This document shows positions 1 to 61,617 of a stretch of DNA of 61,617 nt, one piece after another. Within the stretch, counting starts at the first letter, position 1. The number at the start of each line of letters is the position of its first letter. The stretch lies in the IMG/VR virus record IMGVR_UViG_3300037755_000275, positions 1 to 61,617 of that record; one strand, written 5' to 3'. A program made the translations under genes and the position numbers. The notes beneath the pieces were generated by a model, which saw only the letters and a program-made list of their open reading frames with translations, had not been told where the DNA came from and did not search any database. Origin of the DNA: a virus. Its lineage: Duplodnaviria > Caudoviricetes.

Positions 1-127
1 CTGGACACGCCGTCGATGGAGATGGCCGTACCCATACCGATGAACTGTTGGGCCACGGTGTCCGTGTTGACAAACTGGCAGTAGAATCCACGGAACGCCC
101 CTACCTCCACCTGTTGGTCCGCCGCCG
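1..127. repeat. 127-bp direct repeat identical to 61491-61617 (circular contig overlap)
   Basis: ctggacacgc...gtccgccgccg is identical at both ends. An ORF reads through the junction. Confidence 0.97.
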
Positions 128-707
128 TCTTGAGCTGTTTGGGCCGCATGAACCTGGGCCGCGCCTGGACCAGCATGAAATGGTTGAACCCGTTAAATGA
201 GGAACACCCGCCGCCGATGGGGTACTGTGTCCCCTGGTTTGACACAGGGATGAGGATGTCAATACGTTCGCCGGGCAGTACCCAGCGGCCGTCCCCTTCA
301 CCGATCAACACGGTCTGGTAGTAGAGTTGGGTGATCCCCGGTGCGCCGTCCGCGCCCTGGAAACCGCGTTCTCCCTGTGGCCCGGTGATGGACTGGCCAG
401 GCTCCCCAGTTGGTCCTTGGATTCCAGGTATGCCTTGGATACCCTGTTCACCCTGGTAGCCACGTGGTCCCTGTGGCCCAACCGGACCAGTTGGCCCCGG
501 CGGCCCTGGAATCTGGACAATGGCCACGCAATCCCCAACATAGTCCCCATGCGCCAGATGCGCGGCGACAGAGGGGAGGGCCACGGAAATGGTCTGCTGA
601 TTCGGCCCTGGATTGTGACACAGATGGACGTTGGTGGCCTTGGCTTCCGAGACCATGGCCAGCATGAGAATTGGCAGTAGGTATGCCAGCCTGAAGTTAC
701 CAAACAT
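1..707 (-). CDS. Secreted collagen-like protein, 5' part (joins 61340-61490; 285 aa in total)
   Basis: Hand translation from ATG 707 (RBS AAGGAG). Signal peptide [24 protein letters not shown], then CHNPG...[12 protein letters not shown], then about 19 G-X-Y triplets ([21 protein letters not shown]...). No stop before the junction. Confidence 0.85.
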
Positions 708-778
708 TGAATGCTCCTTCTATGGACGGGGGTTTGCCCCATGGGAAATGGTGTACCAGTAGATGTTGAGGTTCGCCC

Positions 779-949
779 TTAGGAACTGACTCCACGAAAT
801 TCAAACCTGGTAGCACCACCAGGCAACTTCTTCAGGGTTTGTGGTACTTGTTCTTCAGCCTCATCCAGACTATCAGCCAAAACCTCAACTGAATGGAAAT
901 CATTCTTTTCCAGGTCAAAGAATGCTAAAAAGTATGTGCTCAATTTCAA
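779..949 (-). CDS. Small hypothetical protein (56 aa)
   Basis: TTG start after GGGGGG. MKLSTYFLAFFDLEKNDFHSVEVLADSLDEAEEQV... fills the intergenic gap. Confidence 0.55.
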   Translation of the reverse strand: MKLSTYFLAFFDLEKNDFHSVEVLADSLDEAEEQVPQTLKKLPGGATRFEFRGVSS

Positions 950-975
950 ATCCCCCCTTTGTTTGATATGTCCTT

Positions 976-1344
976 TTAGTCCACGAACGATGGACCCACG
1001 CCGGGCAGATCCTCACCGCGATACATGGCGTCAGCGATGATCCGGCGCTCTATCTCGGTTAGGTCCACCTCAATGAGATCAGGGTGGATTGACCTGTGAG
1101 TGCCATCCGGGTCCAGGATAAAACCTTCCTTCCGTGCCTGTTCATACTGTTGATTCTTCCAATCCTCTATGCCACGGAAGGAACGCCCGGAACGCTGGAC
1201 TATTTCATCTAGTTCCAGGTAATGTTCGTGCTCCATGGCTTTGGTGGTGGCCAAGTCATGCAACCGGAATGCCTGCCAGTACCGGATAGCCTCAACCAAT
1301 AATGCCATAGTCAGCAGTCCGACGAACAATAACAGGTTAGTCAT
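976..1344 (-). CDS. Hypothetical protein with N-terminal TM helix
   Basis: MTNLLLFVGLLTMALLVEAIRYW, with GGAGG RBS. Confidence 0.65.
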   Translation of the reverse strand: MTNLLLFVGLLTMALLVEAIRYWQAFRLHDLATTKAMEHEHYLELDEIVQRSGRSFRGIEDWKNQQYEQARKEGFILDPDGTHRSIHPDLIEVDLTEIERRIIADAMYRGEDLPGVGPSFVD

Positions 1345-1555
1345 TGGTAGTTCCTCCAATTTGTAGTTCGTCCTTCCGGGCCTTCGCCGTACCTTTGACT
1401 TGCTGAGAAATGGCCCATTGTAGATCCCGCAGCTCACCCAGGAAACCTTCCACAGCCATGTAAGCATCGTGGTCCACGGCTTCGGTAACTTTGGCCTGCT
1501 GCTCCAGTTTTCGGCCTATACGCTTCATCTCTGACCGCAGAAACGTGACTCGCAT
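1337..1555 (-). CDS. Hypothetical protein, probably leaderless
   Basis: The ATG lies about 7 nt downstream of a -10 box and the ORF overlaps the next gene. Confidence 0.55.
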   Translation of the reverse strand: MRVTFLRSEMKRIGRKLEQQAKVTEAVDHDAYMAVEGFLGELRDLQWAISQQVKGTAKARKDELQIGGTTND

Positions 1556-1562
1556 GTCCCCA

Positions 1563-1592
1563 ACTATAATGCAAAATACCACGTAGTGTCAA
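1563..1592 (-). promoter_or_regulatory. Sigma70-type promoter
   Basis: TTGACA-18 nt-TATAGT on the minus strand. Confidence 0.65.
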
Positions 1593-1890
1593 TACCCAAT
1601 TCCATGATTAAAACACCGTAGGCCGTGTCCGTGAGCCATAGGGTGTGGCCGTAGTACCAAGGTTCTAAGGACGTGGCGGTCGATCCGTGGGCTAGTTCAA
1701 CGGATAGGCAAAGTAGGTGGTAATGGTGAAGACGCGACCGACAAGGGACATGGACAAGTAAAACGTGGGCGTGTGCTGGTGCGGCGGTGATGGGATGTAC
1801 CCATAGCGAATGGGGATCAGGCGCGGGATGGCGCGGTCCCAGGCCGTGGGAGCCTGGTCAGGTGTAGGGTTTGGTGTTGGGTCGGCCATG

Positions 1891-2376
1891 TCACTTCCAC
1901 CTGGTCCCGTGGGGCGTGTACTCCGGTATGGTGAGTTTCCGGCCCGGCGACCACTTCTCAAATTCCTGGGTCGCCTTGGTCCATTCGATGGTCCAGTCAT
2001 CGGGGACGGTGCGGAAATTACACCGGGAGCATTCGTCTATACAGGTGCCACAGCCGTAGATGATCTTGCGGGTGTGCTGGAAAGCATAGATGTGGGCTGG
2101 GTGGTGGTTGCTGGCCTGCATGGCCCCGGCCGTCTTGGCCAGGAAGGATTCCATGTGGGGTTGCTCACGGGGGTGGTCCCGGAAATTCTCGTCCCAGAAT
2201 TGGGGGTCTGAGGATTCGTAGTCACGGCCAAAGGTTTCCGTGAACAGGGACCGTAGATGGATCAGGTAGCGGGTAACCTTGTCCGGCAGATCCACCATGT
2301 AATAGGGAGTACGGCGGGTGCGCCGGGTGACGTTGATGCGGCGCGGGCGTCGGACGAAATCACTATGACTAGACAT
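1891..2376 (-). CDS. Hypothetical protein
   Basis: Operon-coupled ORF with a Cys cluster (GCGTCIDECSRC). Confidence 0.6.
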   Translation of the reverse strand: MSSHSDFVRRPRRINVTRRTRRTPYYMVDLPDKVTRYLIHLRSLFTETFGRDYESSDPQFWDENFRDHPREQPHMESFLAKTAGAMQASNHHPAHIYAFQHTRKIIYGCGTCIDECSRCNFRTVPDDWTIEWTKATQEFEKWSPGRKLTIPEYTPHGTRWK

Positions 2377-2560
2377 TAGACCCACCTATTACGGCTTGGG
2401 ATTCGACCAGCGGCCCACGGCGGTAGTTACCTTTACGGGCAATGGTCCTCCACCCTGGGGACAGGCACCGGGGGCAGACTTTGGGGTCATCTACCCGTGG
2501 ACGCCACTTGTGGCCGCAGCGGAGGCAATGGCAGTGGCCGGTATCTGTGGTGCTTGCCAT
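2369..2560 (-). CDS. Small Zn-ribbon protein
   Basis: CLRCGHKW...PKVCPRC (two CxxC pairs). Confidence 0.65.
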   Translation of the reverse strand: MASTTDTGHCHCLRCGHKWRPRVDDPKVCPRCLSPGWRTIARKGNYRRGPLVESQAVIGGSNV

Positions 2561-2624
2561 GGGAGCCAGTATAGCACAGGACCTATTGCTAGTGGTCCTA
2601 TTAACGGGGTACAATACCCATACT

Positions 2625-2879
2625 ATGCCTAGAGGGACCCGTAAGGCCATGGAAGGCCAACCGCTGCGCCTGTGCCAGTTCCCACGATGCAGGAAAGGTG
2701 CTGGGGAACGCCGTTGGTTTGCACCCAAGACCCCGGAGCATGTCTACTGTTCAGAAAGCTGCAAAGTACAGCATTGCTGGGACCGGGCATTGAAGAAGAA
2801 GGAACAGGAAATTGAGAGGCGGGTCCGGCGTGAGGCTGCCAGGCAATTGCTACGGGGTGGGGGCAGCCCCCGTAAGTAG
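2625..2879 (+). CDS. Small Zn-finger protein, divergently transcribed
   Basis: CQFPRC...YCSESC. TTGCTA-18-TACAAT lies upstream at 2586-2615. Confidence 0.55.
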   Translation: MPRGTRKAMEGQPLRLCQFPRCRKGAGERRWFAPKTPEHVYCSESCKVQHCWDRALKKKEQEIERRVRREAARQLLRGGGSPRK

Positions 2880-2907
2880 AGCCACCCCCTGCGTCCACGG
2901 CAAAGGA

Positions 2908-3351
2908 TCAGGCGTCCTTGACCGCAAGCTGACCCAGCACGACGGCCGTAGCCAATTGCTTGGGGTTGCCGGGGTCATCATAGGCAAACCCGGCCTGGGA
3001 CTTGCCGGTGCCCTTGTGGCGGAAGGCCAAGTACTGCGGCTGGCCACGGTCGGACAGTCCCTTGTGGTGCTCCTCAAAGGCCGTGTAGTTGAAATCAGAC
3101 AGTTGGACGTTCTCACGGATACGGAAGCTGCCACGGAAGGAAGGGCCATGGTTGGCAATGTCAATAGCCTTATTCAGCTCATCCTGTTTGGCCACCGGGA
3201 CCGGATAGAGGACAAAGGCGGAATTGGCACCGCCCGCACCGTCCATGTCGGCAAGGTCCGCGATGGTGATATCCGGCTGGTGGGGCTGAGGCGGTTGGGG
3301 TTCCTCGGCCTGTTGGGCCACTGGTTGTGGCATAGTCTTTCTCTTACTCAT
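2908..3351 (-). CDS. Hypothetical protein
   Basis: 147-aa ORF with AAGGAG RBS. Confidence 0.65.
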   Translation of the reverse strand: MSKRKTMPQPVAQQAEEPQPPQPHQPDITIADLADMDGAGGANSAFVLYPVPVAKQDELNKAIDIANHGPSFRGSFRIRENVQLSDFNYTAFEEHHKGLSDRGQPQYLAFRHKGTGKSQAGFAYDDPGNPKQLATAVVLGQLAVKDA

Positions 3352-3452
3352 TCATTTCTCCTTAAGGATTGGTCTGTGGTCTATAGTCCACGGACAGTCA
3401 CGTGACTGGTTCAATTGTAGCCATAGGGTGATGGGTAGCGCAACCCACTTTT

Positions 3453-3674
3453 TCACAGTAACCGGAACGTCTTGCCTTGTTTCTTAATAGGGGCACAGGC
3501 CCAGCAATGACCATCCCTGCCGTGGTGGGAACAATAGTGATCCTGGCACTCACAGCACTGCCCCATTGCGGGAGATCCACACCTCCAACGGTCACAGGTC
3601 AAGACAGTCTCAATCGGAGTCGGAGTACCTAGAATCTGTGCCTCTTCCTCTTGACCGATTTCTGAATATTTCAT
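3453..3674 (-). CDS. Cys/His-rich Zn-binding protein
   Basis: CDRWRC...CCECQDHYCSHH...HCWAC. Confidence 0.55.
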   Translation of the reverse strand: MKYSEIGQEEEAQILGTPTPIETVLTCDRWRCGSPAMGQCCECQDHYCSHHGRDGHCWACAPIKKQGKTFRLL

Positions 3675-3685
3675 TAGTCCCCCAC

Positions 3686-4033
3686 CTACTTTTTCACTCC
3701 AGCAATCAAGTGGATCTTGTCCCGTAGTGCATTGACACAGGCTGCTTTTTCTGGATCGCCGCCACGGTCGGGGTGGTACTTCTTGATGGCCTCACGGAAA
3801 CCGAGTTCCACAATCTCCATGTAGAGCTGGTTTTCTTCCACAGTGAGCGGTTGGACTGGTTGGATGTCCTGAGGTGGGGCGTCCTGTGGTCCGTGCCCAT
3901 GGTGCTTCTGGTGATACTGGCCCTGGTCCTGTGCTGCTTGAAACTGCTCATAGGCACCGTCGAACAGGTCAGCCATGTCAGCAATGATCTCGTCAAACAG
4001 GCTTTTTCGTCGGCGTCTGGATTTTCTAGCCAA
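3686..4033 (-). CDS. J-domain (DnaJ-like) protein
   Basis: C-terminal FREAIKKYHPDRGGDPEKAACVN contains the HPD motif. Confidence 0.75.
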   Translation of the reverse strand: MARKSRRRRKSLFDEIIADMADLFDGAYEQFQAAQDQGQYHQKHHGHGPQDAPPQDIQPVQPLTVEENQLYMEIVELGFREAIKKYHPDRGGDPEKAACVNALRDKIHLIAGVKK

Positions 4034-4298
4034 ACCTTACTCCTTGCTCCACAGCGTATACATAGCATTTCTGCATCTCTTGTACACCATGCAGGAGTGC
4101 CTCTAGCATCTTGGTTTGTGGCTCAGTCAGCATCACACAGGTAATATCCCAATGCCCACCCTTTGGCAAAGGTATGCGCCCGATATTGAACAAGTGGGCC
4201 GCCTTGTCAGAACCACCACCTGATAGTACAGCACGGAGGGCAATTCGTAGATCCGGCTTAGCCCTATCAATCAATTCATCCAATTGTGTGTCTGTCAT
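4026..4298 (-). CDS. Hypothetical protein
   Basis: Coupled ORF within the operon. Confidence 0.55.
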   Translation of the reverse strand: MTDTQLDELIDRAKPDLRIALRAVLSGGGSDKAAHLFNIGRIPLPKGGHWDITCVMLTEPQTKMLEALLHGVQEMQKCYVYAVEQGVRFG

Positions 4299-4669
4299 CT
4301 GTCTATCTCCAATCGTGGGACCACCCGTACCGTGACCCCAGCCCTTCTCATTTGCTTTACCATGTCCGCTGTACCCGGCGTGATAGGCTGACCCGAGTAC
4401 CGGAATGCAAACCCCAGATCCGGTTTACCTTCCTTCAACAACTGACTGTTGCGAATAGGCCCGGCGCTCCTGCCATGTTTCCTCCACCGGGCCACCACAG
4501 GGTATACAGGAATGCCATGGGAGTTGGCCCACTCGCAGGATATGGCGTCCACGCCGTCAGCCACGCCGGATATCAGCACCTTGATCTTTGGCAGCACGAG
4601 GCAGTCCAGCACATCGTAGATGTACTCTTCATCGGTCCAGTCACGGGGGCCACAAACCAAGATTCTCAT
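4295..4669 (-). CDS. YspA-like SLOG family protein (DUF2493-like)
   Basis: MRILVCGPRDW, ISGVADGVD, W..HGRSAGPIRN. Confidence 0.8.
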   Translation of the reverse strand: MRILVCGPRDWTDEEYIYDVLDCLVLPKIKVLISGVADGVDAISCEWANSHGIPVYPVVARWRKHGRSAGPIRNSQLLKEGKPDLGFAFRYSGQPITPGTADMVKQMRRAGVTVRVVPRLEIDR

Positions 4670-5055
4670 TCGTATAGCATCCCACCACAGTTTGAACAAA
4701 CGTCATCATAGCCAGTGCCCCGGCCGGAGAACCCAGAACCACGACACAAGTGGCATATCTCCTTTAATTCCCCCACCAGTTTTACCAACACGTCCCCGTG
4801 ACACGACTTGGGTTTACAGACACAGCCTAGTGTCTTGCCAACCAACTCGTGCAGATCACCCATCAGCTTTTCATTTCTACGAACCCACAGCTCGTAAAGG
4901 AATATGGAATCTGCCCGAGTCTTGACCTGCCACCGCGCCCTGGTTCTGTGTAACGGTAGGTGTGTATATGGGTTGCTCCACTTGGACGGGCGGCAGATAT
5001 CCACGTCATAGGGCTCTTTCTTTTTGTTGACTACCCTGGTTACTGGTTTGGTCAT
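4666..5055 (-). CDS. DUF4326-like protein
   Basis: YDVDICRPSKWSNPY...LVGKTLGCVCKPKSCHGDVL. Confidence 0.8.
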   Translation of the reverse strand: MTKPVTRVVNKKKEPYDVDICRPSKWSNPYTHLPLHRTRARWQVKTRADSIFLYELWVRRNEKLMGDLHELVGKTLGCVCKPKSCHGDVLVKLVGELKEICHLCRGSGFSGRGTGYDDVCSNCGGMLYE

Positions 5056-6497
5056 GCCGCCATGTCCTCCATGCTGCCCCAGCGTTCCCCCATATCTGCG
5101 CTGGCCTTAATGGGCACGTCCAACGGAACCTGTCCTTCCATAATCGGCTTGCACACCCCCAGTGTCCAGTCGGTGGCCACCTGTTCCCCCTTGCATTCAA
5201 ACATCAGCTCATCGTGGATCTGCAACAATGGTCGGACTACTTCCCCGTCTCTATGTGCCACCTCCCGCCTACCACGTGTAACGGCCACGGTCTTTTTATG
5301 ATTAAAACTGGAGCGGCGGTCCTCGATTTCTGCCATGGCCAGTTTGAGAATATCCTGGGCACTACCCTGGACGGGCTGGTTGGCACCTTCGCGGAAACCA
5401 GCACTACGGACCCAGGATAGTGTGGACTTGCCCTGGGGGATGAGGCGGTGGCGGCCAAACATGGTCCAGACACAGCCATGGCGGCGGACGCGAAGGTCTT
5501 GAAGGTTCTGCCAGTCAGCAATGTAGGGGCGGGCGGCGTAGAAGCCCTTGATGAGTTTGCCACAGCGTGAGGTGGACCAGACTTCATAGGTGGGGATGCC
5601 ATCCACGGAATAGATGTCGTCCACGGCGTAGGATTCGATGATGGTGGTTTGGAGGCCATCGGGGCCAATGCGGTAGGCAACACCGAAACCGATGTTTTTG
5701 GATGGCAGACGGTATTTGAGTTTGCCTTCCGGGGTGTTGACTACTTCAGGGGTAAGGCCGAAGACGCTGCACGCGGTCTGGGTGTGCATGTCCCAGCCAG
5801 GGGTGTGGTAGCCGGTGACCATGGATGGTTCACCGGACAGGTGGGCCAGTACACGCATTTCGATCTGGGACAGGTCGATAGCGGACAAGACCCAGCCCTG
5901 TTCGGCTATGAAGGCTTTACGGATCTCACGGCCCAGGGCGGATTTCTTGGGCAAGTTCTGGAGGTTGGGGTCCTCAGAGGCTAGACGGCCCGTGGTGGTC
6001 GTGGTGGCCTTGAACCGGGTATGGATACGCTGGTTGGCGTCCATGACGCGGGGCAGGGTATCGGCGTAGGTGTTTTTGATCTTGGCGTATTCGCGCCACT
6101 TGAGAATGATGGGGACCACGGGATGGGCGGTCCAGTAACGTTGCAGGACTTCGGAGCCAGTGGCTTCCCAGGATTGGGAGTCGGTGAGCTTGACGGGTTT
6201 GTTGCCCTGGATACGGAGTTTGTGGAAAAGCAGGTCAGCAACGTGTTTGGGGGAGGAGATATTGAAGTTGTAGCCAGGGGGGAGCTGGTCGGCTACCTCG
6301 ATTTCCTTTTCGTCCATTAGGATACGGAGCCGGATGGATAGCTTGCGGAGGTGGGCGGTGTCCACGCGGATTCCGTGGGAGTGCATGGCATCAATCATGG
6401 GGAGAGCACCCATGTCGATACGGCGGACGTTTGATGGAGAGGGGCGGTCCACGAGACGGACGCCGTTGTAGAGTCTAGCCATTATTTTCAAGGTCAA
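5052..6497 (-). CDS. polA: Family A DNA polymerase, polymerase domain (split enzyme)
   Basis: TTTGRLASEDPNLQNLP; motif A DLSQIEMR; motif B KNIGFGVAY (Phe762 equivalent retained); NQPVQGSAQD; motif C QIHDEL. Confidence 0.95.
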   Translation of the reverse strand: MTLKIMARLYNGVRLVDRPSPSNVRRIDMGALPMIDAMHSHGIRVDTAHLRKLSIRLRILMDEKEIEVADQLPPGYNFNISSPKHVADLLFHKLRIQGNKPVKLTDSQSWEATGSEVLQRYWTAHPVVPIILKWREYAKIKNTYADTLPRVMDANQRIHTRFKATTTTTGRLASEDPNLQNLPKKSALGREIRKAFIAEQGWVLSAIDLSQIEMRVLAHLSGEPSMVTGYHTPGWDMHTQTACSVFGLTPEVVNTPEGKLKYRLPSKNIGFGVAYRIGPDGLQTTIIESYAVDDIYSVDGIPTYEVWSTSRCGKLIKGFYAARPYIADWQNLQDLRVRRHGCVWTMFGRHRLIPQGKSTLSWVRSAGFREGANQPVQGSAQDILKLAMAEIEDRRSSFNHKKTVAVTRGRREVAHRDGEVVRPLLQIHDELMFECKGEQVATDWTLGVCKPIMEGQVPLDVPIKASADMGERWGSMEDMAA

Positions 6498-6869
6498 TCA
6501 ACTCGTAGCTGATGATATCAATGGCTTCCAGCAGCAGTTGGTTGACTTTGTGTTGGTTGGTTTTCTGGTCATCTATCTGGCTACGTAGCTCAATTTTTAT
6601 ATCCTGTAGGCGCATGAAGTCTTCAAGGCTCATGTTTCTGACTCCCCCTCATATGTATCCGTCCCTGGGTCACCCAACCGTGTACCATCGTCTATCCGGC
6701 TGACGATCTCCTCCAGGAGTTTGAATATTTCCTCAAATAGCTCAGCAGTGATTTCTTCCCGCCGTCGTGCTAGTACTCTGCTGCCCATACGATCTGATTC
6801 CACACGGACCTTTAGGACGCCCAGTTGACCTTCCACGCGGCCGAGCAGGTATGGCAAACTTTCCTTCAT
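6475..6869 (-). CDS. Two small helical hypothetical proteins (6630-6869 and 6475-6633) between the polymerase halves
   Basis: ATGA-coupled ORFs of 79 aa and 52 aa (MSLEDFMRLQDIKIELR...). Confidence 0.55.
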
Positions 6870-8215
6870 GATCGTGTCTCCCTTCTCAATACACCTAACA
6901 CCCTGGATATCACTGGCCTGATCCGTAGCGTGGCGTCAGCGTCCTGGCCCATATACCATACGGCCTGGTCCTTGGGCACGAACCGGATACTACGGTATGG
7001 GAACTTGCCTACGTGGTCCTCAGCAGCCCAGCGGTCCTCGTCTTCCCAGTTCATCCAGCGGTCCTGCGGGTCGGCAGTACCTTTGGCTGTAGATTCCCAA
7101 GCCGCTGCTGCCTTACGGCACAGTTTCCATTGACGCGGCTTCAGATACGGTTGTGGGATGTTGTGCTCCCTGGACAGTTCCAACAGATACCGGAGCTGCG
7201 GCCGCAGCGCGTGGGGCCGTACCACGTCGTCATAGTCGGACATGCGGATGCCCAGTTCGCGGAAGGCCAGTTGTTTGAGTCCCTGTGGCAGCCAGCCGGC
7301 GGTGTGGTAGGCGTCCCCCATGGTGTCACGGACACGAGACCAGTTGAGGTGCAGGTCCATGCGGCGCGTGACGGGCATGTCGTGGAGGCTGTTGTGCAGG
7401 TCAATGATCGGGTCCTTTTCCCGTATCCAGTCACCTAGCATTTGGATCAGGGGTGAGCCGACCATGAGGCTGTAACCTGTGCCCGGTCTGCCGGAGAAGG
7501 ACAGGCCATAGGGTGGGTCGGTGAAAGGCTGGAACGTGGGTCCCTGTACATCGGATTCAGTGTCAATGGAGATTTCCCAAGGGTCCAGGTTCCGTAACAC
7601 GCGGTCCATTTCCGTGCGGGTGGTTACTTCACAGTAGTTGGGGTGGGGGTATTGGTCCTTTACCCAGTGTTCTGTCTGTCCACTGAGCACGTACTTGAGA
7701 TTCGGAAAGTACCGCTGTAGGGTAATCAGCATTTTGCTGTCATGGATACCGGCGGCCGGGTGGTTGGTTGGGAACACTGGGCCTACCCAGTCATAGAGTT
7801 TGCCAATTGTCGGTATACAGTGCTGGGTTTCCAGGTGGATGGGACCGTGGCGCGTTGTAATCAGTGAACAAGCCACGGCACCCATGGGCACAATGATTTC
7901 CGGGTCAAATTCGGCCAGTTCACTGGGGAGGTGGAAGTCGGCACAGATTTTGGCTTCCTCAGGTTTGGGGTTACGGTAGCCACGGTCGGAACATTTGCGG
8001 GCATTGGTCACTCCCACGTCGTCACGGGACAGGCCACAGTGGGGCAGGTAGTAGTTGTCAAACTCCTGACCGGTGGAGCCGACGAATGGGATACCTTCGC
8101 GGTCCTCATTTTTGGCAGGGGCCTCACCTATGAACAGCACACGGCAAGGGCGCGGGCCGGATGGTGGGACAGGCTCACGGCCAGGGATATGAGGACAGTT
8201 TGGGCAACGGCGCAT
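6866..8215 (-). CDS. Family 4 uracil-DNA glycosylase fused to a 3'-5' exonuclease (N-terminal half of the split PolA)
   Basis: CPNC, LFIGEAP...GIPFVG and TNHPAA (UDG); IDTE, HNSLHD and YMGQDA (Exo I-III). Confidence 0.9.
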   Translation of the reverse strand: MRRCPNCPHIPGREPVPPSGPRPCRVLFIGEAPAKNEDREGIPFVGSTGQEFDNYYLPHCGLSRDDVGVTNARKCSDRGYRNPKPEEAKICADFHLPSELAEFDPEIIVPMGAVACSLITTRHGPIHLETQHCIPTIGKLYDWVGPVFPTNHPAAGIHDSKMLITLQRYFPNLKYVLSGQTEHWVKDQYPHPNYCEVTTRTEMDRVLRNLDPWEISIDTESDVQGPTFQPFTDPPYGLSFSGRPGTGYSLMVGSPLIQMLGDWIREKDPIIDLHNSLHDMPVTRRMDLHLNWSRVRDTMGDAYHTAGWLPQGLKQLAFRELGIRMSDYDDVVRPHALRPQLRYLLELSREHNIPQPYLKPRQWKLCRKAAAAWESTAKGTADPQDRWMNWEDEDRWAAEDHVGKFPYRSIRFVPKDQAVWYMGQDADATLRIRPVISRVLGVLRRETRS

Positions 8216-8485
8216 TTACAACTTACCAAATAACCTGTACTCATATAGGCCATTGAGTACGTATCTCCGGCCTATATAGTATTCTCCAAATCTCTTTTTT
8301 CGCAGGTTTCGCAACTGCGCCGATACAGAAGCGTGCGGTTCATGGATGGCATCAGATATTTCAGAAAGTGTATGCCACTTGTGGTCTTCCATGAAATCAC
8401 GGACCTTGTCTAACTGTGTCGTGAGTCTGGCTGCATCACGATCAAATACAAAATCGTCGCCATCAAATCTCTTGAGACGGCCCAT
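8216..8485 (-). CDS. Winged-helix DNA-binding protein
   Basis: WHTLSEISDAIHEPHASVSAQLRNLRK...GLYEYRL. Confidence 0.7.
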   Translation of the reverse strand: MGRLKRFDGDDFVFDRDAARLTTQLDKVRDFMEDHKWHTLSEISDAIHEPHASVSAQLRNLRKKRFGEYYIGRRYVLNGLYEYRLFGKL

Positions 8486-8492
8486 GGGACAG

Positions 8493-9278
8493 TTACACCT
8501 TCCAATGTTCCGGCTCCCAGCTACCGTCTTCCTTTTTGGTGAAGTCCTGGAAGATGGCCGGATACCGTGGGATGGCAATGTCGGCCAGCATCCCAATTAC
8601 TTTGCGGATCTCTTCCTCAGCCCCAGGGTCAGTCCGCAGGGTAATGACATGACGCAACTCCCGCATGTTGCAGGTCCAAATCATATTGGTGGCCAGGCCA
8701 AGGGGGGCCAGTCGGCGCATGGCGGATGTCTTGCGCTTTTTGTAGGCAAAACTTTGGTGTGCTTGTGGTTCCTCCAGACTCCTGTGGTCATCCAAGCCAA
8801 AGTTGATAGCTAGACCACGCTGCACTGCTTCCAGGTGAGTGACTGTGGAGTCAACAACATGTTTTGGAAGCTCGGCTGACTCAGCAAATGGAATGTCTTC
8901 CAGTCGCACGTACCGCAGACTCTCCTGACTGATGGCTGTACCTGCCCTATGCCTACACAGCTCATGCGTAAACACACGGCTCACGTTCAGGAACGCCCAA
9001 GTGGTGTTGACATGCTCCAGCACCGACCCATGTTTCTGGGCTAGGATATTGCCAATGTACCAGTGGTTGCCTTCCCGGACTTTGGTGACATTGGGGTTGA
9101 GTCCAGGTTTCCAGGAGCGGTAGCACATGCGGCCGGCTGCCTCAATCAGGGCCTCACCGTCGCTATGGGAGTTGGTCTGCCATTCGGGTGCCCCAACCTC
9201 CCCCAACAGTTCCGTGATGCCGGCAGCGGACAATCGTGTCTCTGCCAACAGGATCACTTTCGGCTGTACGATTTTCAT
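8493..9278 (-). CDS. thyX: Flavin-dependent thymidylate synthase
   Basis: HGSVLEH and VSRVFTHELCRHR...SQESLRY (ThyX motif). Confidence 0.95.
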   Translation of the reverse strand: MKIVQPKVILLAETRLSAAGITELLGEVGAPEWQTNSHSDGEALIEAAGRMCYRSWKPGLNPNVTKVREGNHWYIGNILAQKHGSVLEHVNTTWAFLNVSRVFTHELCRHRAGTAISQESLRYVRLEDIPFAESAELPKHVVDSTVTHLEAVQRGLAINFGLDDHRSLEEPQAHQSFAYKKRKTSAMRRLAPLGLATNMIWTCNMRELRHVITLRTDPGAEEEIRKVIGMLADIAIPRYPAIFQDFTKKEDGSWEPEHWKV

Positions 9279-9294
9279 GGTCCAATACTCCCCT

Positions 9295-9639
9295 TTAAGT
9301 GTTAATTGTCACTGCCGGTCCAGGTCCATACATCCTCTTGATACCGGCGCGGATGTCAGCATCCGGGTCAGGGGCTAATGGATTTGGTGGAACAATCTTG
9401 ATGACCGATTCCAGTTTTGAAATCTCACGGTCCAGGTACCACCGCGCCTTTTTCAGGTCTTCCAGGATCTTGGCCGTCCTGGGCTCGTCAGACTGCATGA
9501 AATGGTGCATGGACCGGCAGATGTACTTGACGGTGTTGCCGAGGCAGAAACTCAGGCCCCACGCCTCAATCACTTTGATGGCCTCGTAGGTCGTGTCACC
9601 GCCGTAGTGGGCGGGATGGTTTACTTTTTCATCAGCCAT
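9295..9639 (-). CDS. DUF3310 family protein
   Basis: VNHPAHY, EAIKVI, FCLGNTVKY, EDLKKARWYL. Confidence 0.85.
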   Translation of the reverse strand: MADEKVNHPAHYGGDTTYEAIKVIEAWGLSFCLGNTVKYICRSMHHFMQSDEPRTAKILEDLKKARWYLDREISKLESVIKIVPPNPLAPDPDADIRAGIKRMYGPGPAVTINT

Positions 9640-9877
9640 GGCTTTCCTCCAACAGCCTCAGGGCCGTCTCCAAACACTCCTTGAGATCTTTTTTACCCCA
9701 GAAGGTCACGGCGCTGGAGTCGTCATCACCCTCCCTGTGCATGAAGGGTCCACTAACCTGATGGCTATTTGGAAGCGTTACTGGCAAGTAGAGATAGAAT
9801 CTAATCCCGGTAAATCCATCCTTCTCTACCAACTCCACACGGTTGGTCATTTCCTCCGCATAAATGTTAACTCGCAC
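9632..9877 (-). CDS. Hypothetical protein
   Basis: 81-aa coupled ORF with AGGAGG upstream. Confidence 0.6.
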   Translation of the reverse strand: MRVNIYAEEMTNRVELVEKDGFTGIRFYLYLPVTLPNSHQVSGPFMHREGDDDSSAVTFWGKKDLKECLETALRLLEESHG

Positions 9878-9972
9878 TTTGGGAATCCTCCTAACAAACA
9901 GGTGGGGTGGGGCAGTTCGTCGGCTGCCCCTCTACGTGCTACGGTCCATGCCCACGGGCCACGAACCACGGT

Positions 9973-11118
9973 CTACAGAATCGTCACATTGAGCAATCGG
10001 GCCACGTGAGTAGCCTTGCAGGCAATGGTCCGCCCTGGGCTCCCTGCGAACAACAGGCCCACCAGAAAGTTGTCCTCATCCACGATGGCCGACCCCGAAT
10101 CACCGCCCGCGCTAAACTCCCCTTGGTCCGCCTCAATGACCATCTGGTCGGCAAAGTCCGCGTTACCACGACCAGTTCCGTAGTTGACGGTCACGGCGGC
10201 GTTAAGACCTGTCACCGTGCCCTGTGCGTATTCCGTGGTCCGGCCTGATTTCCTGACCAGTTGCCCAGGTTGTGGGTCCCGTATGCCATTCAACCGGCCA
10301 ATTTTGTAGATGTCCAGATCCACGAACGTCTCATCAACACTGGAAATGGCTGCGTCCACCAAGTTAGGAGACGGTTGCTGGACCACGCGCATCCGGTCCA
10401 TGTCACGCAGAGTCAGCCTATTGCCACAGCCCACCAGCTCTGACAGCTTGTTTGCCGGCCACATCCATGCCTTCCACGCGGCAATGGCCGTGTTCTTTTT
10501 CGGCGGCCTCGGCGGCGGTGTACGGAAATTGATCTCCACCCATTCGCGCAGGTTGCCAAAAAAGTTCTGTATCGGCGTGCCACCGTCAATAGGCCCTGGT
10601 TGGTAGATGAAGTCACCGGGGCTGCCTTCGTTGCTGTTGGCCAGCACATGGTTGTTGGACAGGACATGGGGGACGCCGCCGAGGCCAACGTAACAGCCCA
10701 GGGTGCCTGCCGTGATCTGCTTGTGGCCGATGGAGTAGCCACCAGGGCAGGGTCGGAAACGTTCGGTGAGTTCTTGTGTCTGCCCCACCTGTACCCTGAG
10801 TTTGTTGGCTCGTTCCGTTAGGTCACCTAAGGTGGGTGGGACTAGCACACGCGGCCGGAACTCATCACCCACCTCCTGCACATCCGTCCGTACCCCGTCG
10901 ATGTGCTGCGGGATCTCTTCCAGTCGGCTGAGTTCCGCCCCACGTTTCTTCTTCTTCACATAGACCACGGCGCACCATTCTCCGGTACGCTGGCCATCCT
11001 TCTGCCGGAATCCCTCCGCGACCCCAACGATGTTGTCCACGGCCTCAGTGCCACTGGTGGTGACCAACGGCCGCAGCCTCCTGCACACTTGTTTGACTTT
11101 CTGTTGCATGGAATCCAT
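9973..11118 (-). CDS. Trypsin-like (S1) serine protease with N-terminal pro-domain
   Basis: Catalytic triad motifs SNNHVLA, VDAAI, GGDSGS; also GTLGC and KSGRTT. Start MDSMQQK follows GAAAGGA. Confidence 0.9.
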   Translation of the reverse strand: MDSMQQKVKQVCRRLRPLVTTSGTEAVDNIVGVAEGFRQKDGQRTGEWCAVVYVKKKKRGAELSRLEEIPQHIDGVRTDVQEVGDEFRPRVLVPPTLGDLTERANKLRVQVGQTQELTERFRPCPGGYSIGHKQITAGTLGCYVGLGGVPHVLSNNHVLANSNEGSPGDFIYQPGPIDGGTPIQNFFGNLREWVEINFRTPPPRPPKKNTAIAAWKAWMWPANKLSELVGCGNRLTLRDMDRMRVVQQPSPNLVDAAISSVDETFVDLDIYKIGRLNGIRDPQPGQLVRKSGRTTEYAQGTVTGLNAAVTVNYGTGRGNADFADQMVIEADQGEFSAGGDSGSAIVDEDNFLVGLLFAGSPGRTIACKATHVARLLNVTIL

Positions 11119-11140
11119 TGTTATTGTCCTTTCTACAGTC

Positions 11141-11983
11141 CTAGGTAACCTTACCCCTAGCCCTTGTGCGTGCCCGTATCCTGGCCACGATCTCCCTGGC
11201 CCGCTTCGGTGTAATCCCATCAATCATAGCCCAGCGTTCCCAGTCAGCGTTGAACATATCCTGCCCACTAAGGAATATCTCCTCACAGGCTTTGGACCGT
11301 TCCCAGGCCACCCCTGGGATCTCCTTAGCCACACACCTGATAAAACTGGGCTCCACGTTCCCCGGCGGCCTCACATGAGCCGGAAATCTCAAATGAGACT
11401 TGTGCTGATCCCACTTCTTTGATGCAAAGTGATGCCACAGAATAAATATCTCCATGGCCGTCTCCTGCGGCGTCCTGGTCTTGATAATCTGTACCGGGGT
11501 ATGCAGCCGTAACGTGGTCAAGTGACTGTCCAACGCGGCAAAGTGCATGGCCCGTGTACCCCATACCTGTTCCTTCCACCTGGTCCTACCCCCACGTTGC
11601 CCGGCCGGTAGCTCCAGCCTCAATGACTCCGGGTTCGCCCTGTACCACCCTTCTATGATTAAAAAGCTGAAATCGTAGACATGGAGCATGGCGGGGAGTT
11701 GGCCACCCGCGTACCGGCCCGATTCCATCGAACCAAGCATGTCACGGACCCGTTTGCGTTCAATGCCTACGGAGCACAGGCCGTCTGGGCCGTTGGGGGA
11801 CATGAAACAATAGTCACCGGCCTGGATCTTGCGGCTACGGTCTTCGGGGTGTGGGTACTGGAGCCGTTTGGACGTGATGGCCAGTTTGGTTCCTGAGAGT
11901 TGGACTATTTCACGCAGGAGCATGGTCATCTCCACACGGTTGCGGGCGTTGTCCTCGCGGTCGTCTACGTAGATGGTTGGCAT
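11141..11983 (-). CDS. ERCC4/XPF-type structure-specific nuclease with HhH motifs
   Basis: VDDRE, GDY, IERKRVRD, IIEG; C-terminal IPGV and IDGI HhH motifs. Confidence 0.85.
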   Translation of the reverse strand: MPTIYVDDREDNARNRVEMTMLLREIVQLSGTKLAITSKRLQYPHPEDRSRKIQAGDYCFMSPNGPDGLCSVGIERKRVRDMLGSMESGRYAGGQLPAMLHVYDFSFLIIEGWYRANPESLRLELPAGQRGGRTRWKEQVWGTRAMHFAALDSHLTTLRLHTPVQIIKTRTPQETAMEIFILWHHFASKKWDQHKSHLRFPAHVRPPGNVEPSFIRCVAKEIPGVAWERSKACEEIFLSGQDMFNADWERWAMIDGITPKRAREIVARIRARTRARGKVT

Positions 11984-12038
11984 TGGGCACGGGGTGGTCT
12001 ATGGGCTATGGCATGGGACTATGGCACAGGGCTACGGT

Positions 12039-12359
12039 CTAGGACACTTTCCGCAGCCGTTCGTACTTGGTCATGATGTTGGACCAGGCGGTGCGGGCGT
12101 CCAGTAACCCTGGCTGATGGCCCTCAAACCAGAATTTGATATACAGGCCCTCCAACTCGGATACCAGGTCATCGTAGGCAGCCTGTTTCTCAGACCGCAT
12201 GGGGATCTCACTTTTTGGCATTTGCCACCTCTGGCCGCAGGTACAGGTCCCCTCGTAGTAGCGGCCTTTCAGGACTGCTTGGAATGTGGATTGGCAATTG
12301 CGGCAGACGGCAGTGGTTGTTTCCACTGGGTACTGCGTGGTGTCAGTCTTGTCAGTCAT
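12039..12359 (-). CDS. Zn-ribbon hypothetical protein
   Basis: CRNC...CTCG. Confidence 0.55.
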   Translation of the reverse strand: MTDKTDTTQYPVETTTAVCRNCQSTFQAVLKGRYYEGTCTCGQRWQMPKSEIPMRSEKQAAYDDLVSELEGLYIKFWFEGHQPGLLDARTAWSNIMTKYERLRKVS

Positions 12360-13189
12360 GACCAATCATCCTTGGTGCTGTTGGGGAATACTTTGCGCCC
12401 CAGCACGGCGAAGGAGCACAGCGGACCGGCCAGCTCCAGGCCGCGTAGCTCTGGGCGTTGTCTACAGTTCAAGACCCGGATGCCAAATTCATCGTCTTCG
12501 GCATCTTCACCTTCGTCCACAAAGTGTTCAATGTTGACTTGGACAGCAAAGGCCATGTCACCGAACCCGGAACGTTCATAGGATTTGCCGTCCCACTTAT
12601 CGTCCTTGTAGGCTTTCTTGACCTTGTGGGTGACGATGAGGTTGAGATTCTTGCGCTCGTAGGCCATCTGGATAGCACGGCGGTACTCACGGTTGATGCC
12701 ACCGTAGTGGTGTGACTTGACCTGTTCCAGTTTGCCAAATTCCGCCAGGCGGGCCAGTTCCCAGGCTTCCGACCCGGTGTCAATGACTAAGGTACGGATC
12801 AGCGGGGAGGCGACACAGACCCGGATAGCGTTGAGGCAGTCCGACCACTCGTCTTCGTATTCCTGTTGGCGCGGGACCTTGCCCTCAATCTCCTTGCGGG
12901 CAATCATGTTGAACTCCTTGTGGATAATCATGCGGTTGTGGTCCCGCTTGTTGACTACACCCTCCGTGCCAATGTCAAAGTCGATCAAGGCGACGGGGGC
13001 CGGGGGCGTGTGGAGTGCCCAGTGAGTTTTGCCGGTCTTCTCCAACGATGATGAGGCCACGACCAGGCGGCGGTATTCGGAGTCATCGGATTCGATGAAA
13101 CCAGCGTCCACGATATCCAGGATTTCAGATACTGGGACGTTCATGGCGGCCGCCAGCCGTTTTGCTTCTTCTTTGATCTTGTTTGCCAT
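12356..13189 (-). CDS. AAA_24/Sak4-like P-loop ATPase
   Basis: Walker A variant SLEKTGKT, Walker B LVIDT, LIVTH. Lies in the replication module. Confidence 0.75.
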   Translation of the reverse strand: MANKIKEEAKRLAAAMNVPVSEILDIVDAGFIESDDSEYRRLVVASSSLEKTGKTHWALHTPPAPVALIDFDIGTEGVVNKRDHNRMIIHKEFNMIARKEIEGKVPRQQEYEDEWSDCLNAIRVCVASPLIRTLVIDTGSEAWELARLAEFGKLEQVKSHHYGGINREYRRAIQMAYERKNLNLIVTHKVKKAYKDDKWDGKSYERSGFGDMAFAVQVNIEHFVDEGEDAEDDEFGIRVLNCRQRPELRGLELAGPLCSFAVLGRKVFPNSTKDDWS

Positions 13190-13348
13190 CACCCCTCCTT
13201 GATAATTCCTTTTTGAGCCGCTCCACATCGCCTACAAGTCGAGCGATAGGCGTCCACGGCCAGCCAAACGTGGAGCGCTCACCAATCATGCGTAGCCATT
13301 GGGAGCGCTCAGTTGTGGTCGTCGGTTTTGTCGGATCGGTGATTCCCA

Positions 13349-14130
13349 TTATGGGCCACTGATCGGATTGGTCACCTTGCCATCCCGGCCACTGCTGATG
13401 ACGTAGATAGCGATTTCCGCCACGTCCGGGAACTGCCCACGGAAATAGCCCCTGTACTTGTCCCGTAGATACAGGGTCAGGCGATTTTCCATGGCCACCA
13501 GCCGCTCCCAGGACTCGTGCTCCTGGGCCTGTTTCTCAGCCCTGGACTGGTCCTGTGCATCCATGGCCCGTTCCAGCACATCCACGCGCCTGTAGCGTGG
13601 TCTCTGGCCACACTGGTCATTGGTGCAGGAATACTGGGCGTTGCCGGTAGGGTCCACGTGCCAGTCCTCTTTGCGGTCGGAACGTTTCATATGTATCTGA
13701 CACACGGGACAACGCATTCCACCAAGTTGATATGACCCCCCCGGTGCCACGTACAAGAGATGAGTACCTGACCCGATGGACTCAATGGAGACGCGTAGTT
13801 TCTGTGGTTGGAACACAGCCCGTAGTATGTTGGTCAGGTAGGTCATTTCCTGGACCCCTTGGCCTTGGGGGTGTGGACCCGGCTCAGGTCCGCCATGTTG
13901 TGTGGACAGCTCAACAGTCCCAGCGCCGCCGTCAGAAACTCAATCACTTCCGGGTTGCGGATCATCACCACATTGGTCAGGGTCTCACCGTCGAATACGG
14001 GGGAGCCAAATCTGACAGCAATTTCCGGTTTCTTGTCCAGGTTCACTTCCCCACCGTTGGGGGCATGGATCTGGATAATGTCATCCACGTCGATGTAGCC
14101 GAACTTCGGTAGATAGATAAACTGTGCCAT
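13349..14130 (-). CDS. Two hypothetical proteins (13349-13846 with a CPVC...CTNDQC Zn ribbon; 13843-14130)
   Basis: ATGA-coupled ORFs. Confidence 0.55.
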
Positions 14131-14160
14131 TGGGTCATCCTTTCATGGGTTGTAGATCAT

Positions 14161-14280
14161 GGGAAGGAGCCGCGTAAACTCCGGCAAACCGTCTCATAAA
14201 CAGTTGCGCCGGTAGCGGAGGCGTCGGCTCCCTCCCCGTCCCCCATAGGCTAAGGACACCTCCACTAGCCTACGGGGAAA
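14161..14280 (-). other. Structured intergenic region (two long stem-loops)
   Basis: Minus strand: CCCCGTAGGCTA/TAGCCTATGGGG, and GGGAGCCG...CGGCTCCTTCCC enclosing an inner helix. Confidence 0.55.
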
Positions 14281-14317
14281 TCGTCAGTCCGCGTCAGTCA
14301 GACCAACGGATCACGGC

Positions 14318-15205
14318 CTACTCCAACTCGATGGAGTCACCGTCCACGGCCACCCCATCCAGCTTGGCCAGCCACTTCCGATCATTGAGGTACTCATTCA
14401 TGATCGTCTTGCGGGTCTTCTTGTCAAGGTCAGCCGGCAGACCATCCTGGTACACTTCCAGGATCATGTCATCAATGGGCATGGCGTCCCCGGCCTTCAG
14501 CAAGACCTTCTTGATGGCCTTGGCCGCAATGGCCTCGTTGTCGTCACCGTCACCGGAGTCAGAGTCGGCGTCTTGATCCTTTCCAGTAGCCTTGCTGGCC
14601 TTGGTCTTGGACCCAGCGCCAGAGCCCTTGGACGTGGCGGCACCCTTCTTAGCCCCCTTCTTGTCCCACGGGAAGCTGTGAACATCGCTGACGACCACGA
14701 CTTCATTTTCCCGCTTCTCACCGCTGTCCTCGGCCTGACGCCGCCGTGAGCCGCCACCCGTGGATCGCCCCGCCCCGGAGAACCCCTTGTAGGGCACCCG
14801 CATGATGTGGGCCGAAGTCCCATCCAAGTGGTCCGCCGAAGTGCCAAACTCCTCCAGGTGGTCATCGTCCAAGCCGCAGCCCTTGAGTGAGTCCATGAAC
14901 GCCTGGTACTTGGAATTTTTGGCCAGGCTGCTGCGTTCAGAACCCTCGGCCGCCACCAGGTACATGCCATCCTTGGACGGCATGAAATCATCGTCGCCGC
15001 CAACCGACCAGGTTAGTTCATGGGCTTCCTCGTCGCCCTCAACCACGGCATCAAATGCAAACACGGTGATTTTGAGATCACCATTAGGGTACTGCCACCG
15101 CATGAAGCGGCAGTTTTTGAACGTCACGTCCACGTCGTTGAGCAGACCTGCCGACACAAATTCAATGTGTGACACTCTGCGTTCTTCTGTACTTCGCTTT
15201 GCCAT
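14318..15205 (-). CDS. Probable ssDNA-binding/annealing protein
   Basis: Beta-rich acidic N-domain with a Lys/Gly and acidic linker. Sits between the helicase and AAA ATPase; function inferred from context. Confidence 0.45.
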   Translation of the reverse strand: MAKRSTEERRVSHIEFVSAGLLNDVDVTFKNCRFMRWQYPNGDLKITVFAFDAVVEGDEEAHELTWSVGGDDDFMPSKDGMYLVAAEGSERSSLAKNSKYQAFMDSLKGCGLDDDHLEEFGTSADHLDGTSAHIMRVPYKGFSGAGRSTGGGSRRRQAEDSGEKRENEVVVVSDVHSFPWDKKGAKKGAATSKGSGAGSKTKASKATGKDQDADSDSGDGDDNEAIAAKAIKKVLLKAGDAMPIDDMILEVYQDGLPADLDKKTRKTIMNEYLNDRKWLAKLDGVAVDGDSIELE

Positions 15206-15269
15206 CAGTGTTCTATCCTTTCGTCTGTAGTTTTGTGATTGGCCTTTTGGGAGGGCTTTCCCAGTCCGG

Positions 15270-17027
15270 TCAGAACGGGCAATCATCCTCCAGGACTTCA
15301 CGAACTGGTTGGCCAGCCCAGTTCAAACCCTTGGAATCATATTCTTGCTTCAAAGTCGCCATGTGCTCGGTGGTCAAGTCGAATGAGGACTTGGTATCCA
15401 CCCCTAGTTCCTCCAGCTCACCAATACTGGCTGGCGGCCCTGGCAGCGTCTCCTTGAACTTGACCCGGAACCAATCCGGTATCAAATGCCCATACCGCTT
15501 GCTCACCCAGAACCAGTTATCATCCACGATGATCGTCTCGCAACTATCTGACTCCGACCGCATACCCCTGCCTGATTGCTGCACCAACTCCTGGATCATC
15601 AGATATGCCGCATACTGCTTGTCCTCCTTCTGCCTAGCCACCATCACAGCGCTCTGACTCGTGGGAAATGGCAGTTTGGTGATTAAAACAAACTCACATT
15701 GGAGCCCAGGAAAGTCATAGCCCGTGCCGACCGAGGGGGACAGCAGCCAGCATGGCTTACGGGAAGTTTTGAACCGGGCTACGGTCTCGGCCGTGGAGCG
15801 GGAGTCGTGGATTAAGCACAAGGGGGCCAAGTCCGGGTAGTTGGTAGAGATAAAGTTGTAGATTTGCTGTTGGCGCTTGTAGCTGACCGTATGGACGATG
15901 CCTTTGCGGTCGGTGCGGCGCTTGAGTACCTGGGCTATACGGTGTAGCCATAGTTCGATGTTGGCCGGTTTGGTTTTGAATGTGATTGCCGCTGTCTTGA
16001 CATGGTAGACCGGGGCGCGTTTGCGTGGAAATACGTAAGGGAAGCTGTGGAATGAGTACTTGTCTTTGGAGACGCCGAGTAGGGCCAGGGTCTTGGGCGT
16101 CAAGGTAGCAGACATGAGGATGACCTTAGGGACGCCTTTGAATAGCCAGGACTCAGAATGCTGGAAGGGCCATACGGGGTCCAGTTGCCAGCCATCTGAC
16201 ACGGCTTCCACCACCCAGTGACCGTGCATGGTGGCCATCGTATGGACCTTTTGCAGGATCTTTTCAAGGCGGTTTTTTGACTTGAGCATCGCGCCACCCT
16301 CGCGTTCGGCACCAGCATACTGTGATATCCATGCTTCGGTCGTGGCGCGGCTGATAATCTGTTTGGACCATAGGGACCAGCCTTGGGGGATTTCACCGTC
16401 GTCAGGTGGGTTGACCCGGAGAAAGTCCAGGTCATCCGGGGTAATGACTACCTGCATCAGGTTGGATAATTCTGCCGGCGCATCGTGGCCCTCGTCCAGG
16501 ATCAAGATATCCACGTGGCCGAGACCCTGAGCAAATTTGTTGACTAAGACCCAATAGGAATAGTTGGTGATGACCAGCTTGGAATTGATGGCAGCAGCGT
16601 AGGCCATGCGGTAGGGACAGGTGCCGCCCCAATTGATGCAGTCCGTGGGCCGACACTTGGAACTATGGATGTCACACAGTTTGGCGCGACAGGCCCGTGA
16701 GTACTCCTCACAGGTGAATTGCCGGTTGCCAACACACTGGTAGTTGTTGCGGCCTTTGACGAGTTTGAGCCCACATTCGCCAAAGTCGGCCAATAACTGT
16801 TCCTGTAGGGCCTTGGTCGACGTGAGGTACACCACCCGTTTCTTTTCAGCCAGGGCCACGGCGATGCCCACCAGTGACTTCCCCAGCCCCGTGGGCGCAC
16901 TGATGGCCACAAACCTATGGTCTGAGTCCAAGGCTGCGGCAATGGCGTCAGCCTGGCCCGGACGCCAACCGGTGTACTTGGTCGGCAGTCCGAGTTTGGA
17001 CGGCGCTAGTGATGAGATCCAGTGCAT
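15270..17027 (-). CDS. DinG/XPD family SF2 helicase (Fe-S)
   Basis: APTGLGKS, KGRNNYQC...CPY, DEGH, MSATL, QQSGRGMRS. Start codon uncertain. Confidence 0.92.
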   Translation of the reverse strand: MHWISSLAPSKLGLPTKYTGWRPGQADAIAAALDSDHRFVAISAPTGLGKSLVGIAVALAEKKRVVYLTSTKALQEQLLADFGECGLKLVKGRNNYQCVGNRQFTCEEYSRACRAKLCDIHSSKCRPTDCINWGGTCPYRMAYAAAINSKLVITNYSYWVLVNKFAQGLGHVDILILDEGHDAPAELSNLMQVVITPDDLDFLRVNPPDDGEIPQGWSLWSKQIISRATTEAWISQYAGAEREGGAMLKSKNRLEKILQKVHTMATMHGHWVVEAVSDGWQLDPVWPFQHSESWLFKGVPKVILMSATLTPKTLALLGVSKDKYSFHSFPYVFPRKRAPVYHVKTAAITFKTKPANIELWLHRIAQVLKRRTDRKGIVHTVSYKRQQQIYNFISTNYPDLAPLCLIHDSRSTAETVARFKTSRKPCWLLSPSVGTGYDFPGLQCEFVLITKLPFPTSQSAVMVARQKEDKQYAAYLMIQELVQQSGRGMRSESDSCETIIVDDNWFWVSKRYGHLIPDWFRVKFKETLPGPPASIGELEELGVDTKSSFDLTTEHMATLKQEYDSKGLNWAGQPVREVLEDDCPF

Positions 17028-17059
17028 GAGTTTGGCCGGGGGTCCCTCTCCCCTGTGTA

Positions 17060-17746
17060 CTACTTTCCAGTAACCCTCTTGGCTCTGTCGTAGCCCAGCA
17101 CCTTGGCCGTTAGCTCCACGAGCCACTTTTCCATCTCATGGTGGGAGACAAACAGCAGCACTGCCTCATGGCTGTTGATATCCGTAAACCCTACTTGGCG
17201 CTTGTCAGCATGTACCGTGATCGGCTGCCTGAGTACCAATGTTACTGCCACATCGCCCTCCACAAATCGTCCGGGATCTGCCTACGGTATTTTCTCACCA
17301 TGTCCCTGGCACGTTCGGCCGTCTCGTCAGTCAGCCGTGAAGCCATAGCCCATGAGTGCCCATTGAAAGAATCCAATTTGTTGAACCCCTGGCCGTCCAG
17401 AGAGGTGGCCCCGTCGCACAGACCGGCCAAGTGCTTGACCACGGCATGGACGGCGGCGGCGTTGATAAACCGCACGGAGCTGATTCTACGTTCCATGGTC
17501 GGGCCTCGGCCTGTTTTCAACATCTATGATCTGTAGCACCAACCGGCGACGTGGGTAGATACCCTTGGACTTTGTCCAAACCGTGATCTGATCCCCCAAC
17601 TCAAATTTGTGGCCAAGCGCCCTATGGAACGCACTGAGGTTGCCTGACCTTTCCATATCTACCGTGGCGTGGACCACCGCGCCGACTCTCCTGGCATCCA
17701 GACCCCAGTTGGTGTGCTCAGCCACGGCAAGCCCTTCCATTGACAC
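17060..17746 (-). CDS. Three small hypothetical proteins (17060-17263, 17242-17523, 17486-17746)
   Basis: Overlapping coupled ORFs. The middle one has CDGATSLDGQGFNKLD...KYRRQI. Confidence 0.5.
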
Positions 17747-17911
17747 TGTGGACGGTAAACCCAGGATGTGGAAGGGGGCCTACGCAGTATACGTGCACTG
17801 GAAAAGAGAATACCAAAATGGCTTTATCCGTCAACGGGGTACTTAACTCCTTTATCATCTATAGCTTTACTGTTGACGGAACTTTTTCTCTTTCCGTCAA
17901 CAACAGGCGTC

Positions 17912-19357
17912 TTAGTCCTCAAAAACAGTGCTGTTGACCCGCATTTCCTCCGCTACAAAGTCAATGTGGGATACGCGGCGGGGCTTGAACCGGAGCCCGT
18001 GGTGGCCACGTTTGCAGCCACCGGACCGAAGTGTGGAAGGGAAACCCTCTTTTTCAAGCCGCATACCCCACCACCGCTTGGTCTGTGTCTCCTGCAAAAA
18101 GTCTTCGCAGGACTGCTCGTAGGACTCCCACAGGTCGGCATTGGACACCCAGCCGGACTGGTCACGGTCGAAGGTTTCCGCCAGCCAGAACCCCATGTGG
18201 TCGGACTCGGCACGGAAGGCCATCGTTTCCTTTTCCACGCTATTGGGCGGGTCAAACCGCTCACCGTTGGCATAGAAGGCCCTGGAGCCTTCGATTAGCC
18301 AAGCCAGGACGGCTCTGGACGCGCCCATGGGGTCACAGAGATGCGCCTTGAGGGTGTGGTCCTCGCGTTCGGCCACGTGGGGCATCGGGATGCAGATGAT
18401 ACGACGCCACCAGCCGGAATCCGGGGCTGAGTCCAGGGAAGGGAACCTGTTGCACGTGCTGACACAACTCCAGGTCTGGCGCAGTTCTTTGCCGGTACGG
18501 AACAGGGAGCGGGCGCGGAAGTCATCGCCGCCGGAGAGGGCCTTGATGATATTGGCGTCCAGGGTGGAGGAACCTGGCAGCTCTGTAGTGAGCACCAGAC
18601 GTTTCCCATCCCAGGATGCTAAGTCCTCCCGTGGGGTGCCGGCCTTATGCCTTAGAAAGCTGTCATGATTGGTGGTCATGGCATAGGGGGAGATGGCACG
18701 GATAATGGCTTTGGTTAAGGTACCTTTGCCGCTGCCACCACGGCCGCGTATCAGGACAAATTTCTCTTTGCTGTTGGAGCCAGTAAGGGAGTAGCCGAAG
18801 TAAGTCTGGAGGAAGACCTGTAGTTTGTAGTCACCGCCGGTTGCCTCAAGCAGGAACTTTTCCCAGCGGGCGTCCCTGGCATCCGGCTCATACTTGGTAT
18901 CCGTGTGCCAGGTAATGCGGTCGGATCGCTGAGCCTCGGTGAGTTGGCCTGTATGCAGGTTTACCACGCCATTGGAGACGCCGAGTAAGTAGGGGTCGGT
19001 GTTGAACGTGGAATTGGGTACGGATACGAAATCCTCAGTTTTGACCAGGTCCAACATATCGTAGATCGTGCGGCGTCTGCCCAGTGTAATCTCCAGGTCA
19101 ACGCCCACGCTGCGGTCAAATTCATCACAACAAGTGGCCAGAAAGTCTTTGGCAAGGCGGGTAGCTGCCCCATGCCCAGGGCCATCCATGTCAGTGCGGT
19201 CCACCAGCCAACGGGACATCTCATCATTCCAGACTACCCAGTGTTTGTGGGAAGGAACCCAATGGATAGAGCCTCGGTATTGCCTGGCAAACAGGTGGGC
19301 GCGGCCGGCGTCTGATTGGACAAGTAATGCCGCTTCCTTGGTACGCATTCCAGACAT
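17912..19357 (-). CDS. D5/P4-type SF3 helicase (D5_N + ATPase; no primase domain visible)
   Basis: NGVVNLHTG; Walker A GRGGSGKGT; IKALSGGD..ARSLF; WWRRI. Confidence 0.9.
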   Translation of the reverse strand: MSGMRTKEAALLVQSDAGRAHLFARQYRGSIHWVPSHKHWVVWNDEMSRWLVDRTDMDGPGHGAATRLAKDFLATCCDEFDRSVGVDLEITLGRRRTIYDMLDLVKTEDFVSVPNSTFNTDPYLLGVSNGVVNLHTGQLTEAQRSDRITWHTDTKYEPDARDARWEKFLLEATGGDYKLQVFLQTYFGYSLTGSNSKEKFVLIRGRGGSGKGTLTKAIIRAISPYAMTTNHDSFLRHKAGTPREDLASWDGKRLVLTTELPGSSTLDANIIKALSGGDDFRARSLFRTGKELRQTWSCVSTCNRFPSLDSAPDSGWWRRIICIPMPHVAEREDHTLKAHLCDPMGASRAVLAWLIEGSRAFYANGERFDPPNSVEKETMAFRAESDHMGFWLAETFDRDQSGWVSNADLWESYEQSCEDFLQETQTKRWWGMRLEKEGFPSTLRSGGCKRGHHGLRFKPRRVSHIDFVAEEMRVNSTVFED

Positions 19358-19720
19358 TCAGTTGGTCCTCGGTACGCGGTGGGCTGTGACGATACCGGAC
19401 TCGGCGGCACGGGCCTGTTCAATAACCGGGAGCAGAGCGGCGGCCTCATTCTGAAGGCCAGTCACCTTCGTGGCTTCCAAGTCAGTCAACCCCTGGAGTA
19501 TTTTTCCAAAGCCGCCAACAAGGATGTCCACGTTATCACTGATAGGTCCCGGTAATTCCGGCAGCGATTCACTGAGTCCGTTGATGGCGTCAACGATATC
19601 GGCCAGACCTGCAATTACTTGCTCGTGGTAACTGGCTCTTGCCAGCAGACCTTCACGGTAGGCTTCTATCTGTCTGGACTGTGGGACAGGTTGGGACGAT
19701 CCCGGCAGTGGGGATGACAT
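19358..19720 (-). CDS. Helical hypothetical protein
   Basis: 120-aa ORF with GAGGT RBS, first gene of the replication operon. Confidence 0.6.
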   Translation of the reverse strand: MSSPLPGSSQPVPQSRQIEAYREGLLARASYHEQVIAGLADIVDAINGLSESLPELPGPISDNVDILVGGFGKILQGLTDLEATKVTGLQNEAAALLPVIEQARAAESGIVTAHRVPRTN

Positions 19721-19783
19721 ACAGCTACACCTCGTAGTTGGTGGGTAACAGGGCGTAGGACCCTGTTCCGCAGCGACTTATCC

Positions 19784-19812
19784 ACCTTAGCACTGTGTAT
19801 CCTGGGAGTCAA
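19784..19812 (-). promoter_or_regulatory. Sigma70-type promoter of the replication operon
   Basis: TTGACT-17-TAAGGT with TGn extension and an AT-rich upstream tract. A tandem GGAGTTACCA x2 lies at 19859-19878. Confidence 0.65.
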
Positions 19813-19890
19813 CACTTTTTTATTGCTATTTGCAGTATTTTTGTGGCAATATCTAAGAGGAGTTACCAGGAGTTACCAGACACCCATCTT

Positions 19891-20097
19891 ATGGTTAAAA
19901 GGCACCAAAAAGGAGACGCTTGTGAAGTAGTCCAATTTGGAAAAGTGGCCCGGCGGGCGGGAGTGTCCCGCACTGTCGCCTACCGGGTCCTCAAATACCG
20001 CAACCGCCGCCCCAGTTGGGAGATGGCTTGTAAGCTGGCGGATTCAATGGGCTGGAGCCTTGACCAGTTACGGCATTACCTGGAGCAAGCTGCATGA
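19891..20097 (+). CDS. XRE/Cro-type HTH regulator, divergent from the replication operon
   Basis: KVARRAGVSRTVAYRVL...RRPSWEMACKLADSMG. Confidence 0.8.
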   Translation: MVKRHQKGDACEVVQFGKVARRAGVSRTVAYRVLKYRNRRPSWEMACKLADSMGWSLDQLRHYLEQAA

Positions 20098-20357
20098 CTT
20101 TGACCGAGGCCCAGCGCCAGTCCACAACCATAGCAATTGGCTACGAATGGGAATACCTTCGGGCTACTCCAGAACACCAGTACATGGAACGCCAGCAGAC
20201 GAGGAACGTGATTAGATTTCTGGTCTGCTTGCTACATGGCGCTGACTTCGGCAACCACCATGAGACCAACGCAGTGCCGCCGGAGATCATAGACCAGATC
20301 CACGCCCGGTCCACTATCCTGTCAGTCGCATCACCGTTGATTTCCGATTCCCGCTGA
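20094..20357 (+). CDS. Hypothetical protein
   Basis: ATGA-coupled to the HTH gene. Confidence 0.5.
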   Translation: MTLTEAQRQSTTIAIGYEWEYLRATPEHQYMERQQTRNVIRFLVCLLHGADFGNHHETNAVPPEIIDQIHARSTILSVASPLISDSR

Positions 20358-21675
20358 CTATTTCCCTTACCACACGTAGGTCATGTTTTTTGCACCAGTC
20401 CACTACCACAGACGCTTCATAGGGCCTGTGGGTATCATCCAGGATCACATAGCCGCCGTCCACGAGCATGTGGAAGTACCTGGATGCCTGCCCACGGGAC
20501 TGGTGCTGGCCGCTGGGGCCGTCTACTAGGATCAGGTCTAGCATTATACCCTTGCTGGGCCAGTCTGAATAGAATCCATCCTCATCAAGTTCTGCATGGT
20601 AAATTGTGACACAGCGATCTAACGCTGAATTCTTTCTCAGCAATGCCAAGATCCTGTCACTCTGCTTTTTGTCCTCTTCTACAGAGAACAGTAAACCTCC
20701 ATTCACAGCCTGTGCCATTTCAGCTAGAACAAAGGTGGAAATACCAGCCCCTAACTCCAGCACGAATGGGTTATCCATACCACGGACCAGTTGCCTCAGA
20801 TACTCTGCCAGCTCCAACGATATCGAATAGTCATTAGGCATCGGGTGCGGTCCCTTGATCCCATAATCCGGGAACGTTAGCGACGGCACCAACCCCGTCA
20901 TCTGTGTCAGGTCCACCGTGTGGTAATGCCCCATGATGCAGGCCGGGGCCATATAGGACTGGTAGCCAAGTTCCTGGGCGCGGCGGCCGAACAGCATATC
21001 CTCACCACAGTCTGTCTCGCCGCGTGGGTTGCGGTTACGGGTGATGGCAACCTTTGGCCCTCCATAGAACCTCTGGCCGGTTGACATAACTGAGTTTGTG
21101 GAGCCCTGGCCTACCCTGTGTCCAGCATCAACAAAGTCAATCCCTGACTCCCGCACCGCCTCCAGCACATCCCTCCGTATGCAGACACAGCCGAACCCCG
21201 CTGAATCCACCATCACTGCCGGTCCCCATTCTGTCTCCAACGGCTCCACCGGGCGCTGCAACTCCTCCAGCGACATGGCCCGCCAGCCATCCTCATAGTC
21301 CCGGATGTACCCGTTGATGAACCAATTGAGCCCCTTCATCACCGCCGTGGGTGCCGCCACGATTGGCAGTCCCATGGCTGGCAGATGCATCACGTTGGCC
21401 AGCTCGTGGGTCACTGGGTGAATCGGCTTCATGTCGTTGTCAATCATGATGAGGTAGTCGCAGTCACTGTGGTCCAGGAACAGGTCACAGATATGGTTAC
21501 GGGCTGCTTGGGACGTGGTGAACCCAATGGCCGGCACATACTCATACTTGTACCTGTCAGGGTCTGGTCCCGTAACCCGTGGGTCCATGGACCAGGCCAG
21601 TATCCCTTGCATCAGCTCGGGGTTGGGCCAGAAATTTCGTTCAAACCCCATCAGGGGTGATATTTGGACTTTCAA
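20314..21675 (-). CDS. GT-A glycosyltransferase fused to a class I SAM methyltransferase
   Basis: YLIMIDNDM, AGFGCVCIRRDV, GEDMLF; then VLELGAGIST, LILVDGP, GGYVILDD. Confidence 0.85.
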   Translation of the reverse strand: MKVQISPLMGFERNFWPNPELMQGILAWSMDPRVTGPDPDRYKYEYVPAIGFTTSQAARNHICDLFLDHSDCDYLIMIDNDMKPIHPVTHELANVMHLPAMGLPIVAAPTAVMKGLNWFINGYIRDYEDGWRAMSLEELQRPVEPLETEWGPAVMVDSAGFGCVCIRRDVLEAVRESGIDFVDAGHRVGQGSTNSVMSTGQRFYGGPKVAITRNRNPRGETDCGEDMLFGRRAQELGYQSYMAPACIMGHYHTVDLTQMTGLVPSLTFPDYGIKGPHPMPNDYSISLELAEYLRQLVRGMDNPFVLELGAGISTFVLAEMAQAVNGGLLFSVEEDKKQSDRILALLRKNSALDRCVTIYHAELDEDGFYSDWPSKGIMLDLILVDGPSGQHQSRGQASRYFHMLVDGGYVILDDTHRPYEASVVVDWCKKHDLRVVREIVSGNRKSTVMRLTG

Positions 21676-21825
21676 CTGTGTCTCCTTGATGATACTTACC
21701 CATACATTGACTGCGGTCGTGCTCTATAGTCTCACAGCATGCGCCACACTGGCACGTTGATTCAACTGCTCAGCCGAACCACGTCACGCCACATCGCCAG
21801 CAGTGCCATTCCTTGTCAGGCCAAC

Positions 21826-22533
21826 TCATTTCACCTCATACCCAAACAGTTCACCAACCTCGGCCACCCGCCCCTGAAACCTCTCCGGTAGATCCGCCAG
21901 ACACTTCGGCATCCGCTCCGGGTCATACTCCCTATCCCCACCACTGTTGATCCCTTTAGGCGGTGGCAACGTCGGGATATAGGCTATCTGGGCCGCATTC
22001 AGCACACTGGCCACATCCGACGATGCCAACGTTTCCACCCGCCACACGGCCATGGCCCGTTTGCTGATTAAAATAGCCATGTTCCATTCGCACCAGTAGT
22101 GGCAGGCGCGGTCCAGGGGGTCATGGTAGGTGGCAAAGAAACTGGAGTCGCCGCCCAGGTGGGTGTTGGCAAATTCACCATAGGCGTTGCCGGGGATGAG
22201 GAACCCGCGCCGGTAGATGGAGGCAATGGAGGAGATGGGGTCGCGGACTAGGTGGACTATGATTGGTGGCCCATCATCGTGGGCTAGATCAGTAGCTCCA
22301 AGGAAAGGCACACTGAGCCAGGACACTTCTATTTGGTGATTCACCCAGGATGGAACCATGGGCCAGTCTAGTTTGCTTGGGATGATCTCCAGGCCACGTG
22401 GTGTGAGCCGATGGAGCCCAAACACGTCCTCATGGCCCACGAAATCACGGCCACGGCCAGTGAACAGGCGGAAGTAGGCGGCGGCGTAGGCGGTGCCTGA
22501 GCGGGCGGATGCTGTGACCAGGATACGTTTCAT
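21826..22533 (-). CDS. Sulfotransferase-like protein
   Basis: ILVTASARSGTAY (5'-PSB loop) and HLVRDP..S (3'-PB). Confidence 0.75.
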   Translation of the reverse strand: MKRILVTASARSGTAYAAAYFRLFTGRGRDFVGHEDVFGLHRLTPRGLEIIPSKLDWPMVPSWVNHQIEVSWLSVPFLGATDLAHDDGPPIIVHLVRDPISSIASIYRRGFLIPGNAYGEFANTHLGGDSSFFATYHDPLDRACHYWCEWNMAILISKRAMAVWRVETLASSDVASVLNAAQIAYIPTLPPPKGINSGGDREYDPERMPKCLADLPERFQGRVAEVGELFGYEVK

Positions 22534-22727
22534 CGGACTGGCTTCTCACCAAATAGAACTTTGTTCATCATACGGGTTGTAGTGTCGTGGTCTTTCTCTC
22601 CACAGGCAAAACAGATGCGTTCTCCATTGGGTCCATAGGGCCTCAGTTCCTTAAATGCGCCACACAGTTCGCACTCATCCGGTTCCTCAGCGTAGGTCAC
22701 GGGGATACCACCAATGTTTTTGCTCAT
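22530..22727 (-). CDS. Small Zn-finger protein
   Basis: CELCG..ELRPYGPNGERICFAC. Confidence 0.65.
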   Translation of the reverse strand: MSKNIGGIPVTYAEEPDECELCGAFKELRPYGPNGERICFACGEKDHDTTTRMMNKVLFGEKPVR

Positions 22728-23056
22728 CAAATCACTCCCAGCCCTAGGCAAAGGGAGTACACACCAAGCCCACAGCAAACCAGAAAAGCAATCCAGTTCA
22801 ACCAACGATAAGGCGACTCGCTCCTCATGGATGGGAGTTGGGTAATCCCCAGAACAAATTGGAATGCCGATATCAGAATCCATATTCCTGGTTTCATCGA
22901 ATCACCACCTGTCCAGTTCTATGTGCCAGCGGAAAGTAATCAATCTCCACAGTTCACGCAAGCGTATCTTCCACGCTGGGTCACGGTCATGTTTCCATGG
23001 TTTGCGTGCCAGGCATGTATTACACCAGGACAGTTCCTCATTCTTGGGTATGGGTG

Positions 23057-23692
23057 TCATCGAATCACCACCGTCTTGCTGTCCTGACGCCGGTACGTAC
23101 CTGGCACACTGGGTTCCGGTACATCAGCCCCAGGATCTTTCTCCAGTTTCTTGGCCCGTACCTGATCCATCATTTTGTATTCCTCCATGATGGAGCGTTT
23201 GTCAGGCACCGGGTCACGGGGCACCATGTGACGGCCGGGGACCAGTTTCTCATCCACAATGTCAATGGCGTCCGGGGTCTTGCGTAGGGACAGGGTGTAG
23301 TGTTCGCCTTCCAGCTTGGTGACACCCTGGATTTCCATGACGGCGGCCACGTAGCCCTTGAGGCGTTCCCGCGCCTTGCTGAATCGCTGGGCGCGTGATT
23401 GAAGGCGTTGGACTTCAACGCGGGCCACGTCTTCCTGGGTCTTGAGATGGAGCATGAATTGGGCAACGCGGTCCCGTTTCTGCACAGCGGATTCCAGGTA
23501 GCCAAATACTATGGACCGCAGGATCTCCAAATCCCCAGCGGCCTCAGGTCCGCCCTCCCCAGGGTTGTCCGTGACAAACTGGTCTGCCTCCAGCCACCGT
23601 TCCATGGCTTCGGTCAGCTCGGATTCCAGTTCATACAAGGATAGGCTGCGGGGTTGGGTATGGTCAGGTTTGTTGGTCATGGTCTTGGCCAT
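23057..23692 (-). CDS. Siphovirus Gp157-like protein
   Basis: LSLYEL, coiled coil EVQRLQSR..RLKGY, LSLRKTP, PDKRSI, VPG. Confidence 0.75.
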   Translation of the reverse strand: MAKTMTNKPDHTQPRSLSLYELESELTEAMERWLEADQFVTDNPGEGGPEAAGDLEILRSIVFGYLESAVQKRDRVAQFMLHLKTQEDVARVEVQRLQSRAQRFSKARERLKGYVAAVMEIQGVTKLEGEHYTLSLRKTPDAIDIVDEKLVPGRHMVPRDPVPDKRSIMEEYKMMDQVRAKKLEKDPGADVPEPSVPGTYRRQDSKTVVIR

Positions 23693-23854
23693 CGTTAAAC
23701 TTCCCCTCAAACGTCAGGTAGGCGGCAACACCAGCATCCACGGCTTTGGTTGCTTCTATGGAGTCAAAATCCACACCGACTGACATGCCACGTGCAATGA
23801 TTGCCGCCAGCACAAAGTACCTGGCGTCCTCATACTCGGCAATTTTCAGTTGTC

Positions 23855-24478
23855 TCACTCGGTAACTCCCTTTTCTATTTCCTTCAACCGGTTGATGATC
23901 GTGCTGCGGCTGACGTTAAAGAACCTGGCCAGCGCCACGCGGCTGTACTTATCCTTGACCATCTCTGCTAGTAACTTTTCGTCCAGGTCACGGCGCTTGT
24001 TGCCGACATGTTGGCCGGCAGCCCGTTTGCGTTCTATGGCGGCCTTGGACCTTTCGCTACGGCGTTCGGTTTCCAACTTGGCAATTGCGGCAATCAGGGC
24101 GATGACTACCTCACGGAACGGTCCCAGTAGCGTGGAGTCAAGGAACTCCTCCTGGCAGCTTACCCAATCGACCCCTACGTCAGACAGCTTGCGGAGATCA
24201 AACAAGGTCTGGGTGACGCCCTCACGGCTGAATCGGTCCAAGGACCAGAAGGCCACCACGTCAAATTCATGGTCCTCAGCCCGGCGCAACATCTGGACAA
24301 ACTGTTTACGGGTCTTGGCCCCGGCAGCGGACTCGTGCTCAATGATTTCATCTACGATTTTCCAGCCACGGGTACGGGCCATGGTCCGCAGTGGGATGAG
24401 CTGGTTGGTGGGGTCCTGGCCCTTGTCCTTTGTACTGACTCTGGCGTACAGGACAGCGCGTGGTTTGGGGTCAGCCAT
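23855..24478 (-). CDS. Small serine recombinase (resolvase/invertase) with C-terminal HTH
   Basis: YARVST, SLDRFSR, E...RSERSK; HTH ALARFFNVSRSTI; 207 aa. Confidence 0.92.
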   Translation of the reverse strand: MADPKPRAVLYARVSTKDKGQDPTNQLIPLRTMARTRGWKIVDEIIEHESAAGAKTRKQFVQMLRRAEDHEFDVVAFWSLDRFSREGVTQTLFDLRKLSDVGVDWVSCQEEFLDSTLLGPFREVVIALIAAIAKLETERRSERSKAAIERKRAAGQHVGNKRRDLDEKLLAEMVKDKYSRVALARFFNVSRSTIINRLKEIEKGVTE

Positions 24479-24622
24479 CAGTCTTTCTCTGTGCTGTTGT
24501 CTTTGGACCTGTCACGCGGTCTCAGTCGCTTGGCATCGTAGAGACGTTCCAGGTTACGGAGAGCCACCGGCAGTGGTGGTTCCGGCAACGGCGGCCCAGG
24601 GACAGGTTTGGGTTCCTCATGG

Positions 24623-24856
24623 TCAGGCATCAGTTGATCCACCTTTGAACAAGCCTAGGAAACGCTGAATGACATGACGCGCCGGGTTTCCCTTGATTGG
24701 AATTTGCTGGATGTTAGGGGCATGACGACCGGCGGCGTGTACGTGTTCCTCAGCAATGGCTACCTGATCGTCACTTGCCAAGCGAAATGTCTTGACACCC
24801 TTTATGTAGACAGCAGCCCACCAGATGCCATCCTTGTCCCGGGTAAGTTCCGTCAT
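24623..24856 (-). CDS. Hypothetical protein
   Basis: ATGA-coupled ORF. Confidence 0.5.
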   Translation of the reverse strand: MTELTRDKDGIWWAAVYIKGVKTFRLASDDQVAIAEEHVHAAGRHAPNIQQIPIKGNPARHVIQRFLGLFKGGSTDA

Positions 24857-25206
24857 GTCTTCCTCCGTTTAAACACCCCAAGTTCCGCGTTGTAGTACCA
24901 ATCCCCTGCCTCCAGCACGGCCATCTTTCTCTCGGCCGCCATGGTCAGCTCATCACCTGTTACCACGGCCCCAGCCGCCGCAAGTACTGTCACACAGACA
25001 TCAATGGCTTCCTCGGCTATGGCGGACTTGTTGAAAATGGGCCGCAATACTGAGCGTGTCCCAACCATCTCAGCCTTGAACTCAGCCAGTTCTTCATCTG
25101 CCTTGCGGAGGAAGATATCCACCACCCGCTGGCCTTCAGGTGCAATGGGCAGAAGAGACTTGATGATCCAGCGGGAGACGCGGGTGTGGAATTGGGCAAT
25201 GGTCAT
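24853..25206 (-). CDS. MazG-like nucleotide pyrophosphohydrolase
   Basis: KADEELAEF...IAEEAIDV. Confidence 0.65.
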   Translation of the reverse strand: MTIAQFHTRVSRWIIKSLLPIAPEGQRVVDIFLRKADEELAEFKAEMVGTRSVLRPIFNKSAIAEEAIDVCVTVLAAAGAVVTGDELTMAAERKMAVLEAGDWYYNAELGVFKRRKT

Positions 25207-25221
25207 AAGTTGGGGCTACCG

Positions 25222-25291
25222 GTCAACACCCATGCAACTGAGGTTTCTTAGATACATGGGTGTTGACATTTCGTGGTGCGTGGTCTATTGT
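25222..25291. promoter_or_regulatory. 13-bp inverted repeat overlapping a rightward sigma70 promoter
   Basis: GTCAACACCCATG (25222-25234) / CATGGGTGTTGAC (25255-25267); TTGACA-17-TATTGT at 25263-25291. Confidence 0.75.
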
Positions 25292-25309
25292 ATATGGGTT
25301 GGGACACGG

Positions 25310-26084
25310 ATGCAAGGGGTTTTAGTGAGAATCTTGGGCAGTGGTCAAATGACACCCCCTAGGAGGGCTGGGAAGGGGCCTGGGAGCCACGATCAGGGCT
25401 CAGGGGGCCTTGACCCTAACCCGAAGCTGCCCAGGGCCTCAGGTTACGTTAGAGAGGCACCCAGACGGACTACCAGGTCAGGACGCCGGAAGTGGAGCCA
25501 CAAGTACCCCTACCGGATCAAGGTGACCTACCGTGGCCTGCGCCCCGACCGTGAGAAGCTGCTGTTTAGCGGCCGGATATTCTCAGCCGCCTACTGTGAG
25601 GCTACCCAGCGCCGTGACCTGATCCTGGGTTGCCTGGACAGACTGGATACCCTCAATATGGCCTATGATGCCATCCGTCACCTGCGGGACTGCAAAGTAG
25701 AATTTTTAGTGCCAGGAAAAGAGGAGCCGAGGAATGCGTAAACTCTCAGCCGTGATGGATGAGGAGAACTTCAGTTGGCCACGAATCCCCCCGGACCAGG
25801 ACAAGGGCACCAAAGGCAACTACATGCCGCTGTTGGAGGCACTGTGCCGGCATACGGGATTGCCGCCTACGCATCTGCCTCAGGAGATTCCACAGGTGAT
25901 GGACTATGCCAACGTGCAGGGGCAGCCGTTCAACTATCCGGGGCTGTCCAACGCACAACTGAATCAGTGGACGGCGCACAACAGGCTGGCTCTGCGGGTC
26001 ACCGAGGTGTGTGATTTTTACTATGCACAGCTTGGGTGGCCCAAGAGCAATGTGGCGCAGTTGTTGAGGAACGCGGGGCTATGA
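25310..26084 (+). CDS. Two plus-strand hypothetical proteins (about 25310-25741 and 25734-26084)
   Basis: Downstream of the promoter. The second ORF has a GAGGAG RBS. Confidence 0.55.
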
Positions 26085-26340
26085 GCGGCTTTTATGCATC
26101 ACCGGGATTCTGCTGCTTCTGTATGACTGCGAAGGACCGATGCATCTGCGGAGAAGTTGACAGGAGCCAGAAAGGCAGCCTGTTTACAAAGCCTCAGACA
26201 ACACCAGCGCCCCCAACAGACCCAGCACCAGATACAGCGCCGTGTTCGGACTCTCAGCCGTCACGTCCGTCCGAAACATAGCCCCTGGTTCCGTCCCCTG
26301 TGCCCCCCAGGTAAGTACCGGCAGCGTAGGCCAGTCCACG

Positions 26341-26739
26341 TTACCCGGAGGGCTGGTCAAGAGGGGGCGACGTGCCTCCCTGTTGGTAGCTGGCCAGCTT
26401 GACTGTAGGATCTATGCCGATCCAGCCCGCCACGGTCTGTGCATAGTGAACCGGCTTGTTGTTGTCGGTAGCAGGGGCGTAGCCGGCATACACGAGACCC
26501 TTGCCGGCAAAGAACTCGTACAGGTTGAGCCCACGGTCAATATTCAGCTGGATCTGGCGGTGGAGGGCAGCCCAGCCGGCCTCAACGGTTGGAAACTTGG
26601 CATACCCTTCGCTGATCGGGTTTGAGCCCCACGAGCGCAGGTTTCCTGGGTTGTTGTTTCTTTTGGCCAGCGTGTTCTCGGAATTGTAGAATCCCTCAAA
26701 CCGTGCGATGGCCTGTGCCAGGTCGCTTACCAGGTTCAT
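26341..26739 (-). CDS. Lysozyme-like peptidoglycan hydrolase (NNPGN family)
   Basis: AIARFEG, RNNNPGNLR, YAKFPTVEAG, YAPATDNN...YA. Confidence 0.8.
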   Translation of the reverse strand: MNLVSDLAQAIARFEGFYNSENTLAKRNNNPGNLRSWGSNPISEGYAKFPTVEAGWAALHRQIQLNIDRGLNLYEFFAGKGLVYAGYAPATDNNKPVHYAQTVAGWIGIDPTVKLASYQQGGTSPPLDQPSG

Positions 26740-26775
26740 GGTGCCCTCCCTTCCCTCTACCCTGACACCTTCTAC

Positions 26776-26934
26776 CTACTCAGTCGGCCGTTTGGCAAAC
26801 AACGCATACAGTGCCAGTGCCAGCGTGGATGTCTCCTGGGCATACGGAATGGCTGGGGCCAACTCCTGCGCTTGGCTGGCACCGATTGCCGCCGCGCTCA
26901 CCGCAACGATTTTGAGTATCTTGGCAAACTTCAT
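26776..26934 (-). CDS. Small membrane protein, holin-like (52 aa)
   Basis: MKFAKILKIVAVSAAAIGASQAQ...STLALALYALFAKRPTE. GAGGGGAG RBS; next to the lysin. Confidence 0.55.
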   Translation of the reverse strand: MKFAKILKIVAVSAAAIGASQAQELAPAIPYAQETSTLALALYALFAKRPTE

Positions 26935-26949
26935 TTTGTGTTCTCCCTC

Positions 26950-27165
26950 TTAGCCTCTGAATTTCTGGTCCAGTTTGGTGACACTGGAATTGAGCTTGGA
27001 CATCTCGGACGCCATAGCCCGTACTGCTGCTGTGAACTCTACGATGGAAGTGGAAAGGGTCCGGTCCCGCTCTGATAGATGCTGCAAAAACTGTCTCATG
27101 GCATAGACGAGGATGACCGCCACTGGAATTTGTTGAATGAGGCCGGAGCCCAATAGGTCCTGCAC
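26950..27165 (-). CDS. TM + coiled-coil protein (BhlA/XhlA-like lysis protein)
   Basis: GTG start overlaps the upstream TAG. QQIPVAVILVYAMRQF is followed by a heptad coil. Confidence 0.55.
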   Translation of the reverse strand: MQDLLGSGLIQQIPVAVILVYAMRQFLQHLSERDRTLSTSIVEFTAAVRAMASEMSKLNSSVTKLDQKFRG

Positions 27166-27461
27166 TACTTGCCACCTCCACCGAATCTGGAAAGAGCCGC
27201 TGTGATGACCTTGACCCCGTCGCCTCCGAATGCGTAGACGATCATGACTAAGGCCATGCCACCGATGATGTAGCCTTCCTGTTGCACTTCCCAGGTCTTG
27301 GATGTAATGGACAGAAACCCCGTCACTGATCCAACGACCACCGCCACATGGATCGTCTTCCATATCGGGTGAACGCTGTTCTCCTTGGATGTCACCGTAG
27401 ACGCCACTGTGGACTTGACCCGGCTCAGTACCGTATCCGGCCTATCGTTGTCAGAATGCAT
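27165..27461 (-). CDS. Two-TM membrane protein, holin candidate
   Basis: IHVAVVVGSVTGFLSI and YIIGGMALVMIVYAF. Confidence 0.6.
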   Translation of the reverse strand: MHSDNDRPDTVLSRVKSTVASTVTSKENSVHPIWKTIHVAVVVGSVTGFLSITSKTWEVQQEGYIIGGMALVMIVYAFGGDGVKVITAALSRFGGGGK

Positions 27462-28956
27462 AAGCGTCAACCCCTCCTCCCCCTGGCCGTTGTGGAGCCC
27501 CCGATGTAAGCGTACTGACTGGGGCTGGTGGAGTCAACAATGGAAAGGACGCGCCGGGCACTACCAGGTCCGATTTCAATTCCGCATTCAGTGGGAAGTA
27601 GTCCAGCATAGCCTCGTCCTGAAACATGGGGTCCACTGCCAACCCGGTGTCAATATCGGTGGCCGCGCCAACCGGGGTAGTACCAATATTGGTGTACCGT
27701 GCCGTGGGACAGACATTGGCCGCATTGCCCTGCCAGACTGTGTGAGGTTCACCACTTCCACCAAACAGGTTGGAGGCTCCCGCCCCGCCAACCCAGCACG
27801 CTGCGCCCAACGTAGACGCCTCGTTGATGACATTGCCTGAGACGATGGTAAGAAAATTTGCTCCAACCAGGACTCCGGCATTGCCACCATCCAGCAGCGT
27901 GTTGTACATCAGTATGCCGCCGAATCCGTTGTTGAGTGACCCGCTGATGATAGGCTGATTGACCCCGGCCTGGTTGATGATATTGAACAGTAGCGCGGGT
28001 GGACCCGTGCTTGAGAACGCCGCGCCTGACCCGGAGCAACCGTCAAAGTAGTTGCCGATCACAACATCCGCTTCACCACTGGAACCACAGCTAGTGGTGA
28101 ATGGCCCTGTGAACTGACTGCTGATGACCAGCGCAGGGTTGGCCTGCAATGCCCCGTAAGCAGTAGCCCACGATCCTTGGCTGTTGCTTGTCAATACATT
28201 CTTGACTGCTGAGACACCTGACACAGTGAGAGCGCCGGATGTACCGGCAGCCGTGTCCTTTATCAGGTGGAGGTTTTCTATTTTTGCTGACGACGCAGCA
28301 GACTGGGCGAAGTAGCCACCATTTGTCTGGTACAAAATTGGTGTAGGGTTATCAGGATCGTCACCACGAATCACGATCCGGCCATTCCCTACTTGGGTCA
28401 GGTTGGTTGCAGCAAATACACATCCGGCAGCTTCAACTCCAACTTCTATGTCCGTGTAGGTTGTCCCAGTGTTTTCCAGGATGACTGTCCAGCCTGACTT
28501 GAGATCATTGCACAAGCGAGTAACGTTGGCAAGGACACCGGCTATCTCGCCACCCACGACACAAGCCACAGCCACACCAATGTTGAACGAATCCTGGACA
28601 ACAAACGTATCCGCATTCGGGACGCTGGAAATCCTGGACCACCTCCGCCCAGTTGCCGTCTCCATCCACACTGCGGCTGACCCGTCTGTAGGCACCGCGC
28701 CAAGTCCGTGTCCTAAAGACTGGATCGTTGTACTGGCCCCAGTCGTGGCACATAGGCTGGGTGGGACAACAGGTCCGAACGTAGACGGCGCTCCACTCGC
28801 GGCCGGCGGGTTGGCCCCCGTCACGTTGTTGATGACAATGGTGGGGTTGATGGTCTGGCCGTTTGCGTCTGGAACCCCCGCCATGCACAGCACCATGGCC
28901 ATGGCACACAGCGCCCGCAGCGGACCCGGCGGCGTCACATTCATGCACTGGATCAT
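27451..28956 (-). CDS. Putative spike/receptor-binding beta-helix protein 2 (signal-peptide-like N-terminus)
   Basis: Asn/Gly/Val-rich repeats (IGNYF, FNII, YNTL, GNVI); paralog of 28970-30490. Confidence 0.65.
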   Translation of the reverse strand: MIQCMNVTPPGPLRALCAMAMVLCMAGVPDANGQTINPTIVINNVTGANPPAASGAPSTFGPVVPPSLCATTGASTTIQSLGHGLGAVPTDGSAAVWMETATGRRWSRISSVPNADTFVVQDSFNIGVAVACVVGGEIAGVLANVTRLCNDLKSGWTVILENTGTTYTDIEVGVEAAGCVFAATNLTQVGNGRIVIRGDDPDNPTPILYQTNGGYFAQSAASSAKIENLHLIKDTAAGTSGALTVSGVSAVKNVLTSNSQGSWATAYGALQANPALVISSQFTGPFTTSCGSSGEADVVIGNYFDGCSGSGAAFSSTGPPALLFNIINQAGVNQPIISGSLNNGFGGILMYNTLLDGGNAGVLVGANFLTIVSGNVINEASTLGAACWVGGAGASNLFGGSGEPHTVWQGNAANVCPTARYTNIGTTPVGAATDIDTGLAVDPMFQDEAMLDYFPLNAELKSDLVVPGASFPLLTPPAPVSTLTSGAPQRPGGGGVDAYAF

Positions 28957-28969
28957 GGCCGCCACGCAG

Positions 28970-30490
28970 TCAGATGCCAACATTGTTGAACCCCCCGACC
29001 CCACCGCCCGGCTGAATCGCACCGCACGCCACTTGGCTTGCCGTCAACGTCCCAGGAAAGAACTGGCTCAGCCCTGGAGGCCATGACTGTATCGTGAAAT
29101 TGGTTACCCTAGGCGTGAAGTCCCCAGTAACCTCATCCACATACAGCGGGTTGATGTTGATGACATTAGGCCCAAGGATGAAACCGCTGACGTTGGCCAG
29201 ATTCGCCGCTCCACCTAACCCATAGCAGTTGAAGTCCACCATAGCTGACTCCCGCTCTATGTTCACCGCTCCACCTGTGTAGCTCACCCCCGTAGTGTTG
29301 TTCGTCAACAGATTTGATGCAAACAGCAGATTGGCAATTGATGCCTCATTCGTAATACTCACCCCGGCTACATTGTCATCAAATGTGTTGAACAACAGTG
29401 CCCTGTAGCCAGTGAACTCATCGTAGGCCAGCGTGACTCCAGCCGTTGTCTGTCCCCAGAACACATTGCCCAACAGCCGGAGGGATACAGTCTGACTTCC
29501 GGTGGCCGGCCCGCTGAATCCAACCCCATTGTCCTGGAACACGCTGGCGATGACCGTATAGATGGCCGTGGATATCCCTGTGGCTACAATCCCGGTCGTG
29601 TTGTTGCGAATCAGACTGCCCAGGATAATCCGATCATTGTTGATCCAACTGATCCCGGTCTCAAACGCGGATGCCACTGCGGGTCCGCCTATGATCGTGT
29701 CCCGGATGATCTGCTGTCCGGTCAGATCCAGTGTCAGACCAATCGTCCCGGCCTTGTTGGCATTGCTGTTGTTGAACTCAATACCCACGATGTCCGCCCC
29801 TCCCAGCCTCAGACATGTGGCCCCGGTAAAATTGCACTCGATAACCGGCCTTGTTCCCCCCAGCGCCACGCCATAGAACCCGGACCCGCTTGTACTGGCC
29901 ACCTGGGCTCTTGTAGCAGTCCAGACGTAATTAGGTCCCTGGTTGACCACAAATATCTGCCAGCCACCCGCCGCCGCGCCATGGGTCCCTGAATTGTGAT
30001 CCCCCAACATGTCAGCGGCCAATTGTACTTCCACATTCAGCAACCGTCCACCAACTGCACAGTCCACCGCCGACACTGCCGCGATGTTGAATGAGTTCTC
30101 TACAGTCAGAGTGTTGTTGTCGGGCACAGCCAGTATTTCGGTGAACTGCCTTCCTGCTGCCGTGCCCAGGAACAAGATTCCACAATTCTCCGCCCCTGAC
30201 GTGGTACACGCATTCCCGGCCGGGAGCACAATCCCATGTGCTGGCCATTGAATTGTTGTACTCGCAGCACCATTGGTGTGACACGTAGCCAGCGCCGTCA
30301 CTGGGCTCATTGCTTCCGGGCTCCCGCTGGCATTCGGCGTAGGCGCACCATTCACGTTGTCCACAAAGATTGATGCCTGACTGCCCTGTGCCGTCTGGAC
30401 AAGCAATCCGAGTCCCACCAGCCACAGTAGAGCAAACAACCAATCCAGCACCCGGATCAGCCTGGAGGGAGATTTGAACAAATCAGACAT
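28970..30490 (-). CDS. Putative spike/receptor-binding beta-helix protein 1 (signal peptide)
   Basis: WLFALLWLVGLGLLVQTAQG; pectin-lyase-like repeats NNTTGI, DNGVGF, FNTFDDNVAGV; NPLYVD..GDF. Confidence 0.7.
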   Translation of the reverse strand: MSDLFKSPSRLIRVLDWLFALLWLVGLGLLVQTAQGSQASIFVDNVNGAPTPNASGSPEAMSPVTALATCHTNGAASTTIQWPAHGIVLPAGNACTTSGAENCGILFLGTAAGRQFTEILAVPDNNTLTVENSFNIAAVSAVDCAVGGRLLNVEVQLAADMLGDHNSGTHGAAAGGWQIFVVNQGPNYVWTATRAQVASTSGSGFYGVALGGTRPVIECNFTGATCLRLGGADIVGIEFNNSNANKAGTIGLTLDLTGQQIIRDTIIGGPAVASAFETGISWINNDRIILGSLIRNNTTGIVATGISTAIYTVIASVFQDNGVGFSGPATGSQTVSLRLLGNVFWGQTTAGVTLAYDEFTGYRALLFNTFDDNVAGVSITNEASIANLLFASNLLTNNTTGVSYTGGAVNIERESAMVDFNCYGLGGAANLANVSGFILGPNVININPLYVDEVTGDFTPRVTNFTIQSWPPGLSQFFPGTLTASQVACGAIQPGGGVGGFNNVGI

Positions 30491-30647
30491 TCTCTACTCC
30501 CTCTCCTTTTTCATCTTTGACTGCCGGTACCTATTGAGCGTCTCCCGGTTGTCCTCCCACAACTGGACCAACTGCTCGTAGCTCAGCCCTTCCAGTTCCC
30601 TGTCCAGTTCCCTGACTTTCTTTTCCCGTTTCATCACCCTCTCCCTT

Positions 30648-31856
30648 TTACTGATATGTACACACCACCGTGACATCCTGCCCCGCCACGCCGCTCCCCA
30701 CCTGTGTTATGTCAATCGTATAAAAATCATCTAACGTGGCACTGGGCGTTGCAAACGTCTGGACATTCGCCGCCACATTCTGACCAGCCGCAATCCTTAG
30801 ATTCCCACCCGGCACAAAAATACTGGTCACCCCATTGTGCAGCACGTCAAACACCAGGTCCGCCCCGGTCGGCGCTGTCTTCGCCTGTGCCAGACACATG
30901 GCCAGACTGATTGGCCCAGTCACAATCACCCTGTTGGTGATATTCGTATCCACCGTACATGGACTGCCCAAGCAAATAGCAAACGTGGCCCTGGCTGCCT
31001 GACCACTCCCCCCAAACGGCGGCAACAATTCACAGAACCCGGTCGGACCCAACGTACAGATAATCTCCCCAATTGGAAACGGCATCCCGGTGTAGTCCAC
31101 CCGCATGGGCGCATTCAACGGCGTCACGGCCAGACTATTCACGCGGAACGCCCGCCAGCTCCCATTGGCCCGCACCATGTTGAAACGGCCAACCCCTGCC
31201 GGTGTCTCCACGTTGGCAATCACCACATCCGCTGAAATAGGCCGCCAATCACCCCCGGCACAAAACGGAGGATCGGGGCACGTATCGCTTGCCTCAATTC
31301 TCACTTGGATCGGGTCCACGTCCGCCACGGCCAGCGGAAACTCCACCGATATCAGACTCCCACCTTGCGACTGATTCGGCATCACTACGCTGGGTATGTC
31401 GTCTGAAATGGTGTCACTCACCCCTGTGCCGCCTGACACGTAGGCCCCATTGCCCACCGTACCAGTCAGGCTGAATGTTGTAGGCGTAATTACCGTGATG
31501 GCATTGTTGGGAACGTTGCAGGCAGTATTCCCCACTACCCCCGTAATCGTAACCAGCGACCCCGCATCCAGTGGCATGAACTGCATGTTCCTAAACGGCA
31601 GCTCGTTGTCCTCGTTGAACGTCGATGGGTCTCTCACTGTCACCACAATGGGCGTGGCGTTACTACAGTTTGTCACCACAAAATTACGTTGATATGCTGA
31701 CTGAAACACCACCTCAGGACTTTGTCCCTTGAGCATCACTGCCCCAAGCACCAGACACAGCACGGTCCATGCGCCAAAGATCAGCCAATGGCCATACTTC
31801 CGCCGCCAGTCCTGTTCCATCTGCTCAAATTCGTTCAACTCATCACCCTTTTTCAC
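30648..31856 (-). CDS. Multi-domain putative virion protein with N-terminal signal/TM
   Basis: WLIFGAWTVLCLVLGAVMLKGQ; SNATPIVVT...GAYVSGG module; C-terminal KTAPTGADLVFDV..IDITQVGS beta domain. Confidence 0.65.
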   Translation of the reverse strand: MKKGDELNEFEQMEQDWRRKYGHWLIFGAWTVLCLVLGAVMLKGQSPEVVFQSAYQRNFVVTNCSNATPIVVTVRDPSTFNEDNELPFRNMQFMPLDAGSLVTITGVVGNTACNVPNNAITVITPTTFSLTGTVGNGAYVSGGTGVSDTISDDIPSVVMPNQSQGGSLISVEFPLAVADVDPIQVRIEASDTCPDPPFCAGGDWRPISADVVIANVETPAGVGRFNMVRANGSWRAFRVNSLAVTPLNAPMRVDYTGMPFPIGEIICTLGPTGFCELLPPFGGSGQAARATFAICLGSPCTVDTNITNRVIVTGPISLAMCLAQAKTAPTGADLVFDVLHNGVTSIFVPGGNLRIAAGQNVAANVQTFATPSATLDDFYTIDITQVGSGVAGQDVTVVCTYQ

Positions 31857-32206
31857 GCCCTTTTCCTCCCCATCTCCATCGCCCACCGTCCCGCCATGAA
31901 CGCCACAGTATCCCCCACATGATTCCGCATACTGACATCCCGGTGCTGTGATGGAAACACCTGCCCCTCCACTACCTCATACGCAGTATGTAGAAGTAGA
32001 GCCTGCCACCACGTACCCACCAACCCGGCGCTGACCATCCCCCATGCAAAATGGCTCCAGGTCCATTCATTGAACAACCTGGCCTGTGCCGTCTCGTGGT
32101 ACCACGGGACATCAGGAGCGGGGGGTATCACATGGGGATAGGGATAAGCCGCAGTGGGCGGAATCACTTCCGCTACCGGCGCGTAGACTGTTTCGGTGCC
32201 ATTCAT
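31853..32206 (-). CDS. Small membrane protein with conserved H/E/N/D residues
   Basis: WTWSHFAWG...HTAYEVVE...NHVGD. Confidence 0.6.
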   Translation of the reverse strand: MNGTETVYAPVAEVIPPTAAYPYPHVIPPAPDVPWYHETAQARLFNEWTWSHFAWGMVSAGLVGTWWQALLLHTAYEVVEGQVFPSQHRDVSMRNHVGDTVAFMAGRWAMEMGRKRA

Positions 32207-32237
32207 TTTTATGATTAAAACACCGTAGCCCGTGGCA

Positions 32238-32684
32238 TCACTTACGGTTCAAGAGCCACAGGGCGATTCCGGCTCCTATGATCCATGGGAGGTAGCTGGC
32301 CACGTCCATGCCCTGTAAGTTGTCCAGGATGCCGCCTACCCGGTCCGTGGGACATGGGGCAAACTCACAATTAGGTCCAGTACGTCCAACCACAGAGCCG
32401 TCTGGGCAGGATTTGGCGTCCATGGGACACATAACGTTAGTCAGTATTGGGGGAGTCGGCAGTGGCACTGCTTGCCCTGTAGTCCGTAGCAGTTCTAATT
32501 GCTGCTGTGCTTTCTGTTGGGCCAACACACTGGGCTTCCAGGTAGATTCATCCAGAAAGATCCCAGTTGGTGGGCCAGGGGGAGGCGGTGGGGTAAACCA
32601 CCAATCCATGCTGGGGTCGGACAATGGTTCACTACCCGGCGGCGGTGGAGGCTGCCCAACACCCTGGAGATAGACCATGGCCAT
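32238..32684 (-). CDS. C-terminally anchored membrane protein with a Cys-rich CPDGS module
   Basis: LQGVGQ; CPMDAKSCPDGSVVGRTGPNCEFAPCP; WIIGAGIALWLLNRK. Confidence 0.7.
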   Translation of the reverse strand: MAMVYLQGVGQPPPPPGSEPLSDPSMDWWFTPPPPPGPPTGIFLDESTWKPSVLAQQKAQQQLELLRTTGQAVPLPTPPILTNVMCPMDAKSCPDGSVVGRTGPNCEFAPCPTDRVGGILDNLQGMDVASYLPWIIGAGIALWLLNRK

Positions 32685-33178
32685 TAGAACACCCACCTGT
32701 TGTCGCGTAACGTGACGAAGGGCACTACCGGGACGATGGCTCCCGTGTACCGTGCTGTCAGTTCCTCACCACCGGGAGTATCTATGGTCATGTTGGCACG
32801 CATTGACCGGAACACCCCGTAGTAGGTTTCGTAGGCATAGACATCGGTCACTCCAGGGATGCCATTGTCCAGTACAGGTACATCCGTCACACTCGGTCCC
32901 ATGGGTTTCCAGCCATCGCCCAGGGGCTCACAGTCGTAGCTACACCATTCAAGGCGGATGCTGATACCGGCTACGGCTATGATTTCGCCGGGGAATGTCA
33001 CCTGCAACGTGTGCATGGCTTGGCCGACGTTTCGGAAAGGGGCTGATACCTGTGCCGTAGTGATCCCGGCGAATACGTTTTCAAATACGACCTGTTGGAT
33101 CACGTTCTGAGCGCCGAGGTAGGTGAACCCAGACGCCAGTAGCAGGACCAGGGCCGCGATCTGTGGATAGCCTTTCAT
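32684..33178 (-). CDS. Secreted beta-rich protein, paralog of the 30648-31856 core domain
   Basis: Signal peptide ...GFTYLGA|Q; shared N..Q...V.FP....I..R.E...W.P pattern. Confidence 0.65.
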   Translation of the reverse strand: MKGYPQIAALVLLLASGFTYLGAQNVIQQVVFENVFAGITTAQVSAPFRNVGQAMHTLQVTFPGEIIAVAGISIRLEWCSYDCEPLGDGWKPMGPSVTDVPVLDNGIPGVTDVYAYETYYGVFRSMRANMTIDTPGGEELTARYTGAIVPVVPFVTLRDNRWVF

Positions 33179-33208
33179 GGTGTCACCACTGCGTTGCAGG
33201 ACAGAGGA

Positions 33209-33565
33209 CTACGGTGGGTCCAGAGTCAGTGTCAAGTTCTGGGGACTGTTGGGTGTCACTACCACCTCGGCGCAGTTTGACGGTGTGCTCTCCACCGGAG
33301 ATCCATCCACCGTGACCTGGGCCGTCACCTGATAGCTCAGCCGACCAAATGGCACATCCGAATCCGTGTGTGTCTTGACTGTCAGGTCCGCCGGATTGAT
33401 CTTGGCAAACGACCCTGGCCCGGTACACGCCCCAGCCTTACGGTAAGCATTCCAACTCATGCCGGTCTGCTCGTCTGGTTGGCTCCAATTGAGGATGACG
33501 TTACGGGCGCAGGCCACCGCCGACATGGACAACAGCAGTGATAGGATGATGAGTAGTCTTTTCAT
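33209..33565 (-). CDS. Secreted FN3-like protein
   Basis: MKRLLIILSLLLSMSAVACA; VILNW...YR...YQVTA...ESTPSN...PQNL. Confidence 0.7.
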   Translation of the reverse strand: MKRLLIILSLLLSMSAVACARNVILNWSQPDEQTGMSWNAYRKAGACTGPGSFAKINPADLTVKTHTDSDVPFGRLSYQVTAQVTVDGSPVESTPSNCAEVVVTPNSPQNLTLTLDPP

Positions 33566-33625
33566 GTATTCCCTTTCACCTATTCCCTTTTTTCACCTAC
33601 CAATCGAAGTACTGTAGGCTATGTC

Positions 33626-34633
33626 CTACCAGTCAAAAGACACCAGCACGTTGGCCAGTGTTTCTCCAGCCGTGCCCAGGATCACCACGGTCAGGATGTC
33701 ACCACCGGAGATGTTCAACCGTGTTGAGGTGTTGGAACAGGTAAGGCCGGTCCCAATAGTGCAACTCAGTCCAGTAGCCACGCCATTGCGTAGTAATGTG
33801 ACCACGCCGGACGCCGCCGTCACCCCGCCCGTGACTGCTACGGCACGTAGATTGGTGGCTTGACTAGTACCTGCCACCAACAGTTGGTTATTCAACCCGG
33901 AGCTGGTGTCGTTGCAGGCTGTGCCAACCGGCTGATAGGGCATGAAAATCTGGCCGGATGACACGGTGCCAGTGCATAGACTTGACACTGTACTCCCACG
34001 GGTCACTGCTGTGGTACGCCCACTGGTCACGAATGCCGTGGCAAAGCCGTTACTGACATCAATGGACGGTGCCAGGGTCAACTGGGTGCTGTCCACGGGG
34101 CCGACTACTGTCAAATACGGATAGGCCCTGGACTGGTTGTCCATGCCAATGGTGGCATTGACCAGGGGTACCGCCGTCCCCAGTGTATATGCCTGTAACG
34201 CGGCCCCAGTGTCGGTCACGGCCCTGGTGGTCGTGGCCAGAGTCAGGCGGCATGTACATGGCACCGTCAAACCAGTCGTGTTGACCAGCTTGAGCAGATC
34301 GTAGGTCGTGGCACCTGGCACTGCGCTCCAGGTCACAATCACGGTATTGGACGCGCTGATAGCACCAGCCCCGCGCAACGTGGCAGGCTGACTCAGCACG
34401 ATGCCACGGGCCGTGGTTGCCACCACAAAGTAGGTGATGTCATTCGGACCATTTGGCCCAGAGTAGCTGATGTTGATGTTGGCCGGGGTCGGCGGGTCCT
34501 GAGTCATCGGAATCTGTTGGGCCGGCGACGGGATGAAGTTCCCCTGGCCATAGGCGGACCACGGAAGAACCAGCACAGACAGCAGTGCCAACGCGGCAAA
34601 TGTTTTTCTGATCGTATTCATTGTCATCTCCAT
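33626..34633 (-). CDS. Secreted beta-rich putative virion protein
   Basis: Signal peptide ...LVLPWSAYG|Q; VTWSAVPGATTY; C-terminal LLRNGVATGLSCTI. Confidence 0.65.
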   Translation of the reverse strand: MEMTMNTIRKTFAALALLSVLVLPWSAYGQGNFIPSPAQQIPMTQDPPTPANINISYSGPNGPNDITYFVVATTARGIVLSQPATLRGAGAISASNTVIVTWSAVPGATTYDLLKLVNTTGLTVPCTCRLTLATTTRAVTDTGAALQAYTLGTAVPLVNATIGMDNQSRAYPYLTVVGPVDSTQLTLAPSIDVSNGFATAFVTSGRTTAVTRGSTVSSLCTGTVSSGQIFMPYQPVGTACNDTSSGLNNQLLVAGTSQATNLRAVAVTGGVTAASGVVTLLRNGVATGLSCTIGTGLTCSNTSTRLNISGGDILTVVILGTAGETLANVLVSFDW

Positions 34634-34684
34634 TTCCCTTTTGTTACTGGTTTACGTCCATGGTCTACGGACTACGGACCACAG

Positions 34685-35266
34685 CTACGTGTACCTCATC
34701 GGTGATCCACCACGCGGCCAATAGAACCCAGCCACGTTACAGATAATCCTGGTCCCGGCTGGCACAATCGGGCTCCCAATCGCATGGGTCACCGTATACT
34801 GCAACGTCTGGTCGCTCTCAACCAGAATGCCTCCGAACACCGTCCGTGGCTGCTGCAACGACCCCAGCGTGTTGCGGATATCGGAATAGTTCCGTACCGG
34901 CGTCCCCTGCAACGCGGCCGCACCAATGCGGATACGCCAGATCAGGTTGCCAGACCCTTCCACGAACCCTGGTCCGGTGAACAGATTCGTGACCGCCAGG
35001 ATGATTCCGTCATAGCCAAACGGAATCTGGTACGTGAGCACCAGTGTTTCCGTACCATTCGCCGCAGGAGTCACGATGGACCGGAACTCATCAAAGGGCA
35101 GCCCGCCGGGAGGCATCTCGATCCATGGGTAGGGCCAATAACCCTGTTCCCTGGTTTCCTGCGGCTCACACACGCCCTGGAGATTCCCATACCGTGCCCG
35201 TAGCGCCGCCAGCCCCTTCTGGGCCGTGTACGTCTGCCATGCATCGTTGATTGAATACGGGGTCAT
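34685..35266 (-). CDS. Putative single-jelly-roll minor capsid/penton protein
   Basis: Alternating beta strands (VLTYQIPFGYDGII, LIWRIRI, LQYTVT, ICNVAGFYWP). Fold inferred. Confidence 0.5.
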   Translation of the reverse strand: MTPYSINDAWQTYTAQKGLAALRARYGNLQGVCEPQETREQGYWPYPWIEMPPGGLPFDEFRSIVTPAANGTETLVLTYQIPFGYDGIILAVTNLFTGPGFVEGSGNLIWRIRIGAAALQGTPVRNYSDIRNTLGSLQQPRTVFGGILVESDQTLQYTVTHAIGSPIVPAGTRIICNVAGFYWPRGGSPMRYT

Positions 35267-35296
35267 TCCATTGTCTCCGTTTCACTGACCACGGGC

Positions 35297-35971
35297 CTAG
35301 CGCCTGCCTCCGGCCCCACCATTCTGACCACCGCCCGGTATCGGTAGATCCGTGGGCAGCGTCTTGGCCCAGTCCCCTGCCCGGCCGCACGGCTCAGCAC
35401 ACCTGATACACAATTGGCACCGCTGGGCCGCAACATTGTTGTTCGTGATGTACACATCGATCATGCCCACCAACCGTTTGGGTGGCGGCAGCACCACGTA
35501 GGGCTCAATCAGCACAGGGAACAACAGATCCGGCGGCGTGTTCAATGGCCTCAACGCGGTGGCCCTGGTGCCTTCCGCGTCAAAAAAGTCATATCCCGCG
35601 CAGGTATCCCTGACCTTGACCGTGAAATCATTCTCTGTACCATCAATGGCCGCGAACTGCCAGCCGTAGATCACCGTTCCCGGCCTCATGGGCTGCTGGT
35701 ACCGCAGGGTCCCAAATGCCTCAATGGCAATGTTCAAGTCATGTGGCACCACGTAGGTCTTGCCCCGGTACTGCTCCCGGCACGACCGCAGCTCATCCAA
35801 TTGCCCCAGGTACAGTGCAAATGACTTGTAGGGCAAATACCTCAGCGCCGCGTTCATCGAAAACCCGTCCGCGATAGTCACTGCCGGTGCCCAGGTCATG
35901 TCCTGGTCCATCAAGCCAGCCATCTGATTCCGTGGCTGTGGCCGTCGTTGGTTTTTAATCATAAAAATCAC
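35297..35971 (-). CDS. Putative single-jelly-roll capsid paralog
   Basis: FTVKVRD, LIEPYVV, IDVYITN, QLCIRCAEP; strand pattern like its neighbours. Confidence 0.5.
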   Translation of the reverse strand: MIFMIKNQRRPQPRNQMAGLMDQDMTWAPAVTIADGFSMNAALRYLPYKSFALYLGQLDELRSCREQYRGKTYVVPHDLNIAIEAFGTLRYQQPMRPGTVIYGWQFAAIDGTENDFTVKVRDTCAGYDFFDAEGTRATALRPLNTPPDLLFPVLIEPYVVLPPPKRLVGMIDVYITNNNVAAQRCQLCIRCAEPCGRAGDWAKTLPTDLPIPGGGQNGGAGGRR

Positions 35972-36022
35972 ACCCCTCTGTCCATCACCTGTGTAGTGTC
36001 ACCTGGATATGTCACCTGTCAC

Positions 36023-36913
36023 CTAACACGGAACACGGCGTACTCCCTGGAATGAAAACTGGTAAGACTGGTTGCCACCGGCCGCGTTCAACAGGCTGGT
36101 CAATTCAAACTCAATATTGGACCCGAATGGGTACACGTAGGTCGGGACCGGGAACACGGATTGGAAATTCAACGTGTTCTCAAAGTAGTTGACCCAGCGG
36201 GCTGGGTGTGGCTGTGAGGCCAGGGCGCGGTAGCCAGTCGGGTCGAACAGGAGAAACAGGAACGGGTCAAGGCCCAATGACTGGGGTAGACCACCATTGC
36301 CGTTGCCGCCATCTTCCTCAACCACTGGGATGGCATGGACGCAGATTTTCTGCAACTCAAAGTCGTATTCAGTGATTGGGATACTGAATCGGCGCGGGGC
36401 AGCTCCAGCGTCAAAGAAAAAGTTGATGGTCACGTCCAGTTCATACGAGTATGGGTGTTCGTAGTACACGTAATCGGATTGGTAGATACCCCAGTCCCAT
36501 TGGCCTTTGGGAACACGCTTGATACCCTGCCAGCCGATGAATGAGATTTCGTTGCCGTCTTCGTTGACGGCCTTGACCACATTCTGGAGATCGAACCGGA
36601 TCATGGACTGGACAGGGAAGAACTTTTCCGGGACCACTGTCCAGCGGTTGTTGGCGTTGACCAGTAAGGGAGTGCCGCCAGCGCCATGCTCTACACCCAA
36701 CCCCATGGCTTGGGACTCAGATGGGTTATAGTAGAGCCAGCGTGAGGCCACCGTGGCCATGCCGACCACGGAGCGGAGATAGAAGTCTGCATCAGTGATG
36801 TTGATGATGTTGCCGGATGGGCTGGTACCATTGGTCAAGGACCGTCCGTCGAATACCCAGAAGTAGGGAATATCGACCATGCCCTCTGGCGTCTTGTAGT
36901 GTTGTTCACGCAT
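36023..36913 (-). CDS. Tandem two-domain capsid-like protein (duplicated jelly-roll unit)
   Basis: Both halves match the 142-aa neighbour: ITDADFYLR / ITEYDFELQ, and WQGIKRVP / FQGVRRVP. Confidence 0.6.
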   Translation of the reverse strand: MREQHYKTPEGMVDIPYFWVFDGRSLTNGTSPSGNIINITDADFYLRSVVGMATVASRWLYYNPSESQAMGLGVEHGAGGTPLLVNANNRWTVVPEKFFPVQSMIRFDLQNVVKAVNEDGNEISFIGWQGIKRVPKGQWDWGIYQSDYVYYEHPYSYELDVTINFFFDAGAAPRRFSIPITEYDFELQKICVHAIPVVEEDGGNGNGGLPQSLGLDPFLFLLFDPTGYRALASQPHPARWVNYFENTLNFQSVFPVPTYVYPFGSNIEFELTSLLNAAGGNQSYQFSFQGVRRVPC

Positions 36914-37283
36914 CCTGGTTCACCTTGCCATCCCAGAACTTCTTGCTACGTTCCCTGGCGTCCAAGTCAGCACATAGCCCAAAGTCGCCGTGATTCTTGC
37001 CACAGAATAGGCAACTGAGGCCGTCCGGCATCCGGCCTACGTCAGCCCATTGCTCCGTAGTCACCGGACGGTGCAAGTGCTCAGCAAAACAGTCATCAAT
37101 GTCAGTGCCGCGTCCTGGCCGGTTCATGATCTGGTTATTGACTGGACACCAGTATGCCTCAAACTTGGGTCTGGGCATGAGCCGTGTCAGCAGCCCCAGG
37201 CCCAGTAGCATCCATGGGTTCCAGTCACCTGAGTTACTGTTCTTTCGTCGTTTCCTGTTAGCCATCACCTTTCTCCTTTTCAC
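36906..37283 (-). CDS. Basic N-terminus + TM hypothetical protein
   Basis: RKRRKNSN, WMLLGLGLL, CLFC. Confidence 0.5.
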   Translation of the reverse strand: MKRRKVMANRKRRKNSNSGDWNPWMLLGLGLLTRLMPRPKFEAYWCPVNNQIMNRPGRGTDIDDCFAEHLHRPVTTEQWADVGRMPDGLSCLFCGKNHGDFGLCADLDARERSKKFWDGKVNQDA

Positions 37284-37712
37284 CTACGCAATAGCAAATC
37301 GCTTGACCCCCCGGAACAAAATCTGGATCGTGTTCTCAGCAACGGACAAGTCAGCGATGTCAATGCCAATCTTGCCACCGGCTGGAATAATAACTTCCGG
37401 GAACTCCGGGTAGGGACTGGACGGATTGCCCTGGATGTTCGTATTGATGATCCGGCCGCTGGATAGCCAGTAGTCATCGGAGTCGCTGAATCGTACCGAG
37501 AACGCCCCGGTAAACAGGTTGATGACCGTTGCACGCCAGGGGAAGTCAGCATCGTTTTCGACGGACAACTGTGTCTGGAGGACCTGTGACGCGGTCAACG
37601 TCACGTTGAACACGTAATCAAATGACTGGTCCTTGTAACCGCCCGGTACGTCCAGTTGGCCAATGCCGTTGTAGGCCGGCGGCGCATAGGGATTGATTCC
37701 TGCACGGAACAT
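37284..37712 (-). CDS. Putative small single-jelly-roll capsid protein
   Basis: FDYVFNVTL, ENDADF, FSVRFSD, PEVIIPAGGKIGIDIADLS, IQILFRGVKRF. Strong RBS AAGGAGA. Confidence 0.6.
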   Translation of the reverse strand: MFRAGINPYAPPAYNGIGQLDVPGGYKDQSFDYVFNVTLTASQVLQTQLSVENDADFPWRATVINLFTGAFSVRFSDSDDYWLSSGRIINTNIQGNPSSPYPEFPEVIIPAGGKIGIDIADLSVAENTIQILFRGVKRFAIA

Positions 37713-37754
37713 GTTCTATCTCCTTATCTGTGTGTCGTCATCCGGCCTCAATAA

Positions 37755-37790
37755 ATGGACGGGGAGCCGACGAAAACCCCCCGTCCAGGG
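37755..37790 (-). terminator. Hairpin/attenuator downstream of the candidate major capsid gene
   Basis: TGGACGGGG...CCCCGTCCA followed by TTTATT on the minus strand. Confidence 0.5.
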
Positions 37791-37940
37791 TGATGGGCCG
37801 ACTCAGTTAGGGACCCCCGGCCAAGAGAGCACCTATCATGTCGGCAGGAGCAGGAACCGGACCTAGGAGGCGCATCCGGTTCCCACACTCAATGGTGGGT
37901 CAGTAACCCAGCCTCTTAGTCGTTAGACCAAGGACTATGG

Positions 37941-38552
37941 CTACTGGACACCACGGGCGTGCAGGCCGTCCAGCAGCAACTGGAGCAATGCCCCGGTGCC
38001 GCCGACCGCGCCCGCCGCCAAAGTCAGGTTGTTCCCGATCAGAGCCGCCGAGAAATTCATCTTGTTCTCAATGACAATCGGGATGGCCAGCTTGTGCATG
38101 GCCTCACGCGACGGGTTACCGTTGTTGTAGGTGGCCTCGTCGGTGATCGAGCTGAAACCGTGGATGCCGCCCCCGGCATTGTAGAACCAAGGCGGTCCCT
38201 GGTTATACGGTTTGTCACCCAGGACAAACGAGATGGCAAAACCGTTGACGATGCCCAACAGGTCCGAGCGGAGAATGTTTTCCGCATACCGGAACCGCAT
38301 TCCCAGGATAGAGAATGCCTGAGGGGCGGCCAACTCGTTAGCCGTCCTCATGTTGGTTTGCGCCAAAGTCTTACCGGACGCCGGACCCACAGACGTGTAG
38401 AACGCGCTGTTGGTCGTGGTGATCGTGGCGGCGGCGTTGTAGGTCACGGTGTCCCACAGAGGCTCATGCTGCACGTCCATGCGATTCTGGACATACGTTT
38501 CGCTCTGAAAGGACTCAAAAATCATCTGTTGCTGCGGAGTCATCGGATTCAT
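37941..38552 (-). CDS. Candidate major capsid protein (vertical single jelly roll)
   Basis: EPLWDT...GKTLAQTNM...PQAFSILGMRF...IPIVI..NFSAAL..LLLDG. Own RBS, flanked by structured intergenic regions, directly after the Arg-rich core gene. Confidence 0.6.
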   Translation of the reverse strand: MNPMTPQQQMIFESFQSETYVQNRMDVQHEPLWDTVTYNAAATITTTNSAFYTSVGPASGKTLAQTNMRTANELAAPQAFSILGMRFRYAENILRSDLLGIVNGFAISFVLGDKPYNQGPPWFYNAGGGIHGFSSITDEATYNNGNPSREAMHKLAIPIVIENKMNFSAALIGNNLTLAAGAVGGTGALLQLLLDGLHARGVQ

Positions 38553-38682
38553 TTGTTTTTCCTTTTCCTCACTTGACAGAACAACGCGGGGGAGATCGGG
38601 GGGCCGTTCATGCCCCCCTCCCGCCGACCGTGGGCTATGGACTTGAGACCACAGCTACAGTCGCTTTAGATCCAGCTTGGAC

Positions 38683-39492
38683 CTAGAAAGCCCTCCCAAA
38701 GGCTCTGGACACACCGTTCATGGTGACCGGCGCACCGGCTCCATAGGTGCCATTGGCGGCCACGGGAATCGGACGCCCGTAAGCCGGATAGTTCGCCTGG
38801 TTCGGGTTCAACGGGTTCTGAGGCACCGGGTAGGCACCGGGAACCAGATCACCGAGACCACGCATACCCTGAAGGGCAAGCTGCGAACCAATGGCCGGGA
38901 TGAAGGCATTGAGCAGAACCGAACCGGCCTGCATCAAGCCGCCAAACCGGACAGCAGCCCCAAACTGACGATTCCACAGACCACCCAGCCAACCGGCCGC
39001 GAATGCCGCCCCAATGGATGACAAAGAGGCCATGATTGGCGTGGACTTGAGATTGGCCGGCAGTGCGTTGGAAATGAACTTGGTGGCGGTCACACCGACC
39101 AGACCACCGAAGATTTCCTGCACCTGCCCAGCCATTGCCCCACCGAGCTGGTTACGGCGGCGGCGGTTGCTCCTGCGGACCACGATACGGGTAGCGTTGC
39201 GTCGTCGGCGGCGCGGGGCAGCCGAGATACGCCGTCGCGTGCGTCGTCGGGGTCGCGCCGTGTAGGAGGCATTCCGGCGGCGCGTCCGACGTGCGGTAGT
39301 GCGCTTTCTGCGTTTCTTCACTTTCGCTCTCCTTGGATTGAGTGCCCCGAGCGTAATGACCCGGAGCGGGTTTTTCGACCGGCTACGGTGGCGGGCACGT
39401 GTGGCCCGTTTCCGTCTCGTGGCCGAAGACTTTGACTTTCGACGGCGGCTCACCGGGTTGGCAATCCGCCTGACTCGAATGATGCGTTGCAT
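38683..39492 (-). CDS. Arg-rich DNA-condensing core protein with C-terminal membrane domain
   Basis: About 115-aa protamine-like N-terminus with NP/RRRN motifs; hydrophobic helices; MRGLGD. Confidence 0.7.
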   Translation of the reverse strand: MQRIIRVRRIANPVSRRRKSKSSATRRKRATRARHRSRSKNPLRVITLGALNPRRAKVKKRRKRTTARRTRRRNASYTARPRRRTRRRISAAPRRRRRNATRIVVRRSNRRRRNQLGGAMAGQVQEIFGGLVGVTATKFISNALPANLKSTPIMASLSSIGAAFAAGWLGGLWNRQFGAAVRFGGLMQAGSVLLNAFIPAIGSQLALQGMRGLGDLVPGAYPVPQNPLNPNQANYPAYGRPIPVAANGTYGAGAPVTMNGVSRAFGRAF

Positions 39493-39588
39493 GTTTGTCT
39501 GTTACTCCTTTCAGTCAGGCTCCATTACCGGGAGCCACGGAAAGAAATTCGATTACGTGACTTGTGCCACGTGTCACTTGTTCCGTAC

Positions 39589-39915
39589 CTAGCGCCCGAT
39601 GGAATGTGGACGCTGTACGTGGACCCGCACCTGCGGCGTGGCGCTCTGGGTCGCTGACGTGGTGGTCCGGCCCAGCACAACATTGGTGGTGTTGATACTG
39701 GTAAGGAACCAACCCGACGTGTTACCCACAGCGGTCAGATCCGTCAGGGTCACGATCAGCGGGGCCAGACCGGCAATACCGGCTCCGGCGGCAGCCTTGA
39801 TCGCCCCAAGTCCATGGGCAATCGTGATGGCCACGTTGGAAGCCGCATTGGCAATCACATCAGTACGGAAAAGGTCCGTCCCCTGAAACGTGTTGGAAGT
39901 ACTGGCAACAGCCAT
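39589..39915 (-). CDS. Small beta-rich virion protein
   Basis: ITIAHGLG...P..V; AGGAGA RBS. Confidence 0.55.
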   Translation of the reverse strand: MAVASTSNTFQGTDLFRTDVIANAASNVAITIAHGLGAIKAAAGAGIAGLAPLIVTLTDLTAVGNTSGWFLTSINTTNVVLGRTTTSATQSATPQVRVHVQRPHSIGR

Positions 39916-40039
39916 TGTGTTTCTCCTTTCTAAAGTGTCAATGTGGGGCCGGACGAGCCGCTTATGGCCTTAGCCGTCCCCGGCTCATTCAAGTGTGAAA
40001 GTCTAGTCTCCAATCCATCACCGTAAATGCCTCCTACAG

Positions 40040-40081
40040 CCGTGGTCCGTAGTCCGCAGTTCATAGTCCACGGTCCATGTC
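40040..40081. repeat. Heptamer array of CYRYRG-like units (others near 1614-1692, 9932-9979, 11999-12041, 34658-34690, 38628-38660)
   Basis: ccgtggt ccgtagt ccgcagt tcatagt ccacggt ccatgtc. Confidence 0.75.
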
Positions 40082-40082
40082 G

Positions 40083-42302
40083 TCAGTTCACAATCCCCTC
40101 AGGACGTACTTCGTACTGGCCGCCGGACACGGATAACAGGTGGTTGATCGTGTCATAGTTCAATACGGGCTTTTGTCCTGTCACTTCCCCCAGCTTGTGG
40201 AAGTAGTCAATCAGCTCAAACTTGTCAAAACCCTTCTCTGTCCTGTAGGTCACCACCTGGAGTACGCCCAGGGCCATGTGATCGCGTACCCAGTCCCGGC
40301 CTGACATGCCCAGTTGACTTAGGTCCACGTACTGTGAGCCGCCCTCAAAGTACAGTTGGCGTCCATCAGGGGATGAACACAGCATGATGACGTTGCGGCC
40401 GGATTTGGGGAACTGGAGCCGCACCTTTTCATCCGTCATCAGGTGTACGTCCAGTTCAGCCAGTTCGCCAAGTTCGGCCAGGTTGTCACGCGATGAGATC
40501 ACGGTACGGACTTCGGTGGTTTGCTTAGGACCACGGCCATGGAACTGTTGATAGAGCTGGTCGGCGTCCTGCATGGTGGCAGGGTTAGGATTACGTCGCC
40601 TTCCCCTACCACGCCTTGGACTTTCATCCACAAACCAGTTGCTAAGCAGTCCGTCCAGGTCCTTGTATGCTGCCGTGCTGCTGATCTCTGGGTGTGCCTT
40701 GGAGAACTCTTTTGACGCCCACAGCATTTGCTCATACCGCCCACTTTTCCCAGTCCCACTCAGTGGCACACGAGCCAAATGGTAGAGATTCACCAATTCA
40801 CCAGCGTCCTTAGGGTCGATGAATCGGGGTACATAACGGTCAGGGTTGTTTCCACCCCGTGTCACTTCTCCAGGGTTCCCATTCCCATTCCGTTTGAATT
40901 TCCTTAACGCCTTCCTCGTCGCCGTAATCCCAATACCCCTAGCCCGGCCATTGACCTTCCTCGGCACGCCACTCAGCCTCAAATCCCCCTCATAGGCCAT
41001 CAGCCACCTATCAGCCTTCTGGTAAGTGTCAAACACCTTGATAGGCTTCAGGCTTTCCCCATATACCCCACTCTCATCAAACGGCATCACAGCCCACTTG
41101 CCAGGACTGCGGAACTTGATGACCTTCTCGGCTCTGGCGTTCCAGTTGTTCCACTTGATGGTGCCGGCGCTGGGGTCCACGTCACCAACACCAATATCCT
41201 TGCCGTGCGTGCGGCTGATGGTGAAGCGGAGATATTGAGGGTCCTTCTCCACCTTAGACTTGATTGCCTTCAACAATTCCGCCGTGGTGTCACCGTGGAT
41301 GTAGCCGTAGCCGCCTGAGGTATAGCGATCAGGCCACTGGGCAATCAGTTTCTTCCCGGTGATGGAGTTACGGCGTCGGCGCTTGATCCTACTCCTGTCC
41401 TTATGGGTCCACGCATCATAGAATCCGCGCATAAACTCAGTGCGTTTCTTTCCATATGATCGTGTAGGCTCCCCGGCCCGTCCCCACATAAACTCAAACT
41501 GCTGACCCATCGTAATGTCAGGGTCTATAGCGATCCCGGTATCAGCACCACGGCGCTCCTGTTCCCCATGGGAGTAGCCAGCGTCATACCAGTTGACTGC
41601 TGTGGGGTTACGGCGTCCGGGCTCAGGCCACAGCCGGTTGAACTCACGGGCGGCCAAGTCGTAATCATCCTCATTCCACTTGGTACGGCCTGCTTCCCTC
41701 ATCTGACGATTGGCAGCATCCGTAGCCGCCGCACGGGCCAATTGCTGAGTCATGGCAGGCCGTGGATTCAACTCTTTACCAGTCGCCCTCCAGAAATGTG
41801 CCGCCTCCCTCAAATATTCTGCCTCCCTCACCTGTTGGCTGTCCGTGACCCCGCTCTCCTGGTCATAGGACCGGCGCTTCAGCATTTCCGCTGCCCACTC
41901 AATACCCTTTTGCCGATTGCCAAACATCTTGGTCCCTTCAGCAATAAGGTGTGAATGCTTCTGCACTATGTGCTTGGTACGTCCCCGGTAATGTGGCTCA
42001 TCCATCAGGTCAGTAATAGATGGGTTCCGCCGTGTGCCTTCCACATGCTCCTGATGTCCTGGAGACTCCCAAACCGTTTGTCTTCTGTTGGGATCAAATA
42101 CCTCAACCGGATGCCCAGTCCGCTTGTACTCCTTCTTTCCAGCAGCAACCGCCTTAGCCTTGCTGTCAAATGTCATCCGCACTGGTAACTGGTTAGGGTC
42201 ATCCAAGTCATAGCGCGTGACCTGATAGGAATAACCACGATGCTTGCGGGTCGTGGGTTCCCCGTAAGCATTCCGCCTCCGTCTCTGTACCCTACGCGCC
42301 AT
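40083..42302 (-). CDS. RRNP-punctuated modular basic protein (739 aa)
   Basis: Modules separated by RRRRNA, RRNP, LNP, RRNP, RRRRNS, NNP, RRRNPNP. C-terminal domain YQQFHG...YFHKLGE..P...GGQY..GIVN. Confidence 0.75.
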   Translation of the reverse strand: MARRVQRRRRNAYGEPTTRKHRGYSYQVTRYDLDDPNQLPVRMTFDSKAKAVAAGKKEYKRTGHPVEVFDPNRRQTVWESPGHQEHVEGTRRNPSITDLMDEPHYRGRTKHIVQKHSHLIAEGTKMFGNRQKGIEWAAEMLKRRSYDQESGVTDSQQVREAEYLREAAHFWRATGKELNPRPAMTQQLARAAATDAANRQMREAGRTKWNEDDYDLAAREFNRLWPEPGRRNPTAVNWYDAGYSHGEQERRGADTGIAIDPDITMGQQFEFMWGRAGEPTRSYGKKRTEFMRGFYDAWTHKDRSRIKRRRRNSITGKKLIAQWPDRYTSGGYGYIHGDTTAELLKAIKSKVEKDPQYLRFTISRTHGKDIGVGDVDPSAGTIKWNNWNARAEKVIKFRSPGKWAVMPFDESGVYGESLKPIKVFDTYQKADRWLMAYEGDLRLSGVPRKVNGRARGIGITATRKALRKFKRNGNGNPGEVTRGGNNPDRYVPRFIDPKDAGELVNLYHLARVPLSGTGKSGRYEQMLWASKEFSKAHPEISSTAAYKDLDGLLSNWFVDESPRRGRGRRRNPNPATMQDADQLYQQFHGRGPKQTTEVRTVISSRDNLAELGELAELDVHLMTDEKVRLQFPKSGRNVIMLCSSPDGRQLYFEGGSQYVDLSQLGMSGRDWVRDHMALGVLQVVTYRTEKGFDKFELIDYFHKLGEVTGQKPVLNYDTINHLLSVSGGQYEVRPEGIVN

Positions 42303-42342
42303 TTTTATGATTAAAACTCCTGCCCCGTGTCCCGTATACCGG

Positions 42343-45008
42343 CTACCGTTTCCACAGCCCCAGGACTATGGCCCCCAACGCCCCACCAATGACCAAGGTC
42401 TGTAGGTCAAGGCCCTGGACAAATTCACCCACGCCGGCACCCAGGACAGGGGCACCGTTCACGTAGCCCGTAGCCGTGTCACTGGCCGCAGCACCGTTGG
42501 TCCCTTGGCCGCTCGTATCCCCGCTGCCACCATCCCCGCCACAGCAACAGCCGGACATGCCAGCCCGCAGAGCCCGGATCAACGGGTTACTGGGCACTGC
42601 CAACCTGGACGGCATCAGGTCCCCGAACTTGGGCACGTAGCCGATGTCCCCGGCGAAACCATATGGCATCAGCGCACGGGACTTGTTATCCACGATGGGA
42701 TTCTGTGGCACGACAAAGAAGCCTGGGATGAGATCCCCGAATCCTGGTGCCGGATGGTGGTTGATCCACATAGTTTGTTTCTCCCTTACCTTCGTCCCTT
42801 ACCTTTTGGCCAAGACCACTACGCCGAAAATCGCCGCCCCGATCAGAAACATGGTCGTATAGTTGATTACTGGTTTCGTACCTGGCTCTGGCGGCTTGCC
42901 AGTGACCAGAGCCCATGTGCTATAGGCAGAACACATTTCCGGGTTGGCTCTGCAATAAGCCGCTACTGACTTGTCACCAGCCTCAATCGCCCGCTGACGC
43001 ATCTCAGGAGTCATCGCTGGCCCAAAATCAGCCGCCTGACACTTGGATGGGTCAATTGGCAAACACTCGGCTACCATGGCACCTGCTTGGCCAAGGTAGT
43101 CACACCAGGCCGGTGATGGAGCACAGGGGTTCGTCTCCCTCTCACTGGGCCACAGCGGGATGTACTGATACCACGGTGTCTGACCCATGCCACGGTTGGC
43201 TGTCCACCTGTGCATGGCGTCATGGTCCAATCGCTCGAATTTTGAAATCAATGGCATTCGTTACTTTTTCGTCAAAGTGCTCAAGGCCAGTAGGCCGACC
43301 AAAGATCCCGCAATCAGCAACCAGTTGTCATTCACCCAGGCCAGGGCCGTGTCCGGCGGTCGTGGCGCTAATGGTGGCTGCCCACCTGTCACCGTAGGCG
43401 GCGGTGAAAACAGAGACGGCAGCATTCCCCACCACTGGTCCTCAGCGCGGGTGACAGGTGTACCGGCTTGGATCAACGGAACGTTGGCCATCCAGTCCAC
43501 GTTGCCCATCGCAGTACGTGGATCAAATACACGCCCCATGCCGTCCATGTCCATCACCGGGATCTGGTCGCAGTCTTTGGCACCCGGTGGCACTTGCAGA
43601 CTGGGCACGATTCCTGGCCTGTTGATCGGGATGCGTGACTCCACAATACGGACCACTTCCTCCGGCTCAAAGTAGTGAGCCAACAGCGTGTAGTTCGGAT
43701 TGTTTTTCACATGCGGAGGTATTTGCATCGTCTGTTACCACTTGACCTGTAGTGCCTCTATTTGCTCTACTTCCTGTTTGCATTCTTCATCTGTCATCCC
43801 AGGGTCAGCTTGAACGGCCCAGCCATCGTACAGACCATCTTTGGTGAAGTAATGGACGATGGGCTGTTTACCGGGGGCGCGGCACACGATGCTATCAAGT
43901 TCCTCCCCGTCTTCCACGTAGGAACCGTCCGGTATGTACAGCACACGGTTCAGGTCCTTGTTTCCACCGTCACCAATAACCTTGAGGTTCATCACTTGCC
44001 CTTTCGCAACAGCACCCAGGCCAGCACGCCGCCGATGGCAAATGGTGCCAGCCCTTCTGTCATGGATATCCCAGGACAGTCCTCCAGGTACACATCCGGG
44101 GATGGTGCCCAGTCCCCAAAAGTCCGCGTACCGATGTCGGCGGCCAACGGCCCGTAGTCGGCCGGTCCCGGAGGAGGCACCAGTTGTGCCGGGCATCTTC
44201 GCCAGTCAAATATCACCATTTAGTTGCCCCCTTCGTAGAGACTTGCCTGTTGGCCCCACCAGTTGACTCCGGCCATGCCGTTGCCATTGACCCGGCCAAG
44301 TCCCATGGGACCCTTGACCATGGCCCACCACTGGTCAATCGTCAGTGGTGTGTTCTGCACGTCGTCTACGCCCAGTGGCTTTCTTCCCAATTTCGTGGCC
44401 TGCCACAGTGACTCCGGCACAGCAAACGGGTCCACGGCGGGCAGATTCGCTGGCAGATAAAAGTTCCATTGCCAAAAGTGCAGCTCCCCACCATTGGCAG
44501 TGGCCTCACCCTTCGCTGCCTGCCACACCTGGTCCTTGACGTTGCCGCCGCCGGACTGTCCGCCGCCCACGGTATTGCTGCCAACCTGTTGCCCAGCATC
44601 ATTTTGTTGGCCCGGCGTCTGGCCAGTGGTATTGGTAATCGGGACCTGTCCACCATTCGATATGGGGGCAACGTCGCTGGCCAGTCCCACGTAATCTGGG
44701 ATCATGCCCTCGCCTACTGCCCACCTGTAACCGAAGTAGATGGCCGCACCGATGGCCGCGTACTTGACCACCCCGCCCATGTCGCCCATGCCGCTTGTTT
44801 TGGCCATTCACTTCCCTTTCTTTTTGCTGCCTGTTGCCACAAACAGGGCTGCCCCTGCCAACAAAGCCAACAATGCACCTGCACCAATAGCCCCACCACT
44901 ACAGGAACCACAGGCCGTGGCAACCGATTGCACAGCAGCCATGCTGGGAACTCCCAGCATTCCGTAGCGCAATCCCTGACGTACTATGTTTGGCAACTGG
45001 GCTGTCAT
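42343..45008 (-). CDS. Cluster of seven small proteins, mostly membrane-anchored (42343-42771, 42799-43257, 43261-43728, 43735-43992, 43992-44219, 44220-44807, 44808-45008)
   Basis: Tightly coupled ORFs. Five end in a TM helix plus K/R tail, one has an N-terminal TM, and 43735-43992 is soluble and acidic. Confidence 0.7.
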
Positions 45009-46138
45009 TTCTTACTCATCACCATGTAGCCGCCGACTGCTGCACCGGCCCATACCCACCAGGGAAGGTCACCCAAGGCACCAAACAGTCCACCATCCCC
45101 ATCCCCAGCCGGAGCGCCAACACCCGTGCCAAAGTATCCATAGTCCGTAACTGCCGTCACTGTCTGGCCATCTCCTGACACCACACCCTCACCGACAAAG
45201 AATCCCGGCGGCACCTTCAGCGCTTCCTGCACCATCTCCAGACTGGAATTGGCGTTGTAGGCAATGGCCGCCCGCCAGCTTACCCGTCCATCGGACCGCT
45301 CAATATCCAACCCCTTGACCAAGGACTGCATCAACTGTTGGCGTAACTGTGCCCCCTGCTGAGCTACCGCCGCAGCATCTTGTTGAACAGTCACAGATCC
45401 ACCAGCCGCAGCATTGACAGCCGCCGTGATTGCAGCCTGGGATTCAGGAGTCCCAATAGCCGAGGTGGGTACTCCCTGCTGGATTGCCGCCGCCGTGGCC
45501 TGTGTCCTGGCCGCCGAGGTAATTGCCGTCCCCGGATTCAGGTTGATGGCATAGGCCCCATGCTCATAGGGTCCGCCGTCAATCGAACACATCATGGTCG
45601 GGTAGTTCAAACCACCCGGCACATTAGACGGATACACCAACTTGCAATTGACCGTGTGCCTGGTCTGCTGAAAATACTGCTTGGCATAGTCACTGAGCGG
45701 CTGTGCCATCTGCTGCTCAACCGACATGGAGGCATAGTCGGAGGCGGATGCGCTGGACTGTTGCACCACTGACTGTGGCGACTGGCAATAGCCGTTGTGC
45801 CAGACACGGCCTGGGCTGCACCGGCAACCGTCAGGACCCTCCGGCCCGGTATAGGCAGCAGTACGCCCGCTTCCCTCAGGGCAGTTGGCCCCAAGACTAC
45901 CAATGCCGTTGTACCGAGTCGGCAGAGCACCGGGCCAGTCCAGGTAGCTCAGCCAGTTCCACATGGGCACGCGGTCCATCTGGGCACGAACCTGGGCAAA
46001 CTCATCCGGCAGCACACAGGCTTTCCGCACCCGGTCCCACACGTAGGGATACGGACACAGCGCACGGGACTGTTGCCCCACCGCGCCGTTGTTGAACGCG
46101 CCCGCCTGTTGCGCCTCGTTGACCTTTACGTGTGCCAT
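45005..46138 (-). CDS. C-terminally anchored membrane protein with Cys-rich modules
   Basis: CPYPYVW..AC, CPEG...CRCSPG..YC; WWVWAGAAVGGYMVMSKK. Confidence 0.7.
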   Translation of the reverse strand: MAHVKVNEAQQAGAFNNGAVGQQSRALCPYPYVWDRVRKACVLPDEFAQVRAQMDRVPMWNWLSYLDWPGALPTRYNGIGSLGANCPEGSGRTAAYTGPEGPDGCRCSPGRVWHNGYCQSPQSVVQQSSASASDYASMSVEQQMAQPLSDYAKQYFQQTRHTVNCKLVYPSNVPGGLNYPTMMCSIDGGPYEHGAYAINLNPGTAITSAARTQATAAAIQQGVPTSAIGTPESQAAITAAVNAAAGGSVTVQQDAAAVAQQGAQLRQQLMQSLVKGLDIERSDGRVSWRAAIAYNANSSLEMVQEALKVPPGFFVGEGVVSGDGQTVTAVTDYGYFGTGVGAPAGDGDGGLFGALGDLPWWVWAGAAVGGYMVMSKK

Positions 46139-46178
46139 GATCTGTGGTCTCAGTTCGTTTTAATCACTAAACTCCAGG

Positions 46179-47381
46179 TCACATCTGCAATGCCACGAAA
46201 GCCAGCACTCCGGCAATCAGCAGTGGGGTGAGATTGCCCATGTCACCAGTGCCCTGGGTCCGGTACACCGTTTGACCTGTCACAGGGTCCACTTCGGCTA
46301 CCAGGCCGGGATCAGGGACCACATCCGGGTCATTGGCGATTGGGTCCCTGTAGCGTGCAAACCAGTCCCACTGGCCACCGGGTTTGCGGTCGTCAATGCA
46401 CCATTTACCGGGCGTGCCCATGTCAGGGATGCCGCAGGACTTGACCACGTAGTCCCAGCCGGCGTCAAAGTTTTGTAACGCCTGGTATTGGGATGAGACC
46501 GTGTGGGGGCCGGACATGTAACCAGCCAGGTTTTGCTGCATCATGGGCTCTACGCTGTCCACAATTTCAGTGGTGGCGCGTTTCTGGCCCGGCTTCTTGC
46601 GGCTGAATAGGGCCATGAGTCCAATGGTCACGCCTGCTACGGCCAGACCAATGGGACCACCGGCGGCGGCAAGCCATACGGAGCTGGATGCCAGGGAGCT
46701 ACCTGATGCAATGGCGGCGGATGTTACTGCCAGACCTGTGCCCACAGCAGCCTGGGTTGTGGAACCACCAGACGGTAGACGGAATCCGCCCTGGGTTGTC
46801 TGTCCCTGTGTGAAGTACTCGGAAAGATCCTGACCAAGCCCACCTAGTCCGTTCTGTGTCTGGTGGAACGGCTTGGGGTCAACGTAGATGAACTTGTCAT
46901 AGCCGACCACGCCACGGTGTTCCATGGGACGGGATAGGGCCTTGGCCGCTTTGTCAATCCGTGCCTGACGTTCCAGCTCCTCAAGCTGCGGGTCCGTGTT
47001 CATGGCCCGGAGCGCCCATTCCGTACCCATGCCGATGATGACGCCTTGGGTGATGGGATCAAGGAAGCCTAGGGAACCAAGGGAGCCATCACTGCGGCGG
47101 TAGACGCCACGGGCTGCGGCCGGCGCTGGTTGGCCCACGTGACTGAGTAGCCAAGCCGTGTCCTGCACACGGGAATTGATACCAGAGAATGCGCCAGGGT
47201 GACCATGGCGGCGGCGCTCACGGACACGGCGGGATGGCGTGGCGTCAGCACTGGCGGGCTGGGCTACGTGGGACAGCAGCCAGGCTGTGTCCTGCACACG
47301 GGAGTTGATGCCACGCACACCACGGCCGGGGGGACGTGAGACGTGTCCACCAAGAGCCGATCTGTAGGAGGTTTGTTGCAT
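46179..47381 (-). CDS. Membrane protein with an internal repeat and Gly/Ala-rich hydrophobic segment (entry protein candidate)
   Basis: GINSRVQDTAWLLSHVxQPA twice; AAAGGPIGLAVAGVTIGL; C-terminal TM. Confidence 0.65.
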   Translation of the reverse strand: MQQTSYRSALGGHVSRPPGRGVRGINSRVQDTAWLLSHVAQPASADATPSRRVRERRRHGHPGAFSGINSRVQDTAWLLSHVGQPAPAAARGVYRRSDGSLGSLGFLDPITQGVIIGMGTEWALRAMNTDPQLEELERQARIDKAAKALSRPMEHRGVVGYDKFIYVDPKPFHQTQNGLGGLGQDLSEYFTQGQTTQGGFRLPSGGSTTQAAVGTGLAVTSAAIASGSSLASSSVWLAAAGGPIGLAVAGVTIGLMALFSRKKPGQKRATTEIVDSVEPMMQQNLAGYMSGPHTVSSQYQALQNFDAGWDYVVKSCGIPDMGTPGKWCIDDRKPGGQWDWFARYRDPIANDPDVVPDPGLVAEVDPVTGQTVYRTQGTGDMGNLTPLLIAGVLAFVALQM

Positions 47382-49684
47382 TACCTGTAAGCCGCCCGCC
47401 AACCATTTTTGATGCTCTTTTCCAACCGCGCCTTATGGGCACTGGCGCTGGAGTATCCACGTTTCTTGAGTCGTGATACAGCCTTCCTTGCAGAGGCTAC
47501 GGTGTTGCCAACCCACGCGATGTTGTTGAACCCCGTGGTTGCATAAACTACGTAGCCTTCCCGGTAATCCAGTACTCCGGGATTAGACCGTCGCCTCCCC
47601 TTCCGTGCCATCCCCGCCATTCTCTTAGCCCCATACTTGCGTCTGCCGATTGATGTACACAGACCACCAGGACTACGCACCCCACGGCGCTTCATGGTGG
47701 ATACACATTTGCGGAACCTGGAACCGGTGCCCAGCTTGCCTTTACCAAATGACGGGTTGGCTTTATACCCACGTTCAATTTGCTTGTATCCCACAAAGCG
47801 ATTACCATCCCACCGATGGATAGAGGCTTCCCCTTGTTTTTGTGCTACTGCTTCCGCCTTACTCAAGGCAGCACGTAGCGTGGCATGGTAGGAATGCTCT
47901 CCGCGCCCACGCCCGTTGAACACCATGTACTTTTTTATTGGATTGGATGACCGTGACGGGTTACTCACCCTGCGAAACTGTTTCCGCCACCCACGCTTGA
48001 ACCCGGCCGGTAGCTTGGCCTCAAACCCCTTGACTGCCTTGTGACCAGCAGCCAACAGCTTTTTCATGGCCTTCTGGGCTTCAGTGGCAAGACGACCAAC
48101 CCAGGCCACGGAGTTGCCGACCTGGACCACGTAGCCTTTGCGTGGGTTGTTGACACGGGTATGGGGGTTGGTCCGCCGACGCAGCACGGACGCGGCATTG
48201 CGGCGTCGTGAATTTGGCCTGGCAACCTTGGACCCATATTTGTATGCACTGCCACCAATCTCAGCCAACCCATCTGCTGCACCTACCCGCCAGTTGGCCA
48301 AGTAACTCCGTTGCAGCTCAGTACGCATACTTGGAATCAGATTCCTGTAGGAACCAAACTCCCTTTTAATGGCCGTCTCAATTTGTGACTGGGATGGTGC
48401 CTGTCTCTTGCCACCACGTTTGCCTACCTTGAACCCAGCACGATAGGCTACGGTGCTGAGGGCTTCATAGGAGGGATTGCGTAACCTCCCACCCTTGGCC
48501 ACACTCCTGGTCCCAATCCCTGCATCCCGTCCCCGGCCACGTGGATTCTTGGCACCAGTTGGGTTTATCCACGACTTGGCTTGTCTGAGCGTGTCTGTCT
48601 GCCACACCAACTTTGACTGGTAATACACGTCATAGGAGGTTCGGACACGGCCATCGCCACTACGTCCCCTCTTTTTGACAATCACAAATCCCATGTAGGG
48701 GATACGAGTTGGATTCATCACCCGTGCCCCTACCGACCGTCCAATACGGCCGGCCACGGCCCTGGCGCTGGGTCCGGCTACAGTGCGGCGTGGACGTACA
48801 CCCGGATTGCGTTTCCTGGGACTTGACCCAGTACCGATTACTACCCGCACCCTGTCATCACCGGAACGCCCTTCTTGCCTGTTGATGATGTTGGCCGTTT
48901 CTTCTGCTTCCTTCCTGGACGTGTACCGATACATTGAGCCATGCTTCCGATAACCAATCGGCTCAGGTCCGGGAGTACGCATCTTGCCTTCAGCGACCCA
49001 GTAGTAGGTTGGCCCCTTGCCGGGATTCCTACCCCGAATAATCCTGGGCCTGTCCTTCTTCGGCGGCGTCGGCGGCTTTTTGGTCCTGGGCGGAATCCAC
49101 GCCCGTCTTGCAGCAAGTACCCCGCCGGCTTTTGGCAACCCATACCCGTACCCTGGACCCGTGGCCGTGGCCGTACCGACCGTGAATATCGGGTTCTGTC
49201 TCCCACGCCCTGTAACCCGACTTGCCTTCTTGAACTGTTCCCGCCACCCGACAACCGGCACCTTGCCGCTGACCGGGTTAGGCCCAACCTTTTTAATCAT
49301 GCAAATGCCGAACCCGGCGCGTTTGAGTTTGGTCTTGGCCTTGGTCGTGTCAGGTTTGGAGGCAGAGACGTAGGCCAGGGTGCCTTTGCAGTAGACACCC
49401 CATTTGTGACCGGCGCGGGACTTGGATCGTGGGTTGGTGCGTCGTGTCATGGTGCGCCTACCTCGTGGGTTTCTTTTCTTGGGCAACTTACCACCAAGTT
49501 CGATCACGGTTTGTTCAATGGCTGACTTCCACGCCGGGTGGATCGTAGTACGCAATTGTCCAATCGTTGGTGACCCCGGATAGCTTGCTGAAATTCTGAT
49601 TGAGTCGTTGTACCCACGGCGCTCTGCCAACTTTATTAGTTGGTTCTGAATCTTCCGAAGGTATGTGCGTTCGGCGTCCGTCAC
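47381..49684 (-). CDS. NP-punctuated, highly basic polyprotein-like protein (767 aa)
   Basis: GTG start overlaps the upstream TGA at 49681-49684. 16 Asn-Pro dipeptides, mostly after K/R runs. Confidence 0.75.
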   Translation of the reverse strand: MTDAERTYLRKIQNQLIKLAERRGYNDSIRISASYPGSPTIGQLRTTIHPAWKSAIEQTVIELGGKLPKKRNPRGRRTMTRRTNPRSKSRAGHKWGVYCKGTLAYVSASKPDTTKAKTKLKRAGFGICMIKKVGPNPVSGKVPVVGWREQFKKASRVTGRGRQNPIFTVGTATATGPGYGYGLPKAGGVLAARRAWIPPRTKKPPTPPKKDRPRIIRGRNPGKGPTYYWVAEGKMRTPGPEPIGYRKHGSMYRYTSRKEAEETANIINRQEGRSGDDRVRVVIGTGSSPRKRNPGVRPRRTVAGPSARAVAGRIGRSVGARVMNPTRIPYMGFVIVKKRGRSGDGRVRTSYDVYYQSKLVWQTDTLRQAKSWINPTGAKNPRGRGRDAGIGTRSVAKGGRLRNPSYEALSTVAYRAGFKVGKRGGKRQAPSQSQIETAIKREFGSYRNLIPSMRTELQRSYLANWRVGAADGLAEIGGSAYKYGSKVARPNSRRRNAASVLRRRTNPHTRVNNPRKGYVVQVGNSVAWVGRLATEAQKAMKKLLAAGHKAVKGFEAKLPAGFKRGWRKQFRRVSNPSRSSNPIKKYMVFNGRGRGEHSYHATLRAALSKAEAVAQKQGEASIHRWDGNRFVGYKQIERGYKANPSFGKGKLGTGSRFRKCVSTMKRRGVRSPGGLCTSIGRRKYGAKRMAGMARKGRRRSNPGVLDYREGYVVYATTGFNNIAWVGNTVASARKAVSRLKKRGYSSASAHKARLEKSIKNGWRAAYR

Positions 49685-50331
49685 CGTTTCCCCCGATAGG
49701 TCCCACCACCGACGCCACCACTGAACGCAATCGCCAGCAGGATCATCCCCGCTGCCAGTACCGCAAACTGTCCACCTGCGCTGGAAGGCAACATGCTTTT
49801 CAACTGTTCCGGCAGATACTCCTCCAGTCCGGCCATGGACACGGGAGCACCACCGGGAGCACTGGGCCTCGATACTTGCGCCAGGTACATGGACTACTTC
49901 CTCCGGGACATGGCCATGAATACCAGCACGCCAACCCCGACCAGGGCCACGGTCCCAACTGAGAACCCGGTGGCAAAACCTTCCGGCGTGGCTACCCCAT
50001 ACTGCTGCGACGACAATGAACCCGGAATGATGGGCAACGACGGCTGCGTACCTTCCGGCTGCTGGTAGTAGATGGTCCCCTGCGGCGTTGTCTGCACCAC
50101 GGTCCCAGGTCCATACTTGAACCGCGTGCTGACTGTCTCCACGCCAGTCTTGATGAGATCCTGCCACCAGGTCTGGCCCATGCCACGGGATGCCAGGTAG
50201 CCACGTAGGCCGCCGGATGGTTCATGTCCGCCGGGGACACTCATCGTGCCCTCTAGCGACTGTGCCGAGAATGCACGCCGGATGCGCTGAGCCTGATTGC
50301 CTACCGTGTAGCGGCCAACGACAGCGGCCAT
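49681..50331 (-). CDS. Two C-terminally anchored membrane proteins (49681-49890 and 49894-50331)
   Basis: FAVLAAGMILLAIAF; RGMGQ...VALVGVGVLVFMAMSRRK. Confidence 0.7.
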
Positions 50332-50333
50332 GG

Positions 50334-51029
50334 TCAGATCCCCCCTCTTGCCCACAGGTACATCAGCAGCACGACGCCGACTACGGTCCCAACTCCCATG
50401 CCACCAATTGGCCACTCCTGTATCCGGGTATAGGGCGCGTGTTCCCACCCTGGATGTGGGCCATGACTCGTGTCCACCGCGATCCGTTCCCCCTCATTGG
50501 TGTAGGCGGCAACGTAGACGTGGGAGAACTTACCCACCTCAACCCTGTCCGCCGCGATGGTCACGAACGCGGTACGGATACCCAGCGCCGTCAACAGTGC
50601 TGCCGTATACATGGAGAAGTCGTCGCAGTCGCCCAACCGGCTGCATTGGCGGCCATCACCGCACATGGCGGCCATTTGTTTTGGCCGAACCAGCACTTCA
50701 ATGATGGGGACACTGCCGGGAGTTTCCATCCACGAGGACAGCCGCTCGTCGCCCACGAATGACAGCCGGCGCTTCACGTAGCGGAATACGCGGTCCACGA
50801 TCTCACGCTGTGGGATGTGGCCGTAGTCGATAGTACCTACAGCCTCGTGGGCATCCCTGCGGATCTCAAGTGACTGGGCATCCTCCACCACGTACTGCCG
50901 CATTAAATCTATGGTGGCGGCAACCTGGCCGTCCGCGTCATCCGGGACGTAGCTCTCCTGCGTAGGTAGGACTCGACCGAAGGCTGGATGGTAGAGGGCC
51001 TGCATCCTGCGGGCTAGGCCCCCTCCCAT
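50334..51029 (-). CDS. Transglutaminase-like cysteine protease with C-terminal TM
   Basis: Catalytic Cys-His-Asp motifs GDCDDFS, FSHVY, AVDTS. First gene of the virion operon. Confidence 0.85.
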   Translation of the reverse strand: MGGGLARRMQALYHPAFGRVLPTQESYVPDDADGQVAATIDLMRQYVVEDAQSLEIRRDAHEAVGTIDYGHIPQREIVDRVFRYVKRRLSFVGDERLSSWMETPGSVPIIEVLVRPKQMAAMCGDGRQCSRLGDCDDFSMYTAALLTALGIRTAFVTIAADRVEVGKFSHVYVAAYTNEGERIAVDTSHGPHPGWEHAPYTRIQEWPIGGMGVGTVVGVVLLMYLWARGGI

Positions 51030-51248
51030 GGGTCAAGGCCAGATCCCTCCAGGGGAAACGCGCCTGGTACGCGGCCCCCCGCCGGCCTCAACCCACTACC
51101 TGGAACACACTGATGGACCATTCGACCCTGACACTGACAGAGGCCAAAGGTTGCAGTCAATATCTACTAGTGTTATATATATGTCCATACGTGCCTGTTG
51201 AACAACGTAGCCTGTACGGTCTGTTGCATACCATATGAAAGGACCACA

Positions 51249-53237
51249 ATGGCTGCAAAAAAGACCCCCACAGCTCGTGGCAAAGTCAAAAAAACCAAGC
51301 TGACAGGGCCACCTCGGAAGCCTGCAAAGTACCTGCGGACGGTTCGGGCGGGCGGAAACGCCCCAGACGATGATTCTGAGGGCCTGGAGCTGGAACTAGG
51401 CCCAGAGTTGGTGTCCGACGACCCGGTTGACGATCCTGGGGCCGGACCAAGCGATGATTTTGAGGATCTGCCGCAGGAACCGCGCCGCCGGATGCCCCCT
51501 GCCCCACCCCGTGGCAGACGACTACCGACCATCTTCCCCAACCCAGGCGGATTCAAACTCTCCTGGGACAAATTCCACCGCTACTGGGAGCAGTGCCACC
51601 AGAACCCAGAGCTACGGCCCCGCCTCAAGGTCTACGGTTACCGCACCTTCCCCGTGATGCTGGAAGACAACCGCCGGGTATTCATCGGTGTCCACGATCC
51701 GTCCGAAGACCCGGCCGCCGGGGAGATCCCCAACAAGCCGCTGACCATAGACGACGTGGCCCGCATGTTTGGGTCCGGCGACTACCATTTCAAGATCAAC
51801 GACCGTGGGGCCAACAACCAACCTATCTGCAACTGCAATCTGCTGGGACGCGGCCCGCTTGCCGATTTCAACACCTATCCGCCTATTCTGGACATCGGGG
51901 TAATCGACCCGGCCCACCCGTCCAACGCGACTTACATCAAACAGATGAAGGCCAAGAAAAACTGGGGTTCTGAGGAGGAGGAAAAAAAGACCATGGAACA
52001 GGTAGACAAGCTGCTGGACCGGCTGGACAGGGCCAACGAGCGCCTGTACAAGTCACGGGAGCATGACCGCTCCTCCAGTGATGAGGGACGGGCGGCCGAG
52101 GTGGTAGCCCATGGGGCCAAACGTGCGCTGGACCTGGTAGCCGACGCCGCCAGCCGCACCTCCGGGGGCGGTGATAGTGGTATCCAGACCTTTGTAGGCG
52201 TGGCTACGGCGTTGGCCGAACTGCTCAAGTCCACCAAGGGTGAACCTGGACAACTAGAAACAATCATGGCCGTGTATCAAAAGGCGTCGGACGCCGAACG
52301 CCAAGTGCTCACGGCACAATTGGATATGATGCGTGAGGAGCTGCGGGCGTCACGGGAGGAGCGGAAACAGGACCAGGTGAACCGTAACCCGGCCGTCACT
52401 GGTGAGCCTGATGACCCATTCAAGAACCTGCGTCAGTTGGCGGAACTCCGGGAAATCTTCCAGGACACTTTCCAACCGGGATCACAGCGTTCGTCCAAGT
52501 TCAACTGGTTTGAGGCACTAGCCCCGATGGCTATGCAGGTCATCAGTCCGCTGGCCCAGGCAGCTACTTACTATTTCCAAGCCCAAGCAGCACGGTCCAG
52601 CGGGCAGGCTCCCCCGCCACCGCCGGACATATCCCAACAGCCTGGGATGAACCCGGCCCAACTCCCACAGCCTCAAGGTCAGACTCCCAACCCCCAGGGC
52701 CAGCAGGACTTCCAGCAGTTCATGGCGGAACTGACCCCACGTATCCTGCGCTTCATCAATGACCCAGAACGCAGCGGAGCCGACTTCGCTGACTTCTTCC
52801 TGGACTGGCAGGGTGATGCCACCTATGACCAATTGACCCAGATTGCACCAACGCCGCAGGAATCGGTGGAAGCCGTCCTGATGCAGTTGCGGACCTATGA
52901 GCCCCTGTGGCGGAACTTGGCATCACGGGAGCAGTACGTACGTCAATTCCTGTATGAGTTCCTGACTGCGTTTGACGAAGCCACGGACCAGGAGCCGGCC
53001 CCTGGACCACAAGCCATGCCCAATGGCCACGACCCCATGGCCGGTACAGTGGCCCCCGAATCACAAGTAACTATGGGGTCCAGTGGATCTGTACCAGGCA
53101 CTACGGGACCACCTCCCGGCTGGCAACCCAACCATGAAAGCACCTTTGGGCCGGACGCCACCCCAGCCCCCAGGGCCAGGACCAAGGGGGGCCGTAAAAA
53201 AACTTCCGCCACCCCTTCCAAATCCCGTGGCACATAG
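51249..53237 (+). CDS. Large hypothetical protein (662 aa; coiled coil, Pro/Gln-rich)
   Basis: Start MAAKKTP follows GAAAGGA; divergent from the virion operon. Confidence 0.8.
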   Translation: MAAKKTPTARGKVKKTKLTGPPRKPAKYLRTVRAGGNAPDDDSEGLELELGPELVSDDPVDDPGAGPSDDFEDLPQEPRRRMPPAPPRGRRLPTIFPNPGGFKLSWDKFHRYWEQCHQNPELRPRLKVYGYRTFPVMLEDNRRVFIGVHDPSEDPAAGEIPNKPLTIDDVARMFGSGDYHFKINDRGANNQPICNCNLLGRGPLADFNTYPPILDIGVIDPAHPSNATYIKQMKAKKNWGSEEEEKKTMEQVDKLLDRLDRANERLYKSREHDRSSSDEGRAAEVVAHGAKRALDLVADAASRTSGGGDSGIQTFVGVATALAELLKSTKGEPGQLETIMAVYQKASDAERQVLTAQLDMMREELRASREERKQDQVNRNPAVTGEPDDPFKNLRQLAELREIFQDTFQPGSQRSSKFNWFEALAPMAMQVISPLAQAATYYFQAQAARSSGQAPPPPPDISQQPGMNPAQLPQPQGQTPNPQGQQDFQQFMAELTPRILRFINDPERSGADFADFFLDWQGDATYDQLTQIAPTPQESVEAVLMQLRTYEPLWRNLASREQYVRQFLYEFLTAFDEATDQEPAPGPQAMPNGHDPMAGTVAPESQVTMGSSGSVPGTTGPPPGWQPNHESTFGPDATPAPRARTKGGRKKTSATPSKSRGT

Positions 53238-53301
53238 GCTATACTGTAGGAACTAACCAACCGAACGTACAGCGATTGCACCTCAGCGACACGTAGGGAC
53301 A

Positions 53302-53338
53302 GCGCCCCATGGTAACCACCGTGGGGCGTTCGTCTTTT
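53302..53338 (+). terminator. Rho-independent terminator between convergent genes
   Basis: GCGCCCCATGGT-AACC-ACCGTGGGGCGT followed by TCGTCTTTT. Confidence 0.7.
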
Positions 53339-53343
53339 GGGGA

Positions 53344-53628
53344 TTAAAACTCTGTGGCCGTAGATGTTGGTAGCAGTGGCAGGTTAAACTCGTTACTGTA
53401 CTCACTGTGGAGGCACAGGTCGTGATCGTGGTGGGATATGAGGAAATCGAGACAGCGGCCAATCTGACGGTTGCCTGTCAGGTTAAGGTCAAAGTGTGCT
53501 GCATTGGATAGTGGGACTATGTGATCCCGGAGCAGCCACAGCTCATTCAGCATTTCCTCCCCGTGGTTGGCCTCATGATCGGATACCTCGTCACAGGTCC
53601 TACAACGATAACCCCAGTAGCAACTCAT
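53344..53628 (-). CDS. Hypothetical protein
   Basis: MSCYWGYRCRTC...FLISHHDHDL; GAAAGG RBS. Confidence 0.55.
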   Translation of the reverse strand: MSCYWGYRCRTCDEVSDHEANHGEEMLNELWLLRDHIVPLSNAAHFDLNLTGNRQIGRCLDFLISHHDHDLCLHSEYSNEFNLPLLPTSTATEF

Positions 53629-53713
53629 ATTGAACCTTTCCTGTGGGCTGTTGGACCGTGGCGGGTATGGTCTATTGAACACACCCGGCCACGAATCACT
53701 GCAAGATGGCACT

Positions 53714-54373
53714 CTAGGGATTGGTAATTTCCTCATGCGCCACAGTCATGATGGACGCCGCGCCGGAGCCGGTCCCCCGTAGACCATAACCAAAATGGGT
53801 AGCGGTCAGGAAGTCCGTGGTGAGCTGCGCGTCGACCGTAAGCCATACCTCATTGTCCTGGGAGATGGCAAAGGTACGAACGCCGTTGCCCAGGTCCCGG
53901 ATGCGAAGAAACTTGGGCAGCAGTCCACCCGTCACCAGGGGCTTGTTGTAGGTGAAGTAGGCCCCGGCGTAGGAGGTGGGACTGTTCATTTTCCAACTGG
54001 CAATGGAGGTGTTTCCGGTATCTGACATGCCAATAGAGTAAACAATCAACTTGCCGGATGCGCTGTCATGGAGCACGAAGCCAAGGGATTGGGCATTGTT
54101 CATGAGATGGCCGGTAAGGGCCGTGATGATGGAATAGGGTGCTGTGGGGATGGCCTTGACTACTAGCCCCCAGTTGAAGCCGACGCCGGCCGCGCCGGGA
54201 TGGAACATGGTGAGGGAGCCACTGGCATTCTGGTTGGCGCTATGGGTTCCCTGGTTGACCCAGGAGAAGTCCGTCAAGGTGGGGGGAGTGAGCCCCAGGC
54301 GTGAGTCCGTGGGGAGGACTTGGCCAATGAGGCACGAGGTGATGAGCAGTGACAGTACAATCAGCTTTTTCAT
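53714..54373 (-). CDS. Secreted beta-sandwich (lectin-like) protein
   Basis: MKKLIVLSLLITSCLIG|Q; FLRIRD...FAISQD..W. Confidence 0.65.
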   Translation of the reverse strand: MKKLIVLSLLITSCLIGQVLPTDSRLGLTPPTLTDFSWVNQGTHSANQNASGSLTMFHPGAAGVGFNWGLVVKAIPTAPYSIITALTGHLMNNAQSLGFVLHDSASGKLIVYSIGMSDTGNTSIASWKMNSPTSYAGAYFTYNKPLVTGGLLPKFLRIRDLGNGVRTFAISQDNEVWLTVDAQLTTDFLTATHFGYGLRGTGSGAASIMTVAHEEITNP

Positions 54374-54961
54374 TTTGAGTTGTCCTTTTCTGTTGGTTGG
54401 GTTTGGGGAATGTGGTTTTGATATGGCGGGTAGGCCATGTATAGAGGGGCGCTCAACCTGAAGGTGGAATTGGTCAAGCGCCCCGTGGGGGGAAACTCAA
54501 CGGACCATGAGCCTGGTAGTCTCCATGAACTCAAGCATCTGGCGCAGCAGCTTGTTGGTCTTCCGTAACTCATCCACTATCTCCATGTTGCTGCTGGATA
54601 TCATGACGCCGCCGGCCAAGGAGGCAACGGCCCGCGCCATATCGGGTGACAGCGGATGGGGAGTGCCAGGACCAGCATCAGGAGCATCGACTCCGCTGGC
54701 AGATTCCCCTATCCTCACGTCCGGTCCTGTGTACGCCGGATTCTTTCTACGTTTGGCCATTGTCAATCCCTCCCTTCAATTACCGCGCCACGCCACACCG
54801 ACCTGACGGATGATCTCCAACCAGTCAATGGTGGAGAGCATGACCGCGCCGCCGACGACACAAACAACGATAAGCGTAATTGCCGACACCACCACGAGCG
54901 CCGCATGTAGAAAGACACGGCGCTTGTAATCCTTGCGTATCTCCTGGGGCAGTCTCATAGA

Positions 54962-56023
54962 TTACTCCACCAACGCCCCGTACTTCATCAGCCGCCGGCA
55001 CATGGTCTTGTTCGTACCCTTGCCGCCCAACCAGGCCAGGAATTGCTTGCCCAGCTCCACGGTCTGGCCTTCCTTGTCCTGTTCGGCCATCGTGGGGTTG
55101 GTCTCAACCAAGTTGGCCAACTGGGTAAAGAACACCTGGACTTCCTTGCGGCTCCGGCCCCGTTCCTCAGACGGCGTGCGGCCCTTTTTGGGTTTGGCAG
55201 TCTTCCCCTTACCACCTTTGGCCTTACCAGCCTTGGGGGCCTTTTCCGCCGCTTCCCGCCGTGCCTCTGACACTGCCTCCCTGGTCACACGGCCACCTTT
55301 GGCCTTGGCAGCCTTGACCACTTCCTCCCGCGTCTCCTCATCGGCGCTGGCCAGCTCATAGGCAGCAGCCACCCCGATCTCCCCGCTGTGAATCTTCTTC
55401 TGGATATCCGCCGGCAGAGTCAGCAGCTTCAACGTCTGTGAGATCCAGGACGCCGACCGGGGCTTGCCGCCCTTGCCATAGAGTTTGCCTACTTCCTCAC
55501 GGGACTTGCCAAACTCCGTGGTGAGCCGGTCAATGTTGTAGGCGTCATCAATGGGGGTGGTCGATTGGCGCTGGATGTTCTCCAACACGTTCTTGGTGTA
55601 GGCGGCGTCATCGTCGCCCTTGACCAGGATACAGTCAATCAGGAAGGACTCACCACTTTTGGCCAAGCCCATTTCCTCGATCTCCAGGGCCGCCGCATGT
55701 CGCCGGAACCCATAGGCCACGGCCACGCCGTCCTTGGTCTGCCGTACCCCGATGGGCTGAAGCTGTCCCACGTCCGGGTTGAGGAAATCCCGGATCAGGT
55801 CCTTGGTGTCAGTAGATCCATACTTGCGCCCGTTCATTTCCTTGGGTACTAAAATGGCGCTTGGGGGTAGCCGGTAGACATTCCCCTTGGATACGGCGGC
55901 GCTGGTGATCGTCAGCACCTTGGGGCTGTCCGGCGGCTTGGGTCCGCGTCTGGACTTCAGGGCCTTGGGTGGTGCCACGGATTCCGTGGCGGGGGTCGTG
56001 GATTCGGTTTCAGGCATCGTCAT
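54962..56023 (-). CDS. ParB/Spo0J-like protein with HTH
   Basis: GQLQPIGVR, AYGFRRHAA, ENIQRQ..TPID, SASWISQTLKLLTLP. Confidence 0.88.
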   Translation of the reverse strand: MTMPETESTTPATESVAPPKALKSRRGPKPPDSPKVLTITSAAVSKGNVYRLPPSAILVPKEMNGRKYGSTDTKDLIRDFLNPDVGQLQPIGVRQTKDGVAVAYGFRRHAAALEIEEMGLAKSGESFLIDCILVKGDDDAAYTKNVLENIQRQSTTPIDDAYNIDRLTTEFGKSREEVGKLYGKGGKPRSASWISQTLKLLTLPADIQKKIHSGEIGVAAAYELASADEETREEVVKAAKAKGGRVTREAVSEARREAAEKAPKAGKAKGGKGKTAKPKKGRTPSEERGRSRKEVQVFFTQLANLVETNPTMAEQDKEGQTVELGKQFLAWLGGKGTNKTMCRRLMKYGALVE

Positions 56024-56240
56024 TTTTCCTTTTCTATGGTTAAAATGGTTCATGTGGTCAGGGGTTGGTTAGGCTGCCCCTTCCAACAGGTCATAGAGGC
56101 CACGCTGGCCATGGGGCAGGGAATGGTCAAAGAAACAGGCACGGCAGCGCCCGTCAATGTCGGATAGGCGGCGGGTGCCACCTAGAGGTTGGCCACAGTC
56201 GATACAGGTTACGTGATCCGTGGCATGGTCCGTGGGGCAG

Positions 56241-56594
56241 TCAGTCCTCGTCGGGGTCGTCGGAGTCGCTGTCAGAGTCATCCCCAGCGTCGTCATCGTC
56301 TGAGTCGGCCGCACTGCCGGACAGGGTACCTTCGTCGGGTCCATCACCTTCCTCCATCTCGTCTGCTACTTCGTCGTATTCGTCAAAGCCGCATTTGACC
56401 ATGCGGCCCTTGAAAACCCAGTCGTCGCCCAGGAGAGATATGCGGTCCCCGGCATCGGTTTCCTCAACCAGGGCAATGTAGGTATTGCCGCCGGATTCGA
56501 TGATAACCGGATCGCCATATTCGGCTGGGTCGGATTCGTCGGAACCGTTGGCCAGGGTGTATTCGTCAACGCCAAAGGATAGGGTTAGTGCCAT
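56241..56594 (-). CDS. Highly acidic protein
   Basis: Asp/Glu-rich, with a DSDDDD tail; possible DNA mimic (inference). Confidence 0.55.
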   Translation of the reverse strand: MALTLSFGVDEYTLANGSDESDPAEYGDPVIIESGGNTYIALVEETDAGDRISLLGDDWVFKGRMVKCGFDEYDEVADEMEEGDGPDEGTLSGSAADSDDDDAGDDSDSDSDDPDED

Positions 56595-56665
56595 GGGGTT
56601 TTGGGTCCTCTCTAGCTGTGTCAAGAATAGCCCGGATCAAGGGATGGGCGCAAGGGGTTTGGGTG

Positions 56666-57583
56666 CTATTTTTTCACCAACTTCACTACCTTGGCCCACT
56701 GCCGGTGAACCTCCCCTAAAGTCTCACGCTGTACTGCCTCTGCACGGCAAGCGCCGTCCCAAATGTCAGGGTCCCGTAAGTCGTTGATTTTGTCACGGAT
56801 AAGCCCCACCAGCACTGATGGTTCTAAGGCATCCAGCTCCCAGGACTCATCCCCGTACTTGTCAATGTAGGGGCCGGAGCGGGAGTCGGTCACCTTGGCC
56901 GGATTGGGCGGCGGGTTGTACTCCTGGACCTGATCCATGTTTAGGGCAATACGGTGGACAGTGATGTGCCAGGAGGCAGAATGCCCAGCGCAGAACAGCC
57001 GTAATCTGTCCCGGATATCCCTGGTCATGTCAATACCGGACGGATCGTGGTCCCCAAGGTGGATGATATGGCACTTACGTCCTTCTCTCTGGCAGTTGAC
57101 CAACCGCATAGCCGCCGACCACATTTCCGACTGTGACGTGTAGCCACGGCACGAAAAGTACGGTACGTCTTCAGCGCCACATACGCCTTGGATCACGCCG
57201 ACCAGGGCGTCTTTCTCAATCCACACTTCCACGTAGTTGGGTTGCTCGGCCCATTTGTTGATCTGGTAGGCACGGGCACAGGACTCAATGATGGACTGAG
57301 GAGACGACCAATGGCCGTTCTGACGCATGTTACGGGTCCGGTCCACGATGTAGTCCCAGTCGATCAGGCCGGCCAACCGTGCATCGGAGACAACGCCGCC
57401 CAACTTCTTGTATTCCGCGTCCTTGTTGGGGATGAACCCGCGTGCCACAAATTGGTAGTACAGTTGGCGTAGGGTGAGATCAAATCCCTGGGCCGCGTAC
57501 TCCTCCAGGATCTCGTTGGCGGTAGTGATTGTGGCCAACCCGGCGGGGCTGAAGTTCTTATAGGTGTAGCAGATTTTGGGCAT
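56666..57583 (-). CDS. wHTH + TOPRIM protein (topoisomerase VI-A/Spo11-like)
   Basis: TLRQLYY, VEVWIEKDAL, RGY, GDHDPSG, WELDAL. Confidence 0.85.
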   Translation of the reverse strand: MPKICYTYKNFSPAGLATITTANEILEEYAAQGFDLTLRQLYYQFVARGFIPNKDAEYKKLGGVVSDARLAGLIDWDYIVDRTRNMRQNGHWSSPQSIIESCARAYQINKWAEQPNYVEVWIEKDALVGVIQGVCGAEDVPYFSCRGYTSQSEMWSAAMRLVNCQREGRKCHIIHLGDHDPSGIDMTRDIRDRLRLFCAGHSASWHITVHRIALNMDQVQEYNPPPNPAKVTDSRSGPYIDKYGDESWELDALEPSVLVGLIRDKINDLRDPDIWDGACRAEAVQRETLGEVHRQWAKVVKLVKK

Positions 57584-57587
57584 TGAC

Positions 57588-60500
57588 TTACCACCTGTAC
57601 AGGTTTGGGAATTGGTCCTTGATCCTCTCCCACTGCCGACGCCGGAACCGCAATAGGGATACGTAATCCAGCCACAGCAAAGCCCGTCTCAACAGGGTGG
57701 GCCTCGATTCACCGGGCAGGGGTTCCGGCTCAGGCCATTGAGCTGGGGTTGTCATTTGACCACCACTTTCCAGTCGGCAGTCGGGAAGTGAACCTGTCCC
57801 TGGTGCTGTAGTTCCACCAGCCACGGCCATGCAACCCAGAACACATACACGGCCAGGCACCCGAACACAGCGGCTATCCCCAGCCGCCACAGGATCAGCA
57901 GTAGGCGTCCGATGTAGATGGAGGCCCGCCAGCCAAGGTACATCCCGGCAATGGCCAGGACCAGGATGATGAGAGAGAAAATGTCGAATGTCATCTCAGA
58001 TTTTCCTTTCCACATAAACATCTACTTCACGTCGTATCAGCAGTGCCTCTGACCCTTCATCCCAACGTAATATGAGTCTTGTGCCATGTGGCCAAGGGAC
58101 CATTTCTGGTGGAACGGTTATGAGATTAGTGCGCCTAATAGACCGAAAGGTGGTGGTGGCTATAAGCCTCTTCTCACGATGTTTACGCTGTCCTTTTTTC
58201 ATGCCGCCCTACCCACCGTCCCCCCATGAACCTTGTACATTTTCTCGGCTGTCCCCACAGGGTCCTTGGCATCAGCATTGTAGGCAACCGAAAGGCAAGT
58301 CTGCCACAGCTTTTGGTCATCCGGGTCTGTGTGGAGCCAGATCCAGGCTGTACAATCTTCCGGTTTCCCATCGCAGGATGCTGACCGCATAGCACGCTTG
58401 GAGGCTTCAGCCGTCGGCACACCCGATGCTGCAATCCTGTCCATGCGCTCCTTGTGGGCCTTCAGCGCCTTGCGGGTCACCCGGTCAGTGGTCTGGTAGT
58501 CGCGATTGTTGCCTAGACTCATGCCGCCATCCTGTTACTGATCGCCCACCTTAGAGCTGAATCAAAGTCCCTACCCCGTACCGCCTGCTTGGCCAACCCT
58601 CTGGCGTCACCCTGGCTCATTCCAAGGTTGACGAGGGTGGACTGGACTTCGGTCCGAAGTCTTTCTGGTACTTGTCTACGAGATCCTTGGCGCAGTGCAG
58701 GACTGTTGCTGGATTCTTTGCTGTAGCTGCTTTCAGGGCTGCTTGCAGAACCTCGTGCCTTAATCTCCTCAATAGCCCCAGGCACTTGGGACACGTTACT
58801 CTGTCCTGGTCCGTAGTGCCTATCTTGAATGGGTTTCGGGTGGGAAGTTCGCCGCACAACACAACTAGAACATAGCCCCACTTTCCTGGAGCCCTCATCC
58901 GCTTTCTTGTGGTCAGGTAATGCATACATCCCCCTGGATTTGGAGGCAGGCGGCCGGCGTGTGCCATGGACCGACGTTTGGGACGTGTGCCGTCCGGTTA
59001 GCCGCCTACGCCGGCCGCCCACCATGGAACGGCTCACGTATCGGGTGAGCCTGACCGCCCAGCCGGGGTGGATGAGGGCCAGCACAAGGCCCAGGACCCC
59101 GGCCAGGACTATGCACAGGATGGATAGGAATGTGGAGAGACGACCAGGGTGGGTCACTTGGACGCCCCCTTATTGACTTCCTCAGTGATTGCTCGTAGGC
59201 ATGGTGAAGTCGAACCACGATGCTCGTGCAGGCGACCAGTCAGCAAATAAAACACAGCGTTGTGAAGCGTAGTCACAGCATCACTGTTGACAGGTCTCTG
59301 GCTGGCTGCCTGGTAAGCACAGCGTTGAAGGATGCGGATGGCATCCTGTCGATCTTTCCATGTGTTCTTCATGTCCCCAGTATGCCCTCTCCCCATCCCC
59401 TGCTCCATCCATATCTCACCCTATTTGCGCGGCGCAAGATCACCTAGAAAGAGTAGTCGTGGTACTTCTCCCGCGTCCCGATCAGCAACCCATTTCCGGC
59501 CCGGTTCCGGTATCCCTTCTTGGTCGTCTGAAATACATGGACCTTGCCCTGGGGGTCAGCCTCATAGGCATAGTCCTGGTTCTCACTCATGCCATTGCTG
59601 TCGGTACGGGTAGCGTTGTCTTCCTGGACATGGACCTGGGTCCTGGTAACCCTGATGATTGTCCCAGCATGACGATCTGTCCAGCAGAGGATCGTAGCTC
59701 CCATGCCGACTTCCGGCGTAGTGCCAACTACCCGGCTGTAGATATGATTGATGACGCTTCCGGTTTCCGTGCCTGCTTTGAGCATTTGGTGTGCCCTCCT
59801 GTATCTAATTATGCCTTTCCAGTTCCACCAAACCAATAGGACTTTGGTCTCAATTTCTATGATTAAAACTACCTAGGGACTAGCCTAGGGTGCAGCCTTT
59901 TTGCGCCAGCGCCGTGGCATGTCCTGATCCCCTACCTTAGCCTCATGTTTCAGTTCCGCCAACGCCTTGGACACCATCTGGATAGCACACCCACGGCCAC
60001 AGGCAGCGTCGGCGTTGGGGTCGGCTGACAGGTCCTTGTAGTTCTCAGTGACATGGACCGGGCGCACTGTGATGGACTTGGGGGACGTGAACACGATATA
60101 CCAACCGTTGGCCTCAGCCTTGTCCGCGTCACAGTTGCCGCAGGATAGGACGGGTTTGGTTTCAATAGGCATCAGGATTTCCCCTTGTCAAAGTAGACCA
60201 ACAGTTTCTCCCTCGCGTCATCCCAAGCCTTTTGGGCCTTCTCGTGCTCCTTCCACAGTTTGGTAGGTACTTCCCTGACTGTGAAACTGGAGTCAGTAGC
60301 TTCGCTGAAGAAGTGTGTGTACCATTCATCGTGGTCTATACAGACACGGACAGTGCGGGATTTAATGGGCATGGCGGCCCTCCCATTCCGGTTTGGCTAC
60401 AGCTACATGGCCCTCCAAGGACATTACACAGCGCCAACGTGACCACACCCAGCGCCGACTCATGACACGGATAGGGTCACGGTGGGCACGCCGGAACAGC

Positions 60501-61282
60501 TTATCACTCAGCAGCATGTCCACGTAATAGGGGGATACAAAGTAGGCTATGGGCGTCCATATAGTCGGACCAACATCCACCCGATATTGCATCTTCCATT
60601 CTAGTAGTGCCCGGATGGTCATAGGGAGCCGGGACTTGAGCCGTACTGTCATCCCACGTCCCTCCATACTCCCAGCAGCTCGTAGGTCCTTTTGACGCGG
60701 CCCTTGAGATTGGGAATCCAGCGCTCCGGCCGGACAACTTTCTGGACCCGTTCATGCATGGACTTGGCCCCACGGGGCGTCCGCCTCCTGGTGCCCTTCC
60801 CTGTGATGCCAGGCCATTGGACACCCTGAGCCCGGCAGATCCGGCGTAGGTACTTTCTCATTGTTTCCTCCTTGGGGTTTGGGTCATTATCATGGCTCTA
60901 CCCGTGGCCAAGTTCTGGACACCTGAATGTGGCGATCATCTTTGGCTTTCTTCAAAGTCTCAGCGGGGCCAATGGTTAGCCAACAATGGGCCAGTTGTTT
61001 GGCGGCACCAAATTGAGCGCCAGACAGGCCACCCAGAGATTTGTTAGTGCGCTCTAGCGTGTCCTCCCCAAACTTTCCCCACCATTCCTGTCGTACCTCT
61101 TCCGGCTCACTGTCCAGTGGAATCGTGACACCGAGGTTGTCCCGCGTAATCTCCACGGCCATGACCTGTAAGGCTTGCTCATAGCCAGGACCTAGTCCGC
61201 CCATCTCAACAGACCAGATCACGTCCCCAGCATCCCAGTTGGCAATATGTTCCGCTGCCGTTTGTGCTGGCATCATGCTCAA
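57588..61282 (-). CDS. Run of small early-type hypothetical genes (e.g. 57752-58021, 58199-58522, 58519-59157, 59154-59408, 59444-59836, 59885-60172, 60172-60372, 60890-61282)
   Basis: Co-oriented ORFs, many coupled by overlapping stop/start codons. No family recognised except a RuvA-CTD-like tail in 58519-59157. Confidence 0.5.
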
Positions 61283-61339
61283 TACTCCTTCTTTATGGGG
61301 TTTGGGGCTGTCGTACTGACCAGCCCCCTGTCGTCAAAC

Positions 61340-61490
61340 TCAGTTGCCGTCCACGAACCGGGGACCCTGGGCACCCGTGGGCCGGTTGGAGTCCTCCGGG
61401 TACAGCTCATTCGACGGGACATGTTGATTCCCCACCCCAGCCGGAATAAACGGAGCCTGTGGCAGGTACTCCGTGCTCATCTCATTGTGG
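61340..61490 (-). CDS. Secreted collagen-like protein, 3' part (continues from 1-707)
   Basis: The ORF-track 86-aa ORF at 61340-61600 is in frame with the 1-707 ORF across the overlap. Confidence 0.85.
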
Positions 61491-61617
61491 CTGGACACGC
61501 CGTCGATGGAGATGGCCGTACCCATACCGATGAACTGTTGGGCCACGGTGTCCGTGTTGACAAACTGGCAGTAGAATCCACGGAACGCCCCTACCTCCAC
61601 CTGTTGGTCCGCCGCCG
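61491..61617. repeat. 127-bp direct repeat identical to 1-127
   Basis: Exact copy of the window start. Confidence 0.97.

What the first reader, a model, noticed from the sequence alone, without database searches (positions are those of the whole stretch)
34685..38552. Array of jelly-roll-like paralogs including a fused tandem: a snapshot of the single-to-double jelly roll transition
Seen: the 142-aa protein aligns by eye with both halves of the 296-aa protein. ENDADFPWR matches ITDADFYLR and ITEYDFELQ; PEVIIPAGGKIGIDI matches PEKFFPVQSMIRFDL and PTYVYPFGSNIEFEL; FRGVKRF matches WQGIKRV and FQGVRRV. The 203-, 224- and 193-aa proteins show a similar strand pattern, giving six putative domains in five genes. 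Known: sphaerolipoviruses use two single-jelly-roll capsid proteins, and double jelly rolls are thought to have arisen by duplication or fusion. Inference: an unusually complex capsid with an independently fused double domain.
Basis: partly seen in the sequence, partly recalled or inferred. Interest (0 to 1): 0.75.

Follow-up and report, generated by a model that had tools for sequence, protein, structure and literature searches.

The report
Paralogous jelly-roll capsid-like gene block
A complete 61-kb bacterial virus genome with no recognisable tailed-phage head genes carries a conserved block of small beta-barrel (jelly-roll) proteins, three of them related to each other and one a fused tandem pair, which probably build a new kind of tail-less capsid.

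Summary

So there are four homologous domains in three genes plus one structural analogue, not six shown domains.

The 296-aa model (pLDDT 86.8) has two jelly rolls. Rigid alignments to double-jelly-roll capsid proteins cover only one domain, so canonical double-jelly-roll geometry is not shown. A complex prediction supports binding of p142 to p296 (0.61 against 0.00 for controls).

The block is syntenic in dozens of metagenomic contigs. The domain family has about 990 representative clusters, with single and double forms and at least two further separate duplications.

The window and two complete relatives have no detectable terminase, portal or HK97 capsid gene. They do encode many tail-anchored membrane proteins and extremely basic proteins.

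Best reading (0.55): this is the capsid-shell module of an undescribed tail-less, membrane-containing bacterial virus lineage.

The parts
37941..38552 (-). p203: the most conserved protein of the block. Predicted single jelly roll and candidate major shell protein.
37756..37787 (-). Terminator-like hairpin (13-bp stem, then TTTATT) in the 228-nt gap between p203 and p142.
   Evidence: sequence. Not conserved: a crude hairpin-plus-T-run test was positive in only 5 of 31 loci.
37284..37712 (-). p142: the single-domain member of the jelly-roll family, with a conserved N-terminal arm.
   Evidence: Median identity 55.5%. Predicted to bind p296, with arm residues 3-19 at the interface.
36906..37283 (-). 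125-aa basic, Cys/His-rich ORF inserted between p142 and p296. Specific to this window and not part of the conserved block.
   Evidence: 0 homologs in 46 loci. No Pfam or PHROG hit. In other loci p142 and p296 are directly adjacent.
36509..36892 (-). p296 N-terminal jelly-roll domain (about aa 8-135).
   Evidence: hhalign to p142 99.4%, E 4e-21. Strands in the AF2 model.
36026..36466 (-). p296 C-terminal jelly-roll domain (about aa 150-296).
35297..35971 (-). p224: a distant fourth member of the same domain family (aa about 48-190).
   Evidence: hhalign 92.5%, E 4.8e-7, 126 columns. Its HMM hits p142-family representatives. P0170 is a natural p142-like + p224-like fusion.
34685..35266 (-). p193: conserved last gene of the block; fold unresolved. 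The same domain forms the C-terminal ~180 aa of larger proteins (297-757 aa) downstream in other loci.
   Evidence: No similarity to the family. No PDB or Pfam hit. ESM Atlas gives only leads below 0.9.
38683..39492 (-). w269: N-terminal 125 aa are 41.6% K+R (net +52), followed by a hydrophobic C-terminal half. Always lies upstream of p203. Candidate DNA- or membrane-binding core protein.
40083..42302 (-). w739: basic, variable N-terminal part plus a conserved C-terminal ~170-aa domain. Conserved upstream neighbour of the block.
   Evidence: No PDB or Pfam match.
42343..51029 (-). Cluster of proteins with C-terminal transmembrane anchors, plus the 928-aa protein (47381-50167) with net charge +136.

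Best explanation
The block p203-p142-p296-p224-p193 is the shell module of a tail-less, internal-membrane-containing, temperate dsDNA bacterial virus of an undescribed lineage. p203 is a single-jelly-roll protein of the SPV1 / HHIV-2 small-capsid-protein type and is probably the main lattice former. p142, the two domains of p296, and p224 are paralogs of one jelly-roll domain. p142 docks onto p296 through its conserved N-terminal arm, giving a three-barrel unit, and such units build capsomers or vertex-proximal positions. p296 arose by tandem duplication and fusion of this domain, an event that recurred in other branches of the family. The genome is probably condensed by very basic proteins (w928, w739, the N-terminus of w269) under a membrane carrying many tail-anchored proteins, without a packaging ATPase, as in SPV1.

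Shown: the paralogy, the predicted jelly-roll folds, the synteny, and the absence of detectable tailed-phage head genes.

Inferred: virion location, stoichiometry, lattice positions, the membrane, and the mode of packaging.
For: Paralogy.

Complex of p296 and p142: ipSAE 0.61 (runs 0.67, 0.58, 0.61) against a best control of 0.00. That mark was reached by 58 of 80 solved complexes and 2 of 110 mismatched pairs. The runs share >=90% of contacts and the partner pLDDT is >=84.

Synteny: all five genes occur in the same order in 17 of 28 loci with four or more matched genes; the other 11 end inside the block. The order also holds in MAG contigs.

Conservation: p203 and p142 are the most conserved proteins of the block.

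No terminase, portal or HK97 capsid. In the window, 53 ORFs were scanned in Pfam, 42 in PHROGs and 20 in NCBIfam. For two complete relatives, 0 of 84 ORFs of >=180 aa matched. The only canonical Walker A motif lies in a replication helicase.

Six ORFs between 42.3 and 51 kb carry a C-terminal membrane anchor. w928 has net charge +136 and the w269 N-terminus is 41.6% K+R.

SPV1 has single-jelly-roll hexamers and pentamers, an inner membrane, a nucleoprotein core and no packaging ATPase (PMC8459092, whole text; PMC8812541, passages).
Against: - No double-jelly-roll capsid protein aligns over both p296 domains.
- The p203 model is only moderately confident (pLDDT 71, with residues 127-156 below 50).
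- The genome shares genes with tailed phages: Sipho_Gp157 and a collagen-like 'tail fibre'. There are weak 'tape measure' and 'minor tail' PHROG hits (E 5e-4 and 7e-3). A relative has a short 'head decoration' hit (E 7.7e-7 over 75 aa).
- ESM Atlas neighbours are auto-labelled Uroviricota.
- Highly divergent HK97 capsid or portal proteins can escape HMM searches, and none of the large unknown ORFs could be folded.
- There are no virion proteomics, no expression data and no isolate.
Confidence: 0.55

Rival explanations
1. Only p203 forms the shell lattice. The p142/p296/p224/p193 set is a vertex, spike-base or sub-capsomer (membrane-bridging) complex of the same tail-less virus.
Against: p142 is as conserved as p203 (55.5% against 55.6% median identity). 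Nothing places any of these proteins in the virion.
Confidence: 0.2
2. The virus is a very divergent tailed phage whose HK97 capsid protein, portal and terminase escape detection. The jelly-roll paralogs would then be decoration or cement proteins, baseplate proteins or fibre-adaptor proteins.
Against: Three complete genomes of 56-62 kb have no terminase, portal or major capsid hit in PHROGs. For the window this also holds in Pfam and NCBIfam. No ORF outside the replication module has a canonical P-loop. p142, p203 and a distant family member have no tblastn match in 50,697 deposited phage genomes. The many tail-anchored membrane proteins and polybasic proteins are not typical of tailed phages.
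Confidence: 0.15
3. The proteins are not structural. They would be secreted or carbohydrate-binding jelly-roll proteins (lectin-like or discoidin-like) used for host-surface interaction or superinfection exclusion.
Against: p203, p142, p296, p224 and p193 have no signal peptide or membrane segment. They keep a fixed order inside the structural region over deep divergence. High conservation and a predicted hetero-complex suit an assembly.
Confidence: 0.05

Closest known systems
SPV1 capsid proteins VP4/VP10 (Portogloboviridae)
   Different: There is no sequence similarity. The host is bacterial (a prophage-like copy in a Bryobacteraceae MAG contig), not a hyperthermophilic archaeon. The genome is about 61 kb against about 20 kb, and it encodes its own PolA, primase-helicase and integrase-bearing relatives. 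It has an extra paralogous family that includes a fused double domain.
Two vertical single-jelly-roll capsid proteins of Helvetiavirae / Singelaviria (P23-77 VP16 and VP17; HHIV-2, SH1 and HCIV-1 VP7 and VP4)
   Different: Here the small and large proteins are clearly related in sequence, and the large one is a tandem of the same domain rather than a barrel plus a tower. There is no FtsK/HerA-type packaging ATPase. The Pfam model VP17_central_barrel is not matched. The genome is two to four times larger.
Double-jelly-roll major capsid proteins (PRD1 P3, PM2 P2, STIV, NCLDV; Bamfordvirae)
   Same: Two consecutive jelly rolls lie in one chain. Foldseek ranks these proteins near the top, at E 1e-5 to 1e-4 and prob 0.9-1.0.
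Cellular two-jelly-roll proteins (peptidylglycine alpha-hydroxylating monooxygenase; DUF2961)
   Same: PHM is the top Foldseek hit (E 5.6e-6, TM 0.29). It belongs to the set of cellular double-jelly-roll proteins discussed in PMC8812541.
   Different: There is no sequence or Pfam relation. Rigid alignment again covers about 107 residues. The family studied here was found only in virus-like contexts.

Membership tests
[quoted passage not shown] | Two consecutive 8-stranded jelly-roll domains in one polypeptide | tested here: met
   AF2 model with pLDDT 86.8 and domains at about 12-135 and 150-295. Foldseek matches to DJR capsid proteins at E 1e-5 to 1e-4.
[quoted passage not shown] | Fixed side-by-side orientation of the two barrels, giving a pseudo-hexagonal trimer | tested here: inconclusive
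   Every rigid alignment to a DJR capsid protein covers one domain only (<=135 residues aligned; TM 0.20-0.29). This rests on a monomer model. Trimer formation was not tested.
[quoted passage not shown] | Match to a curated sequence model of the family | tested here: not met
   No Pfam or PHROG hit at E<=0.1 for p296, p142, p203, p224 or p193. No real PDB profile hit.
[quoted passage not shown] | FtsK/HerA-type packaging ATPase encoded in the genome | tested here: not met
   None found in Pfam, PHROGs or NCBIfam. The only canonical Walker A motif is in a replication helicase.
Helvetiavirae / Singelaviria pair of single-jelly-roll capsid proteins | Adjacent genes for a small and a large beta-barrel capsid protein that form heteromers | tested here: inconclusive
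Helvetiavirae / Singelaviria pair of single-jelly-roll capsid proteins | Conserved packaging ATPase next to the capsid genes | tested here: not met
   The upstream genes are w739, w108 and w269, and none is an ATPase.
Portogloboviridae-like architecture (SPV1) | Single-jelly-roll capsid protein resembling SPV1 VP4/VP10 | tested here: met
Portogloboviridae-like architecture (SPV1) | No packaging ATPase; genome condensed by a basic nucleoprotein under a membrane | tested here: inconclusive
   Absence of an ATPase is shown (see above). Polybasic proteins and tail-anchored membrane proteins are present. Their role is inferred.
Portogloboviridae-like architecture (SPV1) | Archaeal host and a circular genome of about 20 kb | tested here: not met
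   The genome is 61.6 kb. A related element lies beside cellular genes in a Bryobacteraceae MAG contig. Direct end repeats of 127, 127 and 97 bp fit circular assemblies but do not prove them.
Caudoviricetes (tailed phages) | HK97-fold major capsid protein, portal and large terminase | tested here: not met
   No hit in the window, nor in 84 ORFs of two complete relatives. Only HMM-level sensitivity was used; the large unknown ORFs were not folded.

The most novel reading that the evidence does not exclude
These genomes represent a widespread, undescribed, high-rank lineage of temperate bacterial viruses of 45-75 kb, with links to Acidobacteriota. They would build a membrane-containing icosahedral capsid from an SPV1-like single-jelly-roll protein plus heteromeric units of a second jelly-roll family, and package DNA by nucleoprotein condensation without any ATPase. 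Within that second family, single-to-double domain fusion has happened repeatedly and is still visible in sequence. That would be a living example of the single-to-double jelly-roll transition inside a virus.
Probability: 0.35. Interest if true: 0.9.

Novelty: new variant of a known kind. Interest (0 to 1): 0.75.

Why it matters
How double-jelly-roll capsid proteins arose is disputed. One view is fusion of two viral single-jelly-roll genes. The other is capture of an already-double cellular protein (PMC8812541). In known viruses the two halves, or the two single-barrel proteins, no longer resemble each other in sequence.

Here a single-domain protein, a fused tandem and a more distant paralog of one domain lie side by side and are still alignable. 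A distant relative has a double where this genome has the single. Other branches made their own doubles. That makes the order and frequency of such fusions testable with real sequences.

Separately, complete bacterial virus genomes of about 60 kb without terminase, portal or HK97 capsid, and with about 830 to 990 protein clusters that no one has named, would extend tail-less jelly-roll viruses of bacteria well beyond the <20 kb quoted in that paper for prokaryotic double-jelly-roll viruses.

Tried and rejected
- Pfam, PHROGs and NCBIfam on the five proteins and their neighbours gave nothing.
- PDB sequence-profile searches for the p296, p203, w739 C-domain and p193 families gave only chance hits; the polyubiquitin rows for p296 have 0 significant stretches.
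- A Pfam scan of the 17 w739 C-domain homologs found nothing.
- The search for related loci in viral contigs found nothing with p296 alone, the p296 alignment, P0138 or P0045. The genomic context of the distant double-domain branches therefore stays unknown.
- tblastn of p142, p203 and P0138 against 50,697 deposited phage genomes found no match.
- ESM Atlas returned only unnamed viral clusters at >=0.97. The named neighbours scored below 0.9 and are leads only: VP17_central_barrel 0.75 for p193; PM2 P2_N/P2_C and PRD1 P3_C 0.76-0.77 for p203. The Atlas held no structure for either protein.
- No RNA holder was listed among the public sequencing runs, so expression could not be examined.
- A terminator after p203 as a sign of higher expression fits in this window but in only 5 of 31 loci, so I dropped it as evidence.
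- I considered the 'GTGKS' motif in w739 as a possible P-loop. It lies outside the conserved part of the protein, so I rejected it.
- Literature: five full-text searches found no description of this group. The SPV1 structure paper (PMC6842630) is not held. Supplements were not consulted.
Full report
**What the window is.** The window is a whole virus record of 61,617 bp. Its ends repeat over 127 bp. Two complete relatives have end repeats of 127 and 97 bp. These lengths look like assembler overlaps of circular or permuted genomes; that reading rests on my own recall of assembler k-mer sizes and is not proven. CheckV's estimate for the record is only 44%. However, contigs carrying the same genes cluster at 56-62 kb.

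One part of the genome encodes replication functions known from phages: family A DNA polymerase, D5-type primase-helicase, helicase, ThyX, UDG, ERCC4 nuclease, an AAA_24/Sak4-like protein, ParB, topoisomerase and Sipho_Gp157.

No ORF matches a terminase, a portal or a major capsid family. I scanned 53 ORFs in Pfam, 42 in PHROGs and 20 in NCBIfam. The only structural labels are a collagen-like 'tail fibre' at the window's left end and two weak hits: 'tape measure' at E 5e-4 over 56 residues, and 'collagen like minor tail' at E 7e-3.

**The observation.**
- Single-sequence BLAST gives E 5.6e-5 for the two halves of p296, and only E 0.19 for p142 against the N half.
- Families were gathered: 12 proteins for p296 and 27 for p142. 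More came from 46 loci.
- Profile comparison then gives p142 with p296-N at 96.4% / 1.3e-9, and N with C at 94.8% / 5e-8.
- Deeper profiles give 99.4% / 4e-21, 97.7% / 1.3e-12 and 97.8% / 1.2e-12.
- HMM searches agree. The p142 model finds two domains in most p296 homologs, and the p296 half-models find the p142 homologs.

**The other three proteins.**
- p224 looked unrelated at first (probability 16%). A search of 1.84 billion representative proteins with the p142 profile returned 992 hits at E<=1e-3, of which 359 were at <=1e-10. The p224 HMM hits 22 of the best 150 of these, with a best E of 4.8e-15. One of them, P0170 (376 aa), is a natural fusion of a p142-like and a p224-like part. A profile of 175 domains from those representatives aligns with p224 at 92.5%, E 4.8e-7, over 126 columns. 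p224 is therefore a fourth, distant member.
- p203 and p193 remain unrelated in sequence (probability 1.1% and 1.6%).
- The p193 domain recurs as the C-terminal ~180 residues of larger proteins (297-757 aa) downstream in other loci. My first impression that it was N-terminal was wrong.

**Structures.** p296 with a 34-sequence alignment gives pLDDT 86.8 and pTM 0.86, with two beta-sandwich domains.
- Foldseek against the PDB gives 82 matches at E<=1e-3. The top hit is peptidylglycine monooxygenase (5.6e-6). Double-jelly-roll capsid proteins follow (SGIV, PRD1 P3 at 1.2e-5, PR772, PBCV-1, PM2 P2 at 9.3e-5), but with TM-scores of only 0.20-0.29.
- BFVD gives the same picture.
- The fold is therefore a jelly roll in both halves. 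The canonical double-jelly-roll geometry is not reproduced.

p203 with 24 sequences gives pLDDT 71.1 and an 8-stranded sandwich.
- Foldseek finds nothing at E<=1e-3; SPV1 scores E 0.032, prob 0.94.

**Complex.** p296 and p142, each given as its alignment, score ipSAE 0.61 (runs 0.67, 0.58, 0.61) against 0.00 for the best of three controls. That mark was reached by 58 of 80 solved complexes and 2 of 110 mismatched pairs. The runs agree in >=90% of contacts, and the partner pLDDT is >=84. The interface uses the N-terminal arm of p142 (residues 3-19), which holds several of the family's invariant residues. The arm touches both domains of p296. This supports binding but does not show it.

**Distribution and evolution.**
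- The order p203-p142-p296-p224-p193 is complete in 17 of 28 loci with four or more matched genes. The other 11 end inside the block.
- Upstream, w739 (only its C-terminal ~170 residues are conserved), w108 and w269 recur.
- p203 and p142 are the most conserved proteins (median identity 55.6% and 55.5%). p296, p224 and p193 lie at 31-35%.
- The p203 profile finds 831 clusters, none with a name.
- Of the 150 best p142-family representatives, 118 have one domain and 32 have two.
- In a FastTree domain tree (213 domains, 136 columns, midpoint root), the 36 domains of 18 double proteins form an exclusive clade (support 0.98), and the 6 domains of 3 others form another (0.82). The N and C domains of p296 form two strongly supported clades (1.0 and 0.99) that are not sisters. 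That points to at least three separate duplications. The domain is short, the root is arbitrary and gene conversion was not excluded.
- A distant relative (L051) has, in the same order: a p203-like gene, a double-domain protein where this genome has the single p142, a second double, a short p224-like gene and a p193-like gene.
- In L004/G003 the p296 homolog is split into two ORFs.

**Virus context.**
- Two complete relatives (56,208 and 61,475 bp) were fetched whole. Of their 84 ORFs of >=180 aa, none matches a terminase, portal or major capsid PHROG at E<=1e-3. They have integrases, a lytic transglycosylase, PolA, ParB and topoisomerase. One has a 75-residue 'head decoration' hit (E 7.7e-7).
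- In the window, six ORFs between 42.3 and 51 kb end in a hydrophobic anchor.
- Four further ORFs outside that stretch (at 32684, 33209, 33626 and 53714) begin with signal-peptide-like segments by eye.
- w928 carries net charge +136, w739 carries +31, and the first 125 residues of w269 are 41.6% K+R.
- Outside the replication module no canonical P-loop exists.
- p142, p203 and a distant family member have no tblastn match in 50,697 deposited phage genomes.
- Four MAG contigs carry the block. In one, labelled Bryobacteraceae, the element runs from the start of a 358-kb contig to an integrase at about 37 kb. Beyond that lie cellular genes: a formyltransferase with an ACT domain, DUF2961, a serpin and a dehydrogenase. 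This indicates a bacterial host and a temperate lifestyle.
- Near-identical DNA occurs in several sediment and soil runs. No RNA run is listed.

**Interpretation.** The most economical reading is a shell module of a tail-less, membrane-containing virus. p203 would be an SPV1-like single-jelly-roll lattice protein. p142, p296 and p224 would be a paralogous set forming heteromeric units. The DNA would be condensed by polybasic proteins rather than pumped by an ATPase, as described for SPV1 (PMC8459092, whole text; PMC8812541, passages). I give this 0.55.

The rivals are:
- The paralogs form a vertex or sub-capsomer complex of the same kind of virion (0.2).
- They are accessory proteins of a very divergent tailed phage (0.15).
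- They are non-structural lectin-like proteins (0.05).

Five full-text literature searches found no description of this group. Supplements were not available.

**Limits.**
- Only two structures could be predicted. p193, p224 and all the large unknown ORFs were not folded.
- No homo-oligomer was tested.
- The genomic context of the distant double-domain branches could not be fetched.

Noticed in passing
window 36906-37283 (-): A 125-aa basic, Cys/His-rich ORF sits between p142 and p296 only in this genome. In the other loci the two genes abut. It may be a small inserted (homing-type?) gene. It has no family hit.
   Followed up: partly
window 47381-50167 (-): A 928-aa protein with net charge +136, 20% K+R and repeated 'RNP...G(Y/W)VV...W(V/I)G' modules. 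It has almost no homologs in the fetched loci. It is a candidate genome-condensing protein.
   Followed up: partly
window 42343-51029 (-): A run of ORFs (142, 152, 155, 407, 184 and 231 aa; the 377-aa ORF is borderline) that each end in a single hydrophobic helix followed by K/R residues. This is a tail-anchored membrane protein cluster.
   Followed up: partly
window 32684-34633 and 53714-54373 (-): Four ORFs (164, 118, 335 and 219 aa) begin with signal-peptide-like segments. That is unusual for phage structural regions.
   Followed up: no
L004 10441-11722 (= G003): The p296 homolog is split into two ORFs (213 and 207 aa). The break is inside the C domain, near the variable Gly/Asn-rich loop. 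It could be a frameshift, an insertion or a real split.
   Followed up: no
L050 13329-14030: A second, divergent p203-like gene (233 aa, HMM E 2.3e-20) lies about 9 kb downstream of the first. p203 therefore also has paralogs in some genomes.
   Followed up: no
L063 4707-5675 (Bryobacteraceae MAG contig, host side of the prophage): A cellular DUF2961 protein (Pfam E 7.6e-29) lies a few kb from the integrated element. This is the family proposed as the cellular relative of double-jelly-roll capsid proteins. The proximity is probably coincidental.
   Followed up: no
window 37713-37940: A 228-nt non-coding gap follows p203, with a strong hairpin. A gap of about 110-270 nt is kept at this position in most loci, although the other genes are tightly packed. 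The hairpin plus T-run is not conserved (5 of 31 loci).
   Followed up: partly
window 9973-11223 (-) and 20314-21675 (-): A trypsin-like protease with NAL1-like domains and a 453-aa protein with a Methyltransf_24 domain lie in the replication half of the genome.
   Followed up: no

Follow-up and report, generated by a model that had tools for sequence, protein, structure and literature searches.

Three proteins encoded in the structural module of an uncultivated phage are built of small modules separated by short linkers that carry an Asn-Pro (NP) dipeptide. This punctuation is conserved throughout a family of viral proteins, in which module borders coincide with NP and the modules are shuffled from one protein to the next. 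We propose, with moderate confidence, that NP marks cleavage sites of precursor polyproteins, which would release cargo mini-domains and Arg-rich peptides. The window, that is, the stretch of DNA analysed here, is the whole 61.6-kb genome of the phage, and its closest relatives come from metagenome bins of Acidobacteriota (Terriglobia). The three proteins, p739, p269 and p928 (numbered by length in residues), would belong to the particle-forming gene module of a probably tailless and membrane-containing phage, perhaps a distant relative of Salisaeta phage SSIP-1. A literature search of a limited collection of articles, without their supplements, returned no description of the N-P grammar or of the p739 family.

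Asn-Pro punctuation in the window

The proteins and domains concerned are listed below by their positions in the window; in the motifs, a hyphen follows the Asn of each mark.

38683..39492, minus strand: p269, ORF of 269 aa
39151..39492, minus strand: basic head of p269 (residues 1-114), recognised by its motifs, its Arg/Lys content and columns invariant in relatives
38683..39150, minus strand: C-terminal Gly/Ala-rich hydrophobic domain of p269, with the motif GDLVPG..PVPQNPLNP, conserved in 77 relatives and in alignment A4
40083..42302, minus strand: p739, putative modular polyprotein of 739 aa, recognised by its ORF, motifs and NP excess; relatives share only the C-terminal domain
41607..41765, minus strand: p739 module (residues 180-232) between ELN-P and GRRN-P, homologous to short stand-alone proteins elsewhere
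40083..40586 (stop codon included), minus strand: p739 C-terminal domain of about 165 aa (residues 573-739), ending in ...EGIVN, the family hallmark, with an invariant N-P just before it
47381..50167, minus strand: p928, a third putative NP-punctuated polyprotein, 928 aa, of small basic modules and without the hallmark C-terminal domain

An earlier note on this DNA had described an RRN(P/A/S) grammar in p739 and p269, and both ORFs and every motif listed there are present. p739 starts with a leader ending in RRRRN-A (residues 7-12), followed by about six modules bounded by N-P or N-S and then by the conserved C-terminal domain; the successive marks are TRRN-P (N93), ELN-P (N179), GRRN-P (N232), RRRRN-S (N312), GNGN-P (N476), GGNN-P (N486) and RRRN-PN-P (N571, N573). 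The database gene call begins at M43, and a longer start is supported because residues 1-42 are conserved in the relative P0003. The head of p269 consists of a 12-aa leader ending in IAN-P (N12), a 29-aa basic stretch ending in SKN-P (N41), the 11-aa peptide PLRVITLGALN-P (N52) and Arg runs that end in RRRN-A (N74), RRRRRN-A (N100) and RRRRN-Q (N114). With 44 R, 8 K and neither D nor E in 114 residues, it deserves the name protamine-like given to it before; the membrane domain claimed for the C-terminal part is plausible rather than shown, because the hydrophobicity is only moderate (Kyte-Doolittle 19-residue peak 1.44). The first 160 or so codons of the p928 ORF are overlapped by two small membrane ORFs, and its real start probably lies near 49,680. 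One p928 module is shared, at 48% identity, with a p739-family member in another locus (L001).

Genome-wide counts are based on the 97 ORFs of a crude gene call, and NP is overrepresented only in the three proteins named above. They hold 28 of the 70 NP found (45.1 expected in total), namely 16 vs 1.78 expected in p928, 7 vs 1.46 in p739 and 5 vs 1.07 in p269, whereas the remaining 94 ORFs have 42 vs about 40.8; the enrichment of p739 and p269 over the rest of the proteome, raised in the earlier note, is borne out. RRN tripeptides number 11 in the 97 ORFs, and nine of them fall in these three proteins. None of 2000 composition-keeping shuffles of p739 attains 7 NP, and for each of the 12 proteins tested only 0 to 2 of 2000 match the observed count. 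Since all eight possible AAY-CCN codon pairs occur at the 28 NP sites, the signal lies at the level of the protein, which rules out that the NP sites reflect a recombination or boundary motif in the DNA. Neither p739, p269 nor most of the structural module matches Pfam or PHROGs, and no terminase large subunit, portal or HK97-fold capsid protein was found with either resource among the 47 larger of the 97 ORFs, which include all those of 210 aa or more. Searches of 50,697 phage records by tblastn with p739 and with the 296-aa protein of the window gave no match.

Conservation and shuffling in the p739 and p269 families

In the alignment of the p739 C-terminal domain (A1), N1 and P2 are invariant. 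The derived profile matches 2,438 cluster representatives (clusters at 50% identity) at E<=1e-3, and the domain is always C-terminal among the 150 matches listed; in the search for related loci, p739 alone as a query retrieved none and the profile retrieved 23. The AF2 model of the domain (pLDDT 81.4) is mostly beta and suggests a beta-barrel without a recognised fold: Foldseek searches of PDB and BFVD returned no hit at E<=1e-3, the best match of a wide VIA-align search (a PilZ barrel, Z 4.9) is in the noise range, and the ESM Atlas gave no usable match. The C-terminus is conserved as ...GIVN, the last residue being Asn in 134 of 158 family members, Asp in 20 and Gly in 4.

The N-terminal extensions were analysed in 155 of these 158 members, three with extensions shorter than 30 aa being left out. 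They contain 888 NP vs 121.8 expected (7.3-fold), with Pro following 888 of 2,139 Asn, and the conserved C-terminal domains contain 17 vs 25.3. NP is the sole strongly enriched dipeptide in the extensions, the runner-up reaching 2.0-fold and Asp-Pro 0.88-fold (164 vs 185 expected). Arg or Lys occurs within three residues upstream at 594 of 883 NP sites and is absent there at 289. The punctuation described earlier is real, and its invariant part is N-P or, less often, Asn ahead of another small residue (A, S or G), rather than RRN.

BLAST similarity blocks between extensions (n=1,808) start within 5 aa of NP in 58% of cases and end there in 56%, compared with 16% and 15% for randomly placed blocks. 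Hydrophobicity is lower up to four residues from NP (0.16-0.22) than elsewhere (about 0.27-0.32), and the median spacing between marks is about 72 aa. The 742 NP-delimited segments form 431 module families, all of 148 proteins compared differ in architecture (148/148), and 22 of 451 co-occurring module pairs are seen in both orders; in P0002 and P0003, which are closely related to p739, its modules stand in changed order. Homologues keep the C-terminal domain while their N-terminal modules vary and are even reordered, and the N-P punctuation persists, as the earlier note had supposed; the opposite pattern, a common module order without linker conservation, was not found among them. Its guess that one p739 module resembles an inserted stand-alone gene also proved apt. 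Module 180-232 (MTQQ...NRLWP), a singleton among the modules of the family, has five short homologues of 45-64 aa (66-74% identity, E 1e-13 to 5e-11), and sequence comparison shows it to be autonomous in the sense that it occurs as a free protein elsewhere. In the shortest family members the entire extension is a basic leader of 7-40 aa, yet the N-P before the C-terminal domain is retained; N-G replaces it in 2 of 33 members below 300 aa. Pfam matched one of the 60 longest members (DUF7227/GP88) and, above cut-off, none of the 11 first relatives of p739. HNH-like motifs were seen by eye in three p739 relatives.

Similar punctuation is found in the p269 family. In an alignment of 22 relatives (A4), N12, N41, P42, N52, P53 and N114 are invariant within an otherwise variable Arg-rich head. 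Among the 76 members examined, the 52 whose head is 40 aa or longer contain 288 NP in it vs 28.3 expected, and 47 of these 52 have a leader ending in N-P or N-S within 16 residues.

Neighbouring genes and a candidate processing enzyme

Three further genes of the structural module are relevant:

36906..37283, minus strand: 125-aa protein whose basic leader of 23 aa ends in ...GDWN-P, from the ORF and a leader scan
37941..38552, minus strand: 203-aa candidate capsid protein starting with MN-P, from synteny in six loci
50334..51029, minus strand: transglutaminase-like Cys-His-Asp enzyme carrying a membrane anchor at its C-terminus, from invariant residues, fold and conservation beside the p739 and p269 genes

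NP occurs within the first 30 residues of 6 of 20 structural-module ORFs vs 3 of the 77 others (Fisher p 0.002), and the 125-aa protein, judged by its leader, is a possible further substrate. For the 203-aa protein, the ESM Atlas gave weak leads to the PM2 P2/PRD1 P3 families (score 0.77), and its best SSIP-1 counterpart, gp46, is not significant (E 0.04). The idea that a 142-aa protein is one of two halves of a split double-barrel capsid protein was dropped; it is more likely a single-unit paralogue, because relatives of about 315 aa and the 296-aa protein of the window each carry the DADF...G.K unit twice (by eye). A conserved 407-aa neighbour has the look of a membrane protein; it has conserved Cys residues and lacks a protease signature.

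In the transglutaminase-like protein, D134, C135, H170 and D186 are invariant in 17 sequences and include the putative catalytic Cys, His and Asp. Its AF2 model (pLDDT 85.8) has a predicted papain/transglutaminase-like core: Foldseek retrieved six PDB chains at E<=1e-3, with 3ISR and 3KD4 (putative cysteine proteases), LapG (4U65_E) and TGase (4XZ7) at E 1.8e-4 to 7e-4, and PeiP appears in the list at E 0.03; the Pfam Transglut_core match is weak and below cut-off (E 0.0036). The enzyme is found in 19 of 23 related loci and in 5/5 related genomes, and gp34 of Salisaeta phage SSIP-1, annotated as 'structural protein', is its homologue (tblastn E 8e-4; pairwise E 4e-9). The prediction of a complex between its catalytic part and the p269 head scored 0.00 in a run without controls and carries no weight either way as to binding. 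A trypsin-like ORF (9973-11223) is the one further protease that could be recognised; it was rejected as a common processing enzyme because it is present in 0/5 related genomes while the positive control worked.

The meaning of the Asn-Pro mark

In the proposed mechanism, p739, p269 and p928 would be precursor polyproteins, each strung together from small autonomous modules by short polar linkers with an invariant Asn, then Pro (less often Ala, Ser or Gly), often with Arg or Lys ahead. The linkers would be proteolytic processing sites, with the scissile bond after Asn. Cutting p739 would free cargo mini-domains from the C-terminal beta-barrel, which may serve as the common handle for incorporation, and p269 would be split into its short leader, several peptides very rich in Arg and potentially able to condense DNA, one hydrophobic peptide of 11 residues and a C-terminal protein associated with the membrane. 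The enzyme would most likely be the conserved membrane-anchored transglutaminase-like protein encoded a few genes upstream. Since 289 of the 883 sites have no upstream Arg or Lys, the mark looks more like a site of cleavage or recognition than like a hook that holds DNA by charge alone. We infer that it signals processing, either in place of DNA binding, the alternative suggested before, or in addition to it; the products of p739 and p269 may sit in the nucleoprotein core. Several points count against cleavage. Pro at P1' is unfavoured by most proteases, none of 26 SSIP-1 proteins tested is enriched in NP, and the stand-alone homologues of module 180-232 lack Asn at their C-terminus. Simple cargo release does not account for the Asn conserved at the end of p739-family proteins, and the leader and NP kept in cargo-less members suggest that the motif may itself be a signal. 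Transglutaminase-fold enzymes are also cell-wall isopeptidases, as is PeiP, or cross-linkers, so the enzyme may serve entry instead.

Alternatively, the proteins could remain uncut, like beads on a string, with basic N-P linkers that form turns, bind DNA and act as flexible tethers for many small domains along the packaged genome. The basic residues upstream of two thirds of the sites (594/883) and the protamine-like head of p269 would suit such tethers, and so would the resistance of Asn-Pro, the Asn context least prone to deamidation (PMC7582646), in a long-lived linker. Against them stand the invariance of N and P where the basic context is dispensable, the scarcity of canonical AT-hook cores (RGRP 4 vs RNP 181), which rules out AT-hooks as the meaning of the mark, and the occurrence of one module as a free protein. 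Asp-Pro, which makes the same kind of turn as Asn-Pro, is not enriched in the extensions, and this too counts against tethers. We consider uncut tethers unlikely, if worth weighing.

The linkers might instead cleave themselves, the Asn side chain attacking its own peptide bond without any protease, perhaps upon a trigger inside the particle. Asparagine-lyase type autocleavage occurs at Asn42-Pro43 of reovirus mu1 and at Asn-Ala in nodaviruses, and the P1/P1' pairs seen here (N-P, N-A, N-S, N-G) match those of known autocleaving proteins. FlhB is one such match (PMC3708937). The trypsin-like protease, moreover, is not conserved. Self-cleavage nevertheless appears quite improbable: known cases require a folded catalytic context, and the flanks here are unconserved flexible linkers; the NPTH motif is found at only 2 of 832 sites; and a conserved Cys-His-Asp enzyme is present. 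Without catalysis, Asn-Pro cleavage is also slow. It is hardly probable, too, that basic-N-P is a sorting tag, bound by a particle component to load a module or protein and removed later or not; the leader and NP of cargo-less members, the N-terminal NP leaders of several structural proteins and the conserved ...GIVN terminus would agree with a tag, yet one per protein would do and every module is flanked. A compositional accident of Arg/Asn/Pro-rich low-complexity sequence, which the Arg-richness of the proteins might suggest, is practically negligible in view of the shuffles, the NP columns invariant among relatives of 30-80% identity and the 7.3-fold family-wide enrichment.

If the N-P marks are cleavage sites, they amount to a proteolytic grammar of a new kind, perhaps with a protease specificity that is new as well, for particle maturation in a virus group that is very abundant (2,438 protein clusters at 50% identity) but undescribed. 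The family would then be a reservoir of more than 400 families of mini-proteins without known function, apparently loaded and exchanged like cassettes by phages, which would be candidates for host take-over or anti-defence functions, as well as a natural design for multi-cargo delivery and cleavable linkers. A wider reading, which we hold to be rather unlikely, is that of an adenovirus-like core maturation of independent origin in a large uncultivated group of membrane-containing bacterial viruses. An Asn-specific cut, made by a transglutaminase-fold enzyme or by the Asn-Pro bond itself, would break the polyproteins down into genome-condensing mu-like Arg peptides and into interchangeable mini-proteins of hundreds of kinds, which would be delivered to the host. 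Flanking by N-P would be all that the capture of a new gene requires, and condensation by Arg peptides may even replace motor-driven packaging, because no packaging ATPase or terminase was recognised among the larger ORFs scanned.

The one cultured relative, SSIP-1, is linked to the window phage by one significant protein match (gp34), the capsid-protein and gp43 matches being collinear but weak (E 0.004 to 0.1). The 2,319-aa virion protein gp43 has a matching gene position, ends in ...RGILN and carries ...RENP some 165 aa from its C-terminus, and gp44 carries NPAELVVHENP, resembling NPLRVITLGALNP of p269. As a homologue of the p739 C-terminal domain, gp43 is not significant (hhalign E 0.098; HMM E 0.055 among 26 proteins), and profiles do not relate gp44 to p269. 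T4 internal proteins, with capsid-targeting leaders and prohead-protease sites, and phiKZ inner-body proteins are loaded into the particle and injected. Like these, the proteins described here have short N-terminal leaders ending at a (proposed) protease site, whereas those systems belong to tailed phages with another site consensus and other protease families; we know of no multi-module shuffling of this kind in them. The core of 2A-like translational skipping is N-P-G-P, found at 9 of 832 NP sites, and this mechanism was rejected. FlhB is cut at Asn269-Pro270, so Asn-Pro is a known scissile bond, and the same dipeptide is proposed here as in FlhB/YscU (PMC3708937); unlike there, no conserved fold surrounds the sites, and the NPTH autocleavage motif is rejected on its count.

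Polyvalent proteins of phages and conjugative elements are multidomain, encoded beside virion genes, thought to travel with the DNA and in some cases proteolytically processed (Iyer et al. 2017, PMC5512222). The p739 family is similar in having several domains per polypeptide, highly variable architectures and a place next to virion genes. It differs in its tiny modules, nearly all without a known family, in the uniform N-P mark between them, in one shared C-terminal orphan domain and in having no internal peptidase domain; the conflict-related enzymatic and binding families of polyvalent proteins were not found in its 60 longest members, where DUF7227/GP88 is the sole Pfam match.

The analogy with adenovirus core proteins drawn in the earlier note is retained as a functional one. 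Adenovirus pVII and pX/Mu are core-protein precursors processed by the virion cysteine protease adenain, with the consensus (M/I/L)XGX-G or (M/I/L)XGG-X. As in adenovirus, very Arg-rich, strongly basic precursors (52 R and K in the 114-residue p269 head) are encoded with capsid genes, and short repeated sites would be cut by a virus-encoded cysteine enzyme into small DNA-condensing peptides. There is no sequence relation (neither p739 nor p269 matches a Pfam family at E<=0.01), and the site is N-P; p739 has one adenain-type match, p269 has two and p928 lacks them, all lie away from module borders, and they are ruled out as processing points. The candidate enzyme is predicted to have a transglutaminase rather than an adenain fold, and, unlike those of adenovirus, the precursors described here carry shuffled cargo modules.

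Asn-Pro enrichment in three block proteins

The window contains a minus-strand gene block, read as particle-forming, at approximately 27-51 kb (27000-51100) that is nearly blank to Pfam and PHROGs. The p739 and p269 genes lie within it, flanked by genes for small membrane proteins and for beta-rich proteins resembling capsid components.

Coding features considered for Asn-Pro content
38683-39492, minus strand: p269, 269-aa ORF
40083-42302, minus strand: p739, 739-aa ORF
47381-50167, minus strand: p928, 928-aa ORF
49681-49890 and 49894-50448, minus strand: two small ORFs, each with a hydrophobic segment at its C-terminal end, overlapping the first ~160 codons of p928

All the arginine-asparagine and related motifs that the earlier note had listed in p739 and p269 were found, and the comparison with the rest of the proteome that it had suggested revealed enrichment of the Asn-Pro pair (NP) in both proteins and also in p928. 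The p739 sequence contains 7 NP pairs against 1.46 expected, a number reached in none of 2000 shuffles, p269 contains 5 against 1.07 and p928 contains 16 against 1.78, whereas the remaining 94 of the 97 ORFs are at expectation (42 against ~40.8); the pattern is not compositional. The same three proteins hold 9 of the 11 RRN tripeptides encoded by the 97 ORFs. All eight synonymous codon pairs are in use at the 28 NP sites, which argues for selection at the protein level. NP leaders are also found on other proteins of the block, in 6 of its 20 ORFs versus 3 of 77 elsewhere (p 0.002).

Database gene calls begin later than the longest ORFs, at M43 of p739 (P0001, 697 aa) and at V58 of p269 (P0013, 212 aa); the longer forms are favoured, the upstream residues being conserved in relatives. 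Given the overlap with the two small ORFs, the true start of p928 is probably near 49,680.

The search for p269 relatives yielded 77 proteins. In 22 that were aligned, the invariant columns of the N-terminal head are N12, N41, P42, N52, P53 and N114, and the intervening Arg runs differ in both length and sequence. Heads of at least 40 aa, present in 52 of the 76 members examined, contain 288 NP pairs against 28.3 expected, and 47 of these 52 members carry an N-terminal leader of at most 16 residues ending in N|P or N|S. Reading by eye, a short hydrophobic stretch bracketed by NP marks, PLRVITLGALN in p269 of the window, turns up again in p739-family members of other loci. Separately, the motif GDL(V/I)PG..(V)PQNP(L/I) occurs both in the C-terminal part of p269 (38683-38850, minus strand) and N-terminally in a membrane protein of 142 aa (42343-42771, minus strand); here NP may serve a purpose different from that of the linker marks.

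Module borders and the conserved C-terminal domain

A word-indexed search identified 11 relatives of p739, of 412-1071 aa, whose similarity to it is confined to the final ~165 residues or to scattered modules. The profile A1, built on this conserved C-terminal domain (C-domain), retrieved 2,438 cluster representatives at E<=1e-3, of which 710 reach E<=1e-30. The domain is C-terminal in all of the best 150 of the 2,438 representatives, in proteins ranging from 184 to 1493 aa. Of 158 family members, 134 end in Asn, 20 in Asp and 4 in Gly. No fold was recognised for it using Foldseek against PDB and BFVD, VIA-align and the ESM Atlas.

The extensions, that is, the parts N-terminal to the C-domain, contain 888 NP pairs against 121.8 expected in 155 of the 158 members (the three with extensions shorter than 30 aa were left out), so that 888 of 2,139 Asn residues are followed by Pro, versus 17 pairs against 25.3 expected in the C-domains. 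NP is the sole strongly enriched dipeptide of the extensions (7.3x, the next reaching 2.0x and Asp-Pro 0.88x), and the median spacing of the marks is 72 residues. Arg or Lys is found among the three residues upstream of NP at 594 of 883 sites; after 127 of 183 [RK][RK]N tripeptides comes Pro, the next commonest residues being Ser, Ala, Thr or Gly. The N-P immediately upstream of the C-domain is invariant in A1 and persists where the entire extension is a basic leader of 7-40 aa; among 33 members shorter than 300 aa, two have N-G in its place.

The earlier note had proposed to test whether the N-terminal modules vary among homologues while the RRNP linkers persist, and variation of the modules with persistence of the N-P marks is borne out: module architectures differ in all 148 proteins compared, and the N-P before the C-domain is invariant in A1. 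Cutting these proteins at NP produced 742 segments, each 30 aa or longer, which fall into 431 module families, 329 of them singletons; 22 of 451 co-occurring pairs of families are found in both orders. Direct reading provides an example, in which the 'NWY...' module precedes the 'SITGKK...' module in p739 and follows it in the relatives P0002 and P0003, the SITGKK module always starting after N|S. BLAST between extensions gave 1,808 similarity blocks, of which 58% begin and 56% end no more than 5 residues from an NP; the corresponding figures for randomly placed blocks are 16% and 15%. Hydrophobic residues dip around NP sites. Pfam domains were matched in only 1 of the 60 longest family members. 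The p739 module at residues 180-232, which had been thought to look like an inserted stand-alone gene, indeed has five free homologues of 45-64 aa at 66-74% identity, and therefore at least this module functions as a small protein on its own.

Inspection by eye of p739-family genes at three related loci (L007, L009 and L011) revealed a Cys/His/Asn pattern resembling that of HNH nucleases in N-terminal modules, as well as a recurrent small two-Cys module (..F.RCV......CAA..RR..), which is also seen near the end of p928.

Genome context and a transglutaminase-like neighbour

Other features of the genome
9973-11223, minus strand: trypsin-like protease, 416 aa (phrog_20754, E 2e-52), in the replication block
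36023-36913, minus strand: 296-aa protein with the unit ..D.DADF.LR.. ending ..G.K(R/V).. twice (by eye)
37284-37712, minus strand: 142-aa protein with the ..D.DADF.LR.. unit once (by eye)
47125-47313: 60-nt direct repeat, two copies, 78% identical, 129 nt apart, between the p928 end and the conserved part of a 407-aa ORF
50334-51029, minus strand: 231-aa transglutaminase-like ORF, the most constant neighbour of C-domain genes

The window is one complete virus record of 61,617 bp with direct terminal repeats, and its replication genes (family A DNA polymerase, UDG fusion, ThyX, ERCC4 nuclease, helicase, D5-type primase, Gp157, topoisomerase and ParB) are grouped in one part. Scans of the 47 larger of the 97 ORFs, a set that takes in every ORF of 210 aa or more, revealed no terminase, portal, HK97 capsid protein or Walker-A packaging ATPase. 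The ..D.DADF.LR.. unit also occurs twice, by eye, in ~315-aa proteins of distant relatives (L010, L011, L018, L019 and L023); these and the 296-aa protein look like a two-barrel capsid protein, and the 142-aa protein at 37284-37712 like its one-barrel paralogue, for example a vertex protein. The long TTG-started N-terminus of the 407-aa ORF is probably non-coding. The trypsin-like protease is absent from all five related genomes and is thus a lineage-specific acquisition.

The C-domain is encoded at 23 loci in IMG/VR, whose contigs measure 5.6-86 kb, and at 9 metagenome-bin loci. The closest relatives in genome bins belong to the Acidobacteriota (L024 and L028, Terriglobia; L025, Acidobacteriales). 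The L025 locus lies inside a 497-kb scaffold, where p269-like and transglutaminase-like genes accompany it; this arrangement is suggestive of an integrated element and of a host group.

Homologues of the transglutaminase-like ORF are found in 19 of the 23 loci and, on whole-record search, in 5 of 5 related genomes. In the protein, an Asp-Cys pair, a His and an Asp are invariant, and the C-terminus carries a hydrophobic anchor. Its confidently predicted fold (pLDDT 85.8) resembles that of transglutaminase-like proteins, among them putative cysteine proteases, LapG and a transglutaminase (E 1.8e-4 to 7e-4), and more weakly that of PNGase, Rad4 and a pseudomurein isopeptidase. [quoted passage not shown] Reviews describe SSIP-1 as ~100 nm in size, with T=49, an internal membrane, a circular genome of 44 kb and a capsid of two protein types of the single-barrel kind (PMC6356626, PMC4958249, PMC6260650). 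Other SSIP-1 matches are collinear and not significant, and no NP enrichment was found in this phage. Isolated ...RENP / ...QNP marks occur in its gp41, once at the start and again close to the end, in gp43, ~165 aa from a C-terminus that reads ...GILN, and on both sides of a hydrophobic peptide in gp44; these places are suggestive and are regarded as leads only.

Readings of the N-P mark

N-P fits best as a processing mark, since the pair is conserved in polar linkers exactly at module borders, N-P leaders occur on several other block proteins, and the block also encodes a conserved cysteine enzyme. In FlhB, cleavage between Asn and Pro is well established (PMC3708937), and processed, virion-carried multidomain proteins are described in other phages (PMC5512222). 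On these grounds, cleavage after Asn is proposed, which would free the cargo modules of p739 from a C-terminal handle and convert p269 into Arg-rich peptides and a membrane-associated protein.

The marks could also be self-cleaving bonds, the transglutaminase-like enzyme could act on the host wall instead, and the marks could be uncut tethers or sorting tags. Simple cargo release does not explain the conserved C-terminal Asn of the family, nor the leader and NP kept in cargo-less members, and these features may indicate that an Asn-terminated element is recognised in its own right.

No description of this N-P grammar or of the family was found in the limited literature collection searched, and the NP-punctuated proteins belong to none of the adenovirus core, polyvalent or internal protein families. 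Operating as a processing system, they would work most like, among known systems, adenovirus core maturation, the earlier note having drawn a loose analogy with adenovirus core proteins, and the polyvalent and internal proteins of phages.

Follow-up and report, generated by a model that had tools for sequence, protein, structure and literature searches.

What does the recurrent dipeptide Asn-Pro (NP) mark in P0001, a hyper-basic protein encoded in a 61,617-nucleotide stretch of DNA from an uncultured virus (hereafter the window; Table 1)? The computed pI of P0001 is 11.6 and its net charge about +135, and neither the protein nor six long and four short relatives had an above-cut-off match in Pfam, PHROGs or NCBIfam. 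Its architecture is a real, unusual and widespread cassette, and the NP punctuation shared with hundreds of uncharacterised relatives most likely marks sites at which the chain is cut, as judged from sequence patterns across the family.

Table 1. Coordinates of the features discussed, as positions in the window; residue numbers are those of P0001.
Feature	Position	Strand	Remarks
P0001, hyper-basic cassette protein	47381..49684	-	767 aa, 16 Asn-Pro junctions
Asn-Pro sites of P0001			residues 72, 84, 136, 164, 220, 293, 324, 374, 380, 403, 506, 513, 575, 581, 643, 701
Module N, aa 1-72	49469..49684	-	two predicted helices
Module A1, aa 91-157	49214..49414	-	strand-strand-helix-strand-helix, pLDDT 88-96
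Module B, aa 221-293	48806..49024	-	confident core 251-285
Module F, aa 404-506	48167..48475	-	helical
Module A2, aa 514-575	47960..48145	-	topology as A1, pLDDT 81-96
Module D, aa 582-643	47756..47941	-	weak, sub-threshold DUF2188-like match
Module E, aa 644-701	47582..47755	-	three helices, pLDDT 94-98
Module A3, aa 702-767	47384..47581	-	C-terminal copy of the A module
Second NP-punctuated basic protein	40083..42302	-	739 aa, 7 NP vs 1.5 expected
C-terminal domain (CTD) of the second protein	40086..40610	-	about 165 aa, N-terminal helix and beta domain
Third NP-punctuated basic protein	38683..39492	-	269 aa, 5 NP vs 1.1 expected
Transglutaminase-like (papain-fold) protein	50334..51029	-	C-terminal membrane anchor
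Two small ORFs	49894-50448, 49681-49890	-	C-terminal membrane anchors, directly upstream of P0001
Downstream membrane-anchored protein	46179..47402	-	adjoins the variable basic slot in 12/17 viral loci

The 16 NP dipeptides of P0001 compare with 1.9 predicted from composition, and none of 20,000 shuffles of the protein reached this number (maximum 9); 16 of its 32 Asn residues are followed by Pro. The segments bounded by NP measure 6 to 103 aa, and the basic pentapeptides KKRNP, RRTNP, RGRNP, RKRNP, RLRNP and RRSNP are all found. A preliminary description of this DNA had reported the 16 dipeptides, these six basic runs before them and segments of up to about 100 aa, and the present counts bear it out on each point. 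The codons used at the NP sites are mixed (AAC and AAT for Asn; CCA, CCG and CCC for Pro), so the signal lies at the protein level, and a DNA-level repeat as its source was rejected. The accompanying expectation that NP would lie in linkers held for 15 of the 16 sites in the AlphaFold2 model, with 12 in low-confidence linkers (pLDDT under 50) and three at module edges, but failed for N136-P137, which is invariant in 12/12 aligned relatives and is placed in a loop inside the folded module A1.

P0001 starts at a GTG codon that shares bases with the stop codon of the 69-aa membrane ORF lying upstream (GTGA); upstream of this start the frame is open to 50167, an extension that overlaps two other ORFs, and an equivalent start point is found in the syntenic gene of a related locus, L002. 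Two observations could be taken to mean that the ORF is non-coding or mis-framed, or that the NP excess is a by-product of composition or of a DNA repeat: the public gene call at this locus comprises only 315 aa, from Met453, and the GC3 of the ORF (0.58) is below that of its neighbours. Such an artefact is already contradicted by in-frame homologs of modules over the whole length of the protein, from residue 1 onward, on account of which a wrong reading frame was rejected, by the shuffles, by the differing codons and by the folding of several modules at pLDDT above 90 in AlphaFold2, and we regard it as vanishingly improbable.

P0001 comprises at least nine modules, seven of which have a block-mean pLDDT above 70. 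Module N was found as a stand-alone unit in 14 small proteins and within six long ones, module B is common to two other family proteins, and module F is closed by the conserved peptide R-R-R-N-A-A-S-x-L-R-R-R-x-N-P. The similarity of module D to DUF2188 (PF09954; residues 597-627) is a resemblance only, at 13 bits and E 0.12 against a Pfam gathering cut-off of 22 bits. Module E (KLGTGSRF...GRRR) is the most widespread, being present in 129 family proteins, embedded in 50 long ones and standing alone in 63 proteins of under 130 aa; the preliminary description had noted its resemblance to small stand-alone basic phage proteins. A PDB sequence-profile search with module E gave nothing below E 0.05, the protein atlas returned only sub-threshold viral 'hypothetical' clusters, which serve as leads only, and the module was found in 0/5 related records. 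The threefold recurrence of a GWR-containing module, also claimed earlier, is strongest between A2 (507-575) and A3 (702-767; z = 18.4, 0/300 shuffles as good) and weaker between A1 and A2 (z = 4.0, 1/300), which have the same order of strands and helices in AlphaFold2. In A1 the invariant N136-P137 precedes the GWR helix, and the A module forms the C-terminal end in 7 of 12 aligned A-type proteins.

A full-library search yielded 238 relatives of P0001, among which the architecture differs. Across the 53 relatives of at least 300 aa, NP is the most enriched of all dipeptides (348 vs 55.6 expected, or 6.3-fold, the second-ranked dipeptide reaching 1.86-fold), and 40 of 46 long relatives carry it at three times expectation or more. 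Arg or Lys is found at positions -3 to -1 for 247 of the 348 sites vs a background of 41%, the hydrophobic fraction at -5 to -1 is 0.09-0.19 vs 0.26 overall, and NG, ND and NN are under-represented in the same proteins (0.41, 0.30 and 0.29 of expectation). The dipeptide is specific to junctions: among 40 embedded E modules an NP follows 9-31 aa downstream in 38 and precedes 4-22 aa upstream in 31, in at least five of the remaining nine the module begins at the protein N-terminus, and just 3 of the 63 stand-alone E proteins have an NP after the module. Some sites equivalent to NP read N-A or N-Q in relatives.

The same dipeptide marks the borders at which modules are exchanged. The limits of BLAST similarity blocks, at both ends, concentrate within -3 to +8 of NP (321 sites), the relative position of module E ranges from 0.01 to 0.89, and clustering of 520 NP-bounded segments gave 226 clusters, of which 199 contain a single segment. 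Homology between P0001 and its syntenic counterpart in L002 is limited to residues 66-225 (59% identity), a block bounded by N72-P73 and N220-P221, with other modules on both flanks. Modules E and N are found both free-standing and embedded at varied places, and the cassette organisation and module shuffling that the preliminary description had predicted are seen as autonomous modules with free homologs that are exchanged at NP, so that its interpretation is supported in part.

NP excess in the window is limited to P0001 and two further proteins. In the 739-aa protein, variable modules are followed by the conserved CTD, with RRRNPNP ahead of it and GIVN as its last residues. Fold searches with the CTD model did not recognise a known protease fold; the best VIA-align match, to the PilZ domain 4rt0_A (Z 5.1, rmsd 3.4, 97 aligned), scores under the level that would mean more than a common arrangement, and the best Foldseek E-values were 0.054 against the PDB and 0.036 against BFVD. 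A PDB sequence-profile search with the CTD gave nothing below E 0.05 and the protein atlas no usable match. Natural C-termini often resemble that of a cut product, with Asn as the terminal residue in 19/22 aligned CTDs, 14/17 viral CTD genes and 3/7 terminal A modules, compared with 13/431 other ORFs of the loci. The 269-aa protein combines a hyper-basic N-terminal half with a hydrophobic, Gly/Ala-rich C-terminal half, and its NP positions are kept in 7-8 of eight orthologs while the basic runs vary. In this family NP recurs every 10-30 residues within hyper-basic stretches too short for domains, a density that agrees with a structural or DNA-binding motif no less than with cutting.

Both of these proteins lie in a gene block that is conserved across 17 uncultured viral contigs and runs on to a Gp53-like fibre domain in locus L015 and to large repeat-rich proteins; we call it a late block on the basis of synteny and this one fibre-like domain. 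Searches of Pfam, PHROGs and NCBIfam revealed no terminase, portal or capsid gene and gave no above-cut-off match for 30 neighbouring or related proteins, and Terminase_6N was found in 0/4 related records. Searches by tblastn with P0001, P0035 and P0007 against 50,697 phage records gave no match, IMG/VR scans with P0001 and with one family alignment gave no relative, and a metagenome scan returned one 3.2-kb locus.

The transglutaminase-like neighbour scores 18 bits against Pfam Transglut_core (cut-off 23), its Cys135, His170 and Asp186 are invariant in 11/11 homologs, and it is syntenic in 11 of the 17 loci as well as in L002, where the order of the two small membrane-anchor ORFs is also identical. 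It is an unproven candidate for the processing enzyme, singled out as a conserved neighbour and not by any tie to the NP sites. A complex prediction of its transglutaminase-like domain with P0001 residues 560-600 scored 0.02, which speaks neither for nor against an interaction. The trypsin-like gene at 9973-11223, whose product (given as 9973-11118) the preliminary description had offered, along with that of 50334-51029, as a possible cutter, was rejected as a conserved partner, being absent from all five related viral records (three of them complete).

We favour, with a probability of about 0.5, the reading that P0001 is a modular precursor cut at Asn|Pro to release small basic proteins that go with the DNA. 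P0001 would then fill, in expanded form, a variable 'basic slot' within the late block of an uncultured virus clade. It would be built from small modules that fold by themselves, each about 50-100 aa long, and several of these are found elsewhere as small phage proteins in their own right. The modules would be joined by short hydrophilic basic linkers with the fixed element (R/K)(R/K)xN-P, Asn-Pro acting as a junction mark that is present only if another module follows. Cutting between Asn and Pro would free many small basic proteins and peptides, which by virtue of their charge could travel with the DNA and act at or after genome delivery, and the cut might be made by an enzyme dedicated to it, for which the conserved transglutaminase-like neighbour is one candidate, or by cyclisation of Asn, the route taken in known proteins that cleave themselves at Asn-Pro. 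The sequences themselves establish the modular build, the NP at junctions throughout the family, the exchange of cassettes at NP and the position in a conserved block that ends in fibre-like genes; that P0001 is in the virion, that it is cut and by what agent is our inference. A more far-reaching version falls somewhat short of an even chance: the clade would possess true polyproteins, in which unrelated mini-proteins, as many as a dozen or more, are strung together and cut at every Asn|Pro junction. The cuts would come from a new enzyme specific for Asn-Pro or from Asn cyclisation at many sites, set off inside the particle; numerous small basic peptides bound to DNA, and effectors, would enter the host along with the genome, and cassettes would be swapped freely between phages at NP marks.

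The alternative that the chain stays uncut and works as a whole, for example as a DNA-condensing protein or as an ejected protein threading a narrow channel, has in our judgement a little better than one chance in three. Basic-x-Asn-Pro would then be a structural element of the linkers, perhaps an Asx-Pro turn, that would kink the chain, resist deamidation or proteases, or touch DNA. Such a role suits the very high positive charge, the scarcity of NG, ND and NN, which fits selection for chemically stable Asn contexts, the close spacing of NP along the hyper-basic half of the 269-aa proteins, and the failure to identify a processing enzyme through conservation of the trypsin-like gene or the fold of the CTD. 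It would also accommodate N136-P137, whose invariance inside the folded A1 counts against cutting, as do the equivalent sites that read N-A or N-Q. Ordinary linkers, however, need no fixed dipeptide, yet NP is kept between unrelated modules; it is lost from nearly all stand-alone copies, and terminal Asn is over-represented. Far less probable is a separation during translation, in which the ribosome would leave Asn-Pro unjoined after a basic stretch and continue, as a bacterial counterpart of 2A (NPGP) of eukaryotic viruses, so that one ORF yields its modules as separate chains. The likeness to 2A is only formal, in that every junction carries an invariant dipeptide with Pro as its second residue; the frequent natural Asn ends and the basic runs common upstream of NP agree with the idea, but the basic character ahead of NP is loose and the codons vary. 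Pro is a poor acceptor and 2A acts by skipping, for which it needs a longer conserved upstream motif; 2A skipping is not known to operate on bacterial ribosomes.

The favoured precursor reading has partial parallels among known systems. Polyvalent proteins carry many unrelated domains per polypeptide, with content varying between relatives, and their genes often adjoin virion genes; they have been proposed to be delivered together with the DNA and to be processed into separate units (Iyer et al. 2017, PMC5512222). The at least nine modules of P0001 fall within the two to fifteen domains that define this class in the accessible text of that article, according to which polyvalent proteins are made of bigger domains with enzymatic functions and peptidase domains embedded in the chain are believed to do the cutting, and in which neither 'linker' nor DUF2188 is mentioned. 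P0001 is unlike them in its modules of 50-100 aa without Pfam, PHROG or NCBIfam match, its extreme basicity and its fixed Asn-Pro, and polyvalent signature domains (peptidase, MuF, ArdC-N, methylase-helicase and others) gave no Pfam match above cut-off in P0001 and the six long relatives.

Self-cleavage at Asn-Pro has been proven for FlhB, for mu1/VP5 of reovirus and for RsgI, and the accessible text of the sources places all of the proven autocleavages in folded turns and none in disordered linkers (PMC3207474, PMC10328401). As in FlhB/YscU (MEROPS N6), mu1/VP5 (N7) and RsgI, Asn-Pro would be the scissile bond in P0001, and fragments could remain associated at loop sites such as N136-P137 of A1. 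Whereas these self-cleavers, as described in those texts, each have one site in a folded turn of a family-specific fold, P0001 has up to 16, mostly in predicted disorder, and shares no sequence or fold relation with them. An NPTH site of the FlhB/YscU kind, as invoked in the preliminary description, occurs at 0/16 positions, the nearest being NPHT, NPTR and NPTG, and P0001 has no Pfam match to the asparagine peptide lyases of family N6, which are defined by an Asn-Pro-Thr-His loop and a four-strand sheet with a four-helix domain.

The products of cutting would resemble the internal proteins of T4 and other cut head cargo such as DarA/DdrB of P1, small basic proteins that enter the head with the DNA, mature by cleavage and are injected into the host (for P1, in the accessible text of PMC5512222). 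P0001 differs from this head cargo in its many modules per ORF and its Asn-Pro mark, and a prohead protease was not recognised. T4-type head cargo is encoded by separate genes, and each product undergoes a single cleavage, made by the prohead protease at the motif specific to that enzyme. Adenovirus core precursors are arginine-rich, condense DNA and are cleaved within the particle to give smaller basic peptides; they belong to another virus realm and have another cleavage motif and a known protease, and their likeness to P0001 is functional only.

Neither an NP-junction rule nor phage polyproteins of this sort are described in the family libraries, cultured phages or papers searched. If NP marks cutting sites, bacterial viruses would here be using a polyprotein strategy whose cleavage chemistry or specificity is undescribed for them, and the sequence rule would give the borders of hundreds of unknown mini-proteins that are candidate injected effectors or DNA-condensing peptides. 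The fixed NP junction may, if its behaviour is established, also offer a portable natural linker or cleavage tag. Even if the chain stays whole, the NP rule delimits a large modular class of basic proteins that is unannotated in the libraries searched, and it also marks a conserved gene block in a virus group for whose structural genes the current family libraries offer no match.

P0001, in which the preliminary description had seen modules joined by basic Asn-Pro (NP) linkers, is highly charged (103 Arg and 69 Lys; pI 11.6; net charge about +135) and carries 16 NP dipeptides against 1.9 predicted from its composition, a count found in none of 20,000 shuffles (highest, 9). Pro follows half of its Asn residues, and the codons vary among the NP sites, indicating that the constraint acts on the protein. 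Its start codon shares bases with the stop of a 69-aa membrane ORF. The public gene call at this locus (P0003) begins at Met453 and omits the first 452 residues, for which homologs exist. The window, which is an entire viral record of 61,617 bp, also encodes a family A DNA polymerase, a D5-type primase, a helicase, ThyX and Gp157, with a uracil-DNA-glycosylase-superfamily protein directly upstream of the polymerase; a search for tRNA genes in the window found none.

Coordinates of P0001, other NP-bearing proteins and accompanying features
Feature	Record	Position	Strand	Remarks
P0001	window	47381-49684	-	767 residues, GTG start
Public gene call P0003	window	47381-48325	-	315 aa
Second NP-punctuated protein	window	40083-42302	-	739 aa, 7 NP vs 1.5 expected, C-terminal CTD of ~165 aa
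Third NP-punctuated protein	window	38683-39492	-	269 aa, 5 NP
Trypsin-like / NAL1-like serine protease	window	9973-11223	-	416 aa, among replication genes
Uracil-DNA-glycosylase-superfamily domain protein	window	6866-8215	-	449 aa
Family A DNA polymerase	window	5052-6497	-	
Proteins with single terminal membrane anchor	window	50334-51029, 49894-50448, 49681-49890, 46179-47402, 45005-46138, 44808-45008, 44220-44807	-	
Direct terminal repeat	window	1-127 and 61491-61617		127 bp, exact
LVIVD protein	L003	15800-18535		911 aa, seven LVIVD repeats, N-terminal part like window 34685-35266
Slot protein	L004	1495-2115		
Slot protein	L006	1269-1625		
Slot protein	L010	513-1439		

Among 1.84 billion representative proteins searched, 238 were relatives of P0001 at E ≤ 0.001, with similarity extending over one module at a time. 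Local HMMs run over the 151 family proteins in hand placed module E (residues 644-701) in 129 proteins (63 of <130 aa, 16 of 130-199 aa and 50 of at least 200 aa), at relative positions from 0.01 to 0.89 within long ones, and module N (residues 1-72) in 20 (14, none and 6 in the same size classes); the expected stand-alone homologs therefore exist for both. Module A occurs in 13 proteins, all of at least 200 aa. The recurring module claimed for P0001 was likewise borne out, A2 and A3 being clear repeats (z = 18.4) and A1 a distant copy (z = 4.0) with a predicted strand-strand-helix-strand-helix order in common with A2. Pfam, PHROGs and NCBIfam gave no match above cut-off for the P0001 modules or for ten relatives, with a sub-threshold DUF2188 match to module D as the sole hint, and no relative was found among INPHARED cultured phages. 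A linker peptide, R-[KR]-R-N-A-[ASP]-S-x-L-x-R-R-x-N-P, is conserved between P0001 (residues 494-507) and seven relatives (eight A1-type proteins).

Enrichment of NP extends across the family. The 53 relatives of at least 300 aa, P0001 excluded, contain 348 NP against 55.6 expected (6.3-fold), while the runner-up dipeptide reaches 1.86-fold and NG, ND and NN fall below expectation; NP attains at least three times its expected number in 40 of 46 long relatives. Arg and Lys abound at positions -4 to -1 (329 sites; Arg 31% and Lys 18% at -2), a basic residue occupies -3 to -1 at 247 of the 348 sites against a background of 41%, and bulky hydrophobics are depleted just before NP (0.09-0.19 vs 0.26 overall). 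BLAST similarity blocks shared by family members tend to begin and finish within a few residues of NP. More specifically, embedded E modules have an NP 9-31 residues after them in 38 of 40 cases and 4-22 residues before them in 31 of 40, and at least five of the nine lacking the upstream NP start at the protein N-terminus. Only 3 of the 63 stand-alone E proteins have an NP after the module, so that NP is a property of the junction and not of the module.

Splitting the family proteins at NP yielded 520 segments of at least 30 aa in 226 clusters, 199 of them singletons. The shared clusters come in different orders in different proteins, consistent with the module shuffling that had been anticipated. 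The single metagenome locus found, L002, has the gene order of the window: a homolog of 51198-53237 is followed by the membrane protein of transglutaminase-like type, by a pair of small membrane ORFs and by the basic protein. The latter is homologous to P0001 at residues 66-225 only (59% identity); the borders of this block lie at N72-P73 and N220-P221, unrelated modules flank both sides, and one NP junction of P0001 reads N-A in L002. GC3 ranges from 0.49 to 0.70 per module, which hints at mixed origins, these being small samples.

The AlphaFold2 model of P0001 (150-row alignment, mean pLDDT 61.7) alternates confident islands with long stretches of pLDDT under 50. Block-mean pLDDT is 67-93 for N, 88-96 for A1, 86-92 for B, 70-74 for F, 81-96 for A2, 94-98 for E and 74-81 for A3. 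The proposal that NP lies in linkers holds for most sites, 12 of 16 falling in low-confidence stretches and three at module edges (513, 643, 701), but fails for site 136, in the loop joining the third strand and last helix of A1. All 12 aligned relatives, without exception, retain this one NP that lies within a folded module.

P0001 is not the only NP-punctuated protein of the window. The second retains across 17 viral loci only its conserved C-terminal domain (CTD, ending GIVN), its upstream modules differing per genome. The CTD ends 17 of the 151 family proteins, always with basic NP upstream, and Asn is the last residue of 19 of the 22 sequences aligned. Its confident model (pLDDT 85.1, pTM 0.70) is a helix-plus-beta domain for which fold searches found no clear structural relative (best, a PilZ domain, Z 5.1; all Foldseek E >0.03). 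It shows no sign of being a protease and may instead serve to hold variable cargo within the particle. In the third protein, the N-terminal half is hyper-basic and NP-punctuated, the C-terminal half hydrophobic and rich in Gly and Ala. The orthologs keep the NP positions in 7-8 of 8 with variable basic runs between, and two of these positions read N-A and N-Q in the window copy; the NP that the orthologs retain about 12 residues from the start resembles a short leader.

The CTD-alignment scan of IMG/VR that identified these 17 loci (contigs of 22-58 kb; CTD-ending ORFs of 235-770 aa with 1-8 NP, Asn last in 14) revealed a kept gene order: the transglutaminase-like membrane protein (present in 11 of the 17), a 'slot' gene for a short, very basic, NP-bearing protein (109-308 aa), a homolog of 46179-47402, the CTD protein, a basic NP-rich protein (250-300 aa), homologs of 37284-37712, 36023-36913 and 34685-35266, and large acidic proteins. 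Given this order, P0001 is an enlarged occupant of the variable slot, within what looks like a late block. One large protein (L015) has a Gp53-like tail-fibre end and another (L003) LVIVD repeats, the latter probably being a receptor-binding protein. Three slot proteins (L004, L006, L010) share an N-terminal motif, which also precedes module A1 in family proteins P0007 and P0010, and, immediately after NP, a C-terminal module of some 25 aa that looks like a hairpin. The 27-51 kb region of the window gave no family-library match: terminase, portal and capsid families were not recognised by Pfam or PHROGs at 27451-51029, the presumed structural region, and Terminase_6N is missing from this record and three related complete records. 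The run of singly anchored proteins at 44220-51029 could represent membrane-active proteins for entry or lysis, or point to an internal membrane.

A fixed dipeptide at junctions of unrelated modules, absent from stand-alone modules, is better explained by specific recognition or chemistry than by a mere spacing role. PMC3207474 and PMC10328401 describe Asn-Pro self-cleavage by attack of the Asn side chain in FlhB/YscU, reovirus mu1/VP5 and RsgI, and C-terminal Asn is over-represented in the CTDs and in three of seven terminal A modules (ending V-N) compared with 13 of 431 other ORFs of the loci. On these grounds we favour, at a probability of about 0.5, a precursor that would be cleaved between Asn and Pro, with its products as putative cargo of the particle. 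The main rival, a serious if less probable contender, leaves the chain uncut and has basic-x-Asn-Pro form a turn or DNA-contact element: A1 has its internal NP, NP is dense in basic stretches too short for domains, and every proven Asn-Pro cleavage sits in a folded turn, while the near-restriction of NP to junctions and the excess of terminal Asn favour the cut precursor. A translational skip at Asn-Pro is very improbable.

For the cleaved precursor, the transglutaminase-like neighbour is a candidate cutting agent. Its Cys-His-Asp is invariant in 11 of 11 homologs and its C-terminus is a membrane anchor; its Pfam score is under cut-off, and a role in wall degradation or lysis is just as conceivable. 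The trypsin-like gene was found in none of five related viral records.

The nearest described kind is the polyvalent proteins, known from phages and plasmids, which PMC5512222 presents as many-domain chains of variable content, proposed to be delivered together with DNA and then processed. Compared with these, the P0001 class has far smaller modules, none of the signature domains and an extremely basic composition, and its Asn-Pro junction rule goes unmentioned there. A literature search for such a rule found no account of it. Should cleavage at these sites prove real, its mechanism would be one new to phages.
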